A stretch of 64,000 nucleotides of DNA from a bacterium (GCA_965219955.1 OZ244799.1:1536001-1600000); one strand, 5' to 3'. Counted from the first letter of the stretch, positions 1-64,000 are shown. Notes: a model not told the origin generated them from the letters alone. Numbers and translations: made by a program.

Positions 1-2
1 AC

Positions 3-59
3 GACAGGCTCATCAAGAAGGGGAAAAAAGACGACGTCTACGACGAGATGATCCGATAA
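3..59 (+). CDS. 3' end of a CDS entering from the left (…DRLIKKGKKDDVYDEMIR*)
   Basis: Open frame from the window edge to TAA at 57-59 with GC3-rich codons; too short to identify. Confidence 0.5.
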   Translation, partial: DRLIKKGKKDDVYDEMIR

Positions 60-183
60 GCGCTTTGCTCATCCATCCGATCTCATACCTGAGCGTCAAT
101 TTCCCCTGTGCATGGAACCATGAATCCTCCATGATCGGCCACGGCGCAACGCCTTCGTTCCCACCCATATTCTGGAAGCCGGC

Positions 184-696
184 ATGCTAGAACTCATCTT
201 CGTCGCGCTCTTCCTGGGGTTTATTACCATCCTGTTCGTCAAGCGAACGACCTCGAACATCGCGCTCGAAGCCGATGCCGAGCAAACCAGGAACGATTCT
301 GAAATCGAATCCCTGCGCAAGCTGTCTCCCCAGGCGTTCGAGCGCATGCTCGTGGAGTTGCTCGAGGGCATGAACATGCGCATCGTCGAGATTCACTGGG
401 TCAACGAGGAGGAAATCGATATCCTCGCGCACAACCCCGCGCCCATTCTCGGGGGCGACTACATCATCCACGGCATACTCGTGCCCGAGGGCGACTTCGT
501 GAACTCGATACGGGTCATCGGCCTCTCCGACACCGTCCGCGCCGAAAGGGCGCTCAAGGGAATCCTGATATCGACGGGATATTTCACCGAAGAGGTGCAG
601 AAATACTCCGAAGGCGCGCCCATGGAGCTCATCAACGTCTCGAAACTCCGCGAGATACTCCACGCCCACGACATGGCCTGGCCCGGTACGGAGTGA
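184..696 (+). CDS. Membrane-anchored Mrr_cat-like restriction-endonuclease-fold protein
   Basis: N-terminal TM helix, then 'LRKLSPQAFERMLVELL..M', 'IDILA', 'KGILISTGYFT', 'MELIN' typical of Mrr_cat domains; the QxK motif appears replaced by HGI. Confidence 0.7.
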   Translation: MLELIFVALFLGFITILFVKRTTSNIALEADAEQTRNDSEIESLRKLSPQAFERMLVELLEGMNMRIVEIHWVNEEEIDILAHNPAPILGGDYIIHGILVPEGDFVNSIRVIGLSDTVRAERALKGILISTGYFTEEVQKYSEGAPMELINVSKLREILHAHDMAWPGTE

Positions 697-850
697 GGCG
701 CAGTTCGGGGGAGACGCCTTCGGCCTTCGTCCGTGGATCGATGCTCATTGCTATGCTGATGCGAGACGGTTGAAATCAAGCAGCGGGCGAGAGTCAGGAG
801 GGGTTCTCCACCCGAGATAAGATCGTTCAATGAACTCATGAATCAATGGC

Positions 851-1198
851 CACCTCGGGGTCGAACAAATCGATTTGCTTTATGCGCACTATCTCGACCC
901 GAATGCGCCAGTTGAGGAAATCGTCTCCGCAATGGCGGAAGCCGTTCAGGAGGGCAAGGCCAAAGCCATCGGCCTTTCTAACGTAACATCCGAAGAAATT
1001 ATTCAAGCAAATGAAATTTATGCGATTTCGGCGGTTCAATACGAGTACTCGTTATTTCGTCGCGAGGCTGAAACCGATATTTTGCCTGCCGTAAACCGTA
1101 TCGGCGCCGCGCTCGATATACGGTTAAGCGCCGAAACGCTGCGACAACTTGATTCGGTTGCTCCGGCAGGAGCATTTCAGGGAGCAACTCTGGTGTAG
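851..1198 (+). pseudogene. Aldo/keto reductase remnant, 5'-truncated and internally deleted
   Basis: Frame reads HLGVEQIDLLYAHYLDP..EGKAKAIGLSN..SAVQYEYSLFRR then jumps to the C-terminal 'AALDIRLS..L..LD' segment; the N-terminus and the SPL-containing NADPH-binding part are missing. Confidence 0.75.
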
Positions 1199-1284
1199 TG
1201 TGCAGGAGGCACATACGGGAACATTGAAAAAGCCCCGGTTTTGCGATTCCGTATATTCCTACGACCGACCAATGAGGAAACAGT

Positions 1285-1820
1285 CACTCCCCCCTTGGGG
1301 GGGTGTTGAAAAAGCGTTGATGAACGAGGGTTTGACGTGAGTCGGGAGGGGACGATTTTTGTAGGGGCCGCATATATGCGGCCCTTGTAGTGGGTGAAAA
1401 TCTGGGTCGCATATATGCGACCCCTACACAAGCAAAATTTTCCCTCTCCAGGTTCTTCAACGGCCCTCAAGAGGGGAGTGATTTCTTTCGAAGGTTTGTA
1501 GGGACAGGCCTCCGTGCCTGTCCTATATTGGGGCAAATATGGTTACGGGGGGCCGCCCCTACAACACACTCGCGTCAAACCATCGTCTTACATACCGCCA
1601 TAGCAACCTCACCCTGAGTAGCCGCCGAAGGTCAAACGCGATTGATGAATGAGCGTTTGTATCGAAGGGGCCTGTCCTTAGCCTGTCGAAGGCCGGAGGG
1701 AGTCGAACGCCTCGCACCGGGCAGCGCAATCGCTTCCGCATTGGGCGCGATTGACCTTCGATATGCGGCTTCGCCGCTACTCAGGATGAAGCGGAGAGGA
1801 GGCTTTTTCAACAACCCCTT
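1285..1820. repeat. Cluster of palindromic intergenic repeats (GTAG-type REPs, GTTGAAAAA-ended element, CCTGAGTAGC/CTACTCAGG family)
   Basis: gtaggggccgcatatatgcggccc, gtagggacaggcctccgtgcctgtcc, tcaccctgagtagccgccgaagg…ctactcaggatga; the same motifs recur at 5.4, 8.6, 10.1, 27.1, 28.1 and 31.4 kb. Confidence 0.85.
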
Positions 1821-1888
1821 GAGGGTCGGGCTTCCTCCTCGGGAAGCTCGACACCGCGGCTTTCCCGCTCCGTCGGGATCAAACGTGA

Positions 1889-1968
1889 TTGACAACACAA
1901 ATCAATACGAATAGCATATTCCATAACATTGAATGTAAGTTAATTGATTCGAATTAATTGAATTCGAA
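1889..1968 (+). promoter_or_regulatory. Sigma70-like promoter with a downstream palindromic operator-like site
   Basis: TTGACA(1889)-17 bp-TAGCAT(1912); perfect inverted repeat TTCGAATT-N5-AATTCGAA at 1948-1968 just before the start codon. Confidence 0.55.
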
Positions 1969-1987
1969 CCTTTAACAGCAAGAAACT

Positions 1988-2431
1988 ATGTTGAGGTATC
2001 TAGCCATGAAAATACTTGTGATTGCACTACTACCTTTCTTGGCATTTGCGGGAAATCCTGCCCTCGCTGATGAAGCATCACCAGAGAACTCACAGAAAAC
2101 GCCTTATTGCAACTACATTGTAGGGCTTGCGTCCAGGGGTGATTTCGTTGACTGCGAGAGCCGCCACCGCAACAATGAAGGATGTCTCCGCTGGGCACGT
2201 GAGAGAGGAACATGGCTTGAAAATAATATTGGTGCGCGTTGTGGGCAATGGGTGCGCCAGGCCAATAGCCCCGGTGGCAGATGTCGATCCCGCGGCAAGA
2301 AGGCCCAGGTACTTTATCACATACATAGAGGGCACCCGTGTACTTATGACATGGGATGCACTGGCCGCGACGGTAAACCACCGCCTCATGACCATTGGGA
2401 GAGTGTGCATTTCCAAGTCGTTTGTCGCTAG
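1988..2431 (+). CDS. Secreted cysteine-rich hypothetical protein
   Basis: Sec signal peptide (..PALA|DE), 8 Cys in ~120 mature residues, lower GC than flanks. Confidence 0.6.
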   Translation: MLRYLAMKILVIALLPFLAFAGNPALADEASPENSQKTPYCNYIVGLASRGDFVDCESRHRNNEGCLRWARERGTWLENNIGARCGQWVRQANSPGGRCRSRGKKAQVLYHIHRGHPCTYDMGCTGRDGKPPPHDHWESVHFQVVCR

Positions 2432-2691
2432 ACGGTGCGGTCAGCATAGAATGTCGCTTGTTTGCTCTTCACTCTATTGAATTGGTCAACTTTGTTTTGT
2501 AACTACGTAGATGGGCTTGCTCTTGATATTGTACCATCTGCCACTTGATAGCATACCTGCTCAGCTAGTTATCACTTAAAATTTGACGACTTTACTCACT
2601 CCCTCTTCTTTGAAACGGTCGTTCGGCACCATTCTCACGCCTTACCGTGGCCAGACTACTTCCACATCGTGATGTACTAAATACCCCAACG

Positions 2692-2725
2692 AAAAAAAAC
2701 CGCCTCCCTGCCCGGGAAGCGGTTT
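2692..2725 (-). terminator. Rho-independent terminator of the Rieske/cyt b operon
   Basis: Minus strand AAACCGCTTCCC-loop-GGGAGGCGGTTTTTTTT. Confidence 0.8.
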
Positions 2726-2772
2726 CATAATTTTCGAAGCAATTAACTTTTTAGTTTCGTATCCGAAATCCC

Positions 2773-2880
2773 TTAGACCAGCAGGTAAATCACCCCCGAG
2801 ACGACGATCAGGGCGAGGGCGGCCACCTTCACGCCGCAGGCGTCCCACCAGAGATGTTTTCGCTGTCTGTCCTGAACCAT
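2773..2880 (-). CDS. 35-aa single-TM protein (MVQDRQRKHLWWDACGVKVAALALIVVSGVIYLLV), putative small subunit of the Rieske/cyt b complex
   Basis: ATG at 2880 preceded by GGAG; TAA at 2773-2775; sits between the subunit-IV-like gene and the terminator. Confidence 0.65.
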   Translation of the reverse strand: MVQDRQRKHLWWDACGVKVAALALIVVSGVIYLLV

Positions 2881-2907
2881 CTTCTCCGCTCGGGTTAAGA
2901 AAAAAAC

Positions 2908-3687
2908 CTAGATGTTGAACCAGGGCGTGACGAGCACGTATTTGACGTTGAGCCCGATGCGCAGGACCATTTTCGCCACGATACCCATCATCGTCATGTT
3001 GAGCGACGCCTTGATGAGATAGCGCACCAGACCTACGTTCTTCATGCGCTCGCGCCGCCAGATATAATACGCCGGTATGGTGGCGTACCAGAGCAGGATT
3101 AGCACCGTACCGCACGCCGCCTGGCCCCAGTAGCTCCTGAATCCGAGCATATAGGGCAGGTCCACGTTCGTCAGGGCCACGACCTTGTGCGGGTCCCAGT
3201 ACTCCCAAGGCATGAAGAAGTTCCACCCCGGCCCGCGCAGGAAGGTTCCCTGCACCACCATCCACACCCACAGGACCAGAAATCCGAACAGGAAGGTGAA
3301 GATGGCGAATCTGCGTTCGTGGAAAGTGTAGTAGCCGTTCCCCTTGGGGTTCACGTCGATGAAGGGGATGGCCATCAGGCCCACGATGATGAGGGTGGGC
3401 AGCACGACGCCCGCCATCCACGGGTCGAAATAGACGAGCAACTCCTGAAGGCCCAGGAAATACCACGGCGCCTTCGAGGGGTTCGGCGTGACGGAAGGGT
3501 TCGCGGGCTCTTCGAGCGGCGCGTCGATCACGATGGACCACACCACCAAAAATATGGTGATGATGATCGCGCACATGAACTCGAGGCGCGTGAGGTAGGG
3601 CCACACGTGAACCTTGTCGTTCACCCGCTCCCAACTCGTCTTGGCCATCTCATCGGCAGAGCCGACTACCTTGTCTTCCTTCGCCAA
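2908..3687 (-). CDS. Cytochrome b C-terminal part (subunit IV/PetD-QcrC-like) with extra TM helices
   Basis: 'VHVWP', '[28 protein letters not shown]' (PEWY-equivalent), 'IPFID'. Confidence 0.88.
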   Translation of the reverse strand: MAKEDKVVGSADEMAKTSWERVNDKVHVWPYLTRLEFMCAIIITIFLVVWSIVIDAPLEEPANPSVTPNPSKAPWYFLGLQELLVYFDPWMAGVVLPTLIIVGLMAIPFIDVNPKGNGYYTFHERRFAIFTFLFGFLVLWVWMVVQGTFLRGPGWNFFMPWEYWDPHKVVALTNVDLPYMLGFRSYWGQAACGTVLILLWYATIPAYYIWRRERMKNVGLVRYLIKASLNMTMMGIVAKMVLRIGLNVKYVLVTPWFNI

Positions 3688-3719
3688 TGTTCTCGCCCTT
3701 CTCTTTTATGCCCTCAAGA

Positions 3720-4508
3720 CTACAAAGGACCCGAGATGCCGCCGTCTTTTCGGATTCTCCAGAAATGCACCATCATCAGAATCGCCGCTATCAGAGGAAC
3801 GACGATGCAATGCAGCACGTAGAAGCGCAACAGCGTGGGCGGACCCACGATGGTTCCGCCCAGAAGTGCGGAGCGCGCGTCGAAGCGCGGCGTCACGCCC
3901 ACCATTTCGGCGAACGGGCCCTCGGACCCCAGCAGAGGCGTGGCCCGCGCCATGTTGGTTCCCACCGTCACCGCCCAGATGGCAAGCTGATCCCAGGGGA
4001 GCAGATAGCCGGTAAAGCTGAGCAGGAGGGTGAGCGTGAGCAGCAGCACCCCGATGACCCAGTTGAACTCGCGCGGCGGCTTGTAGGAGCCCGTCATGAA
4101 GACGCGCAGCATGTGCAGCCACACGGCGATGACCATCGCGTGCGCCGCCCAGCGGTGCATGTTTCGCATGAACATGCCGAAGGGGGCGTCGAATTCGAGA
4201 TACTTGATGTCGGCGTAGGCGTATTCGCCCACGGGCCGGTAGTAGAACATCAGGACTACGCCGGTGACGACGAGGTAGAGGAACAGCAGGAACGTCACCC
4301 CGCCCATGCACCACGTGAAACGGATGCGGATGGCGTGGCGCCTGATTTTCGTGGGATGCAGGTGCAGCCAGAGGTTGTCCACGACCATGAGAACGCGGTT
4401 TCTCGGCGTATCCTCATACCCGTGACGGAACATCGACCTCCACACCTGGGAGTCGAGCACACTGCGTTTCACCTGGTCCAGGTTCAAGCGTTCTTTCAAA
4501 CTCGGCAT
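3720..4508 (-). CDS. petB: Cytochrome b6-type N-terminal subunit of a Rieske/cyt b complex
   Basis: [14 protein letters not shown] and RFYVLH..VHF heme-b His pairs, '[11 protein letters not shown]', 'WCMGG' Cys, C-terminal 'GISGPL'. Confidence 0.9.
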
Positions 4509-4551
4509 CTAAAAACCCCCACGTCCTCGCATCGAACGAACATATAAGCTC

Positions 4552-5106
4552 TTACGTAAAGAGAAAAGCGCCCGGGTCGTCCCATTGCCCTTTCTCGTGG
4601 AGAAACAGCTTGCCCTTGTCGATAATCAGCTGCCCATCCTCGGCCAGGCCGATTTTCAGCCTCTCGAGCGGCCTGGGCGCCGGACCCTCGAAGTTGATGC
4701 CGGAGCGGCGGAATCCGCTCCCGTGGCACGGGCACTTGAACTTGTCCTCGGAGCCCAGGTACTTCGGCGTGCATCCCAAGTGGGTGCATATCGCGCTCAG
4801 GGCGTAGAAGCCGTTCTCCTCGCGGATGATCCACACGCGCTCGCTGTTCACGTAGCGGGTGTCCACCACGCCCACGGCGTAGTCCGCCGGGTCGCCCGCC
4901 TTGAACTCGGTGGGCGGTTCGAACAGAACGCGCGGGAACATGAAGCGCAGGAAACCGATCAGCGCGACGTTGATGGCGCCCAGGATGCCGAGCCACCCCG
5001 TGTAGTTCATGAACCGCCTGCGGTCGATGAACGGCTTTTTCTCTTTCGCCTCCTCCTCGTAATCGGCAGGCAGCTTCACCGGAGGAGCTTTCAAGCGAGT
5101 GTTCAT
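4552..5106 (-). CDS. petC: Rieske 2Fe-2S subunit of a Rieske/cyt b complex
   Basis: Tat-like 'DRRRFM' plus TM helix, CTHLGC and CPCHGS motifs, 'GPAPRPL'; start placed at ATG 5106 (AGGA upstream). Confidence 0.92.
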   Translation of the reverse strand: MNTRLKAPPVKLPADYEEEAKEKKPFIDRRRFMNYTGWLGILGAINVALIGFLRFMFPRVLFEPPTEFKAGDPADYAVGVVDTRYVNSERVWIIREENGFYALSAICTHLGCTPKYLGSEDKFKCPCHGSGFRRSGINFEGPAPRPLERLKIGLAEDGQLIIDKGKLFLHEKGQWDDPGAFLFT

Positions 5107-5399
5107 GAGGATCCTACACTCCTGTTCTGAGACTCGAACCAACTTTCGACTTCACTCATCCCGCGCCTGTCAGATGCCAAGCGTCGCACGGATGCATTAT
5201 CCCCCATCACGACGGATAATGAAACCGATGCGCTTGGTTTCGCCACGGGCGGCGCATGGCCTCGCCGGACGCCGAGACCATAGGGATTTAAGCTGTTGCC
5301 AAGGTTCTTATTACGGACGAAAGCACCTCGTGTCAAGGGCGGATGCGCGTTTCTCGCCGGATAGCGGGAGATTCAAGGCGAGGGGCTCGCACCGGGACG

Positions 5400-5670
5400 A
5401 AAAGACATCCTTCGATACGCGGCTCCGCCGCTACTCAGGATGAGGCGGTGCGGTTTTGTTCGTCATTCCGGTGTCGGAGCCGACCAAGGCGGGAGGGTTC
5501 GACGGAATCCATTTGTTCTGCCTTTGTTTTTTCCTGATTGGTTCCCGTCAATGACCGGGGAGGTAAAAAACCGGCGTATTGTCATTCTGCTTGAGAATGG
5601 ATTCCGGCTTTCGCCGGAATGACGGTTGTCCTGGCGTTGTAAGGGCGGTTCGCGAACCGCCCCTACGGGA
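5400..5670. repeat. Palindromic intergenic repeat cluster
   Basis: ccttcgatacgcggctccgccgctactcaggatgag; tggattccggctttcgccggaatgac; gtaagggcggttcgcgaaccgcccctac. Confidence 0.8.
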
Positions 5671-5713
5671 ATCTGCGCCAATCGAAAAGAGGCGCAATCA
5701 AGTATCACTACAT

Positions 5714-6706
5714 TTACAACCCCGCCCTGTTGTTCTCCCTGACGGCGCGGTTCACCACGTTCACGGGCCACTCGCCCGAGAGAACGCGGCGCACTTCGTT
5801 AGGAGCGCCCTGTTGTAAGCCCACCATGGACTCCTCGCTGTACCAGGCCGCGTGGGGGTTGATGATGACGTTCTCACGACCCCTCAAGGGGTGCGGGTCG
5901 GGCAGGGGCTCGGGGTCGGTCGTATCGAGAGCGCAGCCCGCGATTTCGCCGGAATCGAGCGCGCGCACGAGCGCATCGGTATCGATGATGGGACCCCGCG
6001 AGCAGTTGACGATGACGGCGGTGCTCTTCATCTGCGCGAAGGCTGCATCATTCATCATCCCGCGCGTCTGTGGGATGAGCGGCGGATGGATGGAGACGAA
6101 ATCGGACTCGGCGTACATATCCGCCAGCTCATCCACCTTTTCTCCGGGCGCATCGAACTGGCCCTGCTCCACGAAGGGGTCGTTGAAGAGCACCCGCATC
6201 CCGAACGAAGCGGCGCGGACGGCCACCATGCGGGCGATGTTCCCGAAGCCCACCAGCCCCAGCGTCGCGCCCACCAGGCGGAACATCGGCTTGCCCGGCG
6301 GCACCGCCCATTCGCCCGCGCGCACCCGGCGATCGTAAAACGCCACCTTCCTCGCCGATGCGAGCAGGAGCGCCATCGTGTGCTCGGCGACCTCCTCGAT
6401 GCAGTAGGTGGGGTTGTTCGTGACGATGATGCCCGCCTCGGTGGCGGCGTCCAGGTCGATGGTGTCCACGCCGATGCCGTAGCGCGCGATGATCTTGCAG
6501 TTCGGCATCCCCGCCATGTCCTCTTTGGTGATGGGGCCGGCGTAGGTGTTCAGTATGGCTTCGCAATCGGCGGCTTCCGCCAGAAATTCCGCAGGCGTCT
6601 TCGTCTGCATGGCGACGATGTCGGCCAGCTCTCCCAGAATCTCGTTCTCCACGTCCAGCGACTCCCAGACGTAATCGGTCAGGACGACTTTCGCCTTGTC
6701 CGGCAT
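5714..6706 (-). CDS. D-isomer-specific 2-hydroxyacid dehydrogenase (CtBP/SerA-like)
   Basis: 'RYGIGVDTID', 'GLVGFGNIA', 'VNCSRG', 'PHAAWYS'. Confidence 0.92.
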   Translation of the reverse strand: MPDKAKVVLTDYVWESLDVENEILGELADIVAMQTKTPAEFLAEAADCEAILNTYAGPITKEDMAGMPNCKIIARYGIGVDTIDLDAATEAGIIVTNNPTYCIEEVAEHTMALLLASARKVAFYDRRVRAGEWAVPPGKPMFRLVGATLGLVGFGNIARMVAVRAASFGMRVLFNDPFVEQGQFDAPGEKVDELADMYAESDFVSIHPPLIPQTRGMMNDAAFAQMKSTAVIVNCSRGPIIDTDALVRALDSGEIAGCALDTTDPEPLPDPHPLRGRENVIINPHAAWYSEESMVGLQQGAPNEVRRVLSGEWPVNVVNRAVRENNRAGL

Positions 6707-6880
6707 GTTGTTCCCCTTTTGTTGGTTTCCATGATGGCTCAGAAAATTTACTGCGCGATGCTATCCCACGGGCATAAGGGAATCAAGGCTTTGGGCCGTA
6801 TTCCTTGACCGCGGAATTACGCTGTAATAGCCTTTTTCGTGGTTTCCCGCTTTTCGTGGTTTCCCTCTTGAGGAGAGCGC

Positions 6881-7447
6881 ATGGCCGACATCGACTCGTT
6901 CAGGCTTAAGCCCGAAGACTGCCTCCTGCTCATCGTCGACGCGCAGGAGCGGCTCATGTCCGCCATGAGGGAGGACGTGCGCGCGCAGGTCGTCGGGCGC
7001 ATCCTGACCCTGGCGGAGGCGGCGGCGCGCCTCGATTTCCCGGTCCTCGTCACCGAGCAATACCCAAAGGGACTCGGCCCCACCCTCCCCGAGGTGGCGG
7101 AGAAAGTGCCCGGGTTCGCCCCCATCGAGAAAATCTCGTTCAGCTGCTGCGCTGAGGAGACGTTCCTGCCGCGCCTGCACGAGACGGGCCGGACGAAAAT
7201 ACTGCTCACGGGTGCGGAGACGCACGTGTGCTGCTACCAGACGGCGCTCGACCTGCTCGATAACGGCTTCATCGTCCACGCGGTGGCCGACGCCACCTGT
7301 TCGCGCTCGAAGCTGAACTGGCGGACGGGGCTCTCGGCTCTCGAGCGCGCGGGCGCCATCCCCGCCACGACCGAGCAGGCGCTCTTCGATCTCCTCCGCG
7401 TGGCGGGCACCGAGGATTTCAAATTCCTCTCGAAACTGATACGCTGA
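6881..7447 (+). CDS. Isochorismatase-family cysteine hydrolase
   Basis: 'LIVDAQERL', 'TEQYPKGLGPT', 'KISFSC', 'GAETHVCCYQT'. Confidence 0.9.
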   Translation: MADIDSFRLKPEDCLLLIVDAQERLMSAMREDVRAQVVGRILTLAEAAARLDFPVLVTEQYPKGLGPTLPEVAEKVPGFAPIEKISFSCCAEETFLPRLHETGRTKILLTGAETHVCCYQTALDLLDNGFIVHAVADATCSRSKLNWRTGLSALERAGAIPATTEQALFDLLRVAGTEDFKFLSKLIR

Positions 7448-7500
7448 AACCCACGCCCACCTGCAACGCTTCGCACGCCCCGAGGAAGGATTCGCCGCAA

Positions 7501-8595
7501 ATGGCGTCAGCATCTTCAAAAACGAGCGTCGGCGTCGTGTTCGGCGGCCGCTCGACCGAGCACGAGGTGAGCCGCAACTCGGGCCGGGCCATCATGGCCG
7601 AGCTCGACAGTGAGAAATACGACGTCCACCCCATTCTCATCACGAAATCGGGCAGTTGGATCGCCCTCCCCCATCCCGACGCGTCACCCGAAGACGGTGA
7701 TGAGGTTCTCTTCTCGGGCACGCCGGGCGGAGCGCCGCTGAGATACGCCGGGAGCGGTGAACGCCTCGGGGTCGACGTATACTTCCCCATCATCCACGGC
7801 ACCTTCGGGGAGGACGGCACGCTGCAGGGCCTGTTCGAGCTGGCGGAGGCGCCCTTCGTGGGTTCGGGGTGCACGTCTTCGGCCGTCACGATGGACAAGG
7901 CCATCGCCAAGGCGGTGCTGCGCGGAGCAGGACTGCCCGTCCTGCCTTCCCTCACGCTGTTCCCGGAAACCTGGGAGGCGGACCGCGGCGCCGTCTCGGA
8001 GGAGGCGGCATCGAAGATCGGCTTTCCCCTCTTCGTCAAACCCTCCTCTTCGGGCAGCAGCGTCGGCGTCCACCTGGTGGAGAGTCCCGATGAACTTCAA
8101 GACGCCGTCGCCGACGCCTTCCGGTTCGATGCCAAGGTCCTGATTGAGGAACACGCGCAGGGCCGCGAACTGGAGTGTTCCGTGCTCGAAGGCCCCGCGC
8201 CCGGCGAATTCCTCGCCAGCCCCCTCATGGAGATCACGACGCGTTCGGGGTGGTACGACTACGAGGCGAAATACGAGGAAGGCCGCGCAGAGTTGATCAT
8301 CCCCGCGCCCGTGGAGGAATCCCTCGCCGATCACGCCCGCCTCTACGCGCGGAGCGCGTTCCGCGCGCTGGGCTGCTCTGGACTCGCCCGCGTGGATTTC
8401 TTCTACCGCGAGCGTACGGGCGAACTCTACATCAACGAGGTGAACACCCTGCCCGGCTTCACCCAGTTGAGCGGATATCCCCGCATGATACAGGCGGCGG
8501 GCGTCTCCTACCCCGAAATGCTGGATCGCTTGATCGCCTGCGCGATGGCGCGCCACGAGAAACTCAGGTCAAGAGAATACGACAGAAACGCCTGA
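7501..8595 (+). CDS. ddl: D-alanine--D-alanine ligase
   Basis: 'FGGRSTEHEVS', 'HGTFGEDGTLQG', 'GSSVG', 'YDYEAKY', 'RVDFF', 'NEVNTLPG'. Confidence 0.96.
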   Translation: MASASSKTSVGVVFGGRSTEHEVSRNSGRAIMAELDSEKYDVHPILITKSGSWIALPHPDASPEDGDEVLFSGTPGGAPLRYAGSGERLGVDVYFPIIHGTFGEDGTLQGLFELAEAPFVGSGCTSSAVTMDKAIAKAVLRGAGLPVLPSLTLFPETWEADRGAVSEEAASKIGFPLFVKPSSSGSSVGVHLVESPDELQDAVADAFRFDAKVLIEEHAQGRELECSVLEGPAPGEFLASPLMEITTRSGWYDYEAKYEEGRAELIIPAPVEESLADHARLYARSAFRALGCSGLARVDFFYRERTGELYINEVNTLPGFTQLSGYPRMIQAAGVSYPEMLDRLIACAMARHEKLRSREYDRNA

Positions 8596-8611
8596 CGAAC
8601 ATTGTATTACC

Positions 8612-9062
8612 CGGGAGTGTCGAAAAAGTCATCGCCGCCTCATCCTGAGTAGCGGCGGAGCCGCGTATCGAAGGATGCCCTCTCGCCCGACGCGAGGCGT
8701 TCGGCTTTCCTCGCCCTTCGATACGCCGCCTTCGGCGGCTACTCAGGGTGAGGAAAGAGGCATTGACGGTTTGCGGGGGTCGTAGACGAGGGCTTTTTCA
8801 ACAGGCCCGACAAGGGGGGTTGGTTTTCAAGGCGAGGGAGGGCGGGTGAAGAATTCCAATCCTCCCCCGGCACAGGAGCCACGGACAGGCACAGGGGCCT
8901 GTCCCTACGAAAACCACGCGCTTCGAAACGAACCCGTAGGGGCGGGCCTCCGTGCCCGCCCGTTGTTGATATACGACCCGGAGACGCAGGACAGGCACGG
9001 AGGCCTGTCCCTACAAACCTTCTGCCGGCAGGATTCCCATACCGACTCTTTCAACACTCCCT
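8612..9062. repeat. Palindromic intergenic repeat cluster
   Basis: catcctgagtagcggcggagccgcgtatcgaagg…ccttcgatacgccgccttcggcggctactcaggg and three GTAG-type REPs (ggacaggcacggaggcctgtccctac etc.). Confidence 0.85.
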
Positions 9063-9065
9063 CCG

Positions 9066-10058
9066 TCAGCTTTTCAGGCAACCATCGAGAAACTCGAACG
9101 CGCGCTCCTCGGCCCAGTAGACCGGCGAGCGGGGGTCGCTACCCGAGACGAAGCCCACGTGCCCGCCGCTTTTCAGCAACACGCCGCTCAGCCACTCGGA
9201 CTCCCCGATTTCTCGACGGGGAAATACGTGAGGCGGAACGATGGGGTCGTCCTCCGCTGCGAGGATGAGCGTTTTCACCTGAATTTCAGGCAGATAAGGC
9301 GAAGCGTCGGCTTGTTCGTAATAATCCAGTTCGTCCCTGAAGCCATAGAGGGGCGCGATGACGAGGCGGTCGAAATGGTGGAAGGTTCGCGTGCGGCGCA
9401 CCTCGTCGATGTCGATGCGGCCGGGGTGCAGCTCCGAGAAGCGCTCCGCTTTTTCCTTCACGCTGCTCAACAGATGCCATTTGTAGAAATAACCCGGCAA
9501 GGAATCGAGCACCTTCGCGCACGCGGCGGGTTGTAGGCTCGGGGAAATACTGGCGGCCCCGCGTATGCGGTCCGAGACCGTATCGCCGCATTCTCCCAGC
9601 CACTTGAGCAGGACGTTCCCTCCCAGCGAAAAGCCCGCCAGAACGAGCGGCCCGCTGAACCTCTCCAGAATCCGCCCTACCACGAATCCCGGGTCCCCCG
9701 TCTCCCCGCAGTGGTAGAACTTGGGATTGCGGTTCGGCTCGCCGCTGCAGGAGCGGTAGTTCATCGCCAGCGCCCGCCAGCCTAGCGCGCGCGCCCTCGC
9801 CGCCGCCCCGCGCACATAATGGGAATCGGAAGAACCTTCCAGGCCGTGCAGGACGAGCAGCGTCGGGGCGTCAGGTTGACCGGTATCGAGGAAATCGACG
9901 TCCACGAAATCGCCGTCGGGCGTATCCCAACGCTCCCGCCGCCAGGGGATGCGCGGGTGCTTCCTTAAAGAATATCCCCAGGTGCTCTGGAGGTGACGCC
10001 CCCGGCAGAACCAGGCCGGACGATAAGGGGGGGTGGGCGCGGAACCGTCAGGTTTCAT
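9066..10058 (-). CDS. YheT-family alpha/beta hydrolase
   Basis: 'HGLEGSS', 'GFSLGGN', 'AEDDP', 'GGHVGF'. Confidence 0.9.
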   Translation of the reverse strand: MKPDGSAPTPPYRPAWFCRGRHLQSTWGYSLRKHPRIPWRRERWDTPDGDFVDVDFLDTGQPDAPTLLVLHGLEGSSDSHYVRGAAARARALGWRALAMNYRSCSGEPNRNPKFYHCGETGDPGFVVGRILERFSGPLVLAGFSLGGNVLLKWLGECGDTVSDRIRGAASISPSLQPAACAKVLDSLPGYFYKWHLLSSVKEKAERFSELHPGRIDIDEVRRTRTFHHFDRLVIAPLYGFRDELDYYEQADASPYLPEIQVKTLILAAEDDPIVPPHVFPRREIGESEWLSGVLLKSGGHVGFVSGSDPRSPVYWAEERAFEFLDGCLKS

Positions 10059-10070
10059 GCCGCGCGTGAG

Positions 10071-10631
10071 GGAGCCGTTGAATCACCCCGATGAACGAGG
10101 ATTTGACGCGAGCGATGAAAGCGCAAGATAGATTCCCCCTTGGGGGTCATTACTTCTCAATGAGAGAGGAAATTTACTCCCCCCTTGAGAGGGCCTGTTG
10201 AGAAACCCTCATCAATCGTGCTCGACACGTAGGGGCGGGCCTCTGTGCCCGCCCGTATGAGGGATGTCTATCCCTATAGTTTCCCCGGACAGGCACGGAG
10301 GCCTGTCCCTACGGTGAACAATCTCGAAGAGCGGAAAGGATTTTCAACAACCCCTCAAGGGGGGAGTGATTGCCGAACTCCGAGATTACCCACCGTCATT
10401 CCGGCGAAAGCCGGAATCCATTTTACGCCTTTTGCTTTTCGTCCAGGTTCCCGCGCATCGGCGGGGAATGAAACGCCGCCGCGTATTCACCCGCGCCCGC
10501 AAATGGATTCCGGTCAATCCCTCCTTTATCGGTCGGGACTGATGCCGGAATGACGAGCAAAAGCGGGTTCGGGGCGCCTTCCCTGATCGGTCGGGTCAAA
10601 TCCTCGTTCATCAACGCTTATTCAACAACCC
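10071..10631. mobile_element. Nested non-autonomous MITE/REPIN-like element
   Basis: Perfect 18-bp inverted repeat gatgaacgaggatttgac (10090-10107)/gtcaaatcctcgttcatc (10595-10612) with outer GTTGAA/TTCAAC ends, enclosing a REP doublet and a gtcattccggc…ccggaatgac pair. Confidence 0.7.
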
Positions 10632-10648
10632 CGTATGCGGAGGCGCGC

Positions 10649-11566
10649 TCAGGCGTCCTGATCGAGGAACGCTCGATAGATATCCTCGCGGTGCGTCGGC
10701 GGGTCGAAGCGGTATTCCTGTTCGTATTTCTGCGCCAGCACCTGGTAGAGACCCAGCGAATTGCAGAAGAACGCGTTCGACGAGCAGACCAGCCAGACGC
10801 GGTAGATCCGGTAGGTGCGCTCACCGACGAGTTCCCTGATGCGCTCGGCGTTCTCTTCGAATTTCTCGTACCAGTGCTTGCAGGTCCGCGCGTAGTGGAG
10901 CCTCAGATTCTCCACGTCCAGAATCTCCCAGCGCGCGAGCTCCATCACGTCCTGGATGTGGGAGATGTTGTCCATCTCCCCGTTGGGAAAGACGTTGCGC
11001 AGCAGGAATTCGTTCTGGCTCGTGGGTTTCCAGAACTTGTTCGTCGTGATCCCGTGGTTCAGGAACAAGCCCCCGTCGCGCAGGCGGTTCCTCACCGAGG
11101 TGAAGTAGCTCATGTAGTTCGCGATGCCGACGTGCTCGATGATGCCGATGGCGGATATCTTGTCGAACGTCCTCGCCTCGGGGAAATCGCGGTAATCCAT
11201 GTGATGGATCTCGCACCTCTCCTCGATACCCTCGCGGCGCGCCCACTCCTGGCCCCATTTGGCCTGCTCGCGCGAGAGCGTGACGGCTGTGGCGTTCACG
11301 CCGTAGTGCTTCGCCGCCCATATCGCCAGCGAACCCCACCCGCAGCCGATATCGAGGTAATCCTCGCCGGGCGAGAGCCTGAGCTTCCGGCAGACCAGGT
11401 CCATCTTGTCGCGCTGCGCCTGGGCGAGATCGCCGCCCGGTTCGCGGTAATAGGCGCACGTGTAGAGCATGTTCTCGCACAGGAACTGCTCATAAAACTC
11501 GTTGGAGAGGTCGTAGTGGTGCGATATCGCCTCTGCGTCGAATTCTTTTGTTCGCTCTTTTACCAT
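10649..11566 (-). CDS. Cyclopropane-fatty-acyl-phospholipid-synthase-family SAM methyltransferase (catalytic domain only)
   Basis: 'ISHHYDLSNEFY', 'YTCAYY', 'LDIGCGWG', 'IGIIEHVG', 'VENLRLHYARTC'. Confidence 0.9.
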   Translation of the reverse strand: MVKERTKEFDAEAISHHYDLSNEFYEQFLCENMLYTCAYYREPGGDLAQAQRDKMDLVCRKLRLSPGEDYLDIGCGWGSLAIWAAKHYGVNATAVTLSREQAKWGQEWARREGIEERCEIHHMDYRDFPEARTFDKISAIGIIEHVGIANYMSYFTSVRNRLRDGGLFLNHGITTNKFWKPTSQNEFLLRNVFPNGEMDNISHIQDVMELARWEILDVENLRLHYARTCKHWYEKFEENAERIRELVGERTYRIYRVWLVCSSNAFFCNSLGLYQVLAQKYEQEYRFDPPTHREDIYRAFLDQDA

Positions 11567-11585
11567 GGCCGCCTCATTGTTTTGT

Positions 11586-12698
11586 TCAACCGATCCCGAA
11601 TGCGCCTTCCAGAACCAGTCGGCGTCTGAGCCATGCGTTGCCGCATATGAACTTCGCCACGCCGAAAAGAACCTTATCGGGAAGACGATCGATCAATTTA
11701 TCGAACAACCCTTCCCCGCCGCCTCCGTATTTCGCATAAAGCGCCTCGCCGTATTCCGCGAGGCCTTTCCCCGTCTCCAGATACTGAACCGCGGCCTCGG
11801 CCGCCATTTTAGCACTATAGACGGCGGGGCCGATGCCCTCCCCGCTGAAATCCTTGGCGAGTCCTGCGGCGTCGCCGATGAGCGCGAAGCCCTCGCCCGC
11901 GGGCCGCCGCACGTGCACCCGGTGCACCGAGTAGGCGTGGCCCCGGAATTTCGTGAGCTCCATCCCGGCGGACAGCCTGCCCGTCTCGCGGAATTTCTCG
12001 AGCAGGATTTCGAGGCGCTCGTGGACGCTCGGCTTCTTGCCGATGCAGCCCACGCCGATGTTCAGAAAATCCCCCTTTGTGAAGTACCACGCATAGCCCT
12101 TGAAGTCGGGCTCGGCGAACAACTCGGGCAAGCCGTAGTTGGGCGCCAGGGCGCGGAGCTTCTCGGCGCCCACGTTCGTCTCGCTCTCCTGCGTCAAGAC
12201 GACCGATTCTTCCGAGGAGACGTCGCCAAACGCCCTCGCGACCGGACAGGTGTGTCCGCCCGCGCCGATGACGACGGGAACATGTATTTTTTCATCACCC
12301 GTATCCACCCTCATCCCGTCTTCCGTCTTCTCCACGCCGCGGACGCGCACGCCCTCGCGGACTTCCGCACCCTCTTCCTGCGCGCGCCTCAGGAGCCAGG
12401 TGTCGAACTGGCTCCTGATGATCCCGTAGCTCGCGGGCTCGCTCCACCTCGTCTCGAGCAGCTTGTCGTCATAGCCCACGAACACGCTCTGGAACGGCTG
12501 TATGGTGTGGGGGTATTCAGCGGGGTCGAGCTTCAGGTCAGCCATCACCTGCTTCGTCACCCAGCCGGCGCAGAGCTTCACGCGCGGGAACGCGGCCGCA
12601 TCGAGCACGAGGACGCGGCGGCCGCGCCTGGCCAGCTCCCAGGCGGCCGTGCTGCCCCCCGGGCCTCCTCCGACGACGATGACTTCGGGCGCGCTCAT
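11586..12698 (-). CDS. Geranylgeranyl-reductase-family FAD-dependent oxidoreductase
   Basis: 'VVGGGPGGS', 'FPRVKLCAG', 'GYAWYF', 'IGDAAG..SGEGI'; the likely start ATG 12698 overlaps the upstream stop (ATGA). Confidence 0.88.
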   Translation of the reverse strand: MSAPEVIVVGGGPGGSTAAWELARRGRRVLVLDAAAFPRVKLCAGWVTKQVMADLKLDPAEYPHTIQPFQSVFVGYDDKLLETRWSEPASYGIIRSQFDTWLLRRAQEEGAEVREGVRVRGVEKTEDGMRVDTGDEKIHVPVVIGAGGHTCPVARAFGDVSSEESVVLTQESETNVGAEKLRALAPNYGLPELFAEPDFKGYAWYFTKGDFLNIGVGCIGKKPSVHERLEILLEKFRETGRLSAGMELTKFRGHAYSVHRVHVRRPAGEGFALIGDAAGLAKDFSGEGIGPAVYSAKMAAEAAVQYLETGKGLAEYGEALYAKYGGGGEGLFDKLIDRLPDKVLFGVAKFICGNAWLRRRLVLEGAFGIG

Positions 12699-13051
12699 TC
12701 CGCGAGTTTCCATATGCGCAGGGCGATCTTGAATTTCTGAATCGTGCCCAATTCGACCGTCTCCATGCTGTCGGCCACCTTCATGACTTCGAACAGGTCG
12801 CCCTCGACGTCGATGACCGAGTCGCAATAGGCTTCGGCGAAGGCGTCGGCGCTGGGGTTCAGCATGACGCGCTTGAAGGCGTCGAGCGAGGGAAACGCCA
12901 CCTCGATGGCCAGCGCCTCGCGGCCCACCGAGAGCGTCGTCCCGTCCCACAGGCGGAAGCTGAGCCCGTAGTCGAGACCGCCGAAGACGTCGCGGAGAAT
13001 CCCGGCGGCCCCCGAAGCGGCGGAGTTGTTTTGCGCGGTAGATGTATCCAT
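12695..13051 (-). CDS. Stand-alone N-terminal lipid-binding-like domain of Cfa-type proteins
   Basis: 'FRLWDG', 'AFAEAY..IDVEGDLFEV' resemble the N-terminal domain normally fused to Cfa methyltransferases. Confidence 0.7.
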   Translation of the reverse strand: MDTSTAQNNSAASGAAGILRDVFGGLDYGLSFRLWDGTTLSVGREALAIEVAFPSLDAFKRVMLNPSADAFAEAYCDSVIDVEGDLFEVMKVADSMETVELGTIQKFKIALRIWKLAE

Positions 13052-13621
13052 GACTTCATCCTCCTATGCGGTGTCCAAAGGGGATGATCGTTCGACGGGC
13101 GTTCTTTCTTGCGACTCGTTCATGGCCTCGTGCAGCGGGCGAAAACCGAACTCAAAATACAACCTTTCCTCTATTTTGAATAAACGCTCACAGCCCATTC
13201 TGTCAACCCTTTTTTTCGGATGGCTGGCAGGTCCTCCGCCCGAGCGCGCTTCACCCATGGCCGCCACTCCGGCGCATGACGGAATAACGGCAAGCCGGAC
13301 ATCCATTTGCAGGGTCCGCTCACGAACGCGGGCCTTTTCAGAACGACCCCGGCAGGATTATGGCAAATGCAAAATCCCCCGGCTCTCAAAGGGGGATGAC
13401 TGCAAACCGCGCAAGGCCGAATTTCAATACTCTTGCAACATTCAGGCGCAGTCCTTATATTGGAATTAGGAACACGCTCATAAAGAGCATGCCGACATGG
13501 AAAGGACGCTTCCTTTCCGCGCCGGCGCCCCGCTGATGAGGAGGATGAAAACGACTCGGAACAGTTAATGACAGGGTTGCCGTGAGCCAATACAAGATTT
13601 CGTGGGGGAGTTACCGCAATC

Positions 13622-14362
13622 ATGAGTACATTTATCCTGCCTTTCGTTTTGTCCCTGCTTTTTCTCCTCCTCCCGGACGCTTCCCTGGCGAAGTACAAGG
13701 TCGCGCCCGTCAAAGGCGGCGGCGTCATCACCGGCAAAGTGCGCTTCGAGGGAAAGGTTCCCGCCCCCGTCAAATACATCATCACCAAGGACCAGCACGC
13801 CTGCGGCAAGGGCCAGGTCACCCGCCAGGAGGTGGACGTGAAAGACGGCGCCCTCAGGGGCGTGGTCGTCTATCTCGACAAGGTCAAGAAGGGCAAGGCG
13901 TATCCCAAGGAAATCCAGAGCGCCGTGGTGGACCAGAAGAAGTGCGCCTACGTCCCCTACCTCCAGGTCGTCGCCGAGGGGGGCAAGGTCACCATCCTGA
14001 ACAGCGACGACGCCCACCATAACATCCACACCTACGAGATCATCGGCCGGGCGAAGCGCTCCATGTGGAACATCTCCCAGCCCAAGCAGCGCAAGAAGGT
14101 CGTCCGCCGGGCGAAGGTCCGGCGCAGCCCCATCGTCCGGGTCGAGTGCGACGTGCACAACTGGATGAAGGGCTTTCTCTTCGTGGCCCGGAACCCCTAC
14201 TACGCGCTCGTGGGCGCGGACGGGAGCTTCGAGATCACCGGCGTCCCGCCGGGGAAATACTCGCTGCGGGCGTGGCACCCGGCCCTGGGGGTCAAGAAGA
14301 AGAAGATCGCCGTATCCGCCGGGGGAAAGAAGGCCGCTGCCTTCACGTTTACTTCGAAATAA
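13622..14362 (+). CDS. Secreted carboxypeptidase-regulatory-like/cupredoxin-like protein
   Basis: Signal peptide; 'VDQKKCAYVP', 'NSDDAHHNIH', 'CDVHNWM' (C-x2-H-x2-M), 'GSFEITGVPPGKYSLRAWH'. Confidence 0.75.
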   Translation: MSTFILPFVLSLLFLLLPDASLAKYKVAPVKGGGVITGKVRFEGKVPAPVKYIITKDQHACGKGQVTRQEVDVKDGALRGVVVYLDKVKKGKAYPKEIQSAVVDQKKCAYVPYLQVVAEGGKVTILNSDDAHHNIHTYEIIGRAKRSMWNISQPKQRKKVVRRAKVRRSPIVRVECDVHNWMKGFLFVARNPYYALVGADGSFEITGVPPGKYSLRAWHPALGVKKKKIAVSAGGKKAAAFTFTSK

Positions 14363-14395
14363 GACCGGATTTCCGGCCCAGGGGGGCGCAAGGAA

Positions 14396-14914
14396 ATGGG
14401 CATGAGACCGCATACGGAGAAACCACCAAAGAGGCGAGCCGTTCGCTATGCGGCCGTTGGTTTTTCCGTCCTGCTGCTCACGGCGGGGCCCGCGGGCACG
14501 GCCGGCGCTCAAGCCTACAAAAATTCCATGCCGGGGCATTCCGGGGGAGCCGGTATGCGCCACGGACACAAGGGAGACGTGGTTCCCTGCACCCACACCA
14601 TGCCGGCAAAACACGTGAAACCGCCCCCGGGCGCGAGCACCGGGAAGATCGTCATCCAGTCGCCCGCCAACGGTGGCGTCGTCCGCTCCCGCACAGTGAA
14701 GGTCATCTTCGATGTCCGGAACAAGGGGGTCCTGGACGACCACATCCATATCTACCTGGACGGCCGCTGTCAGAACATGATCAGACAGGGGGGGTCCTAT
14801 CACATCAGTGGCCTCAGAGACGGAAAACACACCATCGAATTGCGGCTCGTCACCAGGGAACACGTCGAATACGGGCCAAAGGCCAGGGTTGATATTGTCG
14901 TTCGGCACAAATGA
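14396..14914 (+). CDS. Secreted His/Met-rich Ig-like protein, possibly metal-binding
   Basis: Signal peptide ending AQA; 'MPGH..MRHGH', 'IQSPANG', 'DHIHIYLDG', 'GKHTIEL'. Start may be 14402. Confidence 0.65.
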   Translation: MGMRPHTEKPPKRRAVRYAAVGFSVLLLTAGPAGTAGAQAYKNSMPGHSGGAGMRHGHKGDVVPCTHTMPAKHVKPPPGASTGKIVIQSPANGGVVRSRTVKVIFDVRNKGVLDDHIHIYLDGRCQNMIRQGGSYHISGLRDGKHTIELRLVTREHVEYGPKARVDIVVRHK

Positions 14915-14967
14915 GACGTATGTCCGACAGGGGATAGCGTCATAAGATAGAACAGCCAGCCAGGGAG

Positions 14968-16083
14968 GTGCGAAGAATGGACTTGTTTCGCGTTGTTCGG
15001 CGCCGGCTACTCTGCGGAATCCTGCTGAGCGCCTGGGTTCTGCTCCCCGCCGCGGGTTGGGGGGCTGCTCTCGCGCCCCTGCCGGCCCCCAAGGCCCAGA
15101 AGCCCGCGCAGGTCGAACTGGGCCGGTACCTGTTCTTCGACCCCCGGATGTCGGGGGACGGAGGGATCAGCTGCGCCACCTGCCACCAGCCCGCGAAGGG
15201 ATGGGGCGACGGGCAGGCGCTCTCGACGGGCTATCCGGGCAGCAAGTATTTCAGGAACGCCCAGACGCTCCTGAACGCCGCCTACAACAAGCGCGTCTTC
15301 TGGGACGGCCGCCTGAGCGGGGCCGACCTGCCCACGCTCGTGCGGGATCACCTGACGGAAGCCCACTTCATGCTGGTGGACGGGCGGCTGTTCCCCGAGC
15401 GCCTCAAGCAGGTGCCCCTGTACGTGAAGAAATTCAAGGAGGTCTACGGCGGGGAGCCTTCCTTCGGCGGCGCGCTCAAGGCCATCGCGGCGTTCCTGCA
15501 CACCATCGCTTCGGAGAACGCACCTTTCGATGCGTACTTGAAAGGCGACAAGAAAGCCCTTTCCGCCGAGGCGCAAAAGGGCTTCGCCCTGTTCAGCGGA
15601 AAGGCCGGTTGCGTTCAGTGCCATAACGGCGCCCTTTTGAGCGACGGCGGGTTCCACGCGCTCGGCGTTCCCGAGAACGAGCAGATATTCAAGGACCCGC
15701 TGCGCCACATCACCTTCCGCCGGTTCAACAAGGTCATCGGCGTCCCGAACTTCATGAACTTAAGAGCCGACCCGGGCCTCTACGTCGTGACCAAACAGGA
15801 GAGCGACCGGGGCAAGTTCCGCACGCCGACGCTGCGCGAAGTCGCGAAGACGGCGCCCTACATGCACAACGGCGCACTCGCCACGCTCGAAGAGGTCGTC
15901 GCCTTTTACGACAAGGGCGGCGGGAGCGGCCCGAACAAAAGCTCGCGGCTCAAGCCGCTGGGGCTTAGTGCGAATGAGAAGAAGGCACTGGTGGAGTTCC
16001 TGAAGAGCCTCTCGGGCCCGGCGGTCTCCGCGGCGGCGCCGAAAATTCCCGATTACGAACTTCGCAAACTCGGCGATAATTGA
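14968..16083 (+). CDS. idrP2: Di-heme cytochrome c peroxidase (CCP/MauG family), IdrP-type
   Basis: 'LGRYLFFDPRMSG..SCATCH', 'CVQCHNG', 'FRTPTLR..TAPYMHNG'; P1/P2 numbering is by synteny only and uncertain. Confidence 0.85.
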   Translation: MRRMDLFRVVRRRLLCGILLSAWVLLPAAGWGAALAPLPAPKAQKPAQVELGRYLFFDPRMSGDGGISCATCHQPAKGWGDGQALSTGYPGSKYFRNAQTLLNAAYNKRVFWDGRLSGADLPTLVRDHLTEAHFMLVDGRLFPERLKQVPLYVKKFKEVYGGEPSFGGALKAIAAFLHTIASENAPFDAYLKGDKKALSAEAQKGFALFSGKAGCVQCHNGALLSDGGFHALGVPENEQIFKDPLRHITFRRFNKVIGVPNFMNLRADPGLYVVTKQESDRGKFRTPTLREVAKTAPYMHNGALATLEEVVAFYDKGGGSGPNKSSRLKPLGLSANEKKALVEFLKSLSGPAVSAAAPKIPDYELRKLGDN

Positions 16084-16093
16084 GGAGACGGCC

Positions 16094-17233
16094 ATGAACG
16101 CGCGAATCAAAAACTGCTTCCTGGGTTCCACGATGGCCGCCTGCTTCATCGCCCTCCTCGTGACGGGAGGAGCAAGCGCGGCCCAGGAGGGGAAATTCCC
16201 CCCGCTGGGACCCTTGCCGCCGGTTCCGGTGCCTGCGGACAACCCCATGTCCGACGCCAAGGTGGAACTCGGCAAGCTGCTCTTCTTCGACGCCCGCCTC
16301 TCGGGCGACGCCAGCACGTCGTGCGCCTCCTGCCACAGCCCCGAGGCCGGCTGGGGAGACGGCGGGGACCTGAGCCGGGGCTACCCGGGCACGCAGCACT
16401 GGCGGAACTCCCAGACGATCCTGAACTCGGCCTATTACGCAAAACTGTTCTGGGCGGGCGAGTCGACGAGTCTCGAAGACCAGGCGAAGAGCGCCGCCAC
16501 GGGCAACGTGGCGGGAAACGGCGACACCATGATGATGGAGGAGCGCCTGCGCCAGATTCCCGAATACGTGAAACGCTTCCGCGAAGTGTTCGGGACCCCC
16601 TGGCCGACCATCGACGACGCCTGGCGGGCCATCTCGGCCTTCGAACGCACGGTGGTGTCCAACGCGAAGGACGTGCCGTTCGACCGCTACATGAAGGGCG
16701 ACAAGAAGGCGCTCCCGGACAGCGCGAAACGCGGGCTGGCTCTCTTCCAGGGAAAGGCGGGGTGCGTCCAGTGCCACAACGGCGCGCTCCTCTCGGATGA
16801 GGACTACCACAACGTCGGCGTCCCGAAGAACCCAGCGTTCGAGGAGGACCCTCTAAGGCAGATAACGCTTCGCTTTCAGCACGTCATCCGCGGCGTCCCC
16901 GAATCCGTCTACCGCAAGGCGGACCGGGACCTGGGGCTCTTCTACACCACCAAGCGCGAAGCCGATAAGGGGAGGTTCCGCACCCCGAGCCTGAGAGAGC
17001 TCAAATACACGGCGCCCTATATGCACAACGGCGCGTTTTTCGAGTTGGATGAGGTCATCGATTTTTACGACGAAGGGGGAGGCGAGGACGCGAACAAGAG
17101 TCCCCTCATCAAGAAACTGGGGCTTTCGGACGAGGAGAAAGAAGACCTGCTGGCCTTCCTGGAATCGCTCTCGAGCGATAAGCCCTTGCTCGTCCGGCCC
17201 CCCGAACTGCCGCCGTACGCGGCCATGCCGTAA
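16094..17233 (+). CDS. idrP1: Di-heme cytochrome c peroxidase (CCP/MauG family), IdrP-type
   Basis: 'LGKLLFFDARLSG..SCASCH', 'CVQCHNG', 'FRTPSLR..TAPYMHNG'; paralog of the upstream gene, adjacent to the Rieske subunit. Confidence 0.85.
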   Translation: MNARIKNCFLGSTMAACFIALLVTGGASAAQEGKFPPLGPLPPVPVPADNPMSDAKVELGKLLFFDARLSGDASTSCASCHSPEAGWGDGGDLSRGYPGTQHWRNSQTILNSAYYAKLFWAGESTSLEDQAKSAATGNVAGNGDTMMMEERLRQIPEYVKRFREVFGTPWPTIDDAWRAISAFERTVVSNAKDVPFDRYMKGDKKALPDSAKRGLALFQGKAGCVQCHNGALLSDEDYHNVGVPKNPAFEEDPLRQITLRFQHVIRGVPESVYRKADRDLGLFYTTKREADKGRFRTPSLRELKYTAPYMHNGAFFELDEVIDFYDEGGGEDANKSPLIKKLGLSDEEKEDLLAFLESLSSDKPLLVRPPELPPYAAMP

Positions 17234-17243
17234 GGAGGAATCC

Positions 17244-17786
17244 ATGACTCAGGAAGCCAAGGAAACCCGGCCTTGCGTCTCGCGGCGCGCCTTTCTCCTG
17301 GCCGGAGGAACCGCCATGAGCATCGTGCTGGTCCAGGGCATCCCCGGCCTGGCGGGCGCGGCCCTGCAGCGGGCGGAGTATCCCCGCCAAAAAATCGGCA
17401 GGCTCAGCGCCCTCAAGGTCGATGCGCCGCAATACTTCCAGTACCCGTGGAAGGACGTCTTCTCGGGCTGCATGCTGGTCAGGCTGGGCGACCGCGCAGG
17501 CGGCGGCGTCGGCCCCAGGCGGGACGTCGTGGCGTTCAGCACCCTCTGCACACACATGGGCGGCCCCCTCCAGGGCACCTATAACGCGCAGCACAAGGCC
17601 ATCGGCCCGTGTCCCTTTCATCTGACGACCTTCGACCTGATGAAGCACGGCATGGTCGGGGCGGGGCAGGCGACGGAGAGCCTCCCCCAGGTCGTTCTGG
17701 AGACCCGGGGAGACGACATCTACGCGATCGGCATGATGGGGCTGCTGTATGGTTATCACTCGAACCTGGCGCCGGTTCAGCGCTGA
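17244..17786 (+). CDS. idrB: AioB-like Rieske small subunit of putative iodate reductase
   Basis: ATG 17244 after AAGGAGG; Tat motif 'SRRAFLL'; 'GGVGP..DVVAFS.LCTHMG', 'CPFH', 'GQATESLPQ', 'GLLYG'. Confidence 0.88.
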   Translation: MTQEAKETRPCVSRRAFLLAGGTAMSIVLVQGIPGLAGAALQRAEYPRQKIGRLSALKVDAPQYFQYPWKDVFSGCMLVRLGDRAGGGVGPRRDVVAFSTLCTHMGGPLQGTYNAQHKAIGPCPFHLTTFDLMKHGMVGAGQATESLPQVVLETRGDDIYAIGMMGLLYGYHSNLAPVQR

Positions 17787-17798
17787 GGAGGAGGCATC

Positions 17799-20465
17799 AT
17801 GGCAGGAAAGGTGACGAGCTACTATCTTGCGGAAGACAGTGTCCCCCTCCCCCCGCCGGACGCGGAGGTGTTCACCACGGCGTGCGACTACTGCATCGTG
17901 GGCTGCGGGTACAAGGTCTACCGCTGGCCGATCGGCCGCGAGGGCGGGCCCAAGGCGAGCCAGAACGCCCTGCGCGTCGATTTCCCCACCGCCATCATGA
18001 GCGGCGGCTGGGTCAGCCCGAACATGCACAACATCATCATGGTGAACGGCAGTCCCCACCACGTCGTCGTCATGCCGGACAAGGACGCGAAGGTCGTGAA
18101 CGTCGGGGGAAACCACTCCATCCGGGGCGGCGTGCTGGCCAAGAAGCTATACAACCCCAACGAACCCTCGCAGGACCGCCTGCGCCAGCCGATGATGCGC
18201 GTCCGCGGCACTCTCCAGGAGGTCTCGTGGGACACGGCCATGGGCGTCATGGCGGGACTCTCGAAACACGTCCTCGACAAGTACGGCGAACACGCCTGGG
18301 CGATGAAGACGTATTCCTACCAGTATTTCGAGAACACCTACGCCATCTCCAAGCTCGCCTTCCGCGCTATCGGGACGCCGGCCTACTCCCCGCACGACAA
18401 GCCGGGCCCCGGCCCGGACACGCCGGGGATCGATTTTTCCGGCATCAACCCCTTCAGCGCCTCCTATGACGACTGGGGAGAGGCCGAGGTCATCTTCTTC
18501 TCCGGCGTCGACCCGTGGGAAACCAAGTCGGTGCTGTTCACCTCGTGGATCATGGGCGGGAAAACGCCGAGCAAGAAGCTCGTCTTCGCCCTGCCGCGCA
18601 AGACCTCGGGCGTGGCCTACGGCGAGAAGCGCGGCGGTCTGTTCCTCCCCGTCATTCCGGGGACGGACACGGTGCTCCACCTGGCCATCATCCGCCTGAT
18701 CCTGGAGAACGGCTGGGAGGACAAGGAGTTCATTGCGCGCAAGGTGTCGAACAAGTGGGAGATCGGCTCCGGCATGGGGCGCGGCACCCGCAACACGCCG
18801 TGGCAGTGGGTCACGACCTGGGGCAAGTACGGGACGGACTTCGAGGGCTACAGGAAGTGGATACTGAGCTATCCCTACGCCGAACTGGAACGGGCCGCCA
18901 AGATTACGGGCGTGCCCGCGGCGTCCATCCGCCAGACGGCTGAAATCCTCGCCAAGCCCAAGCCCGACGGAACGCGCAAGAAGACCTCGTTCATGCTCGA
19001 GAAGGGAAATTACTGGTGCAACAGCTTCGGGAACACGGCTTCGTTCGCGGCGCTGGGGCTGGTCTGCGGCGCCGGGTCGCGGCCGGGCCGGGTGATCTCG
19101 CGCGGCGGAGGGCACCAGCGCGGCTGGATGGGCGCGGCCGGCTACCCGAGGGTCATGTCGCCCGAGAAGGCGCCCGGACGCCGCAAGAAGGAGATCGATC
19201 TCGACCGCTGGGTCGTGGACGGTAACGTGCGCTTCGCGTGGGTCATCGGCACCACCTGGTGCCAGGCCATGGCGGCGTCCCAGGAGTTGATGGACGTCTT
19301 CCAGCGGCTGACGCGCCGCAACCCCCACCAGATCGAGAGCTTCGACGTCGATAAGGCGGTGGATGTGCTGAAGCGGCGGGCGGATTCCGGCGGCATGGTC
19401 GTCGCCCACCAGGACATCTACCCCGTCTCCCCGATCGGAACCGAGTATGCGGACCTGGTGCTCCCGGCCGCCACCTGGGGCGAGGAGGACTTCACCCGGT
19501 GCAACGGCGAGCGCCGCTTGAGGCTCTACAGCAAGTTCGCCGATCCTCCCGGAGAGGCCCGGCCCGACTGGTGGATCATCGCGGCCTTCGCGAGGAAGAT
19601 GGGCTTCAAGGGCTTCGACTGGAAGGACAGCAACCAGATTTTCGAGGAGGCGGCCCGCTTCGGAAGAAAAGGCGTGCTCAACTACCACCCGCTCGTGGTG
19701 AAGGCCAAACGCGAGGGGAAACGGGGCCACGAGCTGCTCCGCGAATACGGAACCGGCGGCATCCAGACCCCCATCCGCATGGTCAAGGGCGAACTCGTCG
19801 GCACGAAGCGGCTCCACGACGAGACCCTGGAGCTCGGAACCCCCGAAGGCCCCACCATGCACCGGAAATGGCTCACCTCCTTCGGGACCCAGAGCGGCAA
19901 GGCGGTTTTGCTCAAAAGCTACTGGGAGGATTTCAAGGACTTCTACGACCGGGTTACCCCGCAGGGGGATGAGCTGTGGGTGACGAACGGGCGGATCAAC
20001 GAGCTCTGGCAATCCGGCTACGACGACAAGCGCCGGCCCTACATCATGCAGCGCTGGCCCCAGCAGTTCCTGGAAATCCACCCCAAAGACGCCGGCGCCC
20101 GGGGCATCGAATCGGGAGACCTGGTGGCCATCGAGAACGACGACCTGCTCGTGCAGACGGGCGGATACATCGGCGTCGACGGCAAGGAGCAGACGTTCAC
20201 CGAACTCATGAAGGCGGGGAATATCAAGAAGAGCAAGGGGAGCTTCACCGCGGTGGCCATGGTCACGGACGCGGTCCGGGAGGGCGTCACCTTCGCCTAT
20301 TTCGGATTCCCCGAGAACCCGGCCAATTCGGTGGTCCACCGGGTGCCGGACCCCCTGACCAACCGCTACCGCTACAAGCTGGGCAAGGGGAAGTTGAAGA
20401 AGATAGGAGAATCTCCGCACAAGCATTCGCTGACGAGCTTAAGCTTCGTCCCCCGGACGCTTTGA
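17799..20465 (+). CDS. idrA: AioA-like DMSO-reductase-family molybdoenzyme, putative dissimilatory iodate reductase large subunit
   Basis: N-terminus 'DSVPLPPPDAEVFTTACDYCIVGCGYKVYRWP' ([3Fe-4S] C-x2-C-x3-C), 'SIRGG', 'RGGGHQRG', 'NGERRLRLY', 'NGRINELWQS'; preceded by a Rieske gene and two CCP genes. Confidence 0.85.
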   Translation: MAGKVTSYYLAEDSVPLPPPDAEVFTTACDYCIVGCGYKVYRWPIGREGGPKASQNALRVDFPTAIMSGGWVSPNMHNIIMVNGSPHHVVVMPDKDAKVVNVGGNHSIRGGVLAKKLYNPNEPSQDRLRQPMMRVRGTLQEVSWDTAMGVMAGLSKHVLDKYGEHAWAMKTYSYQYFENTYAISKLAFRAIGTPAYSPHDKPGPGPDTPGIDFSGINPFSASYDDWGEAEVIFFSGVDPWETKSVLFTSWIMGGKTPSKKLVFALPRKTSGVAYGEKRGGLFLPVIPGTDTVLHLAIIRLILENGWEDKEFIARKVSNKWEIGSGMGRGTRNTPWQWVTTWGKYGTDFEGYRKWILSYPYAELERAAKITGVPAASIRQTAEILAKPKPDGTRKKTSFMLEKGNYWCNSFGNTASFAALGLVCGAGSRPGRVISRGGGHQRGWMGAAGYPRVMSPEKAPGRRKKEIDLDRWVVDGNVRFAWVIGTTWCQAMAASQELMDVFQRLTRRNPHQIESFDVDKAVDVLKRRADSGGMVVAHQDIYPVSPIGTEYADLVLPAATWGEEDFTRCNGERRLRLYSKFADPPGEARPDWWIIAAFARKMGFKGFDWKDSNQIFEEAARFGRKGVLNYHPLVVKAKREGKRGHELLREYGTGGIQTPIRMVKGELVGTKRLHDETLELGTPEGPTMHRKWLTSFGTQSGKAVLLKSYWEDFKDFYDRVTPQGDELWVTNGRINELWQSGYDDKRRPYIMQRWPQQFLEIHPKDAGARGIESGDLVAIENDDLLVQTGGYIGVDGKEQTFTELMKAGNIKKSKGSFTAVAMVTDAVREGVTFAYFGFPENPANSVVHRVPDPLTNRYRYKLGKGKLKKIGESPHKHSLTSLSFVPRTL

Positions 20466-20512
20466 TGGAGATGGAGGTTTACACAGGCCCGTAGAACCAC
20501 GAGGGAGGTTGT

Positions 20513-20899
20513 ATGCGAATGTCTCGATCGAGAAGGTTTTTCATCTGCGCAGTCCCTGCGCTCGCAGTGGCGCTCTTTTTCTGGGCATCTGATGACGGGG
20601 CCGCTCAGCAGAAAGGCGACGTCGCGGCCGGCAACGTCAAATACCAGCAGCTTTGCGCCTCCTGCCACGGCGCATCGGGCAAGGGCGACGGCCCCGCGGC
20701 CAAGGCGCTCAACCCGAAGCCGAGGAATCACACGGACGCCAAGTACATGAAGACCATAACGGACGAATATATCGCCAAGATCACCAAGCTTGGCGGCGTC
20801 GCGGTCGGGAAATCGCCGTTGATGCCCCCCTGGGGCGGTGTCCTTTCGGACGCGGACCTCCAGAACCTGGTCGCGTTCATGCGCTCGCTGGCGAAATAG
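20513..20899 (+). CDS. Periplasmic monoheme cytochrome c
   Basis: Signal peptide, 'CASCHG..GKGDGP', distal Met in 'MPPWG'. Confidence 0.92.
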   Translation: MRMSRSRRFFICAVPALAVALFFWASDDGAAQQKGDVAAGNVKYQQLCASCHGASGKGDGPAAKALNPKPRNHTDAKYMKTITDEYIAKITKLGGVAVGKSPLMPPWGGVLSDADLQNLVAFMRSLAK

Positions 20900-20909
20900 G
20901 CTCACGAAA

Positions 20910-22955
20910 ATGAGTTCAGGGAATCGCGACCCCTCCCCTCCCGAGCGCTCCTTCCGGGTCGAGTTGCCCGGCCACGACCACTGGCGGAAAACGATTTGCT
21001 GCCAGGATGCGTGTCCCGTCCACACGGACGCGCGGGGTTACGTGACGGCCATCTCGGAGCATGACTTCGAGCGCGCCTACATCATCGCCCGGGGGCCCAA
21101 CCCCTTCGCGTCGGTCTGCGGGCGCGTCTGCGCGGCCCCGTGCGAAGCGGCCTGCCGCCGCGGCAACATCGACGCGCCGGTGGCCATCCGGGCGCTCAAG
21201 CGATTCGTGACGGAGCGCTACGGGGTGGAGGCCGACCTGGCGTCCGGCAAGGGAGAATCCTCCTTCTCGCACCGGAGCCTCAGGAGCATGCGGGACCTCC
21301 GCTTTCAGCCCTCCACTCGAACGATCAACGATTTCTCGGTGCTGGAAGCGGCCCGCCGAAAGCCCGAACAGGAAAAGACGGCAGGGAAAAAGGTGGCCGT
21401 CGTCGGCTCGGGCGTGGCGGGGCTGACCTGCGCCCACGACCTCGCCCTGCTCGGCTATGACGTGAGCGTTTTCGAGAAACAGGGGGTACCCGGCGGCATG
21501 CTGATGCTCGGGGTTCCCGAATACCGCCTCCCGCGCGACCTCGTTCAGGCCGAAATCCAGGCCATTCTCAGCCTGGGCGTGGAGCTTCGGCTGAACCAGG
21601 CCATCGGGCGGGACTTCGACCTTTCCTCTCTTCGCGAGGAAGGCTTCGAGGCGGTGTTCGTCGCCATCGGCGCGCACGTGAGCCGCTCTCTCCCCATGGA
21701 AGGGCAGGACGCGGACGGCGTTTTCCGGGCCGTCGAGTTTCTGCTGAACGTGAACCTGAACTTCCGCGTCGATCTGGGCGAGCGCGTCGTCGTGATCGGC
21801 GGGGGGAACGTGGCCATGGACGCCGCCCGGGTCGCCGCCCGGGTCACCGGCGGGGCGGATGCCCCCGCGGGCGCTGCCGATCAGACCGAAGACGCCGTTC
21901 TCATGCGCGAGATGATGGACGTCGCCCGCGAGGCGATGCGCGTGGGAGCGAGGAACGTCCACGTCATCTGCCTGGAATCGCGCGACGAGATGCCGGCGGC
22001 GGATTTCGAGATTGAAGAGGCGCTCGATGAGGGGATAGAGCTGGAACCCCGTGTGGGGCCCGTCCGCATCGTGGAGGAAGAGGGCCGCGTGGTCGGGCTG
22101 GAAGTCCAGACGTGCACCCGCGTCTTCGACGAGGAGGGCCGCTTCAGCCCGGAATTCGACTCGGACACCAGGCGCGTGATCCCGTGTGATTCGGTGATCG
22201 TCGCCGTCGGCCAGGCCTCCGACCTCTCCTGGATCAAGGATGGGGACGGCGTGGAGACGACGCCGCGCGGGACGATCCGCGTGGATACCGAAACCCTGGC
22301 CACGACCGCTCCGGGCGTGTACGCGGGCGGGGACGTCGCCATGGGTCCCCGGATATTCATCGAGGGCGTGGAGAACGGCCACCGGGCCGCCCGCTCCATT
22401 CACACCTATCTCTCGGGCGGTCAGGCGGGCGTCCAGACGCATCTTCAGTGGGCCTCCATCGAACCCTTGCAACAGGCGCTGCTCCGGGAGCCGGGGGACG
22501 GGTTTTCCCTTCCCGTCGTCAATCCCGGATACCAGAAGGCGTCCCGGCGAAACCCCGACGCGCTGCCCATCGAGCGCAGAATCGGCGTCGCCGAGGTGGA
22601 GCTTGGTTATTCGCCCGGAGAAGCGGTCGGGCAGGGGCTCCGGTGTCTGCGCTGCAGTGCGAATCCGATCTTCGACGGCGCGAAGTGCATCCTCTGCGGC
22701 GGCTGTGTGGACGTGTGCCCGTCGCGCTGTCTTCGGATGGTTCCCCTCGAATCCCTTCAGGGCGGAGAGGACCTGGCGGCTCTGGTCCAGGCCCGCTTCG
22801 GAACGTCCGCCGGGGGCGCAGGAGAGAGGGGCGCGGCCATGATCATGGACCCGGACAAGTGCATCCGTTGTTCGCTCTGCGCCCAGCGCTGTCCCACGGG
22901 CGCCGTCACCATCGAGAATTTTTCTTTCCAGGAAGAGTGGGTGGAGACTGGATGA
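20910..22955 (+). CDS. Cytoplasmic Fe-S flavoprotein, NAD(P)-dependent oxidoreductase (GltD/NfnB/SudA-like) with C-terminal ferredoxin domain
   Basis: 'CQDACP', 'CGRVCAAPCEAACRR', FAD 'GSGVAG', NAD(P) 'GGGNVAMD', C-terminal 'CLRC', 'CILCGGCVDVCP', 'CIRCSLCAQRCP'; no signal peptide. Confidence 0.9.
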   Translation: MSSGNRDPSPPERSFRVELPGHDHWRKTICCQDACPVHTDARGYVTAISEHDFERAYIIARGPNPFASVCGRVCAAPCEAACRRGNIDAPVAIRALKRFVTERYGVEADLASGKGESSFSHRSLRSMRDLRFQPSTRTINDFSVLEAARRKPEQEKTAGKKVAVVGSGVAGLTCAHDLALLGYDVSVFEKQGVPGGMLMLGVPEYRLPRDLVQAEIQAILSLGVELRLNQAIGRDFDLSSLREEGFEAVFVAIGAHVSRSLPMEGQDADGVFRAVEFLLNVNLNFRVDLGERVVVIGGGNVAMDAARVAARVTGGADAPAGAADQTEDAVLMREMMDVAREAMRVGARNVHVICLESRDEMPAADFEIEEALDEGIELEPRVGPVRIVEEEGRVVGLEVQTCTRVFDEEGRFSPEFDSDTRRVIPCDSVIVAVGQASDLSWIKDGDGVETTPRGTIRVDTETLATTAPGVYAGGDVAMGPRIFIEGVENGHRAARSIHTYLSGGQAGVQTHLQWASIEPLQQALLREPGDGFSLPVVNPGYQKASRRNPDALPIERRIGVAEVELGYSPGEAVGQGLRCLRCSANPIFDGAKCILCGGCVDVCPSRCLRMVPLESLQGGEDLAALVQARFGTSAGGAGERGAAMIMDPDKCIRCSLCAQRCPTGAVTIENFSFQEEWVETG

Positions 22956-22956
22956 C

Positions 22957-23448
22957 ATGACTGCGAGCATGGATGAACAGACCCCCCGGCGACGGATGCT
23001 CCTGGGTCTCGGCTGGGTTTCCTTCCTGATCTCCCTGCTGGGTCCGGTTCTCGCCAACGTCCGGTTCCTGTTCCCCAACGTCGTTTATGAGGGCGAGTCG
23101 GTTCTGAAACTCGACTCTCTGAAAAAATACCCCGTGGGGTCCATCACGTTTTTCGCCGACAAGAAAATCGTTCTGTTTCGCGAGAAGGACGGCTTCAGGG
23201 CCTGCACCGCCGTCTGTCCTCATCTTCGGTGCGTGATCAGCCCCTTCGTCGGGGCGCCCGGCGCGTCTCCCGATATATTGAGGGCCCGGTGTCCGTGCCA
23301 CGGCAGCACGTTCGACGGGCGGGGCCAGGTGCTCGGGGGGCCTGCGCCGCGCGGGCTCGACTTCTTTCTCGTCAAGAAATCGCCGGATGGCCGCGTCGTG
23401 GTCGATACGCGCAAAGTCGTCGCCCCCTCCGAGCATTTCAAGATCTGA
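22957..23448 (+). CDS. Rieske 2Fe-2S subunit of a second Rieske/cyt b complex
   Basis: 'PRRRML' plus TM helix; 'CPHLRC', 'CPCHGS', 'GPAPRGL'. Confidence 0.9.
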   Translation: MTASMDEQTPRRRMLLGLGWVSFLISLLGPVLANVRFLFPNVVYEGESVLKLDSLKKYPVGSITFFADKKIVLFREKDGFRACTAVCPHLRCVISPFVGAPGASPDILRARCPCHGSTFDGRGQVLGGPAPRGLDFFLVKKSPDGRVVVDTRKVVAPSEHFKI

Positions 23449-23457
23449 GCCGCCACG

Positions 23458-24954
23458 ATGGTCACCGAATCCCCACGGAAACCAGGACGCGGAAAAGCCG
23501 CATCGTGGATCAGGGACAACCGCGTCGTCCGCTCGATCTTCCGCCGCGGCTATCCGGACAACGATCTGGATCGCGCGGCCGTCATGTTCTCGAATTTCTT
23601 CCTGCACGTCCTTCCCGCGCGAACGCACGTCCACAGCTTAAAGCCCACCTACACCTGGGGGCTCGGGATCATCTCCCTGTTCCTGTTCATCATTCTTCTG
23701 GGCACCGGTTCCTTGCTCATGTTCTTCTACGTCCCCTCCACCGGACGCGCCTACAGCGACATGAAGGACCTGCAGTTCGTCGTCTCCTACGGCGTCGTCC
23801 TGCGGAACCTCCACCGCTGGGCCGCCCACGCGATGGTCGCCGTCGTCTTCCTGCACATGTGCCGGGTGTTCTATACGGCGAGCTATAAAGCGCCCCGCGA
23901 GTTCAACTGGGTCATCGGGGTGCTCCTCTGGGGGGCGACCCTGATGATGAGCTTCACGGGCTACCTGCTCCCCTGGGATCAGCTCGCCTACTGGGCCATC
24001 ACCGTCGGGTCGAGCATCGCCAGCTATCCGCCGCTGGTAGGAGAATACATCCGCACGCTCATGCTCGGAGGCGATACGGTGGGGCAGAACGCGCTGATCC
24101 GCTTCTACGTCATGCACGTCATCGTCCTGCCGGGGATCATGATGATACTCATGGGCGTCCATTTCTGGCGGATACGCAAGGACGGGGGCCTCTCCCGGCC
24201 GCCCGCGCCGCCCTCAGACGCCGCCCGGGGCGAGGCGGCGGCCTTTTCGCCGCACAAGACGTACATGCTCGTGGAGCTGGCCGAGGGCAAAACGCCCATG
24301 GTGGAGGCGCAGGCCCCCGAAGAAGAGGTCATGAGCTGGCCGCACACGGTCTTCAGGATGCTGGTCGTCTTCGTGGGCGTCGTGGCCGTCCTCTCCGCCG
24401 TCGCCTACTTCTTCGATGCGCCTCTGGAGGAGCTGGCCAACCCGGACCATCCGCCCAACCCCGCCAAGGCGCCCTGGTACTTTCTCGGACTCCAGGAAAT
24501 CGTGAGCTATTCCGCCCTGGCGGGAGGCGTCATCGTTCCCGCCGCCGCGATTATCGGCCTCATGACCATTCCCTACGTCGACCGGGACCCCGAGGGCCAG
24601 GGAACCTGGTTCACCTCGGGCCAGGGCCGGCGGATCACGCTCTGGTCGATCGTGGCCGTCATCCCGGTCGTCCTCGTCCTGACCTGGCTGAACGAGCACT
24701 ACGCGGTTCGGATACTGGTTCCGGGCGCCCCGCAGATCTGGGTCGACCTCCTGAACCCGGGCACCATACTGATCTTCCTCTTCGCCATCGGGTCGCTCTA
24801 CATCTGGCGGCGGACGGGGTCGAGCCGGATGGGGGCGCTGGCTCTCTATTCATATTTTCTGACGTCTTATCTGATTTACACGCTCATCGGGCTGTATTTC
24901 CGCGGCGCCAACTGGGCCTGGATATGGCCGTGGCAGGCGACGGGCCTGCACTGA
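23458..24954 (+). CDS. Cytochrome b (N-terminal and subunit-IV parts fused) of the second complex
   Basis: '[15 protein letters not shown]', '[11 protein letters not shown]', 'RFYVMH..VHF', '[15 protein letters not shown]'. Confidence 0.92.
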
Positions 24955-24966
24955 GGCGGATGACGA

Positions 24967-25770
24967 ATGGCGAATTCAAATCACAACGATTCTCGGGTGC
25001 CGTTCGGGTGGGTGGTCGCCTTCGCCGCCCTGAGCGTATGCGCGGCGTTGTTTTTCCTGCTCTCCGTCTGGAAGGACTACGACCGCGAATGGCGGGACTA
25101 TCAGCGGACGTTCCGTGAGATGCTCGTCGAAAGAACCGGAACCGAAGAGGAGCGCGAGGCGGCTCTGGCGAGCGGGGATCAGTTCGAGCAGATCATCGTG
25201 GCCGGCGGCGAGCGCGTGGACAGGTGCGTCATGTGCCACCGCGGCGTCGAGCACCCGGCGTTCAAGGACGCCGACCAGCCTTTCGCCAGGCACCCCACCA
25301 TCCCGCCGCACCCATTCGAGCAATTCGGCTGCACCGTGTGCCACCAGGGCCAGGGGCGGGCCACGAGCGTCCAGGACGCCCACGGCGAAGTCGCGTTCTG
25401 GGAGGAGCCGCTCCTGCGGGGAGGGTTCATTCAGGCGAGTTGCGGCCCTTGCCACGCGGGCGCTCTCAAGGACGCCCCCCTCATCCAGAGGGGCAAGCTG
25501 CTCTATCTGATGAACGGCTGCCTCGCCTGCCACAAGATCAGGGGCGCCGGCGGGGTCGTCGGGCCCGACCTGACGTTTGCGGGCGAGCGCAAGAAGGACC
25601 CGAAGTGGCACATCGAGCACTTCAAGTTCCCGCAGAAGGTTTCGCCCGGCTCCGCCATGCCCGCCTACGGCCATTTGAAGCCGGAAGACCTCGAAGCGCT
25701 CACGGTCTACATGCTGAGCCTCCGCAGGGCGCCTTCCGCCCTGGCGCTGGCCGCGCCCAGAAAAAAATAG
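24967..25770 (+). CDS. Membrane-anchored tetraheme cytochrome c
   Basis: N-terminal TM helix; four CxxCH motifs (CVMCH, CTVCH, CGPCH, CLACH); C-terminal 'GPDLT..PGSAMP'. Confidence 0.9.
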   Translation: MANSNHNDSRVPFGWVVAFAALSVCAALFFLLSVWKDYDREWRDYQRTFREMLVERTGTEEEREAALASGDQFEQIIVAGGERVDRCVMCHRGVEHPAFKDADQPFARHPTIPPHPFEQFGCTVCHQGQGRATSVQDAHGEVAFWEEPLLRGGFIQASCGPCHAGALKDAPLIQRGKLLYLMNGCLACHKIRGAGGVVGPDLTFAGERKKDPKWHIEHFKFPQKVSPGSAMPAYGHLKPEDLEALTVYMLSLRRAPSALALAAPRKK

Positions 25771-26032
25771 AACGCGCATCGCCCTCCCCTCTCATCCGCC
25801 GGTGAAATATCCGGGCCAGGAGATCATTCGGCTTTTGCCTTCACGCCCGCGCAGGAGGCAACCGACAGATTGACCGGAGCCGATGCGGGCGCCGGCGCCG
25901 CAGAACGACCACTGAAAACGACAGGCCGAAGAGTCGAAAACGAAGCCGCTCGATTCGGGCACGCGCCGGAATGACAGGAAAGGCGCAAATCACTGCCTCT
26001 CTCCGATCGTGATCGACCCCCGGTGAACGGTT

Positions 26033-26061
26033 TTGAAGAAACGGGAGAACTCTTTTATAGT
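26033..26061 (+). promoter_or_regulatory. Sigma70-like promoter within a ~40-bp segment repeated at ~27250
   Basis: TTGAAG-17 bp-TATAGT; cggtgaacggttttgaagaaacggg recurs as cggtgaacggatttgaagaaacgga at ~27250-27274. Confidence 0.5.
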
Positions 26062-26133
26062 AGCGAGAATCAAGAGCGTCCAGTCGATTCAATCGAAAAA
26101 ATCTCCGGTTGGGCAACCAAAAAGGATTGCGAG

Positions 26134-26973
26134 ATGACAACCAAATTGACCGAAGAGGAACTTCGAATTCTAAGCGAGGCCTTAACATCAGAATCCGAGG
26201 GCCGGAAAATTGGCGAGGTGTTCGTCACATTCTTTGAAAGTCCTGGTTTTCAGCGTAAAAATCTAAAGGCCGAAGGACCTGAATATAGTTACATTAGCTA
26301 CCTTCTAGCATTAAAAGGCGAAAAATTTCCCAAGAGTTCTGCTCTTGCCCGTAACTCAGCAACCCAAATAAGAAGTTTCATCAAGAGACATGACGAGTTT
26401 TCCGATGACCTGAAAGAAAAACTGGCGGTTCATGCAGGCGAGTGTGATGAAATTTCCAATGACGAAGGCCAACAACGAAAAGAAATGAGCGAAGCTGCGA
26501 AGATAATCCAGAGAGAAAAGCATCAAAATGGAATCTACGCTTATACGTACCCACATTATCTCAATCATTACTTCATATCTGCCAAAGACGGTCTTACCGA
26601 TGATCGAACATTCATCAAAATCGGTCGAACATCAAATGCTTTAAGCAGCCGATTGGCGAGCGAAAAAACCCAGATGCCTCAGGATCCGATCCTGTTGTTT
26701 TTCTTCAAGGCCGGCGAGCGCGAACGCGCAGAGGAACCGGAACTAAAGAATACGCAGAATAATATACTTAAAGAAACGGAAACGACCATCCATGACCACT
26801 TGAAATCCATCGGCCATGTAAAATCCAGTTCCGGGGGAGGCGGTACAGAATGGTTCCTGACCAATTCCGCCACCATCGAGTCGACGGCTAAATTGATGAA
26901 GTTGGATATCGTATATGACCATAAAATAGAAGAAGCGAAGCGCGCAGAAGAGGAAGAGAAATCAGGCAACTGA
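26134..26973 (+). CDS. GIY-YIG (T5orf172-like) domain protein
   Basis: 'GIYAYTYPHY', 'IKIGRT', 'E..IH..L', 'GGTEWF'; low GC; start chosen at ATG 26134. Confidence 0.7.
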   Translation: MTTKLTEEELRILSEALTSESEGRKIGEVFVTFFESPGFQRKNLKAEGPEYSYISYLLALKGEKFPKSSALARNSATQIRSFIKRHDEFSDDLKEKLAVHAGECDEISNDEGQQRKEMSEAAKIIQREKHQNGIYAYTYPHYLNHYFISAKDGLTDDRTFIKIGRTSNALSSRLASEKTQMPQDPILLFFFKAGERERAEEPELKNTQNNILKETETTIHDHLKSIGHVKSSSGGGGTEWFLTNSATIESTAKLMKLDIVYDHKIEEAKRAEEEEKSGN

Positions 26974-27350
26974 GATTAAACATTCACCCGTATCATCTCG
27001 CACGGGCGTCCCATTCACTGAACATCCCCCAATCATGCGAATGCTCCCTCCCCTCTGGCAGTGACACTCCCAAACCGTCTTCCGGCATGCGCCGGAATGA
27101 CGAGCCAAAACGCAATGCGGGTGGACACGCGGTTCCGCCCCTACGAAATTCTGCGAACCAAACGAATCCGTAGGGACAGGTCGCGACCTGTCCCTGCAAA
27201 AGGCGCAACTCCTCGTCCGCATACCCCTTCTCCGGTCAAGTTTGCCTCCCGGTGAACGGATTTGAAGAAACGGAAGAGCTTTTTGGTAGGGGAATAATTG
27301 GGGAATTATAAACTTAACTATGCAAACTTTTTGAAATCTTTCTCCATTTT

Positions 27351-27740
27351 TCAAGATAATGAAACTAAAGCAATAACAACCATAAACGAAAAAACAAGTA
27401 TTATTGTCGTCGCTGAACCAAAACAACCTGTCCCTTTATTTGCCAATCTTTTTTTATTGCACTCACTACAAACCCAAACTGTCTTTTTTCTTTTATAAGT
27501 ACGAGAACTAATTCTTGGATTCATTCCTCCTCGTTTGTTGGGGCTTCCAATACTAACCCCGGATGAACGTCCCGTTTCCACATATTCCGTATATTCGTGC
27601 ATTTCAGGTTTCGGGAAACGATAATGGCAATCAGGACATTCAGCCGTTGCAACCCTGCCCCTTCTTGGTTTTTTCATTTCTTGTGATTCTGCCGGAATTA
27701 TATCACCGCCCGTATCTTCATCAATAAAATCGTCTGTCAT
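27351..27740 (-). CDS. Small zinc-ribbon protein with C-terminal TM helix
   Basis: CPDC…CSEC pairs, hydrophobic C-terminus, AT-rich; start uncertain (27740 or 27761). Confidence 0.55.
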   Translation of the reverse strand: MTDDFIDEDTGGDIIPAESQEMKKPRRGRVATAECPDCHYRFPKPEMHEYTEYVETGRSSGVSIGSPNKRGGMNPRISSRTYKRKKTVWVCSECNKKRLANKGTGCFGSATTIILVFSFMVVIALVSLS

Positions 27741-27929
27741 TTTGTTTTTCCCTTCTTCCATTTTCCGCCAATATTTCTACAATCCATAAATGAATTACAT
27801 ATAGGCTAATCGCAATGAGACCCATCGCCACTTAATCCACAGCTTCCCACCTACACAAACATTCCATTGTTTTGGTTCTCCCCAAGCGAGCAAATACATC
27901 CCCGACCTCCCGATAAGGTCGGGCCGTTT

Positions 27930-28037
27930 GCCACACGACTCAGGGATCGATGGTGGGTTCGCTCATCTTCCTGCGAGGAAGCGGTGTTGTATACCGCGGG
28001 CGACGCAGCGAGCAGGTCAATCCATAGGTTATGTGGC
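27930..28037 (-). ncRNA. Candidate structured small RNA, copy 1
   Basis: Ends pair over ~21 nt, internal hairpins; TTGACA-17-CAAGAT just upstream on the minus strand (28073-28045). Confidence 0.45.
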
Positions 28038-28078
28038 GAAGAATATCTTGATTGCGATACCGGAATCTGTCAAGCGAG

Positions 28079-28360
28079 AGGGCCGGGTCGCGACCTGTCC
28101 CTGCAATAGAACCCCGACCGGCCCTCAAGGGACTGTTGAAAAAGCCTCGATGAACGAGGGATGGAGAATTATGGCCGCGCTCGCCGCGGATGAAAATTTC
28201 AACCGTAGGGGCGTCGAACTTCCCGAAGAGGGAAGTTCGACCGTGCCCGCCCGTATCGGGAACGTCCATGCCCGTAAAAAGCCTCGGACAGGCACGGAGG
28301 CCTGTCCCTACGGCGAACAATCTCGAAGGTCGGATAGGGGTTTTCAACAGCCCCTCAAGC
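28079..28360. repeat. GTTGAAAAA…TTTTCAAC-bounded element containing GTAG-type REPs
   Basis: gggactgttgaaaaagcctcgatgaacgagg … ggacaggcacggaggcctgtccctac … ttttcaacagcccctc. Confidence 0.75.
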
Positions 28361-28580
28361 GGGCAGTGGTTCCCGGCCTTCGAAATTCTTCACCGACGAG
28401 CAATGTCGACAAAAAATCCATTCAAGAAGCCAGACAAGAACCAAAACCCTTAAACGCTGCCCAAACGCCAGGCAAATGCCCACCAAATGGGTATTGTTTT
28501 CGGGAAGTCGATCTTGATGTAATCCAGACAAGTTCTCCTAGCGAAGGAAACACGTTTCGACCCCTACAATCGGGTCGATT

Positions 28581-28689
28581 GCCACATAACCTATAGACTC
28601 TTGGGTAGGTTCCCGCGTATTCCCGCAAGGAAGCGGTGTTGTATTCCGCAGGCGACCCGACTAGCAGGTCAAGCCATAGGTTATGTGGC
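28581..28689 (-). ncRNA. Candidate structured small RNA, copy 2
   Basis: gccacataacctat…ataggttatgtggc terminal stem; homologous to 27930-28037; same TTGACA-17-CAAGAT upstream (28725-28697). Confidence 0.45.
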
Positions 28690-28988
28690 GAGAAATATCT
28701 TGATTGTGATGTTGAAATTTGTCAAGCGAAACCAATTCGTTAAAACGGGGATAGGTGATGTCTTGACTCGAGCGGACACGCCGGATAGCAAAGCGGGAGT
28801 TCCGGCACCCCTTCACCACTTCAAACCATAAATATCCCATAAAAGAGATATTCAGCCTCAAATACTCCTTATATATACCATTATTAAGTAGATATTTATT
28901 AAAATTTCTCTTTAATATCTCATTAAATAAAGCGTATTATGTTTTCAGGATACGGAGTCAACAAACTTTTCCGCATGAGGTTCATACG

Positions 28989-29966
28989 ATGAAGATACAC
29001 CCCGAAACACTGAAAAGGCTGCGCAAGGCGCGGGGATGGAGCCAGCAGGAACTGGCCGATAAGGCGAAGATCGAAAAGAAGACCATCGGCCGTCTCGAGA
29101 GCGCAAACGGAGGCGAAGCGCGAGAATCCACCGCCCGGTTGCTCGCCTCCGCTCTGAAGCTGGGGAATCCCCGGATTCTGGCGCTTGGCCCCGAATCAGA
29201 AGCGGTGCGGGACGAAGTATCCCGGATCAACTTCGATTCCGGCGGCTCAGGCCCCAGGGTTCATCTCGACAGCGAAACCGCCCTCGCCTACAACATGGTG
29301 GAGGAACACTACGGGGTGGAGATGCACAGACTAATCGAGGAGGCCCCCATGCTCTTCACACTCCTCGCCGAAGCGAGCTTGGCCGAGCGCCGCCGCCATG
29401 TCGAGGAAGCAAGAGCCGTCCTCGAAGAATTCAACCGCACCCTGCCCGCGCATCTCGCAGACTCCGGGTGGGCATACCAGGAGGAGGAGGAATCCATCGG
29501 GAGGCGCGACCTGTTCCGCCACCCCGGAAACCTCGAGTGGGACGATCCCCGCTGGGAGGAGTATCGGGAAAACGGAAACCCCTTCTCCAACTTCCTGAAG
29601 CGACTGGCTGAAAATCTGAAAGCCGACAACGGCGCGCTCGACCCCGCCGACGTCGAGTTCGACCCCGACATCAGCTGCAGGGGCTATCTTTTTCCCGAGC
29701 TCCGCGCGCACATCACAGGCGGTTCACGGCGCGCCGAGTGGGCCCTCTCCCACGGCCACGTGCGCCTCGGGCAGATACCCAAACGCCTGCGCGGCGAGGG
29801 CGAAGACGCCGCCCGGGAGCGCGCCGAATGGCTGGAGGCGCAAATCACGGACGATGAATGGGCTAAATGTGAGGAGATGATGGCCGCCGCCGTGAAACTC
29901 GGGAAAATGTTGGCGGGCGGAACCGATTCTGACGATGAGGCGGACGAACAGGAGAATCGATCATGA
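28989..29966 (+). CDS. XRE-family HTH protein with a large uncharacterised C-terminal domain
   Basis: 'LKRLRKARGWSQQELADKAKIEKKTIGRLE'. Confidence 0.8.
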   Translation: MKIHPETLKRLRKARGWSQQELADKAKIEKKTIGRLESANGGEARESTARLLASALKLGNPRILALGPESEAVRDEVSRINFDSGGSGPRVHLDSETALAYNMVEEHYGVEMHRLIEEAPMLFTLLAEASLAERRRHVEEARAVLEEFNRTLPAHLADSGWAYQEEEESIGRRDLFRHPGNLEWDDPRWEEYRENGNPFSNFLKRLAENLKADNGALDPADVEFDPDISCRGYLFPELRAHITGGSRRAEWALSHGHVRLGQIPKRLRGEGEDAARERAEWLEAQITDDEWAKCEEMMAAAVKLGKMLAGGTDSDDEADEQENRS

Positions 29967-30136
29967 TGAATGAAGTGACAAAGCACAACATTCACGAAAA
30001 AGCGATGGAATGGGTCAATAAGATGGCGAAGGATTGGATTCGGGAAGGACTCGGCCAGGAACAGATGTTTGACAGGGCATGGTTGCGCTACGGACTCGTG
30101 GCGTATCGAGCAAACAATACAGCCGGGAAAGGATGA
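29963..30136 (+). CDS. 57-aa hypothetical protein (MMNEVTKHNIHEKAMEWVNKMAKDWIREG…)
   Basis: ATGA overlap with the XRE stop and a GGAG RBS; below the ORF-track cutoff. Confidence 0.55.
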   Translation: MMNEVTKHNIHEKAMEWVNKMAKDWIREGLGQEQMFDRAWLRYGLVAYRANNTAGKG

Positions 30137-30140
30137 GGCG

Positions 30141-30305
30141 ATGGCGAATGATTCCATCTTTACCGCCGCGGAAAAAATAGCGCTCATAGCGGCGTTGGGC
30201 AGGATGGGCGCAATCAGCGATTCACTCGAAAGAATCGCCGACGCTCTGGAGCGGGCATATCCGCCCCCGCCGAAGCCCGAGAAGAAGGGCTGGTTCAAAT
30301 CGTAA
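30141..30305 (+). CDS. 54-aa hypothetical protein ending in KKGWFKS
   Basis: ATG 4 nt after the preceding stop, GAGG RBS. Confidence 0.55.
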   Translation: MANDSIFTAAEKIALIAALGRMGAISDSLERIADALERAYPPPPKPEKKGWFKS

Positions 30306-30348
30306 AGCCGCGTTTTCCTGATACCGGACAGATGCAGAAGGAGAAAAC

Positions 30349-31320
30349 ATGAACGCCGAATGTTTGATTCAGTGGAACCGCCTGAAGAGAGAAGCAGGTG
30401 AGGATTTCCCCTTTGAAAGGCTCGGATGCGGCATCGACGCATACCTGCAAGAAAACGGAGAGAGCGGCGAGCGGACCGTATGCGCAATTCTCAGGGCCAT
30501 CCGGGAGGCGCTCAAGTGCTCCGGGCATGAGGATGAGGCCGTGAGGCGCAAGGCCGGGAAACTCCTCAAGAGCTGCCGCCATACTATCGATGAAGCCTGC
30601 AAGAATGCAGAGCACTTCCGCAAGGCGTTGACCGAGGCCCGCGAGAGGCGCGCCGAAGCAGAAGCAAAACCCGGCGCCATCCCATTGAGCGGAAAATACA
30701 GGCTCGAAGAGGTGCTCTCCCTCAACAGGCTCATGGCCACCGGAAAAACTCTCGAACTCTGCGTTCGCAAGCGCGAGGATGCGCAAAGTTATTGGAAGGA
30801 GGTCGAGTCCGGCGAATCCAGGCTGTGGCTGCTCCTGAAGGGAGAAGAACCATTCGCCCTGCTCAAGATCGATTTGGAGAAGAGCGAGGCTGTGGAATTC
30901 TCCGCCCACGGTAACGACGATCCCGAAATTTCATACGGGTTGGCTATGGAGCTTCTCCATAAACTCGGCGTCACCGCCGATAACGAAACTTCATTCGCCC
31001 GCGTGGGCGCATTCGGCAGGTTCAAGGGCGGGCGGCCCGAAGTCGAACCTGCCCGCGTCGGCGATTTGGAAATGTGGATCTGGTACTACGGAGACGAACT
31101 CATCGTGGGGATGGAAGAGCACCCCGACGGGAAACTCTCCTGGTCCCGCTTCCGGTTGACAAGGGAGACCTGCCGGAACCAGCTGGAATGGGACGATGAT
31201 TTCGGCAACCACCTCAGCCTGGGGATGCTCTTCGAGATCGTCCGGCGCAATCCCCACCTTCTGGAAAAACTCCGCTCCCCCGCCCTGGGGGAATCGCCCC
31301 GTCTCGAAATCGCCGCCTGA
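30349..31320 (+). CDS. Hypothetical protein with a possible PcfJ-like segment
   Basis: AAGGAG RBS; 'L...G..LELCV…Y…V..GES.L' resembles the PcfJ-like motif; weak. Confidence 0.6.
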   Translation: MNAECLIQWNRLKREAGEDFPFERLGCGIDAYLQENGESGERTVCAILRAIREALKCSGHEDEAVRRKAGKLLKSCRHTIDEACKNAEHFRKALTEARERRAEAEAKPGAIPLSGKYRLEEVLSLNRLMATGKTLELCVRKREDAQSYWKEVESGESRLWLLLKGEEPFALLKIDLEKSEAVEFSAHGNDDPEISYGLAMELLHKLGVTADNETSFARVGAFGRFKGGRPEVEPARVGDLEMWIWYYGDELIVGMEEHPDGKLSWSRFRLTRETCRNQLEWDDDFGNHLSLGMLFEIVRRNPHLLEKLRSPALGESPRLEIAA

Positions 31321-31419
31321 GCGTCCTTCTCCTCTCCTCATCCCCGAGACATCCCCCCCGCCAATTTCAAGAACCCTCAAGATTCGGCTGGGGACGAAGG
31401 CGCGCAACTCCCCCCTCTT

Positions 31420-31620
31420 CGGGGCTGTTGAAAAAGTCCTCACATCTCCCTCACCCTGAGTAGCGGCGAAGCCGCGTATCGAAGGGCGCGCGTCCCTCGA
31501 TACGGCGCGCAAGCGCGCCTGCTCGGGATGAGGGGATTGTCCCGCGCCTCTGGAGACCCGATCGGGACGAGGGGGGTAAAGCGACACCCCCCGATGAAGG
31601 AGTTTTTCAAAAACTCCCCC
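31420..31620. repeat. GGCTGTTGAAAAA-ended repeat with a CCTGAGTAGC-family palindrome
   Basis: ggggctgttgaaaaag…tcaccctgagtagcggcgaagccgcgtatcgaaggg…tttttcaaaaactcccc. Confidence 0.75.
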
Positions 31621-31870
31621 CCGGCCGGTCTTGACCCCGCATTTGCCCTCATCCGGGAACGCGGCGCGCACGGCGCCATCCACACGGATTCCCACACGCG
31701 CAGCCGGGTCGAATTTCCGAAAAATAAGATAAAATCAGATAAATTCACGGGGTTTTTCGATAAATTGGTGATGAATTTTTCTGGGCTTTGACGCCGCGGA
31801 ATCCGGGCGCAGGGGAATTCTGCCACGGCCCGAGAGTCGTTCGATGACGGCAAATGCGCGGACTTGCGGG

Positions 31871-32728
31871 CTAGCGCAGCGAAGTCACCAGAATCACGCC
31901 CGCCACGGTGATGAGCACGCCCAAAACGATGCGCGGGGTGATCCTCTCGCGCCTGCCGAGTATCAGGGGCGCCAGCACGAGCATAAAGAGCGGCACCGTC
32001 GCCACCAGGGGCGTCACGCGCGACACCTCCCCCATGCTCAGGGCGGCCATCAACGTCAACTGGGCGGCCGCCATCGCGAGACCCGCCAGGATGAAGTTTC
32101 CGAGCGAGGCCCTGTTGAACACGAACGGGCTCCACCCGGTGCTCACCTTCAGGATCAAGGGACCCAGGGCGCATGCCGAGACGGATTGCAGAAAGCCCCC
32201 GAAAACAAGGGATTCCACGCCTCCCAGCCCCATTTTCCTGAACGTGTGGGCGAGCCCCATAAAGGCCGCCGCGGTCACCGGCAACAGTAGCACGCGGCCC
32301 CTGGCGAGCGGACCTCCTCCGCTCGTCATGCAGAAAACACCGGCCACGACGACGAGGATACCCAGCCACAAGATGGCCGGCGGGCGTTCCCCCAGCACCA
32401 GAAACGCCCAGAACGCCCCGAAAATGGGGTGGGTGTTGGAGATGGGGCTGGTGGAGGCGACGCCGATCCTCTGGATGGAGCGGAACAGGAACATCAGCGA
32501 CAGCGCGGGCGAGGAAATCCCCGCCGCCAGAAAAGCGATCCAGTAGACCGAAACCGATATTTTGGAGAAATCCACGACCACCAGACAGGAGGAGAAGAAG
32601 ACAAGCTGCATGATCAGGACGACCAGGCTGCCCGTGTGCGGCGTGCTGCCGTCCAGCCCCCTCTTGGTCATGATGCTCGAGAGGGCGAAGAAGATGGCCG
32701 GGCTCAGGGCAACCAATTCAAACGGCAT
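31871..32728 (-). CDS. EamA/DMT-family transporter
   Basis: About 10 TM helices in two repeats, 'LGERP', 'GEVSRVTPL'. Confidence 0.88.
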   Translation of the reverse strand: MPFELVALSPAIFFALSSIMTKRGLDGSTPHTGSLVVLIMQLVFFSSCLVVVDFSKISVSVYWIAFLAAGISSPALSLMFLFRSIQRIGVASTSPISNTHPIFGAFWAFLVLGERPPAILWLGILVVVAGVFCMTSGGGPLARGRVLLLPVTAAAFMGLAHTFRKMGLGGVESLVFGGFLQSVSACALGPLILKVSTGWSPFVFNRASLGNFILAGLAMAAAQLTLMAALSMGEVSRVTPLVATVPLFMLVLAPLILGRRERITPRIVLGVLITVAGVILVTSLR

Positions 32729-32780
32729 TCATACTCCGACCCGGCCGGCCTCCATCGGCCTGTCCGGCTTGGGGAATCGC

Positions 32781-33728
32781 TTACATGACCCCTGGATTCA
32801 CGATGTTTACGGGCCTTTGGCCGCCCAAGGCCAGGCGCATGTTCTCCGCGGTGCGGTCCATCGCGGCGGTTTGCGTCTCCGGCGTCCGGGAAGCGTGGTG
32901 CGGGCTGATGATGACGTTCTCGAGCCCCCACAGGCCATGATCCTTGGGAAGAGGCTCGGGATCGGTGACGTCGAGTCCCGCGCCCGCGAGATGGCCGCCA
33001 CGCATCACCTCAAGAAGATCGTCACTCACCACGGCTGGGCCTCTCGAAACGTTGATGAGAATGGCGTCCGCCTTCATTTTCAAGAGATTCGCCCTGTTCA
33101 TGATGCCCCGCATCTCGGGCGCCAGGGGCATGCACAGAATCAGGAAATCGGCGCGCGGCAGGAGCGCGTCGAAAGAGGTGAACTCGAGCGTCGCCTCGGG
33201 CACGTAGGAGGGATCCTCCGTCCGCGTATTGATGAGCAAATCCATGCCGAAACCATGGCCGATGCGCGCCGCCCTCCTGCCGATGTCACCGAGACCCACG
33301 ATGCCGAGCGATTTGCCGCCCAACTGCACCGCGGGCACGTGCTCCCAGGTTTCCTGCTCATCCCGCATCCAGGCGTGGCGCGCGACGTAGAGCGCCATGA
33401 AAAAAGCGTGCTCCGCGACCGAGCGCCCCCGCACGCCCTCGACGTTGCACACCATGACGCCGCGCTCGTTCGCCGCGTCGACGTCGATGTTGTCCACGCC
33501 AGCACCCGGCTTGGCCACCACCTTGAGATTCGGCGCCATGTCCATCATCTCGGGCGAGACGGGCCGAAACACCGTCAGTATGCCCTCCGAATCCGGCAGC
33601 AGCGGCTCGATGGCCTCCGGCGTGTACTCGGCCGGGGCGACGACCTCGTGCTCCGCGCCCAGCCAGTCGGAGGCCACGTTCCACGCGCGCGTCGAATACA
33701 GCGGATCGATAAGCACTACTTTCGCCAT
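32781..33728 (-). CDS. D-isomer-specific 2-hydroxyacid dehydrogenase
   Basis: 'GAGVDNID', 'GIVGLGDIG', 'INVSRG', 'LDVTDPEP', 'SPHHA'. Confidence 0.9.
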   Translation of the reverse strand: MAKVVLIDPLYSTRAWNVASDWLGAEHEVVAPAEYTPEAIEPLLPDSEGILTVFRPVSPEMMDMAPNLKVVAKPGAGVDNIDVDAANERGVMVCNVEGVRGRSVAEHAFFMALYVARHAWMRDEQETWEHVPAVQLGGKSLGIVGLGDIGRRAARIGHGFGMDLLINTRTEDPSYVPEATLEFTSFDALLPRADFLILCMPLAPEMRGIMNRANLLKMKADAILINVSRGPAVVSDDLLEVMRGGHLAGAGLDVTDPEPLPKDHGLWGLENVIISPHHASRTPETQTAAMDRTAENMRLALGGQRPVNIVNPGVM

Positions 33729-33888
33729 GACGTATATCCTTTTATGAAAAATCGCTCGCAAGCCTCGCCGGAGGCAAGCGATGCTCCCCGGACGAAGCCG
33801 TCTATGGACTTAAAGATGATTCGCAGAACGGGAGCGGAACACCGCACCCGGACTGCCCAAGCGGGCGGCTTCCGCCATATTTGCCTTT

Positions 33889-34980
33889 TTACCCGATGAT
33901 CTTGAGTTCAGGCACCGATATGGGCCCCGATGCGTTGGCGATGGCCACCTGCTCGGCCACTTTTCTGGCCGCCTCGCGAAACGCCCTGGCTGTCGGATGA
34001 TCGGGTTCTCCCATAACGACGGGCACGCCGGAGTCTCCTCCCACCCTCACCTTGATGTCCAGTGGAATGGCGCCCAGGAACGGGACTTCGTAGCGCTGGG
34101 AGGCTTTCTCCCCGCCGCCCGTGTCGAAGATGTTCTCGCGATGCCCGCATTCGGGGCACATGTAGTAGCTCATGTTTTCGATGATCCCGAGAATGGGCAC
34201 GTCGGTTTTCCGGAACATCTGCAGGCCCTTGCGCGCATCGAGAAGAGCGATGTCCTGCGGCGTGCTGACGATGACGGCGCCCGCCAGGGATACCTGCTGC
34301 ACGATGGTCAGTTGCGCGTCGCCGGTGCCGGGAGGCAGGTCCAGAACCAGATAGTCGAGTTCCCCCCAAATCGTCTCGCTCAAAAACTGCACGAGTGCCC
34401 GCATGACCATGGGGCCGCGCCAGATGACGGGGCTGTCCTCATCGACCAGAAACCCCATCGACATGACCTTTAGCCCATGAGCCTCCAATGGCCTTATCTT
34501 GTTCCCCTCCTCGGCGATGGGACGCGCTGTGGGAATTCCGAGCATCAGGGGCTGGCTCGGCCCGTATATGTCCGCGTCGAGCACCCCCACCTTGGCGCCT
34601 TCCCGGCTCAGGGCGAGCGCGATGTTCACCGCCACGGTGGACTTGCCAACCCCGCCCTTCCCGCTCGCTATGGCGATGATGTTCTTCACACCCGCGACGT
34701 CCATTTTGCCGGCCATCGAGGGACGCGCGGTGACGTGGCTCGTCACCCGGACGTTCACCGAATTCACGTTCTCCAAAGAACCGACGGCCAGCTTGCATTC
34801 CTGCTCGAATTCTTCCTTTCGCGGATGCGCGGGCGTCGTCAACTGCAGTGTGAAGGCGACTGCATCTCCACAAATCTGCACATCCTTGATCATGTTGAGA
34901 CTCACGAGGTCTTTTCCGACCTCTGGGTCTCGCACCTTTTTCAGAGCCTCGACAACCTGGGCTTCGGTAGCTTCTGCCAT
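33889..34980 (-). CDS. apbC: Mrp/ApbC/NBP35 Fe-S cluster carrier ATPase
   Basis: 'SGKGGVGKST', 'DADIYGPS', 'WRGPM', 'DLPPGTGD', 'ENMS..CPEC'. Confidence 0.95.
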   Translation of the reverse strand: MAEATEAQVVEALKKVRDPEVGKDLVSLNMIKDVQICGDAVAFTLQLTTPAHPRKEEFEQECKLAVGSLENVNSVNVRVTSHVTARPSMAGKMDVAGVKNIIAIASGKGGVGKSTVAVNIALALSREGAKVGVLDADIYGPSQPLMLGIPTARPIAEEGNKIRPLEAHGLKVMSMGFLVDEDSPVIWRGPMVMRALVQFLSETIWGELDYLVLDLPPGTGDAQLTIVQQVSLAGAVIVSTPQDIALLDARKGLQMFRKTDVPILGIIENMSYYMCPECGHRENIFDTGGGEKASQRYEVPFLGAIPLDIKVRVGGDSGVPVVMGEPDHPTARAFREAARKVAEQVAIANASGPISVPELKIIG

Positions 34981-35277
34981 TGAAGGAATCCTCTAATCCA
35001 AAATGGGACACGCGCTGAAAAATCGCTTGCCGACAAGCGGAATTCTCACATCAATCAGTTTTCATCTTATCCCCCGGATTTTTTTGAGTGTCAAACGTGA
35101 AAGCGGAACCAATATTGTACGGATCGCGCAAAACCGGGAAAAACGCCTTTCTCGGTTGACGCATCGACTCCATCTCATTATTTTTAGGCCGTCTCGTTTT
35201 GTTGATTCAGGACATATCCGAGCGATTCACACGACCATGACAGATGAAAAGTAGCAAAAACAAGGAGAATCAACCCT

Positions 35278-36078
35278 TTGGATATCATCGTCTGCATCAA
35301 GCAAGTACAAGACCCCGACATCCCTCCCCGCGATTTCAAGGTGGATGAGGAGAAGATGGATGTCATACCACCCGCGAACGTATCACCCGTCATCAACGGC
35401 TTTTGCGAAAACGCCGTCGAGGCGGCCATCAACCTCAAGGAGGAACACGGCGGAAAAGTCACCGTCGTGACGATGGGCGACGAAAAAGCCAGAGATGGTC
35501 TCAAAAAATGCCTGGCCATGGGGTGTGATGAAGCCGTTTTGCTCCAGGATGAAGCTTTCGAGGGTTCCGACGCTTTCGCCACGGCGCGAATTCTGGCAGG
35601 CGCCATTCAAAAGCTGGATAGCTTCGACGTTATTCTCTGCGGCAGGCTGAGCAGTGACTGGAGCTATGGCACCACCGCCCTCGCCCTCGCCGAAGCGCTC
35701 GACCTCCCGAGCGTAAGCCAGCTGCAGAAAGTGGAGAAAACCGACTCGGGGATCCGGTGCGAACGCGCTTTGGAAGACGGCGTGGAGGTCGTGGAAGTAT
35801 CGACCCCGTGCCTGCTGACCGCCAGCAACGAGATCAACACGCCCCGCCTCCCCTCGGTGAAAGGCATCCTGATGGCGTCGCGCAAGCAGATTCCCGTCTG
35901 GGGCACGGCGGACGTCGGCATAGACCCCGCATCGGTCGGAAAAGAGGCGGCTACTTTTGAAGTCACCAAATTCTACAAGCCCGTTTTTGACGGGAACTGC
36001 GAATTCATCGAAGGCGAATCACTCGAAGAAGCAGCCGGCGCCCTGGCGCTTCGCCTTCGTGAAGATAAAATCATCTAA
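35278..36078 (+). CDS. etfB: Electron transfer flavoprotein beta subunit
   Basis: 'IIVCIKQV.DP', 'AVEAA', 'LAMGCD', 'NTPRLPS'; TTG start after GGAG. Confidence 0.93.
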   Translation: MDIIVCIKQVQDPDIPPRDFKVDEEKMDVIPPANVSPVINGFCENAVEAAINLKEEHGGKVTVVTMGDEKARDGLKKCLAMGCDEAVLLQDEAFEGSDAFATARILAGAIQKLDSFDVILCGRLSSDWSYGTTALALAEALDLPSVSQLQKVEKTDSGIRCERALEDGVEVVEVSTPCLLTASNEINTPRLPSVKGILMASRKQIPVWGTADVGIDPASVGKEAATFEVTKFYKPVFDGNCEFIEGESLEEAAGALALRLREDKII

Positions 36079-36084
36079 GGGAGA

Positions 36085-37089
36085 ATGAACAACATCATGT
36101 CGAACAACGTCCTCATTCTGGCCGAGCGCGCGGGAGACAAACTCGCGCTCGTGAGCAGTGAGCTTTGCGGTATCGGACGAAAACTCGCCGACGAAAAAGG
36201 GGGTTCTCTGGTGGCCCTCCTCCTCGGCGGTGCCGGCACGCATGAACTGGCGAAAGGACTCATCGCCCTGGGAGCCGACAAGGTGCTGGCGGCCGAGTCG
36301 GATATTCTCGAAGGCTACACCAATGCGGCGTATCTGAAAGTCATCGACGCCGTCATCGGAGAGGAGAGCCCGAACATCTTGCTGGTCGCCAATACCTCCA
36401 TGGGGCGGGACGTCGCGCCCAGGCTCGCCTTCCGGCGTGGCGCCAGCTACGCGCACGACTGCACGGACCTCTCGATTGAGGACGGAATGCTCGCGGCAGT
36501 CCGCCCGGTCCACGGAGGCAGCGCCATCAGCCACGTCCGCTCGAAGACGGATTCCCTCTCCATCGCGTCCACGCGCGCGAAAGCCCTGCCGCTGGCCGAT
36601 GTCGAAGAGGGCCGCGAGGGCGAGTTCATGGAAATCGGCGTTTCCGTGGATGCAGACGAGATTCGAATGAATTTCGTGGAGGCGAAAAAGGTGGAAGCCG
36701 AAGGCGTGCGTCTCGAAGATGCGGAAATCGTCGTGAGCGGCGGACGCGGTCTGGGAGGCCCTGAGAATTTCGAATACTTACAGGATCTCGCCCAGGTTCT
36801 CAAAGCGGCCGTGGGCGCGAGCCGCGCCGCCGTCGACGCCGGCTGGGTGCCGACGCCCATGCAGGTGGGCCAGACGGGCAAGATCGTGAGCCCGAACCTC
36901 TATATCGCCGTCGGCATCTCGGGCGCCATGCAGCACATGGTCGGAGCGGGGCCAAGCAAGAACATCGTGGCCATCAACACGGACGCCGAAGCGCCCATTT
37001 TCCAGCGCGCGCGCTACGGCATCGTGGGCGACTACAAGAAAGTCATTCCCGCCCTGACGGAGAAATGCAAGGAGTTAATGGATTCCTAG
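36085..37089 (+). CDS. etfA: Electron transfer flavoprotein alpha subunit
   Basis: 'VVSGGRG', '[11 protein letters not shown]', 'QVGQTGK', '[12 protein letters not shown]', 'AINTD'. Confidence 0.95.
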
Positions 37090-37092
37090 CCC

Positions 37093-37827
37093 TCAGGCCA
37101 GCGGCTGATAGGCCCAGACGACGCGGCCCACGATTCTATCGGCAGGTTCCTCACCGTCCAAATCGATATGGGTGACCGCCTCATCCCGATTCTCCGGCAC
37201 CAGCCATAGACGCGGCGGGGTCCATTGCAACCGCTTGAGCGTACACCCACCGGATTCATCCCGAACGGCGTAAATACCCTCTGAAACGATCGCCTTGTCA
37301 CGGCGATCGATGACGACCACGGCTCCCGGCTGTATCAGGGGAACCATGCTGCGGCCCATCTCCCGGTCCACCCGAACCGAGACCAAATCTCCACGCCCTG
37401 CAATTTGAGAGACGTGGATGAGCGCGTATTCCTCGATTTGCTCATCCACGATTCTGGCGCTGCCCGCCGCGATGGAGCCCGACACCAAAGGCACGGCGCG
37501 AAACTCCGCGTCGCTTACCTTGCCCGGCGCCAGCAGGTTATCACTCATGCTCAAGGTGACGTCCAAAGGCCCGACGCCCGGAATTTCCGGCGCGCCGGTC
37601 CGGCCCAGCAGCCAATCGCCGGACACGTCGAGCACTTTTGCGATTTCAAAGAGCTTGCTCGCGCTCGGTTCGTTCTGGCCCTGCTCATAGCGTGTGAGAT
37701 TCGCCCATGTGACCCCTGCGGCTCGCGCCAATTGGTTGCGGTTCCATCCCTTGCGCTCGCGCGCACGCGCGATGCGGCGTCCCAGTTCGAGCGCATACTC
37801 CGATCGGGGTTTGGGAGATTCGGGCAT
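37093..37827 (-). CDS. XRE-HTH plus S24 peptidase repressor (CI/LexA-like)
   Basis: HTH 'RNQLARAAGV..YEQG..PS'; cleavage site 'IAAG'; catalytic 'GRSM' and 'TLKRL'. Confidence 0.88.
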   Translation of the reverse strand: MPESPKPRSEYALELGRRIARARERKGWNRNQLARAAGVTWANLTRYEQGQNEPSASKLFEIAKVLDVSGDWLLGRTGAPEIPGVGPLDVTLSMSDNLLAPGKVSDAEFRAVPLVSGSIAAGSARIVDEQIEEYALIHVSQIAGRGDLVSVRVDREMGRSMVPLIQPGAVVVIDRRDKAIVSEGIYAVRDESGGCTLKRLQWTPPRLWLVPENRDEAVTHIDLDGEEPADRIVGRVVWAYQPLA

Positions 37828-37962
37828 AGGCTTCGTGGAGGGCTTGAAAACTCCCCTCTCCGGGGCGGATGTCGCAGATAGACACCTAGCCTATCACATT
37901 TCGACCGTTCATCGAAAAGACGGGGTCCTTGCCATCAGACGACAAGGACCCCGGAAGATAGA

Positions 37963-38652
37963 CTAATCGTCAAGAACCGCCACCGCGCGGACGGGGCTTC
38001 CCGTGCCTTCACGGAATTTCAGAGGCAGGGAAATGAACTGGAACTCGCCCTTGCCGAGCAGGGCTTCCAAGTTGCACAGGCTTTCCAGGTGGGTGATTCC
38101 CCTCTCCCAGCAGGTTTTGTGAACCAGGGCGTTCACGTCGCCTTCGGGGCCGGGACGCATGGAATCGATCCCGAAATGGACGATTCCCTGATCCGCCAAC
38201 CATTCGGTGGCTTCCACGTTGATGCCCGGATTATCCGTGCCATACGCCTTCGTCGGGAAAGTGCGGGCATGATGGCCCGTACAGAGCAGGATGGTGCCGC
38301 CCTGGGGAACCGGGAGGCCGGTCTTCTTCACCGCTGCGTCGAGGTCCGCCGAGCTGATTTCCGCCCTCGGTTCAATATGCTGCAAATCGATGCAGATGCC
38401 GCGCACGATGCAGTTCTCGAGCGGGTACTCGTTCATCGGCTGCGCGTCCTGGTGGAAATGACGCGGCGCGTCGAGGTGCGTGGTGCCGTGCTCGGGCATG
38501 GTGACGAAGTTCAGGGCGTTTCCCCAGACGTTGCCCGAGTCCTTGAAGGCCTCTTCGTGGTTTTTCCACTCGGCGTAGAGGATGGGCGGCTGGCCCGGAT
38601 ATGCGGGCGTGCGGTGGTAGATCTCTCGTGAAAGGTCAACGATGGTAGGCAT
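37963..38652 (-). CDS. Cyclase-family (KynB-like) metal hydrolase
   Basis: 'EHGTTHLDAPRHF', 'GIDS', 'HLESL.NL', 'GTGSPVRAVA'. Confidence 0.9.
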   Translation of the reverse strand: MPTIVDLSREIYHRTPAYPGQPPILYAEWKNHEEAFKDSGNVWGNALNFVTMPEHGTTHLDAPRHFHQDAQPMNEYPLENCIVRGICIDLQHIEPRAEISSADLDAAVKKTGLPVPQGGTILLCTGHHARTFPTKAYGTDNPGINVEATEWLADQGIVHFGIDSMRPGPEGDVNALVHKTCWERGITHLESLCNLEALLGKGEFQFISLPLKFREGTGSPVRAVAVLDD

Positions 38653-38672
38653 AGATTTTTTCTCCTTTTCGC

Positions 38673-39914
38673 CTAAACGGTGCAGCGCAATATATGCAGT
38701 CCGTGGTTCTTGTCCGTCACGTAAATGATTCCGCGCCTGTCGACGATGACGTCCTCGCTCTGGGTGACGAGCGTCTTGGGCAGCATTCCGAGGCGTTTCG
38801 TCGGGTCGGCGGGGATATAGTGCGCGATCTCGCGCGGATGGATGGGTTCGGAGATATCATAGACCCTGAGGCCTGCGTTGAAATACGTCAGATAAACCCG
38901 GTCTTCCCTTTGCTCGAGACAGTCGAGCCCCTGGGGGTGGTGCTGGTTATGCGGGCCGAAGCGCCCGCCGCGCTCGCAGAAGCTCTTGTGGGAATAGCCG
39001 GGCGGCGGCTCGGGCACCGGGAAGAGCGACATGAGCCTCGGGTTCGCCTCGTCTTCGATGTCGATGATCGCCGTGTAGTTGAGCGGCTCGTCGCAATTTT
39101 CCTTGAGCGCCTCGCTGTTGATGATGGCGAACCCCCGGTTGAGATAGGGATACGCCGTGTGGACGGCGATCGCGCTGCCCAGCGGCGGGTAGACGTTGAA
39201 GCGGCTGATGATCCTGGGGCTGGAAATGTCCTCGATGTCCGCGATGACGAACCCGCCGCGCGCGTAAGGAAGATACGCCCGCCCGTTTTCGGCATGGGCC
39301 GGCCCGTGCTGGAACACGCGCATCCCCTCGCTCCAGTCGTCCGACATATCGGTCTCTGCCCCCTCCTGCTCGGGGAGCCAGAAGCGCCCCGCTTCTTTGG
39401 GATTCCGGGGATCGGCCAGATCCAGAATGCGGTAGATGTTCCCGTCGTAGCCGGACGCGTATGCGGAGAGATGGGCGTAGCGGCCGCCGTTATAGAAATT
39501 GCGGTGCGTCCCGTCGGCCCCCGTTTGCCAGTGCGAAATGAGTTGCGGATCGGCGGGGTCTTTTTTCACGTCCCAGATGTAGACGCCCTCGGCATCGGGC
39601 GGATCCTCGGGCCTCGGCCCCCAGCCCGGAGGGATTCTCTCCAGGGAAGTGATGAGCAAACCATCCGCCACCTGGACCTGCAGCGTCCAGGTGTTGTCTG
39701 GCCCCTCGATGAACTTGAGGAGTTCGGGGTTTTCGGGATCAGTTACGTCCAGGACGCTCCAGCCGCTCACCCAGAATTGCGAGAGGTAGAGGTAAAACCG
39801 ACCGTCCACCTCCTGAATCGCCGTCTTGAAGGCGGGCCTGTCTTCCAGGTCGTGGTAGCCGAGCAACTCCATGTTTTCGCTGCTGATTGCGGCAGGCGCC
39901 TGCGCGAGACTCAT
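38673..39914 (-). CDS. LVIVD-repeat beta-propeller protein
   Basis: Repeats 'SVLDVTDPENP', 'ILDLADPRNP', 'VIADIEDISSP', 'RVYDISEP'; 'RFGPHN'. Confidence 0.82.
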   Translation of the reverse strand: MSLAQAPAAISSENMELLGYHDLEDRPAFKTAIQEVDGRFYLYLSQFWVSGWSVLDVTDPENPELLKFIEGPDNTWTLQVQVADGLLITSLERIPPGWGPRPEDPPDAEGVYIWDVKKDPADPQLISHWQTGADGTHRNFYNGGRYAHLSAYASGYDGNIYRILDLADPRNPKEAGRFWLPEQEGAETDMSDDWSEGMRVFQHGPAHAENGRAYLPYARGGFVIADIEDISSPRIISRFNVYPPLGSAIAVHTAYPYLNRGFAIINSEALKENCDEPLNYTAIIDIEDEANPRLMSLFPVPEPPPGYSHKSFCERGGRFGPHNQHHPQGLDCLEQREDRVYLTYFNAGLRVYDISEPIHPREIAHYIPADPTKRLGMLPKTLVTQSEDVIVDRRGIIYVTDKNHGLHILRCTV

Positions 39915-40108
39915 CGCATCCTCACTTAAGATGTTCACTTTGACTCTTCGCCAAAATGTGGAAGAGAATATCTGTCGAATTGATTGCTGAACCATGCCTT
40001 ATGTACCCCACTACCGCATGGTGGTAAAGTCCCGCAGCGACTTTGACGCATACAAGCTGAATCGCGTCGCAGGGCCTTTCACCAAGCGCACCGGAAAGCG
40101 GAGAAGGT

Positions 40109-40873
40109 ATGACCTCACCCGGCGTGGATTTAAGCGGCAAGACAGCCTGCATCACGGGCGGCGGCCAGGGGCTGGGCGCCTCGATGGCCATCGCACTGGC
40201 GGAGGCGGGCGCGGACCTCGTCCTCATCGGCAGACGGCCCGAGCCGATGGCCGAGACCGCGAAGGAATGCGAGGAATTCGGCGTCCAGGCCAGACCCGCC
40301 GTCTGCGACGTCACGGATCCGGCCCGTGTGAACGCTTTGTTCGAGCAGGTCAACAGGGAACTCGGCGGCCCGCACATTCTCATCAACAACGCGGGCGTGT
40401 CGCTCCCCAGCCCGATTCTCGAAATGACGAACGAAATCTGGCACCAGACCATCGATTTGAACCTGAGCGGCATGTTCTATTGCTGCCGGGCGGCGGTGCG
40501 CTTCATGCTCGAGGCGGGAGGAGGCAAAATCGTCAACCTCGGCTCGGGCGCTGGAAGCCGGGGCCGCCCCAACCAGGTGGCCTATGCGGCGTCAAAAGCA
40601 GGCGTGAGAGGATTCACCGAGGCGCTCGCCGTAGAACTCGCGGAGAAAAACATTCAGGTGAACAACATCGCGCCGGGCCGCTTCCCCACCCCGATGACGG
40701 TCGATCGCATCGCCGACCCGGCGCAGAGCGAGGAATTCCTGCGTTACGTTCCCATGAGGCGCTACGGCGAACTCGAAGAAATCCGGCCCCTCGTCATCTA
40801 TCTTTGCGGCCCCCAAAGCGACTTCATGACGGGGCAGACGATATACCTCGACGGCGGCAGCAGCGCGCTCTAG
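40109..40873 (+). CDS. Short-chain dehydrogenase/reductase
   Basis: 'ITGGGQGLG', 'NNAG', 'YAASK', 'DGG'. Confidence 0.92.
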   Translation: MTSPGVDLSGKTACITGGGQGLGASMAIALAEAGADLVLIGRRPEPMAETAKECEEFGVQARPAVCDVTDPARVNALFEQVNRELGGPHILINNAGVSLPSPILEMTNEIWHQTIDLNLSGMFYCCRAAVRFMLEAGGGKIVNLGSGAGSRGRPNQVAYAASKAGVRGFTEALAVELAEKNIQVNNIAPGRFPTPMTVDRIADPAQSEEFLRYVPMRRYGELEEIRPLVIYLCGPQSDFMTGQTIYLDGGSSAL

Positions 40874-41664
40874 GCCCTCACCACGTCGCACCGACCGCCG
40901 TCCACGTTGATGGACTCGCCCGTGATGTTCGAAGCCAGGCCGGAGACCAGGAACAACGCTGCGTTCGCACAATCCTCGGCGCGCGTGAGGCGGCCCATGG
41001 GCAATTCGGCGCGTCTTTCGGCATCCACTTCCTCATAAGCGCGATTCGTGAGTTCCGCGATTTTCGTCGTCTGCCGGACGTATCTCGGGGTGTCCGTCGT
41101 GCCCGGATTGATGAGGTTCACGCGGATGTTCTCCGGGGCGAGCCTGCGGGCGAGTTGATGCTTGTAGGCGGCGAGACCTGCGTTCGGAATGCAGCCCGAG
41201 CCGTGGTACTCGGAGGTATGGACGTGACTCAGCCCCGAGAAATAGACGATGACGCCCTCGCCCCGCTTCCTCATCTGCGGAATCACGGCCTTCGTCAAAC
41301 GGATGGCGGCGCGGAGCTTCAAGTCGATGGCGAGGTCGATGTCCTCATCCGTCGTCACGATGGGGTCTGTGCGCCTGCTCACGCCCGCGGCGCTGATGAG
41401 AAAATCGATTCCCCCGAGCCGGGCGCAGGTCTCCTCGACGACGCGCCCGGTTTGACCCTCAGCGGTGAGGTCGCCCGCCATCACCTCCGCGCGTCCTCCG
41501 GCGGCGACGATGTCCGAGGCGGTCTGCTTCAAATTTTCCTCGTTCCGGGCCGCGAGCGCGACCGATGCCCCCGCGCGCGCCAACACCATGGCGCACGCTT
41601 GCCCGATGCCCTGGCTCGAACCCGTCACCAAGGCGATTTTCCCGCTCAAATCTATCGTGATCAT
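40870..41664 (-). CDS. Short-chain dehydrogenase/reductase with atypical active site
   Basis: 'VTGSSQGIG', 'NVDGG'; the YxxxK position reads 'GCIPN'. Confidence 0.85.
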   Translation of the reverse strand: MITIDLSGKIALVTGSSQGIGQACAMVLARAGASVALAARNEENLKQTASDIVAAGGRAEVMAGDLTAEGQTGRVVEETCARLGGIDFLISAAGVSRRTDPIVTTDEDIDLAIDLKLRAAIRLTKAVIPQMRKRGEGVIVYFSGLSHVHTSEYHGSGCIPNAGLAAYKHQLARRLAPENIRVNLINPGTTDTPRYVRQTTKIAELTNRAYEEVDAERRAELPMGRLTRAEDCANAALFLVSGLASNITGESINVDGGRCDVVRA

Positions 41665-41845
41665 CTGTTTCCCTTTCTCGGCGATCCGTTCATACTCGTA
41701 ACCGCACCCGGAGCGGATGCGGAGAAAATGCGCGACCTCGAAAACCTTCGGCCGGGCGCTGGATTTTCATGACGATTTTTCTTATACACGACTTGTCCTT
41801 CGGCGGCATTCCAGGCGGCGTTCACTTTCACAAAGGCGGCGGCCC

Positions 41846-43084
41846 ATGACGAAGAAAAGCATCTCGGACATCGACGTGCGTGGTAAGCGCGTGCTGATGC
41901 GTGTGGACTTCAACGTCCCCCAGGACGCGAACGGCCGTATCGCCGATGACCGCAGAATCCGCATGGCGCTCCCCACGATAAACCACATTCTGGATAACGG
42001 CGGCCGCCTCGTCCTCATGAGCCACCTGGGCCGCCCGACGGGAGAAGGCCCCGAAGCCGACGCCAAGTGGACGCTCCGGCCCATCGCCGAACGCCTGGAG
42101 ATGCTCCTCGGCAAGAGCGTCGTCTTCGCGGAAGACTGTGTAGGCCCCGCCGCCGAAAGCGCAGCCGCAGCGCTGAGTGACGGGGAATGCTGCCTCCTCG
42201 AAAACCTACGCTTTCACAAGGCCGAGCAGATCAAGGACAAGGCGGCCTCCAAGGACGAGACCAAAAGACGCGAAAAAGACGCCTTCGCGCAGGGACTGGC
42301 CTCTTTGGCCGACGTCTACCTGAACGACGCCTTCGGCACCTGCCACCGCGACAACGCGAGCATGCTCACCGCCCCGCAGATGATGGCGGGCAACCCCCGC
42401 GTTGCGGGATTTTTACTCGAAAAGGAGCTTCAATACCTCGGCGAGGCGCTGAATGCGCCTGAAAGACCTTTTCTCGCCATCATCGGAGGCAAGAAAGTCT
42501 CCGACAAAATGATGGTCATAGAAACGCTGCTGGGCAAATGCGACCGGGTGATCATCGGCGGGGCCATGGTCTATACCTTCATGCGGGCAAAGGGCCAGGA
42601 GACGGGCGCGAGCCTCGTGGAAGAAGACAGGGTCGAAGTCGCCGCCCGGCTGCAATCCTTAGGGGGCGAGAAACTCGTTTTACCGACGGATGTAATCGCC
42701 GCGCGCGCCATCGAAGAAGGCGCGGCATTCGAAGTATTCCAGGGAAAGATTCCCGAGGGTCTGATGGGCCTCGACATCGGCCCTGAATCCGCGCGCCGAT
42801 TCTCGGAGATGATTTCAGGGGCGAAAACCATCGTCTGGAACGGCCCGATGGGCGTCTTCGAGGTCAAGCCCTTCGACGTGGGCACGTTCACCGTTGCGCG
42901 CGCCCTCGCGGAGGCGACGAAAAACGGCGCTACGACCGTCATCGGCGGCGGCGACAGCGCGGCGGCCATCGAGATGGCCGGGCTGAGCAAGCAAGTGAGC
43001 CACGTGAGCACGGGCGGTGGAGCGAGCCTCGAGTTCATGGAGGGAAAATCGTTTCAGGCCGTCGAAATTCTCGATGATTTGTAG
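41846..43084 (+). CDS. pgk: Phosphoglycerate kinase
   Basis: 'RVDFNVP', 'SHLGRP', 'LLENLRF', 'WNGPMGVFE', 'GGGDS', 'STGGGASLE'. Confidence 0.97.
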   Translation: MTKKSISDIDVRGKRVLMRVDFNVPQDANGRIADDRRIRMALPTINHILDNGGRLVLMSHLGRPTGEGPEADAKWTLRPIAERLEMLLGKSVVFAEDCVGPAAESAAAALSDGECCLLENLRFHKAEQIKDKAASKDETKRREKDAFAQGLASLADVYLNDAFGTCHRDNASMLTAPQMMAGNPRVAGFLLEKELQYLGEALNAPERPFLAIIGGKKVSDKMMVIETLLGKCDRVIIGGAMVYTFMRAKGQETGASLVEEDRVEVAARLQSLGGEKLVLPTDVIAARAIEEGAAFEVFQGKIPEGLMGLDIGPESARRFSEMISGAKTIVWNGPMGVFEVKPFDVGTFTVARALAEATKNGATTVIGGGDSAAAIEMAGLSKQVSHVSTGGGASLEFMEGKSFQAVEILDDL

Positions 43085-43163
43085 AGGTCGCGCGGATGCC
43101 GCATAATCGTCTCGTAAGGACGAGGTTCTCAATTATACAAGCCGCTCTTAAGGACATACCCGG

Positions 43164-44171
43164 GTGAAGAACAACATTCTGGAGGCCATCGGCGATACGC
43201 CTATCGTAAGGCTCAATTCCATCGGCGCGGAAGTCGAATCGGAACTGTTCGTCAAGGTCGAATACATGAATCCGGGCCTCTCGGTGAAAGATCGCATCGC
43301 GCCGCTGATCGTCGAAGACGCGGAGAAAAAGGGCGAATTAAAGCCGGGCGGAATGATTGTCGAGGCCACGTCCGGGAACACCGGCGCGGGTCTCGCCATC
43401 GTCGCCGCCATCAAGGGCTACAATTGCGTTTTCGTGATGCCCGACAAGATGAGCCAGGAGAAAGTCGACCGGCTCCGCGCATACGGTGCCAAAGTCATCG
43501 TCACGCCCACGGTCGCGCTCGACGACCCCGAGAGCCACTACAGCGTCGCGCGCAGGATCGTGGAGGAAACACCCAACTGCATACTGGCGAACCAGTACAA
43601 CAACCCGAACAACCCCGAATCCCACTACCGCATGACGGGGCCCGAGATATGGCGTCAGACGGGAGGCGAGTTCGACGCCTTCGTTACGGGTCTCGGCACC
43701 GGCGGCACCATCTCGGGAACGGGAAGGTTCCTGAAAGAAAAGAATCCCGACATCAAGATCGTGGGCGTCGACCCCATCGGCTCGATTCTCTACGGCCTGT
43801 TTTACGGGGAAACGGACCCCGAGGCGGGCTCCTACAAGACCGAAGGCATCGGAGAAAGCTTCAAGCCCAATACGCTCAGCTTCGATAACATCGATGAAGT
43901 CGTCCGCGTGACCGACGCTGAATGCCTCCTGATGGCGCGCAGGCTGGCGAGGGAAGAAGGCATCCTGGTGGGCGGCTCTGCGGGCGGCGCGGTGGCAGGC
44001 GCCGTGCGATACGCGGAATCCCTCGAAAAGCCCGAAAGAATCGTCACCCTCATGCCGGATTCGGGCATGTTCTATCTCAGCAAGATATTCTCCGACGAAT
44101 GGATGGTCGCCAACGCTTTCCTCGATAAAGATGAGATGGAACAGGCGGCGACACCCGAGAGCGCATCTTAG
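43164..44171 (+). CDS. PLP-dependent cysteine synthase/cystathionine beta-synthase family enzyme
   Basis: 'NPGLSVKDR', 'EATSGNTG', 'GTGGT', 'EGIG'; adjacent to a cystathionine gamma-lyase-like gene. Confidence 0.9.
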   Translation: MKNNILEAIGDTPIVRLNSIGAEVESELFVKVEYMNPGLSVKDRIAPLIVEDAEKKGELKPGGMIVEATSGNTGAGLAIVAAIKGYNCVFVMPDKMSQEKVDRLRAYGAKVIVTPTVALDDPESHYSVARRIVEETPNCILANQYNNPNNPESHYRMTGPEIWRQTGGEFDAFVTGLGTGGTISGTGRFLKEKNPDIKIVGVDPIGSILYGLFYGETDPEAGSYKTEGIGESFKPNTLSFDNIDEVVRVTDAECLLMARRLAREEGILVGGSAGGAVAGAVRYAESLEKPERIVTLMPDSGMFYLSKIFSDEWMVANAFLDKDEMEQAATPESAS

Positions 44172-44218
44172 AGGTCGATAGGCAAACAGAATCCACCCCC
44201 TCGCCTTCCTGGAGCAAA

Positions 44219-45394
44219 ATGAAAATATCCACCAGAGCGATTCATCACGGAAAAGAACCCAACGAACTCACCGGCGCCGTGAAGCCCGACATCTGCCTGA
44301 GCAGCACGTTCAAGCAGCACACGCCCGGCGATCCCGTCGGCGATTTCGAATACTCGCGCTCGGGCAACCCGACACGAGAGGCTTTGGAGATGAACATCGC
44401 AGGCCTCGAGCGTCCCGAAGGCGCGGATGCCGAGTGTCACGGGCTGGCCTTTTCCTCAGGTCTGGGCGCCACCACCACGATACTCTTCGCCCTGCTTTCG
44501 CACGGCGACCACATGCTCTGCTCGGACGACGTGTACGGCGGAACCTTCCGCCTCATCACGGGCAAGGATTTCAGGGGGTTCGAGAAATTCGGGATCGCGT
44601 GCGACTACGTCGACATGGCGGATGAAGAGTCCCTCGCCGGGAAGATCAGGGAGAACACGAGGCTCATCTGGATAGAGAGCCCCACGAACCCGCTCTTGAA
44701 GATGGCCGACATCCGCAGCATCGCCTCCACGTACGGGAAAGACGGCGCCATCGTCGCCGTGGACAACACCTTCATGAGCCCCTACTTCCAGAGGCCGCTC
44801 GCTCTGGGCGCTGACATCGCCGTTCACAGCACGACGAAATACATCGGCGGGCACAGCGACGTCGTCGGCGGCGCCCTGGTGACGAAAAGCCGGGCGCTCC
44901 ATGAGCGCATCAGGCACTACCAGAACGCACTCGGTGCGACGCCCGCCCCCTTCGATTGCTACATGACCATGCGGGGCATCGACACCCTCCCCGTGCGGAT
45001 GGAAAAACACCAGGAAAACGCCATGAAAATCGCCAGGCATTTTGAGGGGCACCCCGGGGTGGAAAAAGTCATATATCCGGGGCTGGAATCTCACCCCCAG
45101 CACGATCTGGCGAAAAGGCAGATGAGCGGTTTCGGGGGCATGCTGGCGTTCTACCTGAAAGGCGGCCTGCCCGAGGCGCGCAGGTTTCTCGAAAACGTCC
45201 GGCTGTTCACCCTGGCGGAGAGTTTAGGCGGCACCGAGTCCCTCGTCGAGCATCCCGCTATCATGACCCACGCTTCTCTCACCGAGGAGAGCAGAGAAGC
45301 GCTTGGCATCAGCGACACCCTGATTCGGCTGTCGGTGGGAATCGAGGACGCGGACGATTTAATCGAGGATCTGGATCAGGCCTTGAGAGCGTAA
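44219..45394 (+). CDS. Cystathionine gamma-lyase/synthase (Cys/Met metabolism PLP enzyme)
   Basis: 'EYSRSGNPTR', 'ESPTNP', 'DNTF', 'HSTTKYIGGHSD', 'AESLGG.ESL', 'RLSVGIE'. Confidence 0.93.
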   Translation: MKISTRAIHHGKEPNELTGAVKPDICLSSTFKQHTPGDPVGDFEYSRSGNPTREALEMNIAGLERPEGADAECHGLAFSSGLGATTTILFALLSHGDHMLCSDDVYGGTFRLITGKDFRGFEKFGIACDYVDMADEESLAGKIRENTRLIWIESPTNPLLKMADIRSIASTYGKDGAIVAVDNTFMSPYFQRPLALGADIAVHSTTKYIGGHSDVVGGALVTKSRALHERIRHYQNALGATPAPFDCYMTMRGIDTLPVRMEKHQENAMKIARHFEGHPGVEKVIYPGLESHPQHDLAKRQMSGFGGMLAFYLKGGLPEARRFLENVRLFTLAESLGGTESLVEHPAIMTHASLTEESREALGISDTLIRLSVGIEDADDLIEDLDQALRA

Positions 45395-45404
45395 TTTGCG
45401 GCGC

Positions 45405-45451
45405 AAAAAAACCATCCCCCGGTCCGGCGATGAGGAGAGGGATGGTTTTTC
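45405..45451. terminator. Bidirectional terminator between convergent genes
   Basis: AAAAAAACCATCCC…GGGATGGTTTTTT. Confidence 0.75.
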
Positions 45452-45465
45452 TCTAAATCCGAAGC

Positions 45466-46470
45466 CTACATGAAATACTTCCGGTCGTTCATGTCCGGGT
45501 ACATGTCTCCCACCCACTTCGCATAGCCGTTGAAAAGAAGAGTCGGCCTTCTCTTGTTCGTTCCCAGCATGCGCTCCGACGCCTGGGACCATCTGGGGTG
45601 ATTGAACTTCGGGTTGATGTTGGCCCAGAAGCCGTATTCGCTGGGTCCCGCCTTCTCCCAGAACGTGCGGGGACGCTTTTCGGTGAATTCGATGGAAACG
45701 ACGGATTTTATGCTCTTGAATCCAAATTTCCAGGGAACCACCAACCGCAGGGGCGCGCCGTGCTGCTGCGGCATGGGATGACCGTAAATGCCCGTGCCCA
45801 TTATCGCCAGTTCGTTCATGGCCTCCTTCATGGTGAGGCCTTCCACGTAAGGCCACGGGTACCAGACCTGGAGCTGCCCCAGCGCCACCTTGCGGTTCAG
45901 GAAGGTGGTGAATTTGACGTATTTCGCCTTGCTCGTGGGCTCCACCTTCTTGATGAGTTCGGAAATCCTGAAACCCGTCCAAGGAACGGCCATCGCCCAT
46001 GCTTCCACGCAGCGGAAACGATACAGTCGCTCCTCGAGCGTCATGCCCTTAATCAACTCGTCGATGTCGTAGGTTTTGGGCTTCTTGACGTGGCCTTTCA
46101 CTTCCACCTGCCAGGGGCGCGTCTCCATGCGTTTGGCCAGCCAGGAGATCGCCTTGTTGCCGCCGAATTCATAGAAATTGTTGTATTCGGCCGCCACCTT
46201 CTCATCCGTGAGGGGCCGATCCAGCGTGAAAGCGGGATTCCGGCGCGCCGGGTACAGGCCCACCGTTTGATCCTTGGGATGCGCAACCCCCTTTTTCGCC
46301 TGCGCCAGAGCAACCGGGCCGTCGCGTTCGGGCCAGTAGGGAGGCGTCACCATCTGGCTCAGCATCAGACCCGCGCCGCCCGCCAAGAACTTGCGGCGGT
46401 TCAGAAAAACGGATTCGGGCGTGGCTTCACGCTCGGGCATCGACCATTCGGGCTTTTTGATGTAATTCAT
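45466..46470 (-). CDS. msrP: Periplasmic protein-methionine-sulfoxide reductase catalytic subunit
   Basis: 'ATPE..F.NRRKFL' Tat signal, 'YNNFYEFG', 'RFRCVEAW', 'HGAPLRL.VPWK.GFKSIK', 'HPRWSQA.ER'. Confidence 0.95.
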   Translation of the reverse strand: MNYIKKPEWSMPEREATPESVFLNRRKFLAGGAGLMLSQMVTPPYWPERDGPVALAQAKKGVAHPKDQTVGLYPARRNPAFTLDRPLTDEKVAAEYNNFYEFGGNKAISWLAKRMETRPWQVEVKGHVKKPKTYDIDELIKGMTLEERLYRFRCVEAWAMAVPWTGFRISELIKKVEPTSKAKYVKFTTFLNRKVALGQLQVWYPWPYVEGLTMKEAMNELAIMGTGIYGHPMPQQHGAPLRLVVPWKFGFKSIKSVVSIEFTEKRPRTFWEKAGPSEYGFWANINPKFNHPRWSQASERMLGTNKRRPTLLFNGYAKWVGDMYPDMNDRKYFM

Positions 46471-46710
46471 CTCGTCCCCTTTTGGGTGGCGGCTGGAGCC
46501 GGGTGTATTCTCCAGAGCAGGCGAATCGTTTCAAACTATGCCATGGACGCAGATTCGCCTTCCATGACGGCTCTTGGGAATATATCATAGAAATCTCACC
46601 AAAGTGAGAAAACCCGGTTTTATAAGGATTCTATACAGTCGGAACTGTGCGCAAACGCCGCGCAGGCGCGCCCCGTGGGCACAGAGACGACCATTCGATC
46701 GAGGAGACCC

Positions 46711-47769
46711 ATGTCCGAACAACGCTACCCCGTAGAACGTCTGGAGAATTTCATTCACGCCGTCCTGACGGCGCACGACGTTCTGGACGAGCACGCCCGT
46801 ATCTGCGCCGTCCGCATGATCGAAGCCGACCTCCACGGGATGCACGGACACGGCATCTTCCGGCTCCCTCCCTATTGCCGCAGAATCCGGGAAGGCGGCT
46901 ACAACCTGAGGCCCGACATCCGCGCCGAGCGCGAAACCGCCGTGAGCGCTCTCATCAACGGGGACAACGGCTTCGGCCAGGTGGTCGTCACGTTCGCGGC
47001 TGAACTCGCCATCCAGAAGGCGCGGGAAAACGGGCTGGCGTGGATCGGCATACACCACGGGAACCACGCCGGCGCCGCGGGCGTCTATGCCGCCCTGCCC
47101 CTCGCGCACGACATGATCGGGATGTACATGGCCGTCGCCAACGCCAACCACATGCCGCCCTGGGGCGGCGTGGACATGCTCCTGAGCACCAACCCCATCG
47201 CCTACGCCATCCCCGCGGGCGAGGAGCCGCCATTCGTCCTGGACATGGCCACCACCGAGACCTCCTACGGAAAGGTGAAGGTCTACGCCCAGGAGGGAAA
47301 ACCGATGCCCGAGGGCTGGATGATGACCAAAGACGGAAAGCCCCTCACCGACGCCACGCGCGCCGAGGAGGGTTTTCTGCTCCCCATCGGGGGGCACAAG
47401 GGCTATGGACTCAACATGATGATCGGCGCACTCGCGGGCGTTCTGAACGGAGCAGCCTTTGGATCTGACGTCATAGACTTCAACAAGGACTTCAAGACGC
47501 CCACGAACACCGGCCAGGTGTTCTTCGCCATGCGGCCGGACATCTTCCGCGACCTGGACGACTTCAAGGCGGAGATGGACCTGAGGATCCGCGAGATCAG
47601 AAATTCCGCCCCCATGGAGGGGGGAGACCCCATCCGGATTCCCGGCGAGAACCTCGCGCGAAGAAAAGAGCAGATGCGCAGGGACGGCGTGCCCGTCGCC
47701 GCGCCTGTGCTCGCCCAACTGAGAGAGTTGGCCGGGGAACTCGGTCTCGAGGACAAGCTTGCCGACTAG
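46711..47769 (+). CDS. Ldh_2-family (malate/L-lactate/sulfolactate-type) dehydrogenase
   Basis: 'ADL.G..GHG..RL', 'NHAG', 'TNPIA', 'LDMATT', 'GGHKGYGL', 'IPGE'. Confidence 0.9.
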   Translation: MSEQRYPVERLENFIHAVLTAHDVLDEHARICAVRMIEADLHGMHGHGIFRLPPYCRRIREGGYNLRPDIRAERETAVSALINGDNGFGQVVVTFAAELAIQKARENGLAWIGIHHGNHAGAAGVYAALPLAHDMIGMYMAVANANHMPPWGGVDMLLSTNPIAYAIPAGEEPPFVLDMATTETSYGKVKVYAQEGKPMPEGWMMTKDGKPLTDATRAEEGFLLPIGGHKGYGLNMMIGALAGVLNGAAFGSDVIDFNKDFKTPTNTGQVFFAMRPDIFRDLDDFKAEMDLRIREIRNSAPMEGGDPIRIPGENLARRKEQMRRDGVPVAAPVLAQLRELAGELGLEDKLAD

Positions 47770-48630
47770 TCACGCCAGGCTGATCAGCGCGCCTCCCGCG
47801 ACGATGAAGGCCGCGCCCAGCACCATGAGCGGCGTCAGCGGCTCCATGCCTTGCGGCAAAAACCGCGAGAAGAGCAGCACGAACAGGGGCTGGGCCGAGG
47901 TGATCGGCGTCACGACGACGATGCGCCCCTCCTCGAGCGCGAAGAAAAGCGATGTCAGGGCCGAGAAACTGGCGAGTCCCACGAGGATGAAATAAAACAG
48001 GCCCTTCCCGGTGAAGTCCTTGCGCCCGCTTCTGGAATTCGCCAGAACCAGAGCCATGACGACGCTCGACGTCCCCGCCATCACGAAAATCGCGAGCGTC
48101 TTATACGGCACGTCGGGCGAGGAGTAGCGGATGATGAGGTCGCGCATGACCCATATGAGCGTGGCGCCGATGGCATAGGCGATTCCGGCGAGCGCCCACG
48201 AGCGAATCTCATCTTTCCTGATCGACAAGACGATGATGCCGCAGACGATGAGCGCGGTTCCCAGGGCGAGGACGGGCGTGAGTTGCTCGCCCAGCAGCAA
48301 GACGGCCAGCGTGCTCGAAAAGAGCGGCCCCAGACCGCGCAGGATGCCCGAAGGCGCTGCCCCGATGCGCTGGACGCCCGCGAACTGAAACGTCCTCGAA
48401 ATGCTGGGGGTGATGACGCCGAGCCCCACGAACCAGAGCAGGTGCGGGTTGGCGAAAGCGCTCAGCGGCACGCTCGCCGCTATCCAGGGCAGATAAAGCA
48501 GCGTCACCGTGGCCGAGGCCACGAACCCGCCGAACACGGGCGTCGCCTCCCGCGTCGCAAGGCGCGAGAAGATAAAAGTCAGCGCGAAAAAGGCCGATGC
48601 CGCGATGGCCAGGGGAATCTCTGTCAACAC
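47770..48630 (-). CDS. EamA/DMT-family transporter
   Basis: About 10 TM helices, 'LLGEQLT', 'VVTPI'. Confidence 0.87.
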   Translation of the reverse strand: MLTEIPLAIAASAFFALTFIFSRLATREATPVFGGFVASATVTLLYLPWIAASVPLSAFANPHLLWFVGLGVITPSISRTFQFAGVQRIGAAPSGILRGLGPLFSSTLAVLLLGEQLTPVLALGTALIVCGIIVLSIRKDEIRSWALAGIAYAIGATLIWVMRDLIIRYSSPDVPYKTLAIFVMAGTSSVVMALVLANSRSGRKDFTGKGLFYFILVGLASFSALTSLFFALEEGRIVVVTPITSAQPLFVLLFSRFLPQGMEPLTPLMVLGAAFIVAGGALISLA

Positions 48631-48709
48631 ATGCCTCGCCTCACAACCAACACAATGAAAAAGCGCCCCCGGCTTTCGGCCAGGGGCGCCGATTCGATCA
48701 AGCGCCTGC

Positions 48710-49948
48710 TCAGTCCTGGATGATCAGCTCTTCGCAATAGGGAGCGCGCGTCATGTAAACCGGCTCATCCTCGGTGATGAGGATATGATCCTCGATGCGC
48801 ACGCCTGCCCCGCCCGGAATCCCAGGCACGAATATGAGCGGCTCGATGGCGAACGTCATCCCCGGCGCGAAATCCACGCTCTCGGCGCCGGGCATCACCT
48901 CGCCCACGTAGGGCGGCTCGTTGGGCGATATGCCGCAGCCGTGCCCGATGAAGAGTTTAATGAAATTCTCTTCCAGACCTGCGGAACGAGCGACTTCCAG
49001 GAATTCCGCCGCCGAATCGTCGTTCGTGTACCCGGGGCGCATTTTCTCGATTCCCGCCCTGAGCGCCTTGTAGACGGTCGTATACACCTTCTTCTGCATG
49101 GGATGTGGCGGGCCGCCGGCCACCTTTGCGCGCCCGCAGTCACCGAAATAGCCGTTCCAGCAGGCGCCGATGTCGATGAAGACGATGTCCGCGTTTCTGA
49201 TGATTTTATCGGTGGGAAAGCGCGTCGGCGGCGCCATGTGCTCGCCCGAGGCGACGAACGGAGACGCCAGGTGTCCGAACTCGCCGCCGTGGGTGAAGAG
49301 CGTCTTCATCGCTTCTGCCGCCACGTCGAACTCGCGAACGCCCGGCTCGGCGTGGTTTAACGCCGTGATGGTCACGGCGTCGGCGATGGCGCAAGCCTGG
49401 TGGAGGCAGGCGATTTCGTCCGGCGTTTTCTGCACCCGGCTCATGTACATGAACTGCTCGCCGTCCACGAAGGTGGCTTCGGGGAAGTATTTTTCGATCA
49501 TCGCCCGCTGTGTGAACGTGTGCCCGTCGAGCCCGATGGTGCCGTTCGAAACCCCCCAGTCATCGAAACGCGTCTTGATGTCGGTGCCCACCGTGTGCTC
49601 GACGAGACCCGGCTCCTCCAGGATGCCGATGGGCACGTAGTCGTCGATCCAGGGCATGCACTCCTCGATGCGGTGCGCCTCGCCGCTCGAGGCGAGCAGC
49701 GTCGGGTTGCCCTCCTGCCTCAGCAGCACGCCGTAGGTGGTGGAGGAGCGGTACTGAATCATGATGACGCGCGCGCTGGTCAGATAGCGCACGTTCTCGT
49801 CCTTCCAGAGGATGAGGGCGTCGATGCCTTGTTCCTTCATCGCCGCCTGGGTCTTCTCGACGCGCTCTCGGCGCATGCGGTCCATGTCGATACGGTGCTC
49901 CCAGTCGACCATCATCGACCCGCGCGCCCACGTGGGGTAGTCCGTCAT
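48710..49948 (-). CDS. M24-family (Xaa-Pro peptidase/creatinase-like) hydrolase
   Basis: 'KTPDEI', 'IDIG..GYFGD', 'GHGCG', 'AIEP', 'GVRIED'. Confidence 0.9.
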   Translation of the reverse strand: MTDYPTWARGSMMVDWEHRIDMDRMRRERVEKTQAAMKEQGIDALILWKDENVRYLTSARVIMIQYRSSTTYGVLLRQEGNPTLLASSGEAHRIEECMPWIDDYVPIGILEEPGLVEHTVGTDIKTRFDDWGVSNGTIGLDGHTFTQRAMIEKYFPEATFVDGEQFMYMSRVQKTPDEIACLHQACAIADAVTITALNHAEPGVREFDVAAEAMKTLFTHGGEFGHLASPFVASGEHMAPPTRFPTDKIIRNADIVFIDIGACWNGYFGDCGRAKVAGGPPHPMQKKVYTTVYKALRAGIEKMRPGYTNDDSAAEFLEVARSAGLEENFIKLFIGHGCGISPNEPPYVGEVMPGAESVDFAPGMTFAIEPLIFVPGIPGGAGVRIEDHILITEDEPVYMTRAPYCEELIIQD

Positions 49949-50196
49949 TGCTTCTTCCTCCTCCTCGAAATACAAAGATTTCGGCCTGAAAATATCGAGT
50001 CCGCAAAGATGATTCTGAATATGAAATTCGCGGCGACGCTAGCACCCGCGCCTGAACCTGTCAAGAAAACGCAGACCCGGAGGTAGGCCGAAAGTACAGG
50101 ATTCCATCTCAAAGTTGACTTAACCCCGCCGCCTCGCTACTTTCGGGCCAAAGTTCACCACGAGCGTATTCGCCAAATTCAAATGGAGAACCACTG

Positions 50197-50964
50197 ATGA
50201 GCCTCGTCCTCTATGAAGTGAAAGATAAAACCGCCACCATCACCCTGAACCGGCCCGATAAACTCAACGCCTACACCGAGGAGATGGTGGACGAGATGTA
50301 CGAAGCCTGCCAGCGATTCGCGAAAGACGATGACGCCTGGACGGCCATCGTCACAGGCGCGGGTGATCGAGCCTTCTGCGCGGGCCACGACCTCAACCTG
50401 GTCGTGGAGAGCGAGGGCCAGTACAAAGACCACGATTCACCGACGGTATGGTACGGCGAATTCGAGATTTACAAACCCATGATCGCCGCGGTGAACGGCT
50501 ACGCCTTCGGAGGGGGGTGCTCGCTGGCGCTCTCGTGCGACATCCGGATTGCTTCCGAGAACGCCGTTTTCGGCTACCCGCAGCCCAAATACGGCGCGAT
50601 GAGCCTCGGCGGCCACCAGCGCATGCCCAAGACCATCCCCCCCGGCATCGCCATGGAATTCATGCTCACGGGGAGGAACATCCCGGCGGAAGAGGCCGCG
50701 CGCTGGGGCATGGTGAACAAGGTGGTACCCCAGGACGCGCTGATGGACGAGGCGCGCGCCATGGCCGCCCTCATCAACGAAAACGCGCCCCTGGCTGTGC
50801 AGCACACGAAAGAGGCGGTGCTCAAAGGCCTCAGAACGCCCGACGTGCGCGAGGGCATCGCCAATGCCAAACTCATCAGCTACCGCCTCCAGACCTCGCG
50901 CGACACGCAGGAGGGCCTCGCGGCCTTCATGGAGAAGAGAAAACCCGAATGGCAGGGCCGCTAA
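50197..50964 (+). CDS. Enoyl-CoA hydratase/isomerase family protein
   Basis: 'LNRPDKLNA', 'AFCAGHDL', 'IAAVNGYAFGGG', 'AF.EKRKP.W.G'; TTGACT-17-TACTTT upstream at 50115-50143. Confidence 0.92.
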   Translation: MSLVLYEVKDKTATITLNRPDKLNAYTEEMVDEMYEACQRFAKDDDAWTAIVTGAGDRAFCAGHDLNLVVESEGQYKDHDSPTVWYGEFEIYKPMIAAVNGYAFGGGCSLALSCDIRIASENAVFGYPQPKYGAMSLGGHQRMPKTIPPGIAMEFMLTGRNIPAEEAARWGMVNKVVPQDALMDEARAMAALINENAPLAVQHTKEAVLKGLRTPDVREGIANAKLISYRLQTSRDTQEGLAAFMEKRKPEWQGR

Positions 50965-51028
50965 GGCGCATGGACTACGCCCTCGCTTCACTGGAACTTA
51001 CATATGTATTCATATGAGGAACCCATAG

Positions 51029-52066
51029 ATGAATGATTCTCCAAAAATCGGTATGGCCTTCATCGGGCTCGGCTGGTGGGGCGCCGTGCTCGCGGACGCC
51101 GCCCTCGCCTCCGGGAAAGTGGTGGTGACCGGCGGATTCGCCCGCACGCCCTCCTCCCGCGAGGAATTCGTCGGCAAATACGGCGGCCGGAATTTTTCTT
51201 CTATTGACGAGGTGATGGCCGACCCTGAGACTGAAGCCGTCGTCATCGCCACGGCGAACTCCGTACACAAGGAAATCGCGGTTGCCGCCGCCCGCGCGGG
51301 CAAGCACGTTCATCTGGAAAAACCCATGGCGCTCAGCGTTTCCGACGCGAAAGCCGTCGAGCAGGCGTGCAGAGACCACGGCGTCAAACTCCACATGGGG
51401 CAGAACTTCCGGCGCTGGCCGATGTTCCGAAGAGCGAAGGAAATCGTGGATAGCGGGGACTTGGGACTGGTGAACTACACGGTCGCCACGTTTTCCAATA
51501 ATCACGGCTTCACCTCCGGCCCAAAGAGCATGCGGTGGGACGCCACGGAGAACCCGGGCGGGCCGCTCTACAGCTACACCATCCATCTCGCGGACATGAT
51601 GGAATACCTCTTCGGCGACGTGGACGAGGTGAGCGGCGCATGCGCCAAGGTGGGCGGCCCCAACCCCCAGGAAGACGCCGCCGCCGCCATCCTGCGCTTC
51701 AAGAGCGGGCTGATGGGCGTCATCTCGAGCAGCTATCTGGCCCCGTTCCACTTCGCCTACGACATTCAGGGCACCGAAGCGAACCTGAGCCTCTCCACGA
51801 CGGACAACCCGACCCTCAAGCGCCCCATCGACCTGATGGGCGGCCTCGAAACCACAATCGTGGAACTCGACCACGATCTCGTGGAGGGAAGACTCCTCGC
51901 CAACCGCGAGCAGTTCGACGACCTCGTCGACGCCATTCGGGAAGACAGGGACCCCGAGGTCACCGGACGCCACGGAGTCCGGGCGCTCGCCATCATGCGG
52001 GCCATTCTCAAGAGCAACGCCGAGAGGCGGATTGTGACGATCGAGGAGATTCTGGAGAACGACTAG
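51029..52066 (+). CDS. Gfo/Idh/MocA-family oxidoreductase
   Basis: 'IGLGWWG', 'GKHVHLEKPMA', 'GG.L....IH..D'. Confidence 0.9.
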   Translation: MNDSPKIGMAFIGLGWWGAVLADAALASGKVVVTGGFARTPSSREEFVGKYGGRNFSSIDEVMADPETEAVVIATANSVHKEIAVAAARAGKHVHLEKPMALSVSDAKAVEQACRDHGVKLHMGQNFRRWPMFRRAKEIVDSGDLGLVNYTVATFSNNHGFTSGPKSMRWDATENPGGPLYSYTIHLADMMEYLFGDVDEVSGACAKVGGPNPQEDAAAAILRFKSGLMGVISSSYLAPFHFAYDIQGTEANLSLSTTDNPTLKRPIDLMGGLETTIVELDHDLVEGRLLANREQFDDLVDAIREDRDPEVTGRHGVRALAIMRAILKSNAERRIVTIEEILEND

Positions 52067-52179
52067 GCCCGAATCAGCCCTCTCGCCAAGGGGGTCTGAT
52101 TCGCGTATAATCTTGCCTCGTTGGCCCATCGCATATCTGCGACTTGTTCCGCCCGGACTCGTCCCGGAAACCATCTCTC

Positions 52180-52974
52180 ATGGGCAGGCGCCGCGATACG
52201 CCGGATTTCACGCGCTCCAACAAATTCCCGGCGCTCGAATACCAACCCAAAGCCCAAGAGCGCGAACTCACCAGAAAACTCATAGAATCCCAGAGCGCGA
52301 GCGAGCGTGAAGCGCTGGGCCAGAAACTGCTCGACAGCATCTGCCGAAGCCTCGAAATCCCCCGCTCGCGCCTGCGCGTGCTCAACGAGCGGCAGCCCCA
52401 CAAAATGTATGAAGGAAAACTCGCCTCCAAGCTCTACGGCGTCTACTACTGCCAAAACGCGATGATCGAAATCGCCAACCTCACGTCGATTCGCAAACAG
52501 GTCGTCGCGGGCAAGACGTTTCTGGATACCCTCATCCACGAACTCATGCACCACATCGACAGGAAATTTCTCCGCATCCCCTCCACGCCCCACAGCCCCG
52601 GCTTTTACGCGCGCATCGAGGATTTGAAAGCCAAACTCATGCGCACGAGGGGCGGGGATCGGGCATCCCCGCAAGAAACCGCCTGGCAAAGACCCAGGGA
52701 CCTCACGGCGGCTCTCGAATCGGCGATCTCCAGTGCCCAGGCGGGAAACGCTCCTCAGAACCCCGGAAACCCGGTCCCGGCGGCCCGGCCTGAAACGAGA
52801 AAGCCGAGATGGACCCCACCGGGGGAATCTGAACTCCCCACCCATGCGAAGCCAGAAGAATCGAGTGCAACGGAAAAACCGCCACGCACGGAAGAAGAAC
52901 CCGCTTCCGCGAATCATCCCCAAAAAGGCGCTTCGGCGGAGAAGGAGCCGCAACTGTCGTTCGATTTTCAGTAG
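52180..52974 (+). CDS. SprT/WLM/YgjP-like zinc metalloprotease domain with disordered tail ending QLSFDFQ
   Basis: 'TLIHELMHH' followed by 'PHSPGFY'; Pro/Glu/Lys-rich low-complexity C-terminus. Start uncertain. Confidence 0.72.
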   Translation: MGRRRDTPDFTRSNKFPALEYQPKAQERELTRKLIESQSASEREALGQKLLDSICRSLEIPRSRLRVLNERQPHKMYEGKLASKLYGVYYCQNAMIEIANLTSIRKQVVAGKTFLDTLIHELMHHIDRKFLRIPSTPHSPGFYARIEDLKAKLMRTRGGDRASPQETAWQRPRDLTAALESAISSAQAGNAPQNPGNPVPAARPETRKPRWTPPGESELPTHAKPEESSATEKPPRTEEEPASANHPQKGASAEKEPQLSFDFQ

Positions 52975-53140
52975 CCACCGGAAAAGCTCCAACAATAGTC
53001 TTTGAGTCTTAATGCAATCCAGGCAAGAAAATACCGTATTCTGCCAACATCGTATTGCTAAGAGCACACGGCTTTCGAGTAGTTGCGACGATCATGTATG
53101 CTATGCGCATCAGTAGGAAGCGCTATTTGGAGATGTACTC

Positions 53141-54352
53141 ATGAAGTTCATCCATAAACTCAAAATGAGTGGTCTCCTCTCGTTTCCTCCCGACATGGAA
53201 CCATTTGAGCTCCATAATCTCAACGTCCTAATCGGTCCGAACGGCTCAGGCAAATCGAACATCATCGAAGTTATTGAACTCCTTCGCGCCACACCGACGG
53301 ATTTCGCGGACGCAATCCGGAACGGCGGCGGGGCGGAGGAATGGCTATGGAAAGGAGAAACCAAAAACAGGGTCGCTGAAATAGAAATCGAAACCGGGGA
53401 CATATCCACCGGCCTCAAGACGCCGAGCGGGCGGGCGTTACGCTACCGCTTGGAGTTCGTGGACAACAACACGCGGGTCGAAGTGGTCGACGAAGCGATC
53501 GAAGAGACAAAACCCCGCCCCGACAAGGAAGACACTTATTTCTACTACCGTTTCCAACGGGGAAACCCTGCTGTCAACATTAGGGAACAGGGCGAAGAGA
53601 TTCAAAAAGACAAACCCCCTCGACGGATCGAGCGGCGTGAACTCCAACCGGATCAGTCCGCTCTCAAACAAATCAGGGGGCCGGAATTATATCCAGAATT
53701 GACCTGGTTGGGACGACAATTTGAAGAAATCCAGATGCTGCGCGACTGGACTTTCGGTCGCTACACGAAACCACGTGAAGCGCAACGGGTAGATTTGCGC
53801 GAAGACCGGCTCCTTGACGACTGCCAAAATCTTGCCTTGATTCTCAATAAAATCGAACACGAGCAAGCCTCGCTTGAACTCAACAAAATGCTCAAACGCT
53901 TCTTCCCTCGCTTCGAGCGGATGTCCACCAAGGTATCCGGCGGCAGGATACAGTTTTACCTGCATGAGACAGGCTTCCATTCTGCAGTTCCGGCAACGCG
54001 CCTTTCGGACGGTACGCTCCGGTTCGTTGCGCTTCTTGCCACGTTGCTGACGCCTTCGCCACCACCGCTTGTTTGCATCGACGAACCGGAACTGGGCCTT
54101 CATCCCGACGCCATTTCCCTCATAGGCGACCTCATGATCGAGGCGTCCGAACGCACGCAACTCATCGTCGCGACCCATTCGGATGCGCTTATCTCCGTCC
54201 TGACCAGCAAACCGGATGCCGTCGTCGCCTGCGAGAGGCTGGACGAGGGAACGACGCTGCGTCGGCTCGACTCTGAAAAGCTAGCACACTGGCTAGAGGA
54301 TTATGCGCTCGGTGATTTGTGGCGCATGGGGGAGTTGGGCGCGAATCCGTGA
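53141..54352 (+). CDS. AAA_21/AbiEii-like ABC-type ATPase
   Basis: Walker A 'GPNGSGKSN', signature 'LSDGT', Walker B 'IDEPELGLHP', 'ATHS'. Confidence 0.92.
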   Translation: MKFIHKLKMSGLLSFPPDMEPFELHNLNVLIGPNGSGKSNIIEVIELLRATPTDFADAIRNGGGAEEWLWKGETKNRVAEIEIETGDISTGLKTPSGRALRYRLEFVDNNTRVEVVDEAIEETKPRPDKEDTYFYYRFQRGNPAVNIREQGEEIQKDKPPRRIERRELQPDQSALKQIRGPELYPELTWLGRQFEEIQMLRDWTFGRYTKPREAQRVDLREDRLLDDCQNLALILNKIEHEQASLELNKMLKRFFPRFERMSTKVSGGRIQFYLHETGFHSAVPATRLSDGTLRFVALLATLLTPSPPPLVCIDEPELGLHPDAISLIGDLMIEASERTQLIVATHSDALISVLTSKPDAVVACERLDEGTTLRRLDSEKLAHWLEDYALGDLWRMGELGANP

Positions 54353-54966
54353 ACATTGCGATCTATATGGAAGGTGGAGGGCTAAGGACTAACTCCAGGG
54401 CTATGCTACGCCAGGGCATGGATGCATTTCTGGCGGAAATCAAAGATGCTTACCGAGATAAGAAATGGGGTTGGAAACTGATTCCTTGCGGTACGCGGAA
54501 CGAAGCTTACAAAGGATTTCAAGGCGCGCGCGCAAATGGTACCGCCGATATTCTTGTGCTTCTCGTAGATTCGGAAACAAAGGTCGTAGTCTCAACGCCT
54601 ATCGACCATCTGACTACACGCGACGGATGGAATTTCCAAGGTGTCGATTGCGACATGCTCCACCTTATGGTTCAGACGATGGAGACATGGATCGTAGCCG
54701 ACCCGGAGACACTCAAGGTCTATTACGGGCAAGGTTTTCGGCAGAATGTTCTTCCCCGAAGCAGAAATCTTGAAGAAGTGAGTAAAACCAGTATTGAGCA
54801 GTCTCTTAGTAGAGCGACCCAAGGAACACGGAAAGGGAAGTACCATAAAATCAAACACGCCAGAGATCTTCTTCAACTGATTGACCCGATGAAGGTGCGA
54901 GAAAGGTGTCCTGATTATTGCAAGAGGCTGTTCGATACGCTTTTCCGGCTTATTGGCTCCACCTAG
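54349..54966 (+). CDS. DUF4276-like (TOPRIM-related) protein
   Basis: GTGA overlap with the ATPase; 'IYMEGGG', 'LLVDSE', 'MVQTMETWIVAD', 'YHKIKH'. Confidence 0.75.
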   Translation: MNIAIYMEGGGLRTNSRAMLRQGMDAFLAEIKDAYRDKKWGWKLIPCGTRNEAYKGFQGARANGTADILVLLVDSETKVVVSTPIDHLTTRDGWNFQGVDCDMLHLMVQTMETWIVADPETLKVYYGQGFRQNVLPRSRNLEEVSKTSIEQSLSRATQGTRKGKYHKIKHARDLLQLIDPMKVRERCPDYCKRLFDTLFRLIGST

Positions 54967-55326
54967 TTAAGCCTGAACCCGCTAACTCATACCCCGCCCC
55001 AAGACGACGGGGCCAAAAAGCCACCCCAAACACCGCTGCGCACAAGGGGAGAAGAGAACATTTCTCCGAATCATCCCCCAAAAGGCGCTTCCGGCGAGAA
55101 AGAACCGCAACTGTCGTTCGATTTTCAGTTCCTACAATCTACTTTAGATAAACGACAATAAAATTTTGAAGCATATCGTGAAAGAAATTCAAAAAAATTG
55201 CCCTTCAAGAACCGCCTTTTGCCTCCCGCTTCGAGCGGTTGTCTTTCATCCGGCGATTGGGTAAACAAGAGAACTGGGCATACGCCATCATACAATCAAG
55301 CGCACATCGCAGAGGAGTTTCCCTAT

Positions 55327-56019
55327 ATGAGGCCGGCTAACGATTCCGTCCCGAAACCCTGGGGGCCGCTGGCGGGTTTTTGGTCCTGGCAATACCTGAA
55401 CCTGTGGAAGACCATCAAACTCGTCACGAGCAAACGGGTCAAGAGTTTTTATGAGAAATTCCCAAACGTACTTCCTCCAGGCACCGCCTTCCCCGACTTC
55501 GAACTCAAGGACATTCACGGGAACGTCCACCGCATGGAGGATTATCTGGGGAAGAAATACGTGGTGATCACCACGGGCGCCATTACGTGACCGCCATACA
55601 GGCGGCAGGTGCCGTTTTATGAAGAGTTGCAGGAGAAATATGCGGACCGCGACGTGGTCGTCTTCAATCTCTACGTGAGGGAACCCCACGCGGGCGAGCG
55701 CGGATTCCCCGAGATCAGAAACCATGAATCCTACGAGCACAAGCGGAGCTACGCGCAGAAGCTGGCCGAGATCAAGGGCATGGAAACCAGCATCCTCGTC
55801 GACGAGATGGACCAGAAGGTGCATGCCATGCTCGGAGACCTGCCGAACACCATCTGGCTCATCGGCAAGGACGGGAAGGTGGCCTACAAGTGCACGTGGT
55901 CCAATGCGGAGCACGTGGATGAATATCTGGCCCGGATGGTGAACGAAGACCCCGCATTCGAGGGAATGCCGAAAATGGAGCACACCGTCTTCACCGCTCG
56001 CGCCGGCACGGCTATCTAG
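55327..56019 (+). CDS. Deiodinase-like thioredoxin-fold selenoprotein (Sec at codon 88)
   Basis: GAGGAG RBS; one continuous frame across TGA 55588-55590 gives 'PDFEL…VVITTGAIT-U-PPY…LYVREPH'; SECIS-like hairpin directly downstream. Confidence 0.82.
55595..55621 (+). promoter_or_regulatory. Bacterial SECIS-like hairpin
   Basis: CAUA-CA-GGCGGC-[AGGU]-GCCGUU-U-UAUG; the apical loop begins 16 nt after the UGA. Confidence 0.7.
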
Positions 56020-56032
56020 CGAAATTCGTCTT

Positions 56033-56070
56033 TGAAAAGCGCCCCCGTTTTCGAGGGGCGTTTTTCGTTT
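56033..56070 (+). terminator. Rho-independent terminator
   Basis: GAAAAGCGCCCC-loop-GGGGCGTTTTTC. Confidence 0.7.
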
Positions 56071-56096
56071 CTGTAGCGAATGGAGGAAACCCGGAC

Positions 56097-56621
56097 ATGG
56101 ACGCGCCGACAATCATCAAGGAGCGCCTGGAAGCCTACGGCATGAGGCTCAGAGAGGTCATGGAAGACGTCACCGATGAAGACCTCATGCTGCAACCCGG
56201 CCCGAACGACAACCCCATGGGCTGGCTCGTCTGGCACATGACGCGCTTTGAGGACAGGACGTTTTCGTTCCTCGGCGGAACCCCTGAGCTTTGGATAGCG
56301 GAGAAATGGCACGAACGGTTCGGCATGGCGCCCGACGCCGAATGCACCGGCGTGGGCTTCACGCTCGAACAGGTCCTGGCCCTTGAAGTCGGCAAGGACG
56401 GCCTGATGGGCTATTTCGAAGCGGTACGCAGGAAAACGCTCCCCTGCCTCTCGGGCTTGAGCGCGGCGGACCTCGACAGGGAAGAAATCGATTTCTACAC
56501 CAAGAAACCCATCAAGCTCGGCCTGGTCCTGGGAAGATTTCTCGGCGACCACCTCTCGCACGTCGGACAAATCTGCTATCTGAGGGGCCACATTGCAGGC
56601 TGGGGGCGATACCCCGCATAG
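56097..56621 (+). CDS. DinB-family (S-transferase-like) protein
   Basis: 'NPMGWLVWHM', 'H..H.GQI.YLR'. Confidence 0.85.
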   Translation: MDAPTIIKERLEAYGMRLREVMEDVTDEDLMLQPGPNDNPMGWLVWHMTRFEDRTFSFLGGTPELWIAEKWHERFGMAPDAECTGVGFTLEQVLALEVGKDGLMGYFEAVRRKTLPCLSGLSAADLDREEIDFYTKKPIKLGLVLGRFLGDHLSHVGQICYLRGHIAGWGRYPA

Positions 56622-56624
56622 GTT

Positions 56625-57626
56625 TCAGTCGAGTTCTCCCAATGTCCTGAGCGCGCGCTTCACGTCCTCTTCGGGCGTCTCGTCGGGGACGCGGAAAAGC
56701 GGCTGCGTGACGCCCATCTCCCTGATAGCGGCCAGCATTTCGTTGCATCTGGATTTCGGACCGCAGATGGCGAGGTCGTCCACCAGTTCATCCGAGAGCG
56801 CCTCTCCCGCTGCCCTGCGGCCGCCCTTCCGCCAGGCCGCCCGGATGTTGTCGGCGTCTTCCCCGTAGCCCCAGCGCGTGAGCTGGGCCTGGTAGTAGTC
56901 GCCCATCGCGCCGATGTAGAAGCCGAGTTCGGGCTTCACGAGGGCGCGCGCGCGATCGAGATCGTCAAAAGGCGCCGTGTAGACGAAGGGCGCCACGTCG
57001 ATCCCGGAGACCGCCCTGCCCGCCGATTCGGCGCCCTCCTGCAGGAATTCGAGCGCGTCCCTCGTCCTCGAAAAAGGAATGCAGAAAGGAATCCAGCCGT
57101 CTGCGATCTCTCCGGTCAGCCTCGTATAGTTCGGGCCGTTCGAGCCCAGATAGATGGGCAGGCGCTTCTGCACCGGCTTTCGCCTGAGCTTGAAGCCGCT
57201 CATCCGGTAGATTTCGCCGTCCAGTTCCACGCGCTCGCCCCGGAACGCCTGGCGCAGGGCTTCGACCATCTCGCGCGAGCGCTTGAGCGGACTGCCGAAG
57301 GGAACCCCGTGCCAGTTCTCGATCACCGCCTGTCCGCTCGAGCCGAGTCCCAGATGGAAGCGGCCATCGCTCATCACGTCGAGTTCCGCCGCCGTCTGGG
57401 CCATGAGGCCGGGCGTTCTCCCGTAGATGTTGAACACCGCGGCTCCCAGCTTGAGCTTGTCCACCGACTGCGCCGCCATCGCGATGAGGATGCTCCCGTC
57501 CCGAACCCAGGTCTCTGGAAACCAGAGTGAATCGATTCCAGAATCCTCGCACCACCGGGCGAATCGCGGAACCTCGCGCGCGTCGATGGTCTCCTGATGC
57601 CACAAAACGACCCCTTTTTTCGTCAT
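56625..57626 (-). CDS. LLM-class (luciferase-like) flavin/F420-dependent oxidoreductase
   Basis: 'RTP..MAQTAA.LD.MS.GRF.LGLG.S', 'PIYLG..GP', 'GEIADGW'. Confidence 0.9.
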   Translation of the reverse strand: MTKKGVVLWHQETIDAREVPRFARWCEDSGIDSLWFPETWVRDGSILIAMAAQSVDKLKLGAAVFNIYGRTPGLMAQTAAELDVMSDGRFHLGLGSSGQAVIENWHGVPFGSPLKRSREMVEALRQAFRGERVELDGEIYRMSGFKLRRKPVQKRLPIYLGSNGPNYTRLTGEIADGWIPFCIPFSRTRDALEFLQEGAESAGRAVSGIDVAPFVYTAPFDDLDRARALVKPELGFYIGAMGDYYQAQLTRWGYGEDADNIRAAWRKGGRRAAGEALSDELVDDLAICGPKSRCNEMLAAIREMGVTQPLFRVPDETPEEDVKRALRTLGELD

Positions 57627-57667
57627 GAACAGGTTCCCCTCCAAATGCAAGTCCTCGCTTGCCGCGC

Positions 57668-57696
57668 TTGACAGACGCGAGCATCTTCCCTATAAA
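57668..57696 (+). promoter_or_regulatory. Near-consensus sigma70 promoter of the DEAD-box helicase gene
   Basis: TTGACA-17 bp-TATAAA, ending 8 nt before GTG 57705. Confidence 0.65.
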
Positions 57697-57704
57697 AGCT
57701 CATC

Positions 57705-59426
57705 GTGAGAATAATCAAACGTTTAGCGAGCATCATTCGCTCCAAAAGCAAAGCAGAAGCCCCTGACAGCCAATCAAGTCCCGAGGTTCAGGAATCCGCT
57801 TCCATTTCAACCGCAGACCAAGCCGGGCGGAAAGACACGCTTCCCGCCTCGACACCTCTCAACGGTGAATCCCCGCGGGGAAATACCGACCCGGAAGAGA
57901 CAAATGCCACGAAACCGCGCCGCCGGCGCAGGCGTTCACGGAAAAGACAAAGTAATGGAGAACCCTTGCATAAGCAAAACGCAGCAACCATAGAATCGAA
58001 AAAACCGGAAAACGACGACAAAACATCCAAAAACAAAAGGACAAGAAGACGCCGCAAGAGAAAACCCGCAACAGCCGGAGCGAAAGCCGCACCGCAAAAA
58101 TCCCAGAAAGCCGCGAATCCCTCGTATAACGGCATCACCTACCAGAAAGACCCCGCCGAATTCGGCGTGGGCGATTTCGACGCCGCAGACGCGCCCGAGG
58201 GCTTCCGGGAACTCGGCTTCGAGCCGGAGTTGCTCCGCGGGATTCACGGCCTCGGGTTCAATGCCCCCACCCCCATCCAGAGCGAGGCGATACCCGTCGC
58301 GCGCGAAGGCCGAGACATCATCGGCTGCGCCCAGACGGGCACGGGGAAAACAGCCTCATTCGCACTGCCTACGCTCGAACGCCTGCAAGGCGGTTCGGGC
58401 ACGCGCTGCCTCGTCCTGACGCCCACGCGGGAACTCGCCATCCAGGTCTCGGAGCAATTCCACCGGCTGGGAAAACACCTCGAAACCTCGTGCGCCGTCA
58501 TCTACGGCGGGGTGGACTACGAACCCCAGTTCCAGGCCTTTCAGGCGAACGTGGACGTCGTCGTCGCCACGCCCGGCAGGCTGCTCGATCACCTGAAGCG
58601 CAAATCCGTTCATTTCAGGAAACTGGAGATACTCATCATCGACGAGGCCGACCGCATGCTGGACATGGGCTTCGCCGAGGAGATCACCGAAATCCTCAAG
58701 CGCCTCCCCCAAAAGCGGCAGACCATGCTCTTCTCCGCCACCATGCCCGAAAAAATTCAGGACCTGGCGAATCGCGCGGTGAGCGACCCGGTGCAAATCA
58801 ACATCTCGCCGCCCTCGACGCCGGCGGAGGGCATCCACCACGGCGTCTACCCCATCAGCATGGCGAACAAACCCCGCGGCGTGCTGGGCATCATCGACAA
58901 GTACAACCCCACCAGCGTTCTCATCTTCACGAGAACCAAGGCCGGGGCCGATGTGCTGTGCAATTTCCTGGAAAACGAGAAAATCGCCGTCGCCAAGATT
59001 CATTCCGACAGAAGCCAGCGCCAGAGAGAGCGCGCGCTGGCGGGCTTTCGCCAGGGCAAGCACCGCATCCTCGTAGCGACGGACATCGTTTCGCGCGGCA
59101 TCGACGTGACGGGCATATCACACGTCATCAATTACGACGTGCCCGAATACCCGGAGGACTACGTCCACCGCGCAGGCAGAACGGCGCGCGCGGGCCGCAT
59201 CGGCTACGCCATGACGCTCATGTCGCCCGGTGAAATCACGCCCGTCAAGAATATAGAACGCTTCATCGGCAAGGCGCTTCCCAGGGTCGGCATCCAAGGC
59301 TTCGCGGACGACGTCCACCAGCAAAACCTCGAGAACGAACCCAAGCCCCTGCTCGACCAGCCGCACGTGGCGCGCTACGAGCGGCTCCGCAAAATGCCGC
59401 GCCGCACCGGCCTGTCGCTCCGCTAG
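57705..59426 (+). CDS. DEAD-box RNA helicase with long basic N-terminal extension
   Basis: Q motif 'PTPIQ', 'AQTGTGKT', 'PTRELA', 'DEAD', 'SAT', 'HRAGRTARAG'. Confidence 0.95.
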   Translation: MRIIKRLASIIRSKSKAEAPDSQSSPEVQESASISTADQAGRKDTLPASTPLNGESPRGNTDPEETNATKPRRRRRRSRKRQSNGEPLHKQNAATIESKKPENDDKTSKNKRTRRRRKRKPATAGAKAAPQKSQKAANPSYNGITYQKDPAEFGVGDFDAADAPEGFRELGFEPELLRGIHGLGFNAPTPIQSEAIPVAREGRDIIGCAQTGTGKTASFALPTLERLQGGSGTRCLVLTPTRELAIQVSEQFHRLGKHLETSCAVIYGGVDYEPQFQAFQANVDVVVATPGRLLDHLKRKSVHFRKLEILIIDEADRMLDMGFAEEITEILKRLPQKRQTMLFSATMPEKIQDLANRAVSDPVQINISPPSTPAEGIHHGVYPISMANKPRGVLGIIDKYNPTSVLIFTRTKAGADVLCNFLENEKIAVAKIHSDRSQRQRERALAGFRQGKHRILVATDIVSRGIDVTGISHVINYDVPEYPEDYVHRAGRTARAGRIGYAMTLMSPGEITPVKNIERFIGKALPRVGIQGFADDVHQQNLENEPKPLLDQPHVARYERLRKMPRRTGLSLR

Positions 59427-59596
59427 CTCGAAGCGCTCCCCGGCAAATGTGAAACGAAAAAACCGGAATACGGCCCCCTTCTCCCAAAGATTTGTTAAAG
59501 ATTTTTTAAACTTTTTAAGTATTTGATTTGTAACTATTTACAGGTATCGACGCACGCCTGTCGATGAAAAAATCCTGCGCTCCGCCATGTTATCTA

Positions 59597-59625
59597 TTGA
59601 CCTCTCCGCGCGGCTAGGATAGATT
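59597..59625 (+). promoter_or_regulatory. Sigma70-like promoter for HU
   Basis: TTGACC-17 bp-TAGATT downstream of an AT-rich tract. Confidence 0.5.
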
Positions 59626-59700
59626 GAATTTCCTCATGAAATTTTTGTGATATCAATCGTTTCTATAAAGCCCGTAGCCGAACGTGGAAGGGAGACCCAT

Positions 59701-59976
59701 ATGCAGAAATCCGACCTGATAGAAAAAATCGCCGGGGACGCCGGCATCTCGAAAGCGGCGGCGGACCGGGCTCTCAAGTCTCTGCTTGACTCCGTGACCC
59801 AAGCCCTGAAAAACGGGGATCGCGTTTCCCTGGTTGGATTCGGAACATTTTCCGTCTCTAAGCGAGGCGCACGAACAGGGCGCAACCCGCAAACGGGCGA
59901 GACAATCTCCATCAAGGCGAGCAAGGCGCCCAAGTTCTCCGCAGGCAAGAGCCTCAAGGACGCGGTGAACAAATAA
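59701..59976 (+). CDS. hup: DNA-binding protein HU
   Basis: 'V.LVGFGTF', '[14 protein letters not shown]', '[10 protein letters not shown]'; GGGAG RBS. Confidence 0.96.
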
Positions 59977-60024
59977 ACGCGGGCTTCCGAAGGCGTCTGA
60001 TTCGAGAAGCGCCAGATACAATAC

Positions 60025-60077
60025 GAAACCCCCGATGCTGGAGGTGCAATGTCCGGCGCCGGGGGTTTCCTTTTTTC
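60025..60077 (+). terminator. Rho-independent terminator after hup
   Basis: GAAACCCCCG…CGGGGGTTTC followed by a T tract. Confidence 0.65.
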
Positions 60078-60197
60078 AAATACGTTTCATGCGAGTCCCT
60101 TCGCCGATGCTCGTCATTCCGGTGAAAGCCGGTATGACGTCGATCCGCAAGAGGCAGAGGTGCTTTCGTAGGGGAGATTTACTGACGCACAGCGGCT

Positions 60198-61286
60198 TCA
60201 GGCGAGAAAATCCCTGAGCTTCGAGAGGAATCGCTCGTTCTCCCCGGGGAGTCCGAGGGTCACGCGAATCCATTCGGGATGCCCGAAGGCGCTGCCGGGA
60301 CGAACGATGACGCCCTCGCGCATCAGGGCGTTCATCGCCGCGTCGCCGTCCCCCACGCGAACGAAGATGAAATTGGCCTGGCTTTCGACATATTCGAGTC
60401 CCATCCCGCCGAACGCCGCATAGAGCGCTTCCCTGCCCTCGCGCACCAGGGCGACGGCGCGCTGTTTGTAATCGTCGTCTTCCAGCGCGGCCAGGGCAGC
60501 CGCCTGCGCGAGCTGGTTCACGTTGAATGGTTCGCGGACGCGGTTCATGTACCCGACGACGCCCTCGCGGCTCAAGGCGAATCCCACGCGAAGGCCGGCC
60601 AGGCCGTAGATCTTCGAAAACGAGCGCAGGACGACCAGCGGGAAGCGATCGATCATGGAGACGCTGTCGGGATAGGCCGGATCATCCGCGAAATCGCCAT
60701 AGGCCTCATCCAGGAGCACCAGGAGGCCTCCGGGCAGTTTTTCGAGAAAGGCGACGAGTTCATCCCCGGTCAGAATCCCGCCCGTGGGGTTGTTCGGTGA
60801 GCAGAGGAAAACGATTTTCGTGCGGGCGGAAATTTTATCGAGGACATCGTTCAAATCAACCCTCATATCCCGCAGGGGCGAGAAAACGATCTGCGCGCCC
60901 ATCACCCGGCTCACGTGCGCATAGGGGCTGAAGGTGGGCCGGGGGATGACCACCTCGTCGCCGTCGTTCAGGAACGTCCTGCTCAAGACGGAGAGAACGT
61001 CGTCGCCTCCGTTTCCCATGAAAACGCACGACGGGGAGACGCCCAGCTTTTCCGCCAGGCGCTCCGCCAGCGCCTTCGCCCCGCCGTCGGGGTAGCGGTG
61101 CAGGCCGTCGAGCGCGCCGCGAATCGCATCCACGGCGCTCGGCGTGGGGCCGAGCGCATTCTCGTTGCTGGCGAGCTTGACGACCTCGCTCAGCCCGTAC
61201 TCGGCGGCCACCTCCTCGATGGAACGCCCCGGCACGTAAGTCTTGAGGGACGAGACGCCCTTTCTCAGCAAGTCTTCCACGTTCAA
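60198..61286 (-). CDS. hisC: Histidinol-phosphate aminotransferase
   Basis: 'KLASNEN', 'RYPD', 'SPNNPTG', 'DEAY', 'RSFSKIYGLAGLRVG'. Confidence 0.95.
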   Translation of the reverse strand: MNVEDLLRKGVSSLKTYVPGRSIEEVAAEYGLSEVVKLASNENALGPTPSAVDAIRGALDGLHRYPDGGAKALAERLAEKLGVSPSCVFMGNGGDDVLSVLSRTFLNDGDEVVIPRPTFSPYAHVSRVMGAQIVFSPLRDMRVDLNDVLDKISARTKIVFLCSPNNPTGGILTGDELVAFLEKLPGGLLVLLDEAYGDFADDPAYPDSVSMIDRFPLVVLRSFSKIYGLAGLRVGFALSREGVVGYMNRVREPFNVNQLAQAAALAALEDDDYKQRAVALVREGREALYAAFGGMGLEYVESQANFIFVRVGDGDAAMNALMREGVIVRPGSAFGHPEWIRVTLGLPGENERFLSKLRDFLA

Positions 61287-61519
61287 AGTCTTACACCTCT
61301 TTGCTGGTCCTCATCGTCGTTTGGAACTCCCCGAACGGCGAACATATAGACCATTCGACACGATTTGGCCACACCCCGGCGCTCAAGGGCGATCGCGGTT
61401 TTCCCCGCCCGGAAACCGGATATCGTCATACGCCATGAAGCCCGGAATGTCGATGCGTTGCCCTCTGCGAGGCGGACGGGCTAGAATATGGCGGATCAGC
61501 CGTCGAACGGAGGTTCACC

Positions 61520-62368
61520 TTGAGCGATGCGAAGCCCGACGCGAAACTGAAAAAACTCGAACAAACCCTCAAAGAGATGGGGAGCGTTCTGGTAGCGTTC
61601 TCTGCGGGAGTGGACAGCACCTTTCTGGCCAAAGTGGCCCAAGAAACCCTGGGCTCAGGCGCGCTCGCCGTCACGGGGCGCTCCGTCACCCTGGCCGCAT
61701 CCGAACTCGAAGAATCGCACGTACTCGCAGCGCAAATCGGGATTCGCCACCTCATCGTGGACACCGACGAGATAGCGGACGAATCGTTCGGGAACAACCC
61801 GCCGAACCGCTGTTATTTCTGCAAGAACGAGCTCTATACCGTCCTGAGCCGCGTGGCGGCCCGGGAGAAGACGGCCGTCATCGTCGACGGCTCGAACGCC
61901 GACGACGTGGGCGACCATAGGCCCGGGATGCAGGCGGCGCGGGAGCTGGGCGTGCGAAGCCCGCTCATGGAAGTCGGGATGACGAAAGAGGACATCCGCA
62001 CCCTTTCCCAATCCTTCGGCCTCCCCACCTGGGACAAGCCGGCGCAGGCTTGCCTCTCGAGCCGCTTCCCTTACGGGGACCGCATCACGCCCGAGAAAAT
62101 CGCCCAGGTCGAAAAGGCGGAAAGCGGCTTGCGGGAGTTGGGCTTCCGCCAACTGCGGGTGCGCCACCACGGCGACGTCGCCAGAATCGAGGTGCCCACA
62201 GCCGACATCGCGCGGCTCGTTGACGAGGAGACCTCCAGGCAAGTGGTCGCCCGCATGAAAGAGGCCGGCTTCATCTACGTGACCATCGATCTCGAAGGTT
62301 TCCGCTCGGGAAGCATGAACGAAGTGCTCAAAACCGGGCGCGGCTCCGATCTCCTCATCCTCTCGTGA
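61520..62368 (+). CDS. larE: ATP-dependent sulfur transferase for nickel-pincer (NPN) cofactor
   Basis: PP-loop 'AFSAGVDS', 'RCYFCK', 'DGSNADD..DHRPG', 'ACLSSRFPYG', 'FRSGSMN'. Confidence 0.93.
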   Translation: MSDAKPDAKLKKLEQTLKEMGSVLVAFSAGVDSTFLAKVAQETLGSGALAVTGRSVTLAASELEESHVLAAQIGIRHLIVDTDEIADESFGNNPPNRCYFCKNELYTVLSRVAAREKTAVIVDGSNADDVGDHRPGMQAARELGVRSPLMEVGMTKEDIRTLSQSFGLPTWDKPAQACLSSRFPYGDRITPEKIAQVEKAESGLRELGFRQLRVRHHGDVARIEVPTADIARLVDEETSRQVVARMKEAGFIYVTIDLEGFRSGSMNEVLKTGRGSDLLILS

Positions 62369-63123
62369 ACCCGAACCTCATCCTCGAACTCCTCGAGCAG
62401 GTGAAAGGGGGCCGTCTCGCGCCTGATGACGCCGCCGCGCGCCTTCGGGACCTGCCCTTCGAGGATCTGGGCCACACGCGGGTGGATCATCACCGCGCGC
62501 TCAGGAACGGATTTCCGGAAGTCGTCTTCGGCGCGGGAAAAACCAGGGAGCAGGTCGTCGAAATCGCAAAGAGCATGATGGCGAAAGACCAGACGGTCAT
62601 GGTCACCCACGCAGGCGCGGAGCAGGCCGAAGCCCTGCTGGAACTCTCACCCCGCGCGAAGCACCACGAAACCGCGCGCATCGTCGAAATCCCTTGCGAA
62701 AATCCGCCCGCTCCCGTCGGCTCCGTCGCGGTCGCTTGCGCGGGCACCTCCGACATGCCCGTCGCCGAGGAGGCGGCGGTGACCGCGCGGGTGCTGGGTT
62801 CCAACGTGACGCGCGTCTACGACGTGGGCGTGGCGGGCCTGCATCGCCTCCTGGCGGAAGTGGAGACCCTGCGCGGGGCGAACGCCGTCATCGCCGTGGC
62901 GGGCATGGAGGGCGCCCTGCCCTCGGTTGTCGCCGGTCTGGTGGCCTGCCCCGTCATCGCGGTGCCTACGTCTGTGGGCTACGGCGCGAACCTGGGCGGA
63001 CTGACGGCGCTTTTCGCCATGCTGAACTCGTGCGCTTCGGGCCTGAGCGTGGTGAACATCGACAACGGCTTCGGCGCGGCCTGCCAGGCGCACCTCATCA
63101 ACAGGCAAACGGCCGCTCCATGA
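62365..63123 (+). CDS. larB: NPN cofactor biosynthesis carboxylase/hydrolase
   Basis: 'DHHR..R.GFPEV', 'AGTSD.PVAEEA', 'AGMEGAL', 'PTSVGYG', 'VNIDNGFGAA'. Confidence 0.94.
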   Translation: MNPNLILELLEQVKGGRLAPDDAAARLRDLPFEDLGHTRVDHHRALRNGFPEVVFGAGKTREQVVEIAKSMMAKDQTVMVTHAGAEQAEALLELSPRAKHHETARIVEIPCENPPAPVGSVAVACAGTSDMPVAEEAAVTARVLGSNVTRVYDVGVAGLHRLLAEVETLRGANAVIAVAGMEGALPSVVAGLVACPVIAVPTSVGYGANLGGLTALFAMLNSCASGLSVVNIDNGFGAACQAHLINRQTAAP

Positions 63124-64000
63124 AGACGCTCTATTTCGACTGCTTCGCGGGCGCTGCGGGTGACATGCTCGTGGGCGCTTTGATTGACGTCGGCCTCGAT
63201 TTCGCGGCCCTTGAAGCCGAGCTCGCGAAGCTGGAGATAGAGGGGTATTCGCTGTCTTCTGAACATGTTTTGAAACAAGGCGTTACGGCCCAAAAATTCA
63301 GGGTGAACATCACCCAAGAAACGCACCATCATCACCACGGAGAGGGGCACTCTCACGGCGCGCACCATCACGGCCGCTCCTACAGGCAGATCCGGGAAAT
63401 ACTCGAAAAAGCGCCGATTCCGGAGGCTCCCAAAGCTCGCGCCATCTCCGCGTTTCATCGCCTGGGCGTCGTGGAGGCGGGCATTCACGGGGTCTCACTC
63501 GACGAAATCCACTTCCACGAAGTCGGCGCGATTGATTCCATCATCGACGTCACGGGCTATTTCCTGGGTCTCCACCTGCTCGGCGTCGAGCGGGTGGCGG
63601 CCTCTCCCCTGCCGGTGGGGAGCGGGTTCGTGCAGTGCGCCCACGGTCGGATGCCGGTTCCCGCACCCGCGACGGCCAAGCTGCTCGAAGGCGCGCCCGT
63701 GGCCGAGAGCGACCTCGAGGGCGAGGTTCTGACGCCAACGGGGGCCTTGCTGCTCACCGAGAGCGCGGAATTTTTCGGCCCCGTGCCCGAGATGACCATC
63801 ACGCGGGTGGGCTACGGCGCGGGGGACAAGGACCAGCCGGACACCCCCAACGTCGTCCGCGCATTTCTGGGGGAAAGCGAGGCGAGCACAGAAAGCGATG
63901 GGCCGCCCACGACCATCGCCGTGCTCGAGGCCAACATCGACGACATGAGCCCCGAGCTTTTCCCCCACGTCATCGAAGAGGCGCTCAAGGCGGGCGCGCT
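63120..64000 (+). CDS. larC: NPN cofactor nickel insertase, runs off the window end
   Basis: ATG 63120 overlaps the larB stop; 'MKTLYFDCFAGAAGDM', His-rich tract, 'HFHEVGAIDSIID', 'CAHG..PVPAPAT', 'TPTGA', 'EANIDD'. Confidence 0.93.
   Translation, partial: MKTLYFDCFAGAAGDMLVGALIDVGLDFAALEAELAKLEIEGYSLSSEHVLKQGVTAQKFRVNITQETHHHHHGEGHSHGAHHHGRSYRQIREILEKAPIPEAPKARAISAFHRLGVVEAGIHGVSLDEIHFHEVGAIDSIIDVTGYFLGLHLLGVERVAASPLPVGSGFVQCAHGRMPVPAPATAKLLEGAPVAESDLEGEVLTPTGALLLTESAEFFGPVPEMTITRVGYGAGDKDQPDTPNVVRAFLGESEASTESDGPPTTIAVLEANIDDMSPELFPHVIEEALKAGA

Follow-up and report, generated by a model that had tools for sequence, protein, structure and literature searches.

An iodate reductase-type gene cluster adjoining a flavoprotein-bearing Rieske/cytochrome b module in a marine bacterium

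Introduction

How does a periplasmic iodate reductase obtain its electrons from the quinone pool? In the Idr model as outlined in the consulted sections of PMC8692401, the path runs from quinol through bc1 and cytochrome c551 to IdrAB. A different arrangement is suggested by a locus of a marine bacterium, located at positions 13622-25770 of the window (the whole stretch of 64,000 nucleotides that was analysed), in which idr-type genes run directly into genes for a Rieske/cytochrome b complex with an NAD(P)-type flavoprotein. The locus raises the question of whether both parts form one unit, and whether the second part serves the first.

Organization of the locus

Eleven open reading frames, all on the + strand, were recovered in the order blue-copper protein, His-rich ORF, idrP2, idrP1, idrB, idrA, monohaem cytochrome c, GltD-like flavoprotein, Rieske protein, fused cytochrome b6/subunit IV and tetrahaem cytochrome c (Table 1), in agreement with an earlier note that had described eleven co-oriented and tightly packed genes. 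The intergenic gaps from g1 to g11 were 33, 53, 10, 10, 12, 47, 10, 1, 9 and 12 nt (range 1-53), values that depend on the starts chosen for idrB (17244, the Met before SRRAFLL) and for the flavoprotein gene (20910), both inferred from the translation.

Table 1 Features of the locus in window coordinates
Feature	Position	Strand	Evidence
Upstream leader, conserved	13417..13621	+	Nucleotide homology to other species' loci starts at 13417-13523
g1, secreted blue-copper (cupredoxin) protein with C-terminal CarboxypepD_reg-like beta-sandwich	13622..14362	+	Copper ligands; AlphaFold2 model
g2, His-rich ORF, variable	14396..14914	+	6.9% His
g3, di-haem cytochrome c peroxidase, IdrP2 by position	14968..16083	+	CCP_MauG E 1.1e-42; two CxxCH
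g4, di-haem cytochrome c peroxidase, IdrP1 by position	16094..17233	+	CCP_MauG E 4e-44; two CxxCH; synteny
g5, IdrB, Rieske 2Fe-2S small subunit	17244..17786	+	TIGR02694 (arsenite_ox_S) 121.7 bits, cut-off 95.65; Pfam Rieske
g6, IdrA, molybdopterin/3Fe-4S catalytic subunit	17799..20465	+	Rieske_3, Molybdopterin and Molydop_binding domains
g7, secreted monohaem class I cytochrome c, opens module	20513..20899	+	Cytochrome_CBB3 E 4.8e-13; one CxxCH
g8, cytoplasmic GltD/NfnB-like NAD(P)/FAD flavoprotein	20910..22955	+	N-terminal Fer4_20, Pyr_redox_2, C-terminal Fer4_7 2x[4Fe-4S] dicluster
g9, membrane-anchored Rieske protein	22957..23448	+	Pfam Rieske; one N-terminal hydrophobic helix
g10, fused cytochrome b6/subunit IV-like protein, extra C-terminal helices	23458..24954	+	Cytochrome_B and Cytochrom_B_C in one 498-aa protein
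g11, membrane-anchored tetrahaem cytochrome c	24967..25770	+	Four CxxCH; one predicted N-terminal hydrophobic helix

The sole promoter-like site upstream of the cluster was a sigma-70-like consensus match at 13433-13461, a putative promoter, and no regulator gene was found inside the block 13417-25770. The earlier note had named a transcriptional break between 20465 and 20910 as a point that would count against a single unit. No terminator-like site was found at 20465-20513, which includes the spacer between idrA and the cytochrome c gene (20466-20512), and contigs from RNA libraries cross this junction. In three runs from two studies, such contigs bridge the stretch of idrA, the cytochrome c gene and the flavoprotein gene (19974-21090, 20328-20734 and 19313-22149), and further ones bridge flavoprotein and Rieske, Rieske and cytochrome b, and cytochrome b and tetrahaem genes; these are metatranscriptome contigs, in which DNA may be present, and they are no proof of a single transcript.

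The call of the first gene as cupredoxin-like proved right despite the silence of Pfam, whose match was restricted to the C-terminal CarboxypepD_reg-like sandwich. Residues H133, C176, H179 and M182 (C-x2-H-x2-M) were invariant in 18 of 18 aligned homologues, and the top Foldseek matches of the AlphaFold2 model (pLDDT 92.5) were plastocyanin, amicyanin and pseudoazurin (TM 0.6-0.7 on target). Of 80 idr loci, 25 have a similar gene, none of these 25 being proteobacterial or from Chloroflexota. The His-rich ORF is indeed present, as had been claimed, but it is not a conserved part of the cluster. It has no family assignment in Pfam or NCBIfam, its only homologue among the 80 related idr loci is in L015, and nucleotide homology to relatives leaves out its region (14376-14875), where the closest of them have different, repeat-like DNA. 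Its role is probably accessory.

Identity of the molybdenum enzyme

Two di-haem peroxidase genes directly precede those of the Rieske and Mo subunits, g3 being the first P gene of a P-P-B-A synteny (idrP2-idrP1-idrB-idrA) that was observed in 67 of 80 related loci; eight of the other 13 are interrupted by a contig end. Inspection of the proteins revealed a Tat-like signal on IdrB (SRRAFLL, read off the translation), none on IdrA, and in IdrA the Cys motif for a 3Fe-4S cluster, whose residues C29, C32 and C36 are invariant in the Idr and AioA groups alike.

Since IdrA passes the arsenite_ox_L cut-off of NCBIfam (449 against 359 bits) and public records call its relatives arsenite oxidase, the enzyme might act on another substrate, either a different oxyanion or arsenite, which would be oxidised with electrons pushed back through the downstream genes. 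In a tree of 83 rows, IdrA grouped with all P-P-B-A loci and was split from the four AioA references with 100% SH-aLRT support, in a quick LG+G4 search run with no bootstrap and without the sequences of Pseudomonas sp. SCT and Denitromonas IR-12. The clade includes Azonexus hydrophilus NCP973, reported as an isolated iodate respirer in the consulted part of PMC13455634, and Notoacmeibacter marinus, which reduces iodate according to that of PMC11445184. IdrA was 58% identical over its full length to the proven IdrA of strain NCP973, the closest tested protein compared, and about 30% identical to AioA. Identities to 61 plasmid-borne records were all below 60% and bimodal, with 49-59% for three Idr-type records and about 29-31% for the 37 AioA-type records listed of the other 58. 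AioA entries of the PDB scored 274-280 bits, against more than 1300 bits for members of the IdrA clade. All clade-specific columns (59 of 59) hold the Idr residue, among them those of a 22-residue insertion that AioA lacks; the test is partly circular because the window's IdrA is one of the 79 rows. Moreover, the four AioA reference loci carry aioR, aioSR or ars genes and no CCP genes, unlike the present locus.

An identity as AioAB arsenite oxidase was rejected, as the enzyme lies outside the AioA group and its locus, which lacks aioSR and ars genes, includes two genes for peroxidases.

Judged by its sequence, the large subunit belongs to the IdrA clade and not to AioA, which bears out both the idr signature that had been proposed and the placement for which a phylogeny had been called. 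Iodate would then be its substrate. According to the consulted parts of the literature, iodate reduction has been demonstrated in proteobacterial isolates and, by heterologous expression, for the clusters of two MAGs, one alphaproteobacterial and one of SAR324; none of the strains and MAG clusters tested there belongs to the non-proteobacterial branch of the tree, a point in favour of another substrate. Taken with the evidence above, that reading has only a slim chance.

The Rieske/cytochrome b module

The last five genes (g7-g11) form a self-contained module. The stand-alone modules L180, L182 and L183 have a homologue of the monohaem cytochrome c (68-74%) ahead of the flavoprotein gene, and the cytochrome c gene following idrA belongs to the module, not to idr. 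The flavoprotein scored 442 bits with PRK12771, below the cut-off of 516; its Cys clusters are invariant and it has no hydrophobic segment. Its best solved relatives were NfnABC structures (9bov/9bp5), and 9bp5 is given by Hauser et al. as the structural homologue of the Kuenenia reductase (PMC12954380, consulted in part). Among 177,635 distinct PDB sequences, the best match of the Rieske protein was 9rk4, which is Kuste4569 (E 6.5e-16), and the third was 9rk3, which is Kustd1480.

The best solved relatives of the fused cytochrome b were cytochromes b6. Residues H50, H119, H133, H220, H235 and R247 were invariant in 9 of 9 module homologues, and a crude hydropathy scan gave at least eight hydrophobic segments. 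No Cys was found before the first hydrophobic helix (residues 1-62), the region where haem cN is bound in b6f. The tetrahaem protein gave FixO/Cytochrom_C and c7-like matches, and homology to relatives stops at 25760-25801.

As far as sequence comparison can tell, the module is homologous to the Rieske/cytochrome b complexes of anammox bacteria that bear an NAD(P) oxidoreductase; the likeness seen in the earlier note is upheld by the matches of the Rieske protein to Kuste4569 and of the flavoprotein to NfnABC. The flavoprotein may attach to the membrane complex.

Distribution of the cluster and the module

Among the 51 genomes of this small phylum, IdrA was found in 17, all of which have the flavoprotein gene; the two parts are adjacent in 15, on separate contigs of a fragmented assembly in one, and separate in another, although such counts are not independent because the related genomes are kin. 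The co-occurrence for which the earlier note had asked was thus observed. Two gene orders were found, idr followed by the module (the window's genus and G007) and the module followed by idr (G036). Within the genus, 14 genomes have both parts, eight have neither, and one has a fragment at a contig end. For seven of the eight full-length loci compared from other species (L012, a 5.7-kb contig, was left out), nucleotide homology is confined to 13417-14377 and 14876-25801, the flanks being unrelated; L009 is the only locus sharing the upstream flank of the window.

The module also occurs without idr. It stands alone behind an Rrf2 regulator in three genomes, two with no IdrA match (G040 and G050) and one where it lies away from idr (G048). 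The flavoprotein family was detected in 33 of 151 sampled genomes of Acidobacteriota (E 1e-90). The four-gene order flavoprotein, Rieske, cytochrome b, multihaem c was seen in 13 of 14 acidobacterial loci (flavoprotein identity 42-49%), followed directly by NosZ in five of the 14 and by a Mo enzyme of 1162-1243 aa in three. At the window the same order adjoins the genes of a periplasmic terminal reductase. Conversely, idr clusters outside this phylum lack the module: it is missing from 44 of the 52 idr loci whose downstream sequence extends for 3 kb or more, and no flavoprotein homologue was found in five idr-bearing genomes of other phyla (E 1e-40). The module is therefore not specific to idr, since elsewhere it is alone behind Rrf2 or lies before NosZ or a large Mo enzyme, and the dedicated chain proposed in the earlier note is not borne out in that form.

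These observations would also suit a chance neighbourhood, in which the module is a general alternative complex III for any periplasmic c-type acceptor chain and a horizontally acquired idr cluster landed beside it; the genome also encodes a haem-copper oxidase that needs reduced cytochrome c. However, adjacency is kept in two different gene orders, and genomes of the genus either have the entire block or lack all of it, in differing neighbourhoods. Furthermore, the module here lacks the leading Rrf2 gene of its stand-alone counterparts, and idrA is separated from the cytochrome c gene by 47 nt with no terminator-like site. Mere neighbourhood is thus rather improbable. The block 13417-25770 is best seen as one accessory unit, inherited as a whole and probably transcribed as a whole.

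Proposed electron path

The module most likely oxidises quinol and feeds electrons to Idr and its peroxidases. The locus is best explained, with a fair degree of probability, as one accessory unit that joins an idr cluster to a portable quinol-oxidising module and so provides a path from quinol to iodate. Each electron-transfer step of this path is a proposal. Quinol would be oxidised at the Rieske/cytochrome b complex, and the first electron would pass from the Rieske protein to the tetrahaem cytochrome and on to the soluble cytochrome c, the cupredoxin or both. These carriers would reduce periplasmic IdrB, then IdrA and finally iodate, and they may also reduce the two peroxidases, which would remove reactive by-products. 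The second electron would enter the b haems and then either return to quinone or, by way of the Fe-S chain in the cytoplasmic flavoprotein, be exchanged with NAD(P)(H).

The genome contains a second Rieske/cytochrome b cluster, which could equally serve Idr.

The direction of the low-potential branch is the sole point on which another reading differs, namely that the flavoprotein acts as a built-in NAD(P)H dehydrogenase passing electrons via Fe-S centres and b haems to quinone or the high-potential chain. The organism looks heterotrophic. Its 94% complete genome gave neither a RuBisCO match nor one of NarG/NxrA type above the family cut-off, so that reverse electron flow to NAD(P)H would meet no obvious need. 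The best-matching enzymes of the GltD/NfnB family, moreover, operate reversibly with NAD(P)H. On the other hand, two complex I-type loci already oxidise NADH, and NAD(P)+ reduction is the sole role put forward for such complexes in the literature consulted (PMC12954380). The direction itself is not readable from the sequence, and an NAD(P)H input is possible, if somewhat unlikely.

Within the quinol-to-iodate path, the branch might instead make the chain bifurcating and energy-conserving, with one electron of quinol going downhill to iodate while the other climbs to NAD(P)+ by way of the b haems and the flavoprotein with its Fe-S clusters. The consulted sections of the sources put the potential of iodate at +0.72 V (PMC8692401), about 0.8 V above the value given for menaquinol in PMC12954380. 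Bifurcation can be put forward here as an unlikely case. If true, reducing power would come directly from high-potential oxyanion respiration, and the portable module would play this part with NosZ, with an uncharacterised large Mo enzyme and with the anammox enzymes as well. NAD(P)-linked Rieske/cytochrome b complexes would then be a general device of high-potential anaerobic respiration and not an oddity of anammox.

Comparison with known systems

No published description was found of an idr cluster joined to an NAD(P)-flavoprotein Rieske/cytochrome b complex, though each part is known. The novelty is the joining, as iodate-respiration genes and a flavoprotein-bearing quinol-oxidising complex had both been described. 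IdrABP1P2 clusters are known from Pseudomonas sp. SCT, Denitromonas iodatirespirans IR-12, Azoarcus sp. DN11 and Azonexus hydrophilus NCP973, and deep IdrA branches from Rokubacteria, NC10, Lindowbacteria and Planctomycetes (PMC8692401, consulted in part). The window shares with these clusters the P2-P1-B-A order, a Tat-type IdrB, an IdrA without signal peptide and the clade. In the NCP973 island, too, idrA is followed by a small cytochrome c gene, whose product is just 28% identical to the one encoded here; the sensor kinase, sigma-54 regulator and moaA of that island are absent. Unlike these known clusters, the window's cluster has an upstream cupredoxin gene and continues directly into the Rieske/cytochrome b/flavoprotein module.

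Anammox complexes with an NAD(P) oxidoreductase subunit are encoded in Kuenenia stuttgartiensis by Kuste4569-4574 and Kustd1480-1485; the binding of the flavoprotein to them and the reduction of NAD(P)+ by quinol bifurcation rest on AlphaFold3 models and redox potentials, as presented in the consulted part of PMC12954380. The common subunit set comprises a Rieske protein, a b6-like cytochrome b, an enlarged subunit IV-like part, a membrane-anchored multihaem cytochrome c and a cytoplasmic NAD(P)/FAD/Fe-S protein. Kinship to Kuenenia was compared for two subunits, and is direct for the Rieske protein and indirect, through a common best solved relative, for the flavoprotein. Unlike in Kuenenia, b6 and subunit IV are fused, and the multihaem protein has four haems instead of six or eight. 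There is no HAO-like partner; the partner enzyme is Idr and not an enzyme of the nitrogen cycle as in anammox.

Clade II nos gene clusters have reportedly been treated by Hein, Witt and Simon in 2017. A figure of PMC11237620 depicts such clusters with a set of genes labelled 'FeS, S (Rieske), Cyb, Cyc' ahead of nosZ, and the sections of the nos literature consulted label the first gene of this set merely 'FeS'. In both cases a periplasmic high-potential reductase is encoded together with a private quinol-oxidising complex, but the present locus differs in having the Mo enzyme IdrAB, accompanied by two peroxidases, as its terminal enzyme and in encoding it upstream of the module.

Finally, the top named families of the cytochrome b were ExtP (NF040969, 266 bits) and ExtQ (NF040970, 67.6 bits), of which it is not a member because both scores fall below the cut-offs (290 and 150). 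Going by the NCBIfam names, the window resembles the ExtP/ExtQ systems of Geobacter-type selenite/tellurite reduction, where a b-type cytochrome is likewise encoded with a specific oxyanion-reducing system.

Gene content and layout of the block

The eleven-gene observation of the earlier note proved real, and its gene list was confirmed with Pfam and NCBIfam. In the closed 4.28-Mb genome from which the window comes, positions 13622-25770 are filled by eleven ORFs, all co-oriented. With idrB starting at 17244 and the flavoprotein gene at 20910 (starts chosen from the translation), the gaps are in order 33, 53, 10, 10, 12, 47, 10, 1, 9 and 12 nt. The first six genes (cupredoxin, His-rich ORF, idrP2, idrP1, idrB and idrA) make up the iodate reductase (Idr) half, and the last five, from the monohaem cytochrome c gene onward, are referred to as the module. 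A scan upstream of the block gave a single promoter-like site. Right after the block the G+C content is 0.456 (26000-28000) versus about 0.65 inside it; this low-G+C stretch might have been inserted from elsewhere and mark a variable region.

Features of the window and of related loci (L-numbers are loci fetched from other genomes and metagenomes)
Feature	Locus	Position	Strand	Remarks
Mrr_cat restriction-endonuclease ORF	window	184-696	+	lower-G+C stretch at window start
ORFs sharing spacer-repeat translations	window	1177-1617
Second cluster, subunit IV-like	window	2908-3687	-
Second cluster, cytochrome b6	window	3720-4508	-
Second cluster, Rieske	window	4552-5142	-
Promoter-like site	window	13433-13461
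Two di-haem peroxidases	window			Pfam, NCBIfam
AioB-like Rieske subunit	window			Tat-like motif; Pfam, NCBIfam
AioA-like Mo/3Fe-4S subunit	window	17799-20465		Pfam, NCBIfam
Monohaem cytochrome c	window	20513-20899		Pfam, NCBIfam
Flavoprotein	window	20910-22955		681 aa; Fer4_20, Pyr_redox_2, C-terminal dicluster ferredoxin domain; no hydrophobic segments
Module Rieske protein	window			single N-terminal helix
Cytochrome b	window			498 aa; b6 and subunit IV parts in one protein
Tetrahaem protein	window			last gene of block; membrane-anchored, four CxxCH motifs
T5orf172/MUG113 ORF	window	26023-26973		low-G+C stretch after block
Repeat-like spacer DNA	L007	6775-7169
Repeat-like spacer DNA	L010	6358-7169
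Cupredoxin-like gene	L100	270-863		metagenome; 28-34% identity to the window's first gene (all four)
Cupredoxin-like gene	L202	8894-9325
Cupredoxin-like gene	L203	11468-11929
Cupredoxin-like gene	L206	9039-9485
Rrf2-family gene	L099	447-914
Rrf2-family gene	L180	7038-7523
Rrf2-family gene	L182	10896-11363	-
Rrf2-family gene	L183	6149-6787
Molybdopterin oxidoreductase	L099	6575-10063		3' of module; 1162-1243 aa (all four)
Molybdopterin oxidoreductase	L205	15240-18971
Molybdopterin oxidoreductase	L207	2511-5999
Molybdopterin oxidoreductase	L209	1932-5606
Aberrant flavoprotein C-terminus	L179	~1700-2100		genome G036

The first gene encodes a blue-copper protein. Its Pfam match is limited to a C-terminal CarboxypepD_reg-like sandwich. 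Residues H133, C176, H179 and M182 were invariant in an alignment of 18 homologues, the His...Cys-x2-His-x2-Met arrangement of type 1 copper sites. The AlphaFold2 model (pLDDT 92.5) resembles plastocyanin, amicyanin and pseudoazurin. A similar gene stands 5' of idrP2 in 25 of 80 related idr loci, from Planctomycetota, Lindowbacteria, Rokubacteria, Vicinamibacterales and Hydrogenedentota, and in none of the proteobacterial or Chloroflexota loci among them. Such a gene was also observed directly 5' of the flavoprotein gene in idr-free loci, one metagenomic and three acidobacterial; all four copper ligands are retained in the metagenomic protein. As a carrier, the cupredoxin may thus go with the module and not with Idr.

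Close relatives differ in the spacer (14376-14875) that separates the cupredoxin gene from idrP2. The His-rich ORF has a homologue in only one of the 80 loci (L015), and two others hold repeat-like DNA in its place, translations of which recur in ORFs near the window start.

Identity of the molybdoenzyme

The best 120 database relatives of the large subunit (62-95% identity; Rokubacteria, NC10, Nitrospinota-labelled MAGs, Lindowbacteria and others) are all named arsenite oxidase (AioA), the label that idr genes carry in public records. Solved AioA structures matched it with 274-280 bits only. Plasmid relatives (61 records, all below 60%) were bimodal, three at 49-59% versus about 29-31% for the 37 AioA-type records listed among the other 58. 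The gene order of two peroxidase genes, idrB and idrA was found in 67 of the 80 related loci, which were drawn from species genomes. The remaining 13 comprise eight cut by a contig end, one with idrA alone and four from Dehalococcoidia with a single peroxidase gene, in which idrB was not found by the same locus search.

A quick LG+G4 tree of 83 proteins, with SH-aLRT as the sole support measure and without the founding IdrA proteins of Denitromonas and Pseudomonas SCT, split the window protein and all Idr-side loci from the four AioA references (Thermus HB8, Ensifer, Burkholderia and Cytobacillus) with 100% support. The Idr side includes Azonexus hydrophilus NCP973, whose locus is a canonical island and which is among the five iodate-respiring isolates described in PMC13455634, and Notoacmeibacter marinus, for which iodate reduction under oxygen limitation is described (PMC11445184). 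Two MAG-derived idr clusters have been expressed heterologously in E. coli (PMC13455634). Over the full length, the window protein and that of NCP973 share 58% identity. At all 59 diagnostic columns, a 22-residue insertion included, it has the residue typical of Idr; each such column is shared by 78 or more of the 79 Idr-side rows and differs in all four AioA rows, and the test is partly circular, the window being one of the 79. The tree split, the identity to NCP973 and the diagnostic columns bear out the assignment in the earlier note, IdrA and not AioA. Homologues from Rokubacteria, Lindowbacteria, NC10 and Planctomycetes had already been placed in the IdrA clade by synteny (Reyes-Umana et al., PMC8692401).

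The Rieske/cytochrome b module

The module formed by the last five genes is portable and of anammox type. Among all solved structures, the module Rieske protein was closest to Kuste4569 (9rk4), with Kustd1480 (9rk3) third; these are the Rieske subunits of the two NAD(P)-oxidoreductase-bearing complexes of the anammox bacterium Kuenenia (PMC12954380). The cytochrome b is b6-like by comparison with solved structures, and His50, the four canonical haem-ligand histidines and Arg247 are invariant in 9/9 module homologues. Our guess is that His50 might be the extra haem ligand proposed for Kuenenia. A predicted complex of cytochrome b with flavoprotein residues 540-681, run without controls, scored 0.06 (mark 0.32), which speaks neither for nor against an association. 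The window holds a second Rieske/b6/subunit IV cluster with split genes, the b6 of which is 51% identical to the module cytochrome b. Next to this cluster lies neither a c-type cytochrome gene nor a flavoprotein gene, and a second flavoprotein of module type was not found in the genome.

The flavoprotein family has 3596 representatives at E 1e-30. It occurred in 33 of 151 sampled Acidobacteriota genomes, and the order flavoprotein-Rieske-cytochrome b-multihaem c in 13 of 14 fetched acidobacterial loci. The gene that follows is NosZ in five of the 14 and a large molybdoenzyme in three; a molybdoenzyme of this size is also present at one metagenome locus (L099), and appears as a further, unnamed partner of the module. 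At another metagenomic locus the module lies behind a NiFe hydrogenase cluster. Scanning metagenomes with the flavoprotein alignment, for which generic patterns were used, yielded mainly distant GltD-like genes (27-39% identity) that had no Rieske/cytochrome b genes next to them. Five loci reached at least 41% (L096-L100); the module was visible in L096 and L099, and the other three were cut. The survey shows that the module is portable, occurring alone, with NosZ, with a large molybdoenzyme or with Idr.

An Rrf2-family regulator gene heads all four stand-alone module loci having upstream sequence (L099, L180, L182 and L183), and none is present within the window's block. The cytochrome c gene is the first module gene in these loci, and it therefore belongs to the module.

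Association of idr with the module

At least 3 kb of sequence after idrA was available for 52 of the 80 idr loci, and the module was present in eight, all from the window's own lineage. The flavoprotein had no homologue (E 1e-40) in five idr-bearing genomes of other phyla. A hit after idrA in a Methylomirabilota locus (24% identity) was a generic Pyr_redox_2 protein without an Fe-S domain and hence not the module.

Among 51 species genomes of the window's phylum, IdrA was found in 17 and the flavoprotein in 20, including 17/17 IdrA genomes. The module directly follows idr in 14 genomes and precedes it in G036; the two are on separate contigs in the fragmented G015 and separate in G048. Two genomes (G040, G050) have the module with no IdrA match, and G022 has a flavoprotein gene fragment at a contig end. 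At its C-terminus the G036 flavoprotein is aberrant, the last Cys cluster being absent in the alignment; a frameshift or assembly error in this MAG may be the cause. Two module lineages, about 58-62% identical to one another, parallel two IdrA sub-lineages.

In the window's genus, idr and module were both present in 14 genomes, neither in eight and a fragment in one. Nucleotide homology to seven of eight other species' full-length loci (the 5.7-kb contig L012 excluded) was restricted to 13417-14377 and 14876-25801; the upstream flank was common to the window and L009 only. Idr and module are present or absent together, and homology is confined to the block, which thus acts as a single accessory unit. 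Neither direct nor inverted repeats were found flanking it and no tRNA gene lies in the window, so that no mobility mechanism can be named. The idr-module fusion is lineage-specific and inherited as a unit.

Expression

Most of the block is covered by metatranscriptome contigs (90-99% identity) from four runs whose labels are sponge or marine. The earlier note had considered a transcriptional break after idrA; no terminator-like site was found in the idrA-cytochrome c spacer, and three runs from two studies yielded contigs that span the junctions of idrA, the cytochrome c gene and the flavoprotein gene. Later junctions are bridged by other RNA-library contigs. Since DNA can be present in such libraries and contigs are not transcripts, this lends weak support to co-transcription of idr and module. 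Contig depth is one figure per contig, so idr and module expression cannot be ranked.

Proposed electron path

The published Idr chain runs from quinol through bc1 and cytochrome c551 to IdrAB (PMC8692401). For this block we infer every electron-transfer step. As a quinol oxidase is encoded within it, the path is read as one in which electrons would pass from quinol to the Rieske protein and the tetrahaem cytochrome, then to cytochrome c and/or the cupredoxin, and from these to IdrBA and the peroxidases. On the low-potential branch, electrons might be recycled to quinone, NAD(P)+ might be reduced, as proposed for such complexes in anammox (PMC12954380), or NAD(P)H might be taken in. Searches of the genome found one haem-copper oxidase and two complex I-type loci, together with a Cld-family gene at a distance from the block; they gave no match to RuBisCO, and none to NarG/NxrA above the cut-off, so that a clear need for reverse electron flow is not apparent; the gene content suggests a heterotroph.

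Comparison with known systems

Both idr and the Rieske/cytochrome b module are known; their pairing is new as far as the searches reach. The combination, unfamiliar to the earlier note from described idr loci, was absent from the literature searched, subscription papers excluded: nothing was found for iodate and idrA together with Rieske and cytochrome b, nor for Rieske, cytochrome b, gltD and multiheme together, nor for idrA with Nitrospinota. Supplements of idr papers may contain neighbourhood tables bearing on this novelty. For the iodine cycle, the block adds a cupredoxin and a private quinol oxidase to the idr cluster, and relatives of the lineage that carries it occur in sponge and marine RNA libraries.

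Modules precede NosZ, and published nos cluster drawings mark homologous genes as FeS, S, Cyb and Cyc (PMC11237620). That a periplasmic high-potential reductase has its own flavoprotein-bearing Rieske/cytochrome b complex is therefore not new in principle. The function of the NAD(P)-oxidoreductase-bearing complexes is discussed only for anammox bacteria in the literature searched; the portability of the module widens this question and gives simpler partners for testing. In the block, an anammox-type module is joined to a different, very high-potential terminal reductase, and Idr stands beside NosZ as a second kind of terminal enzyme for these complexes.
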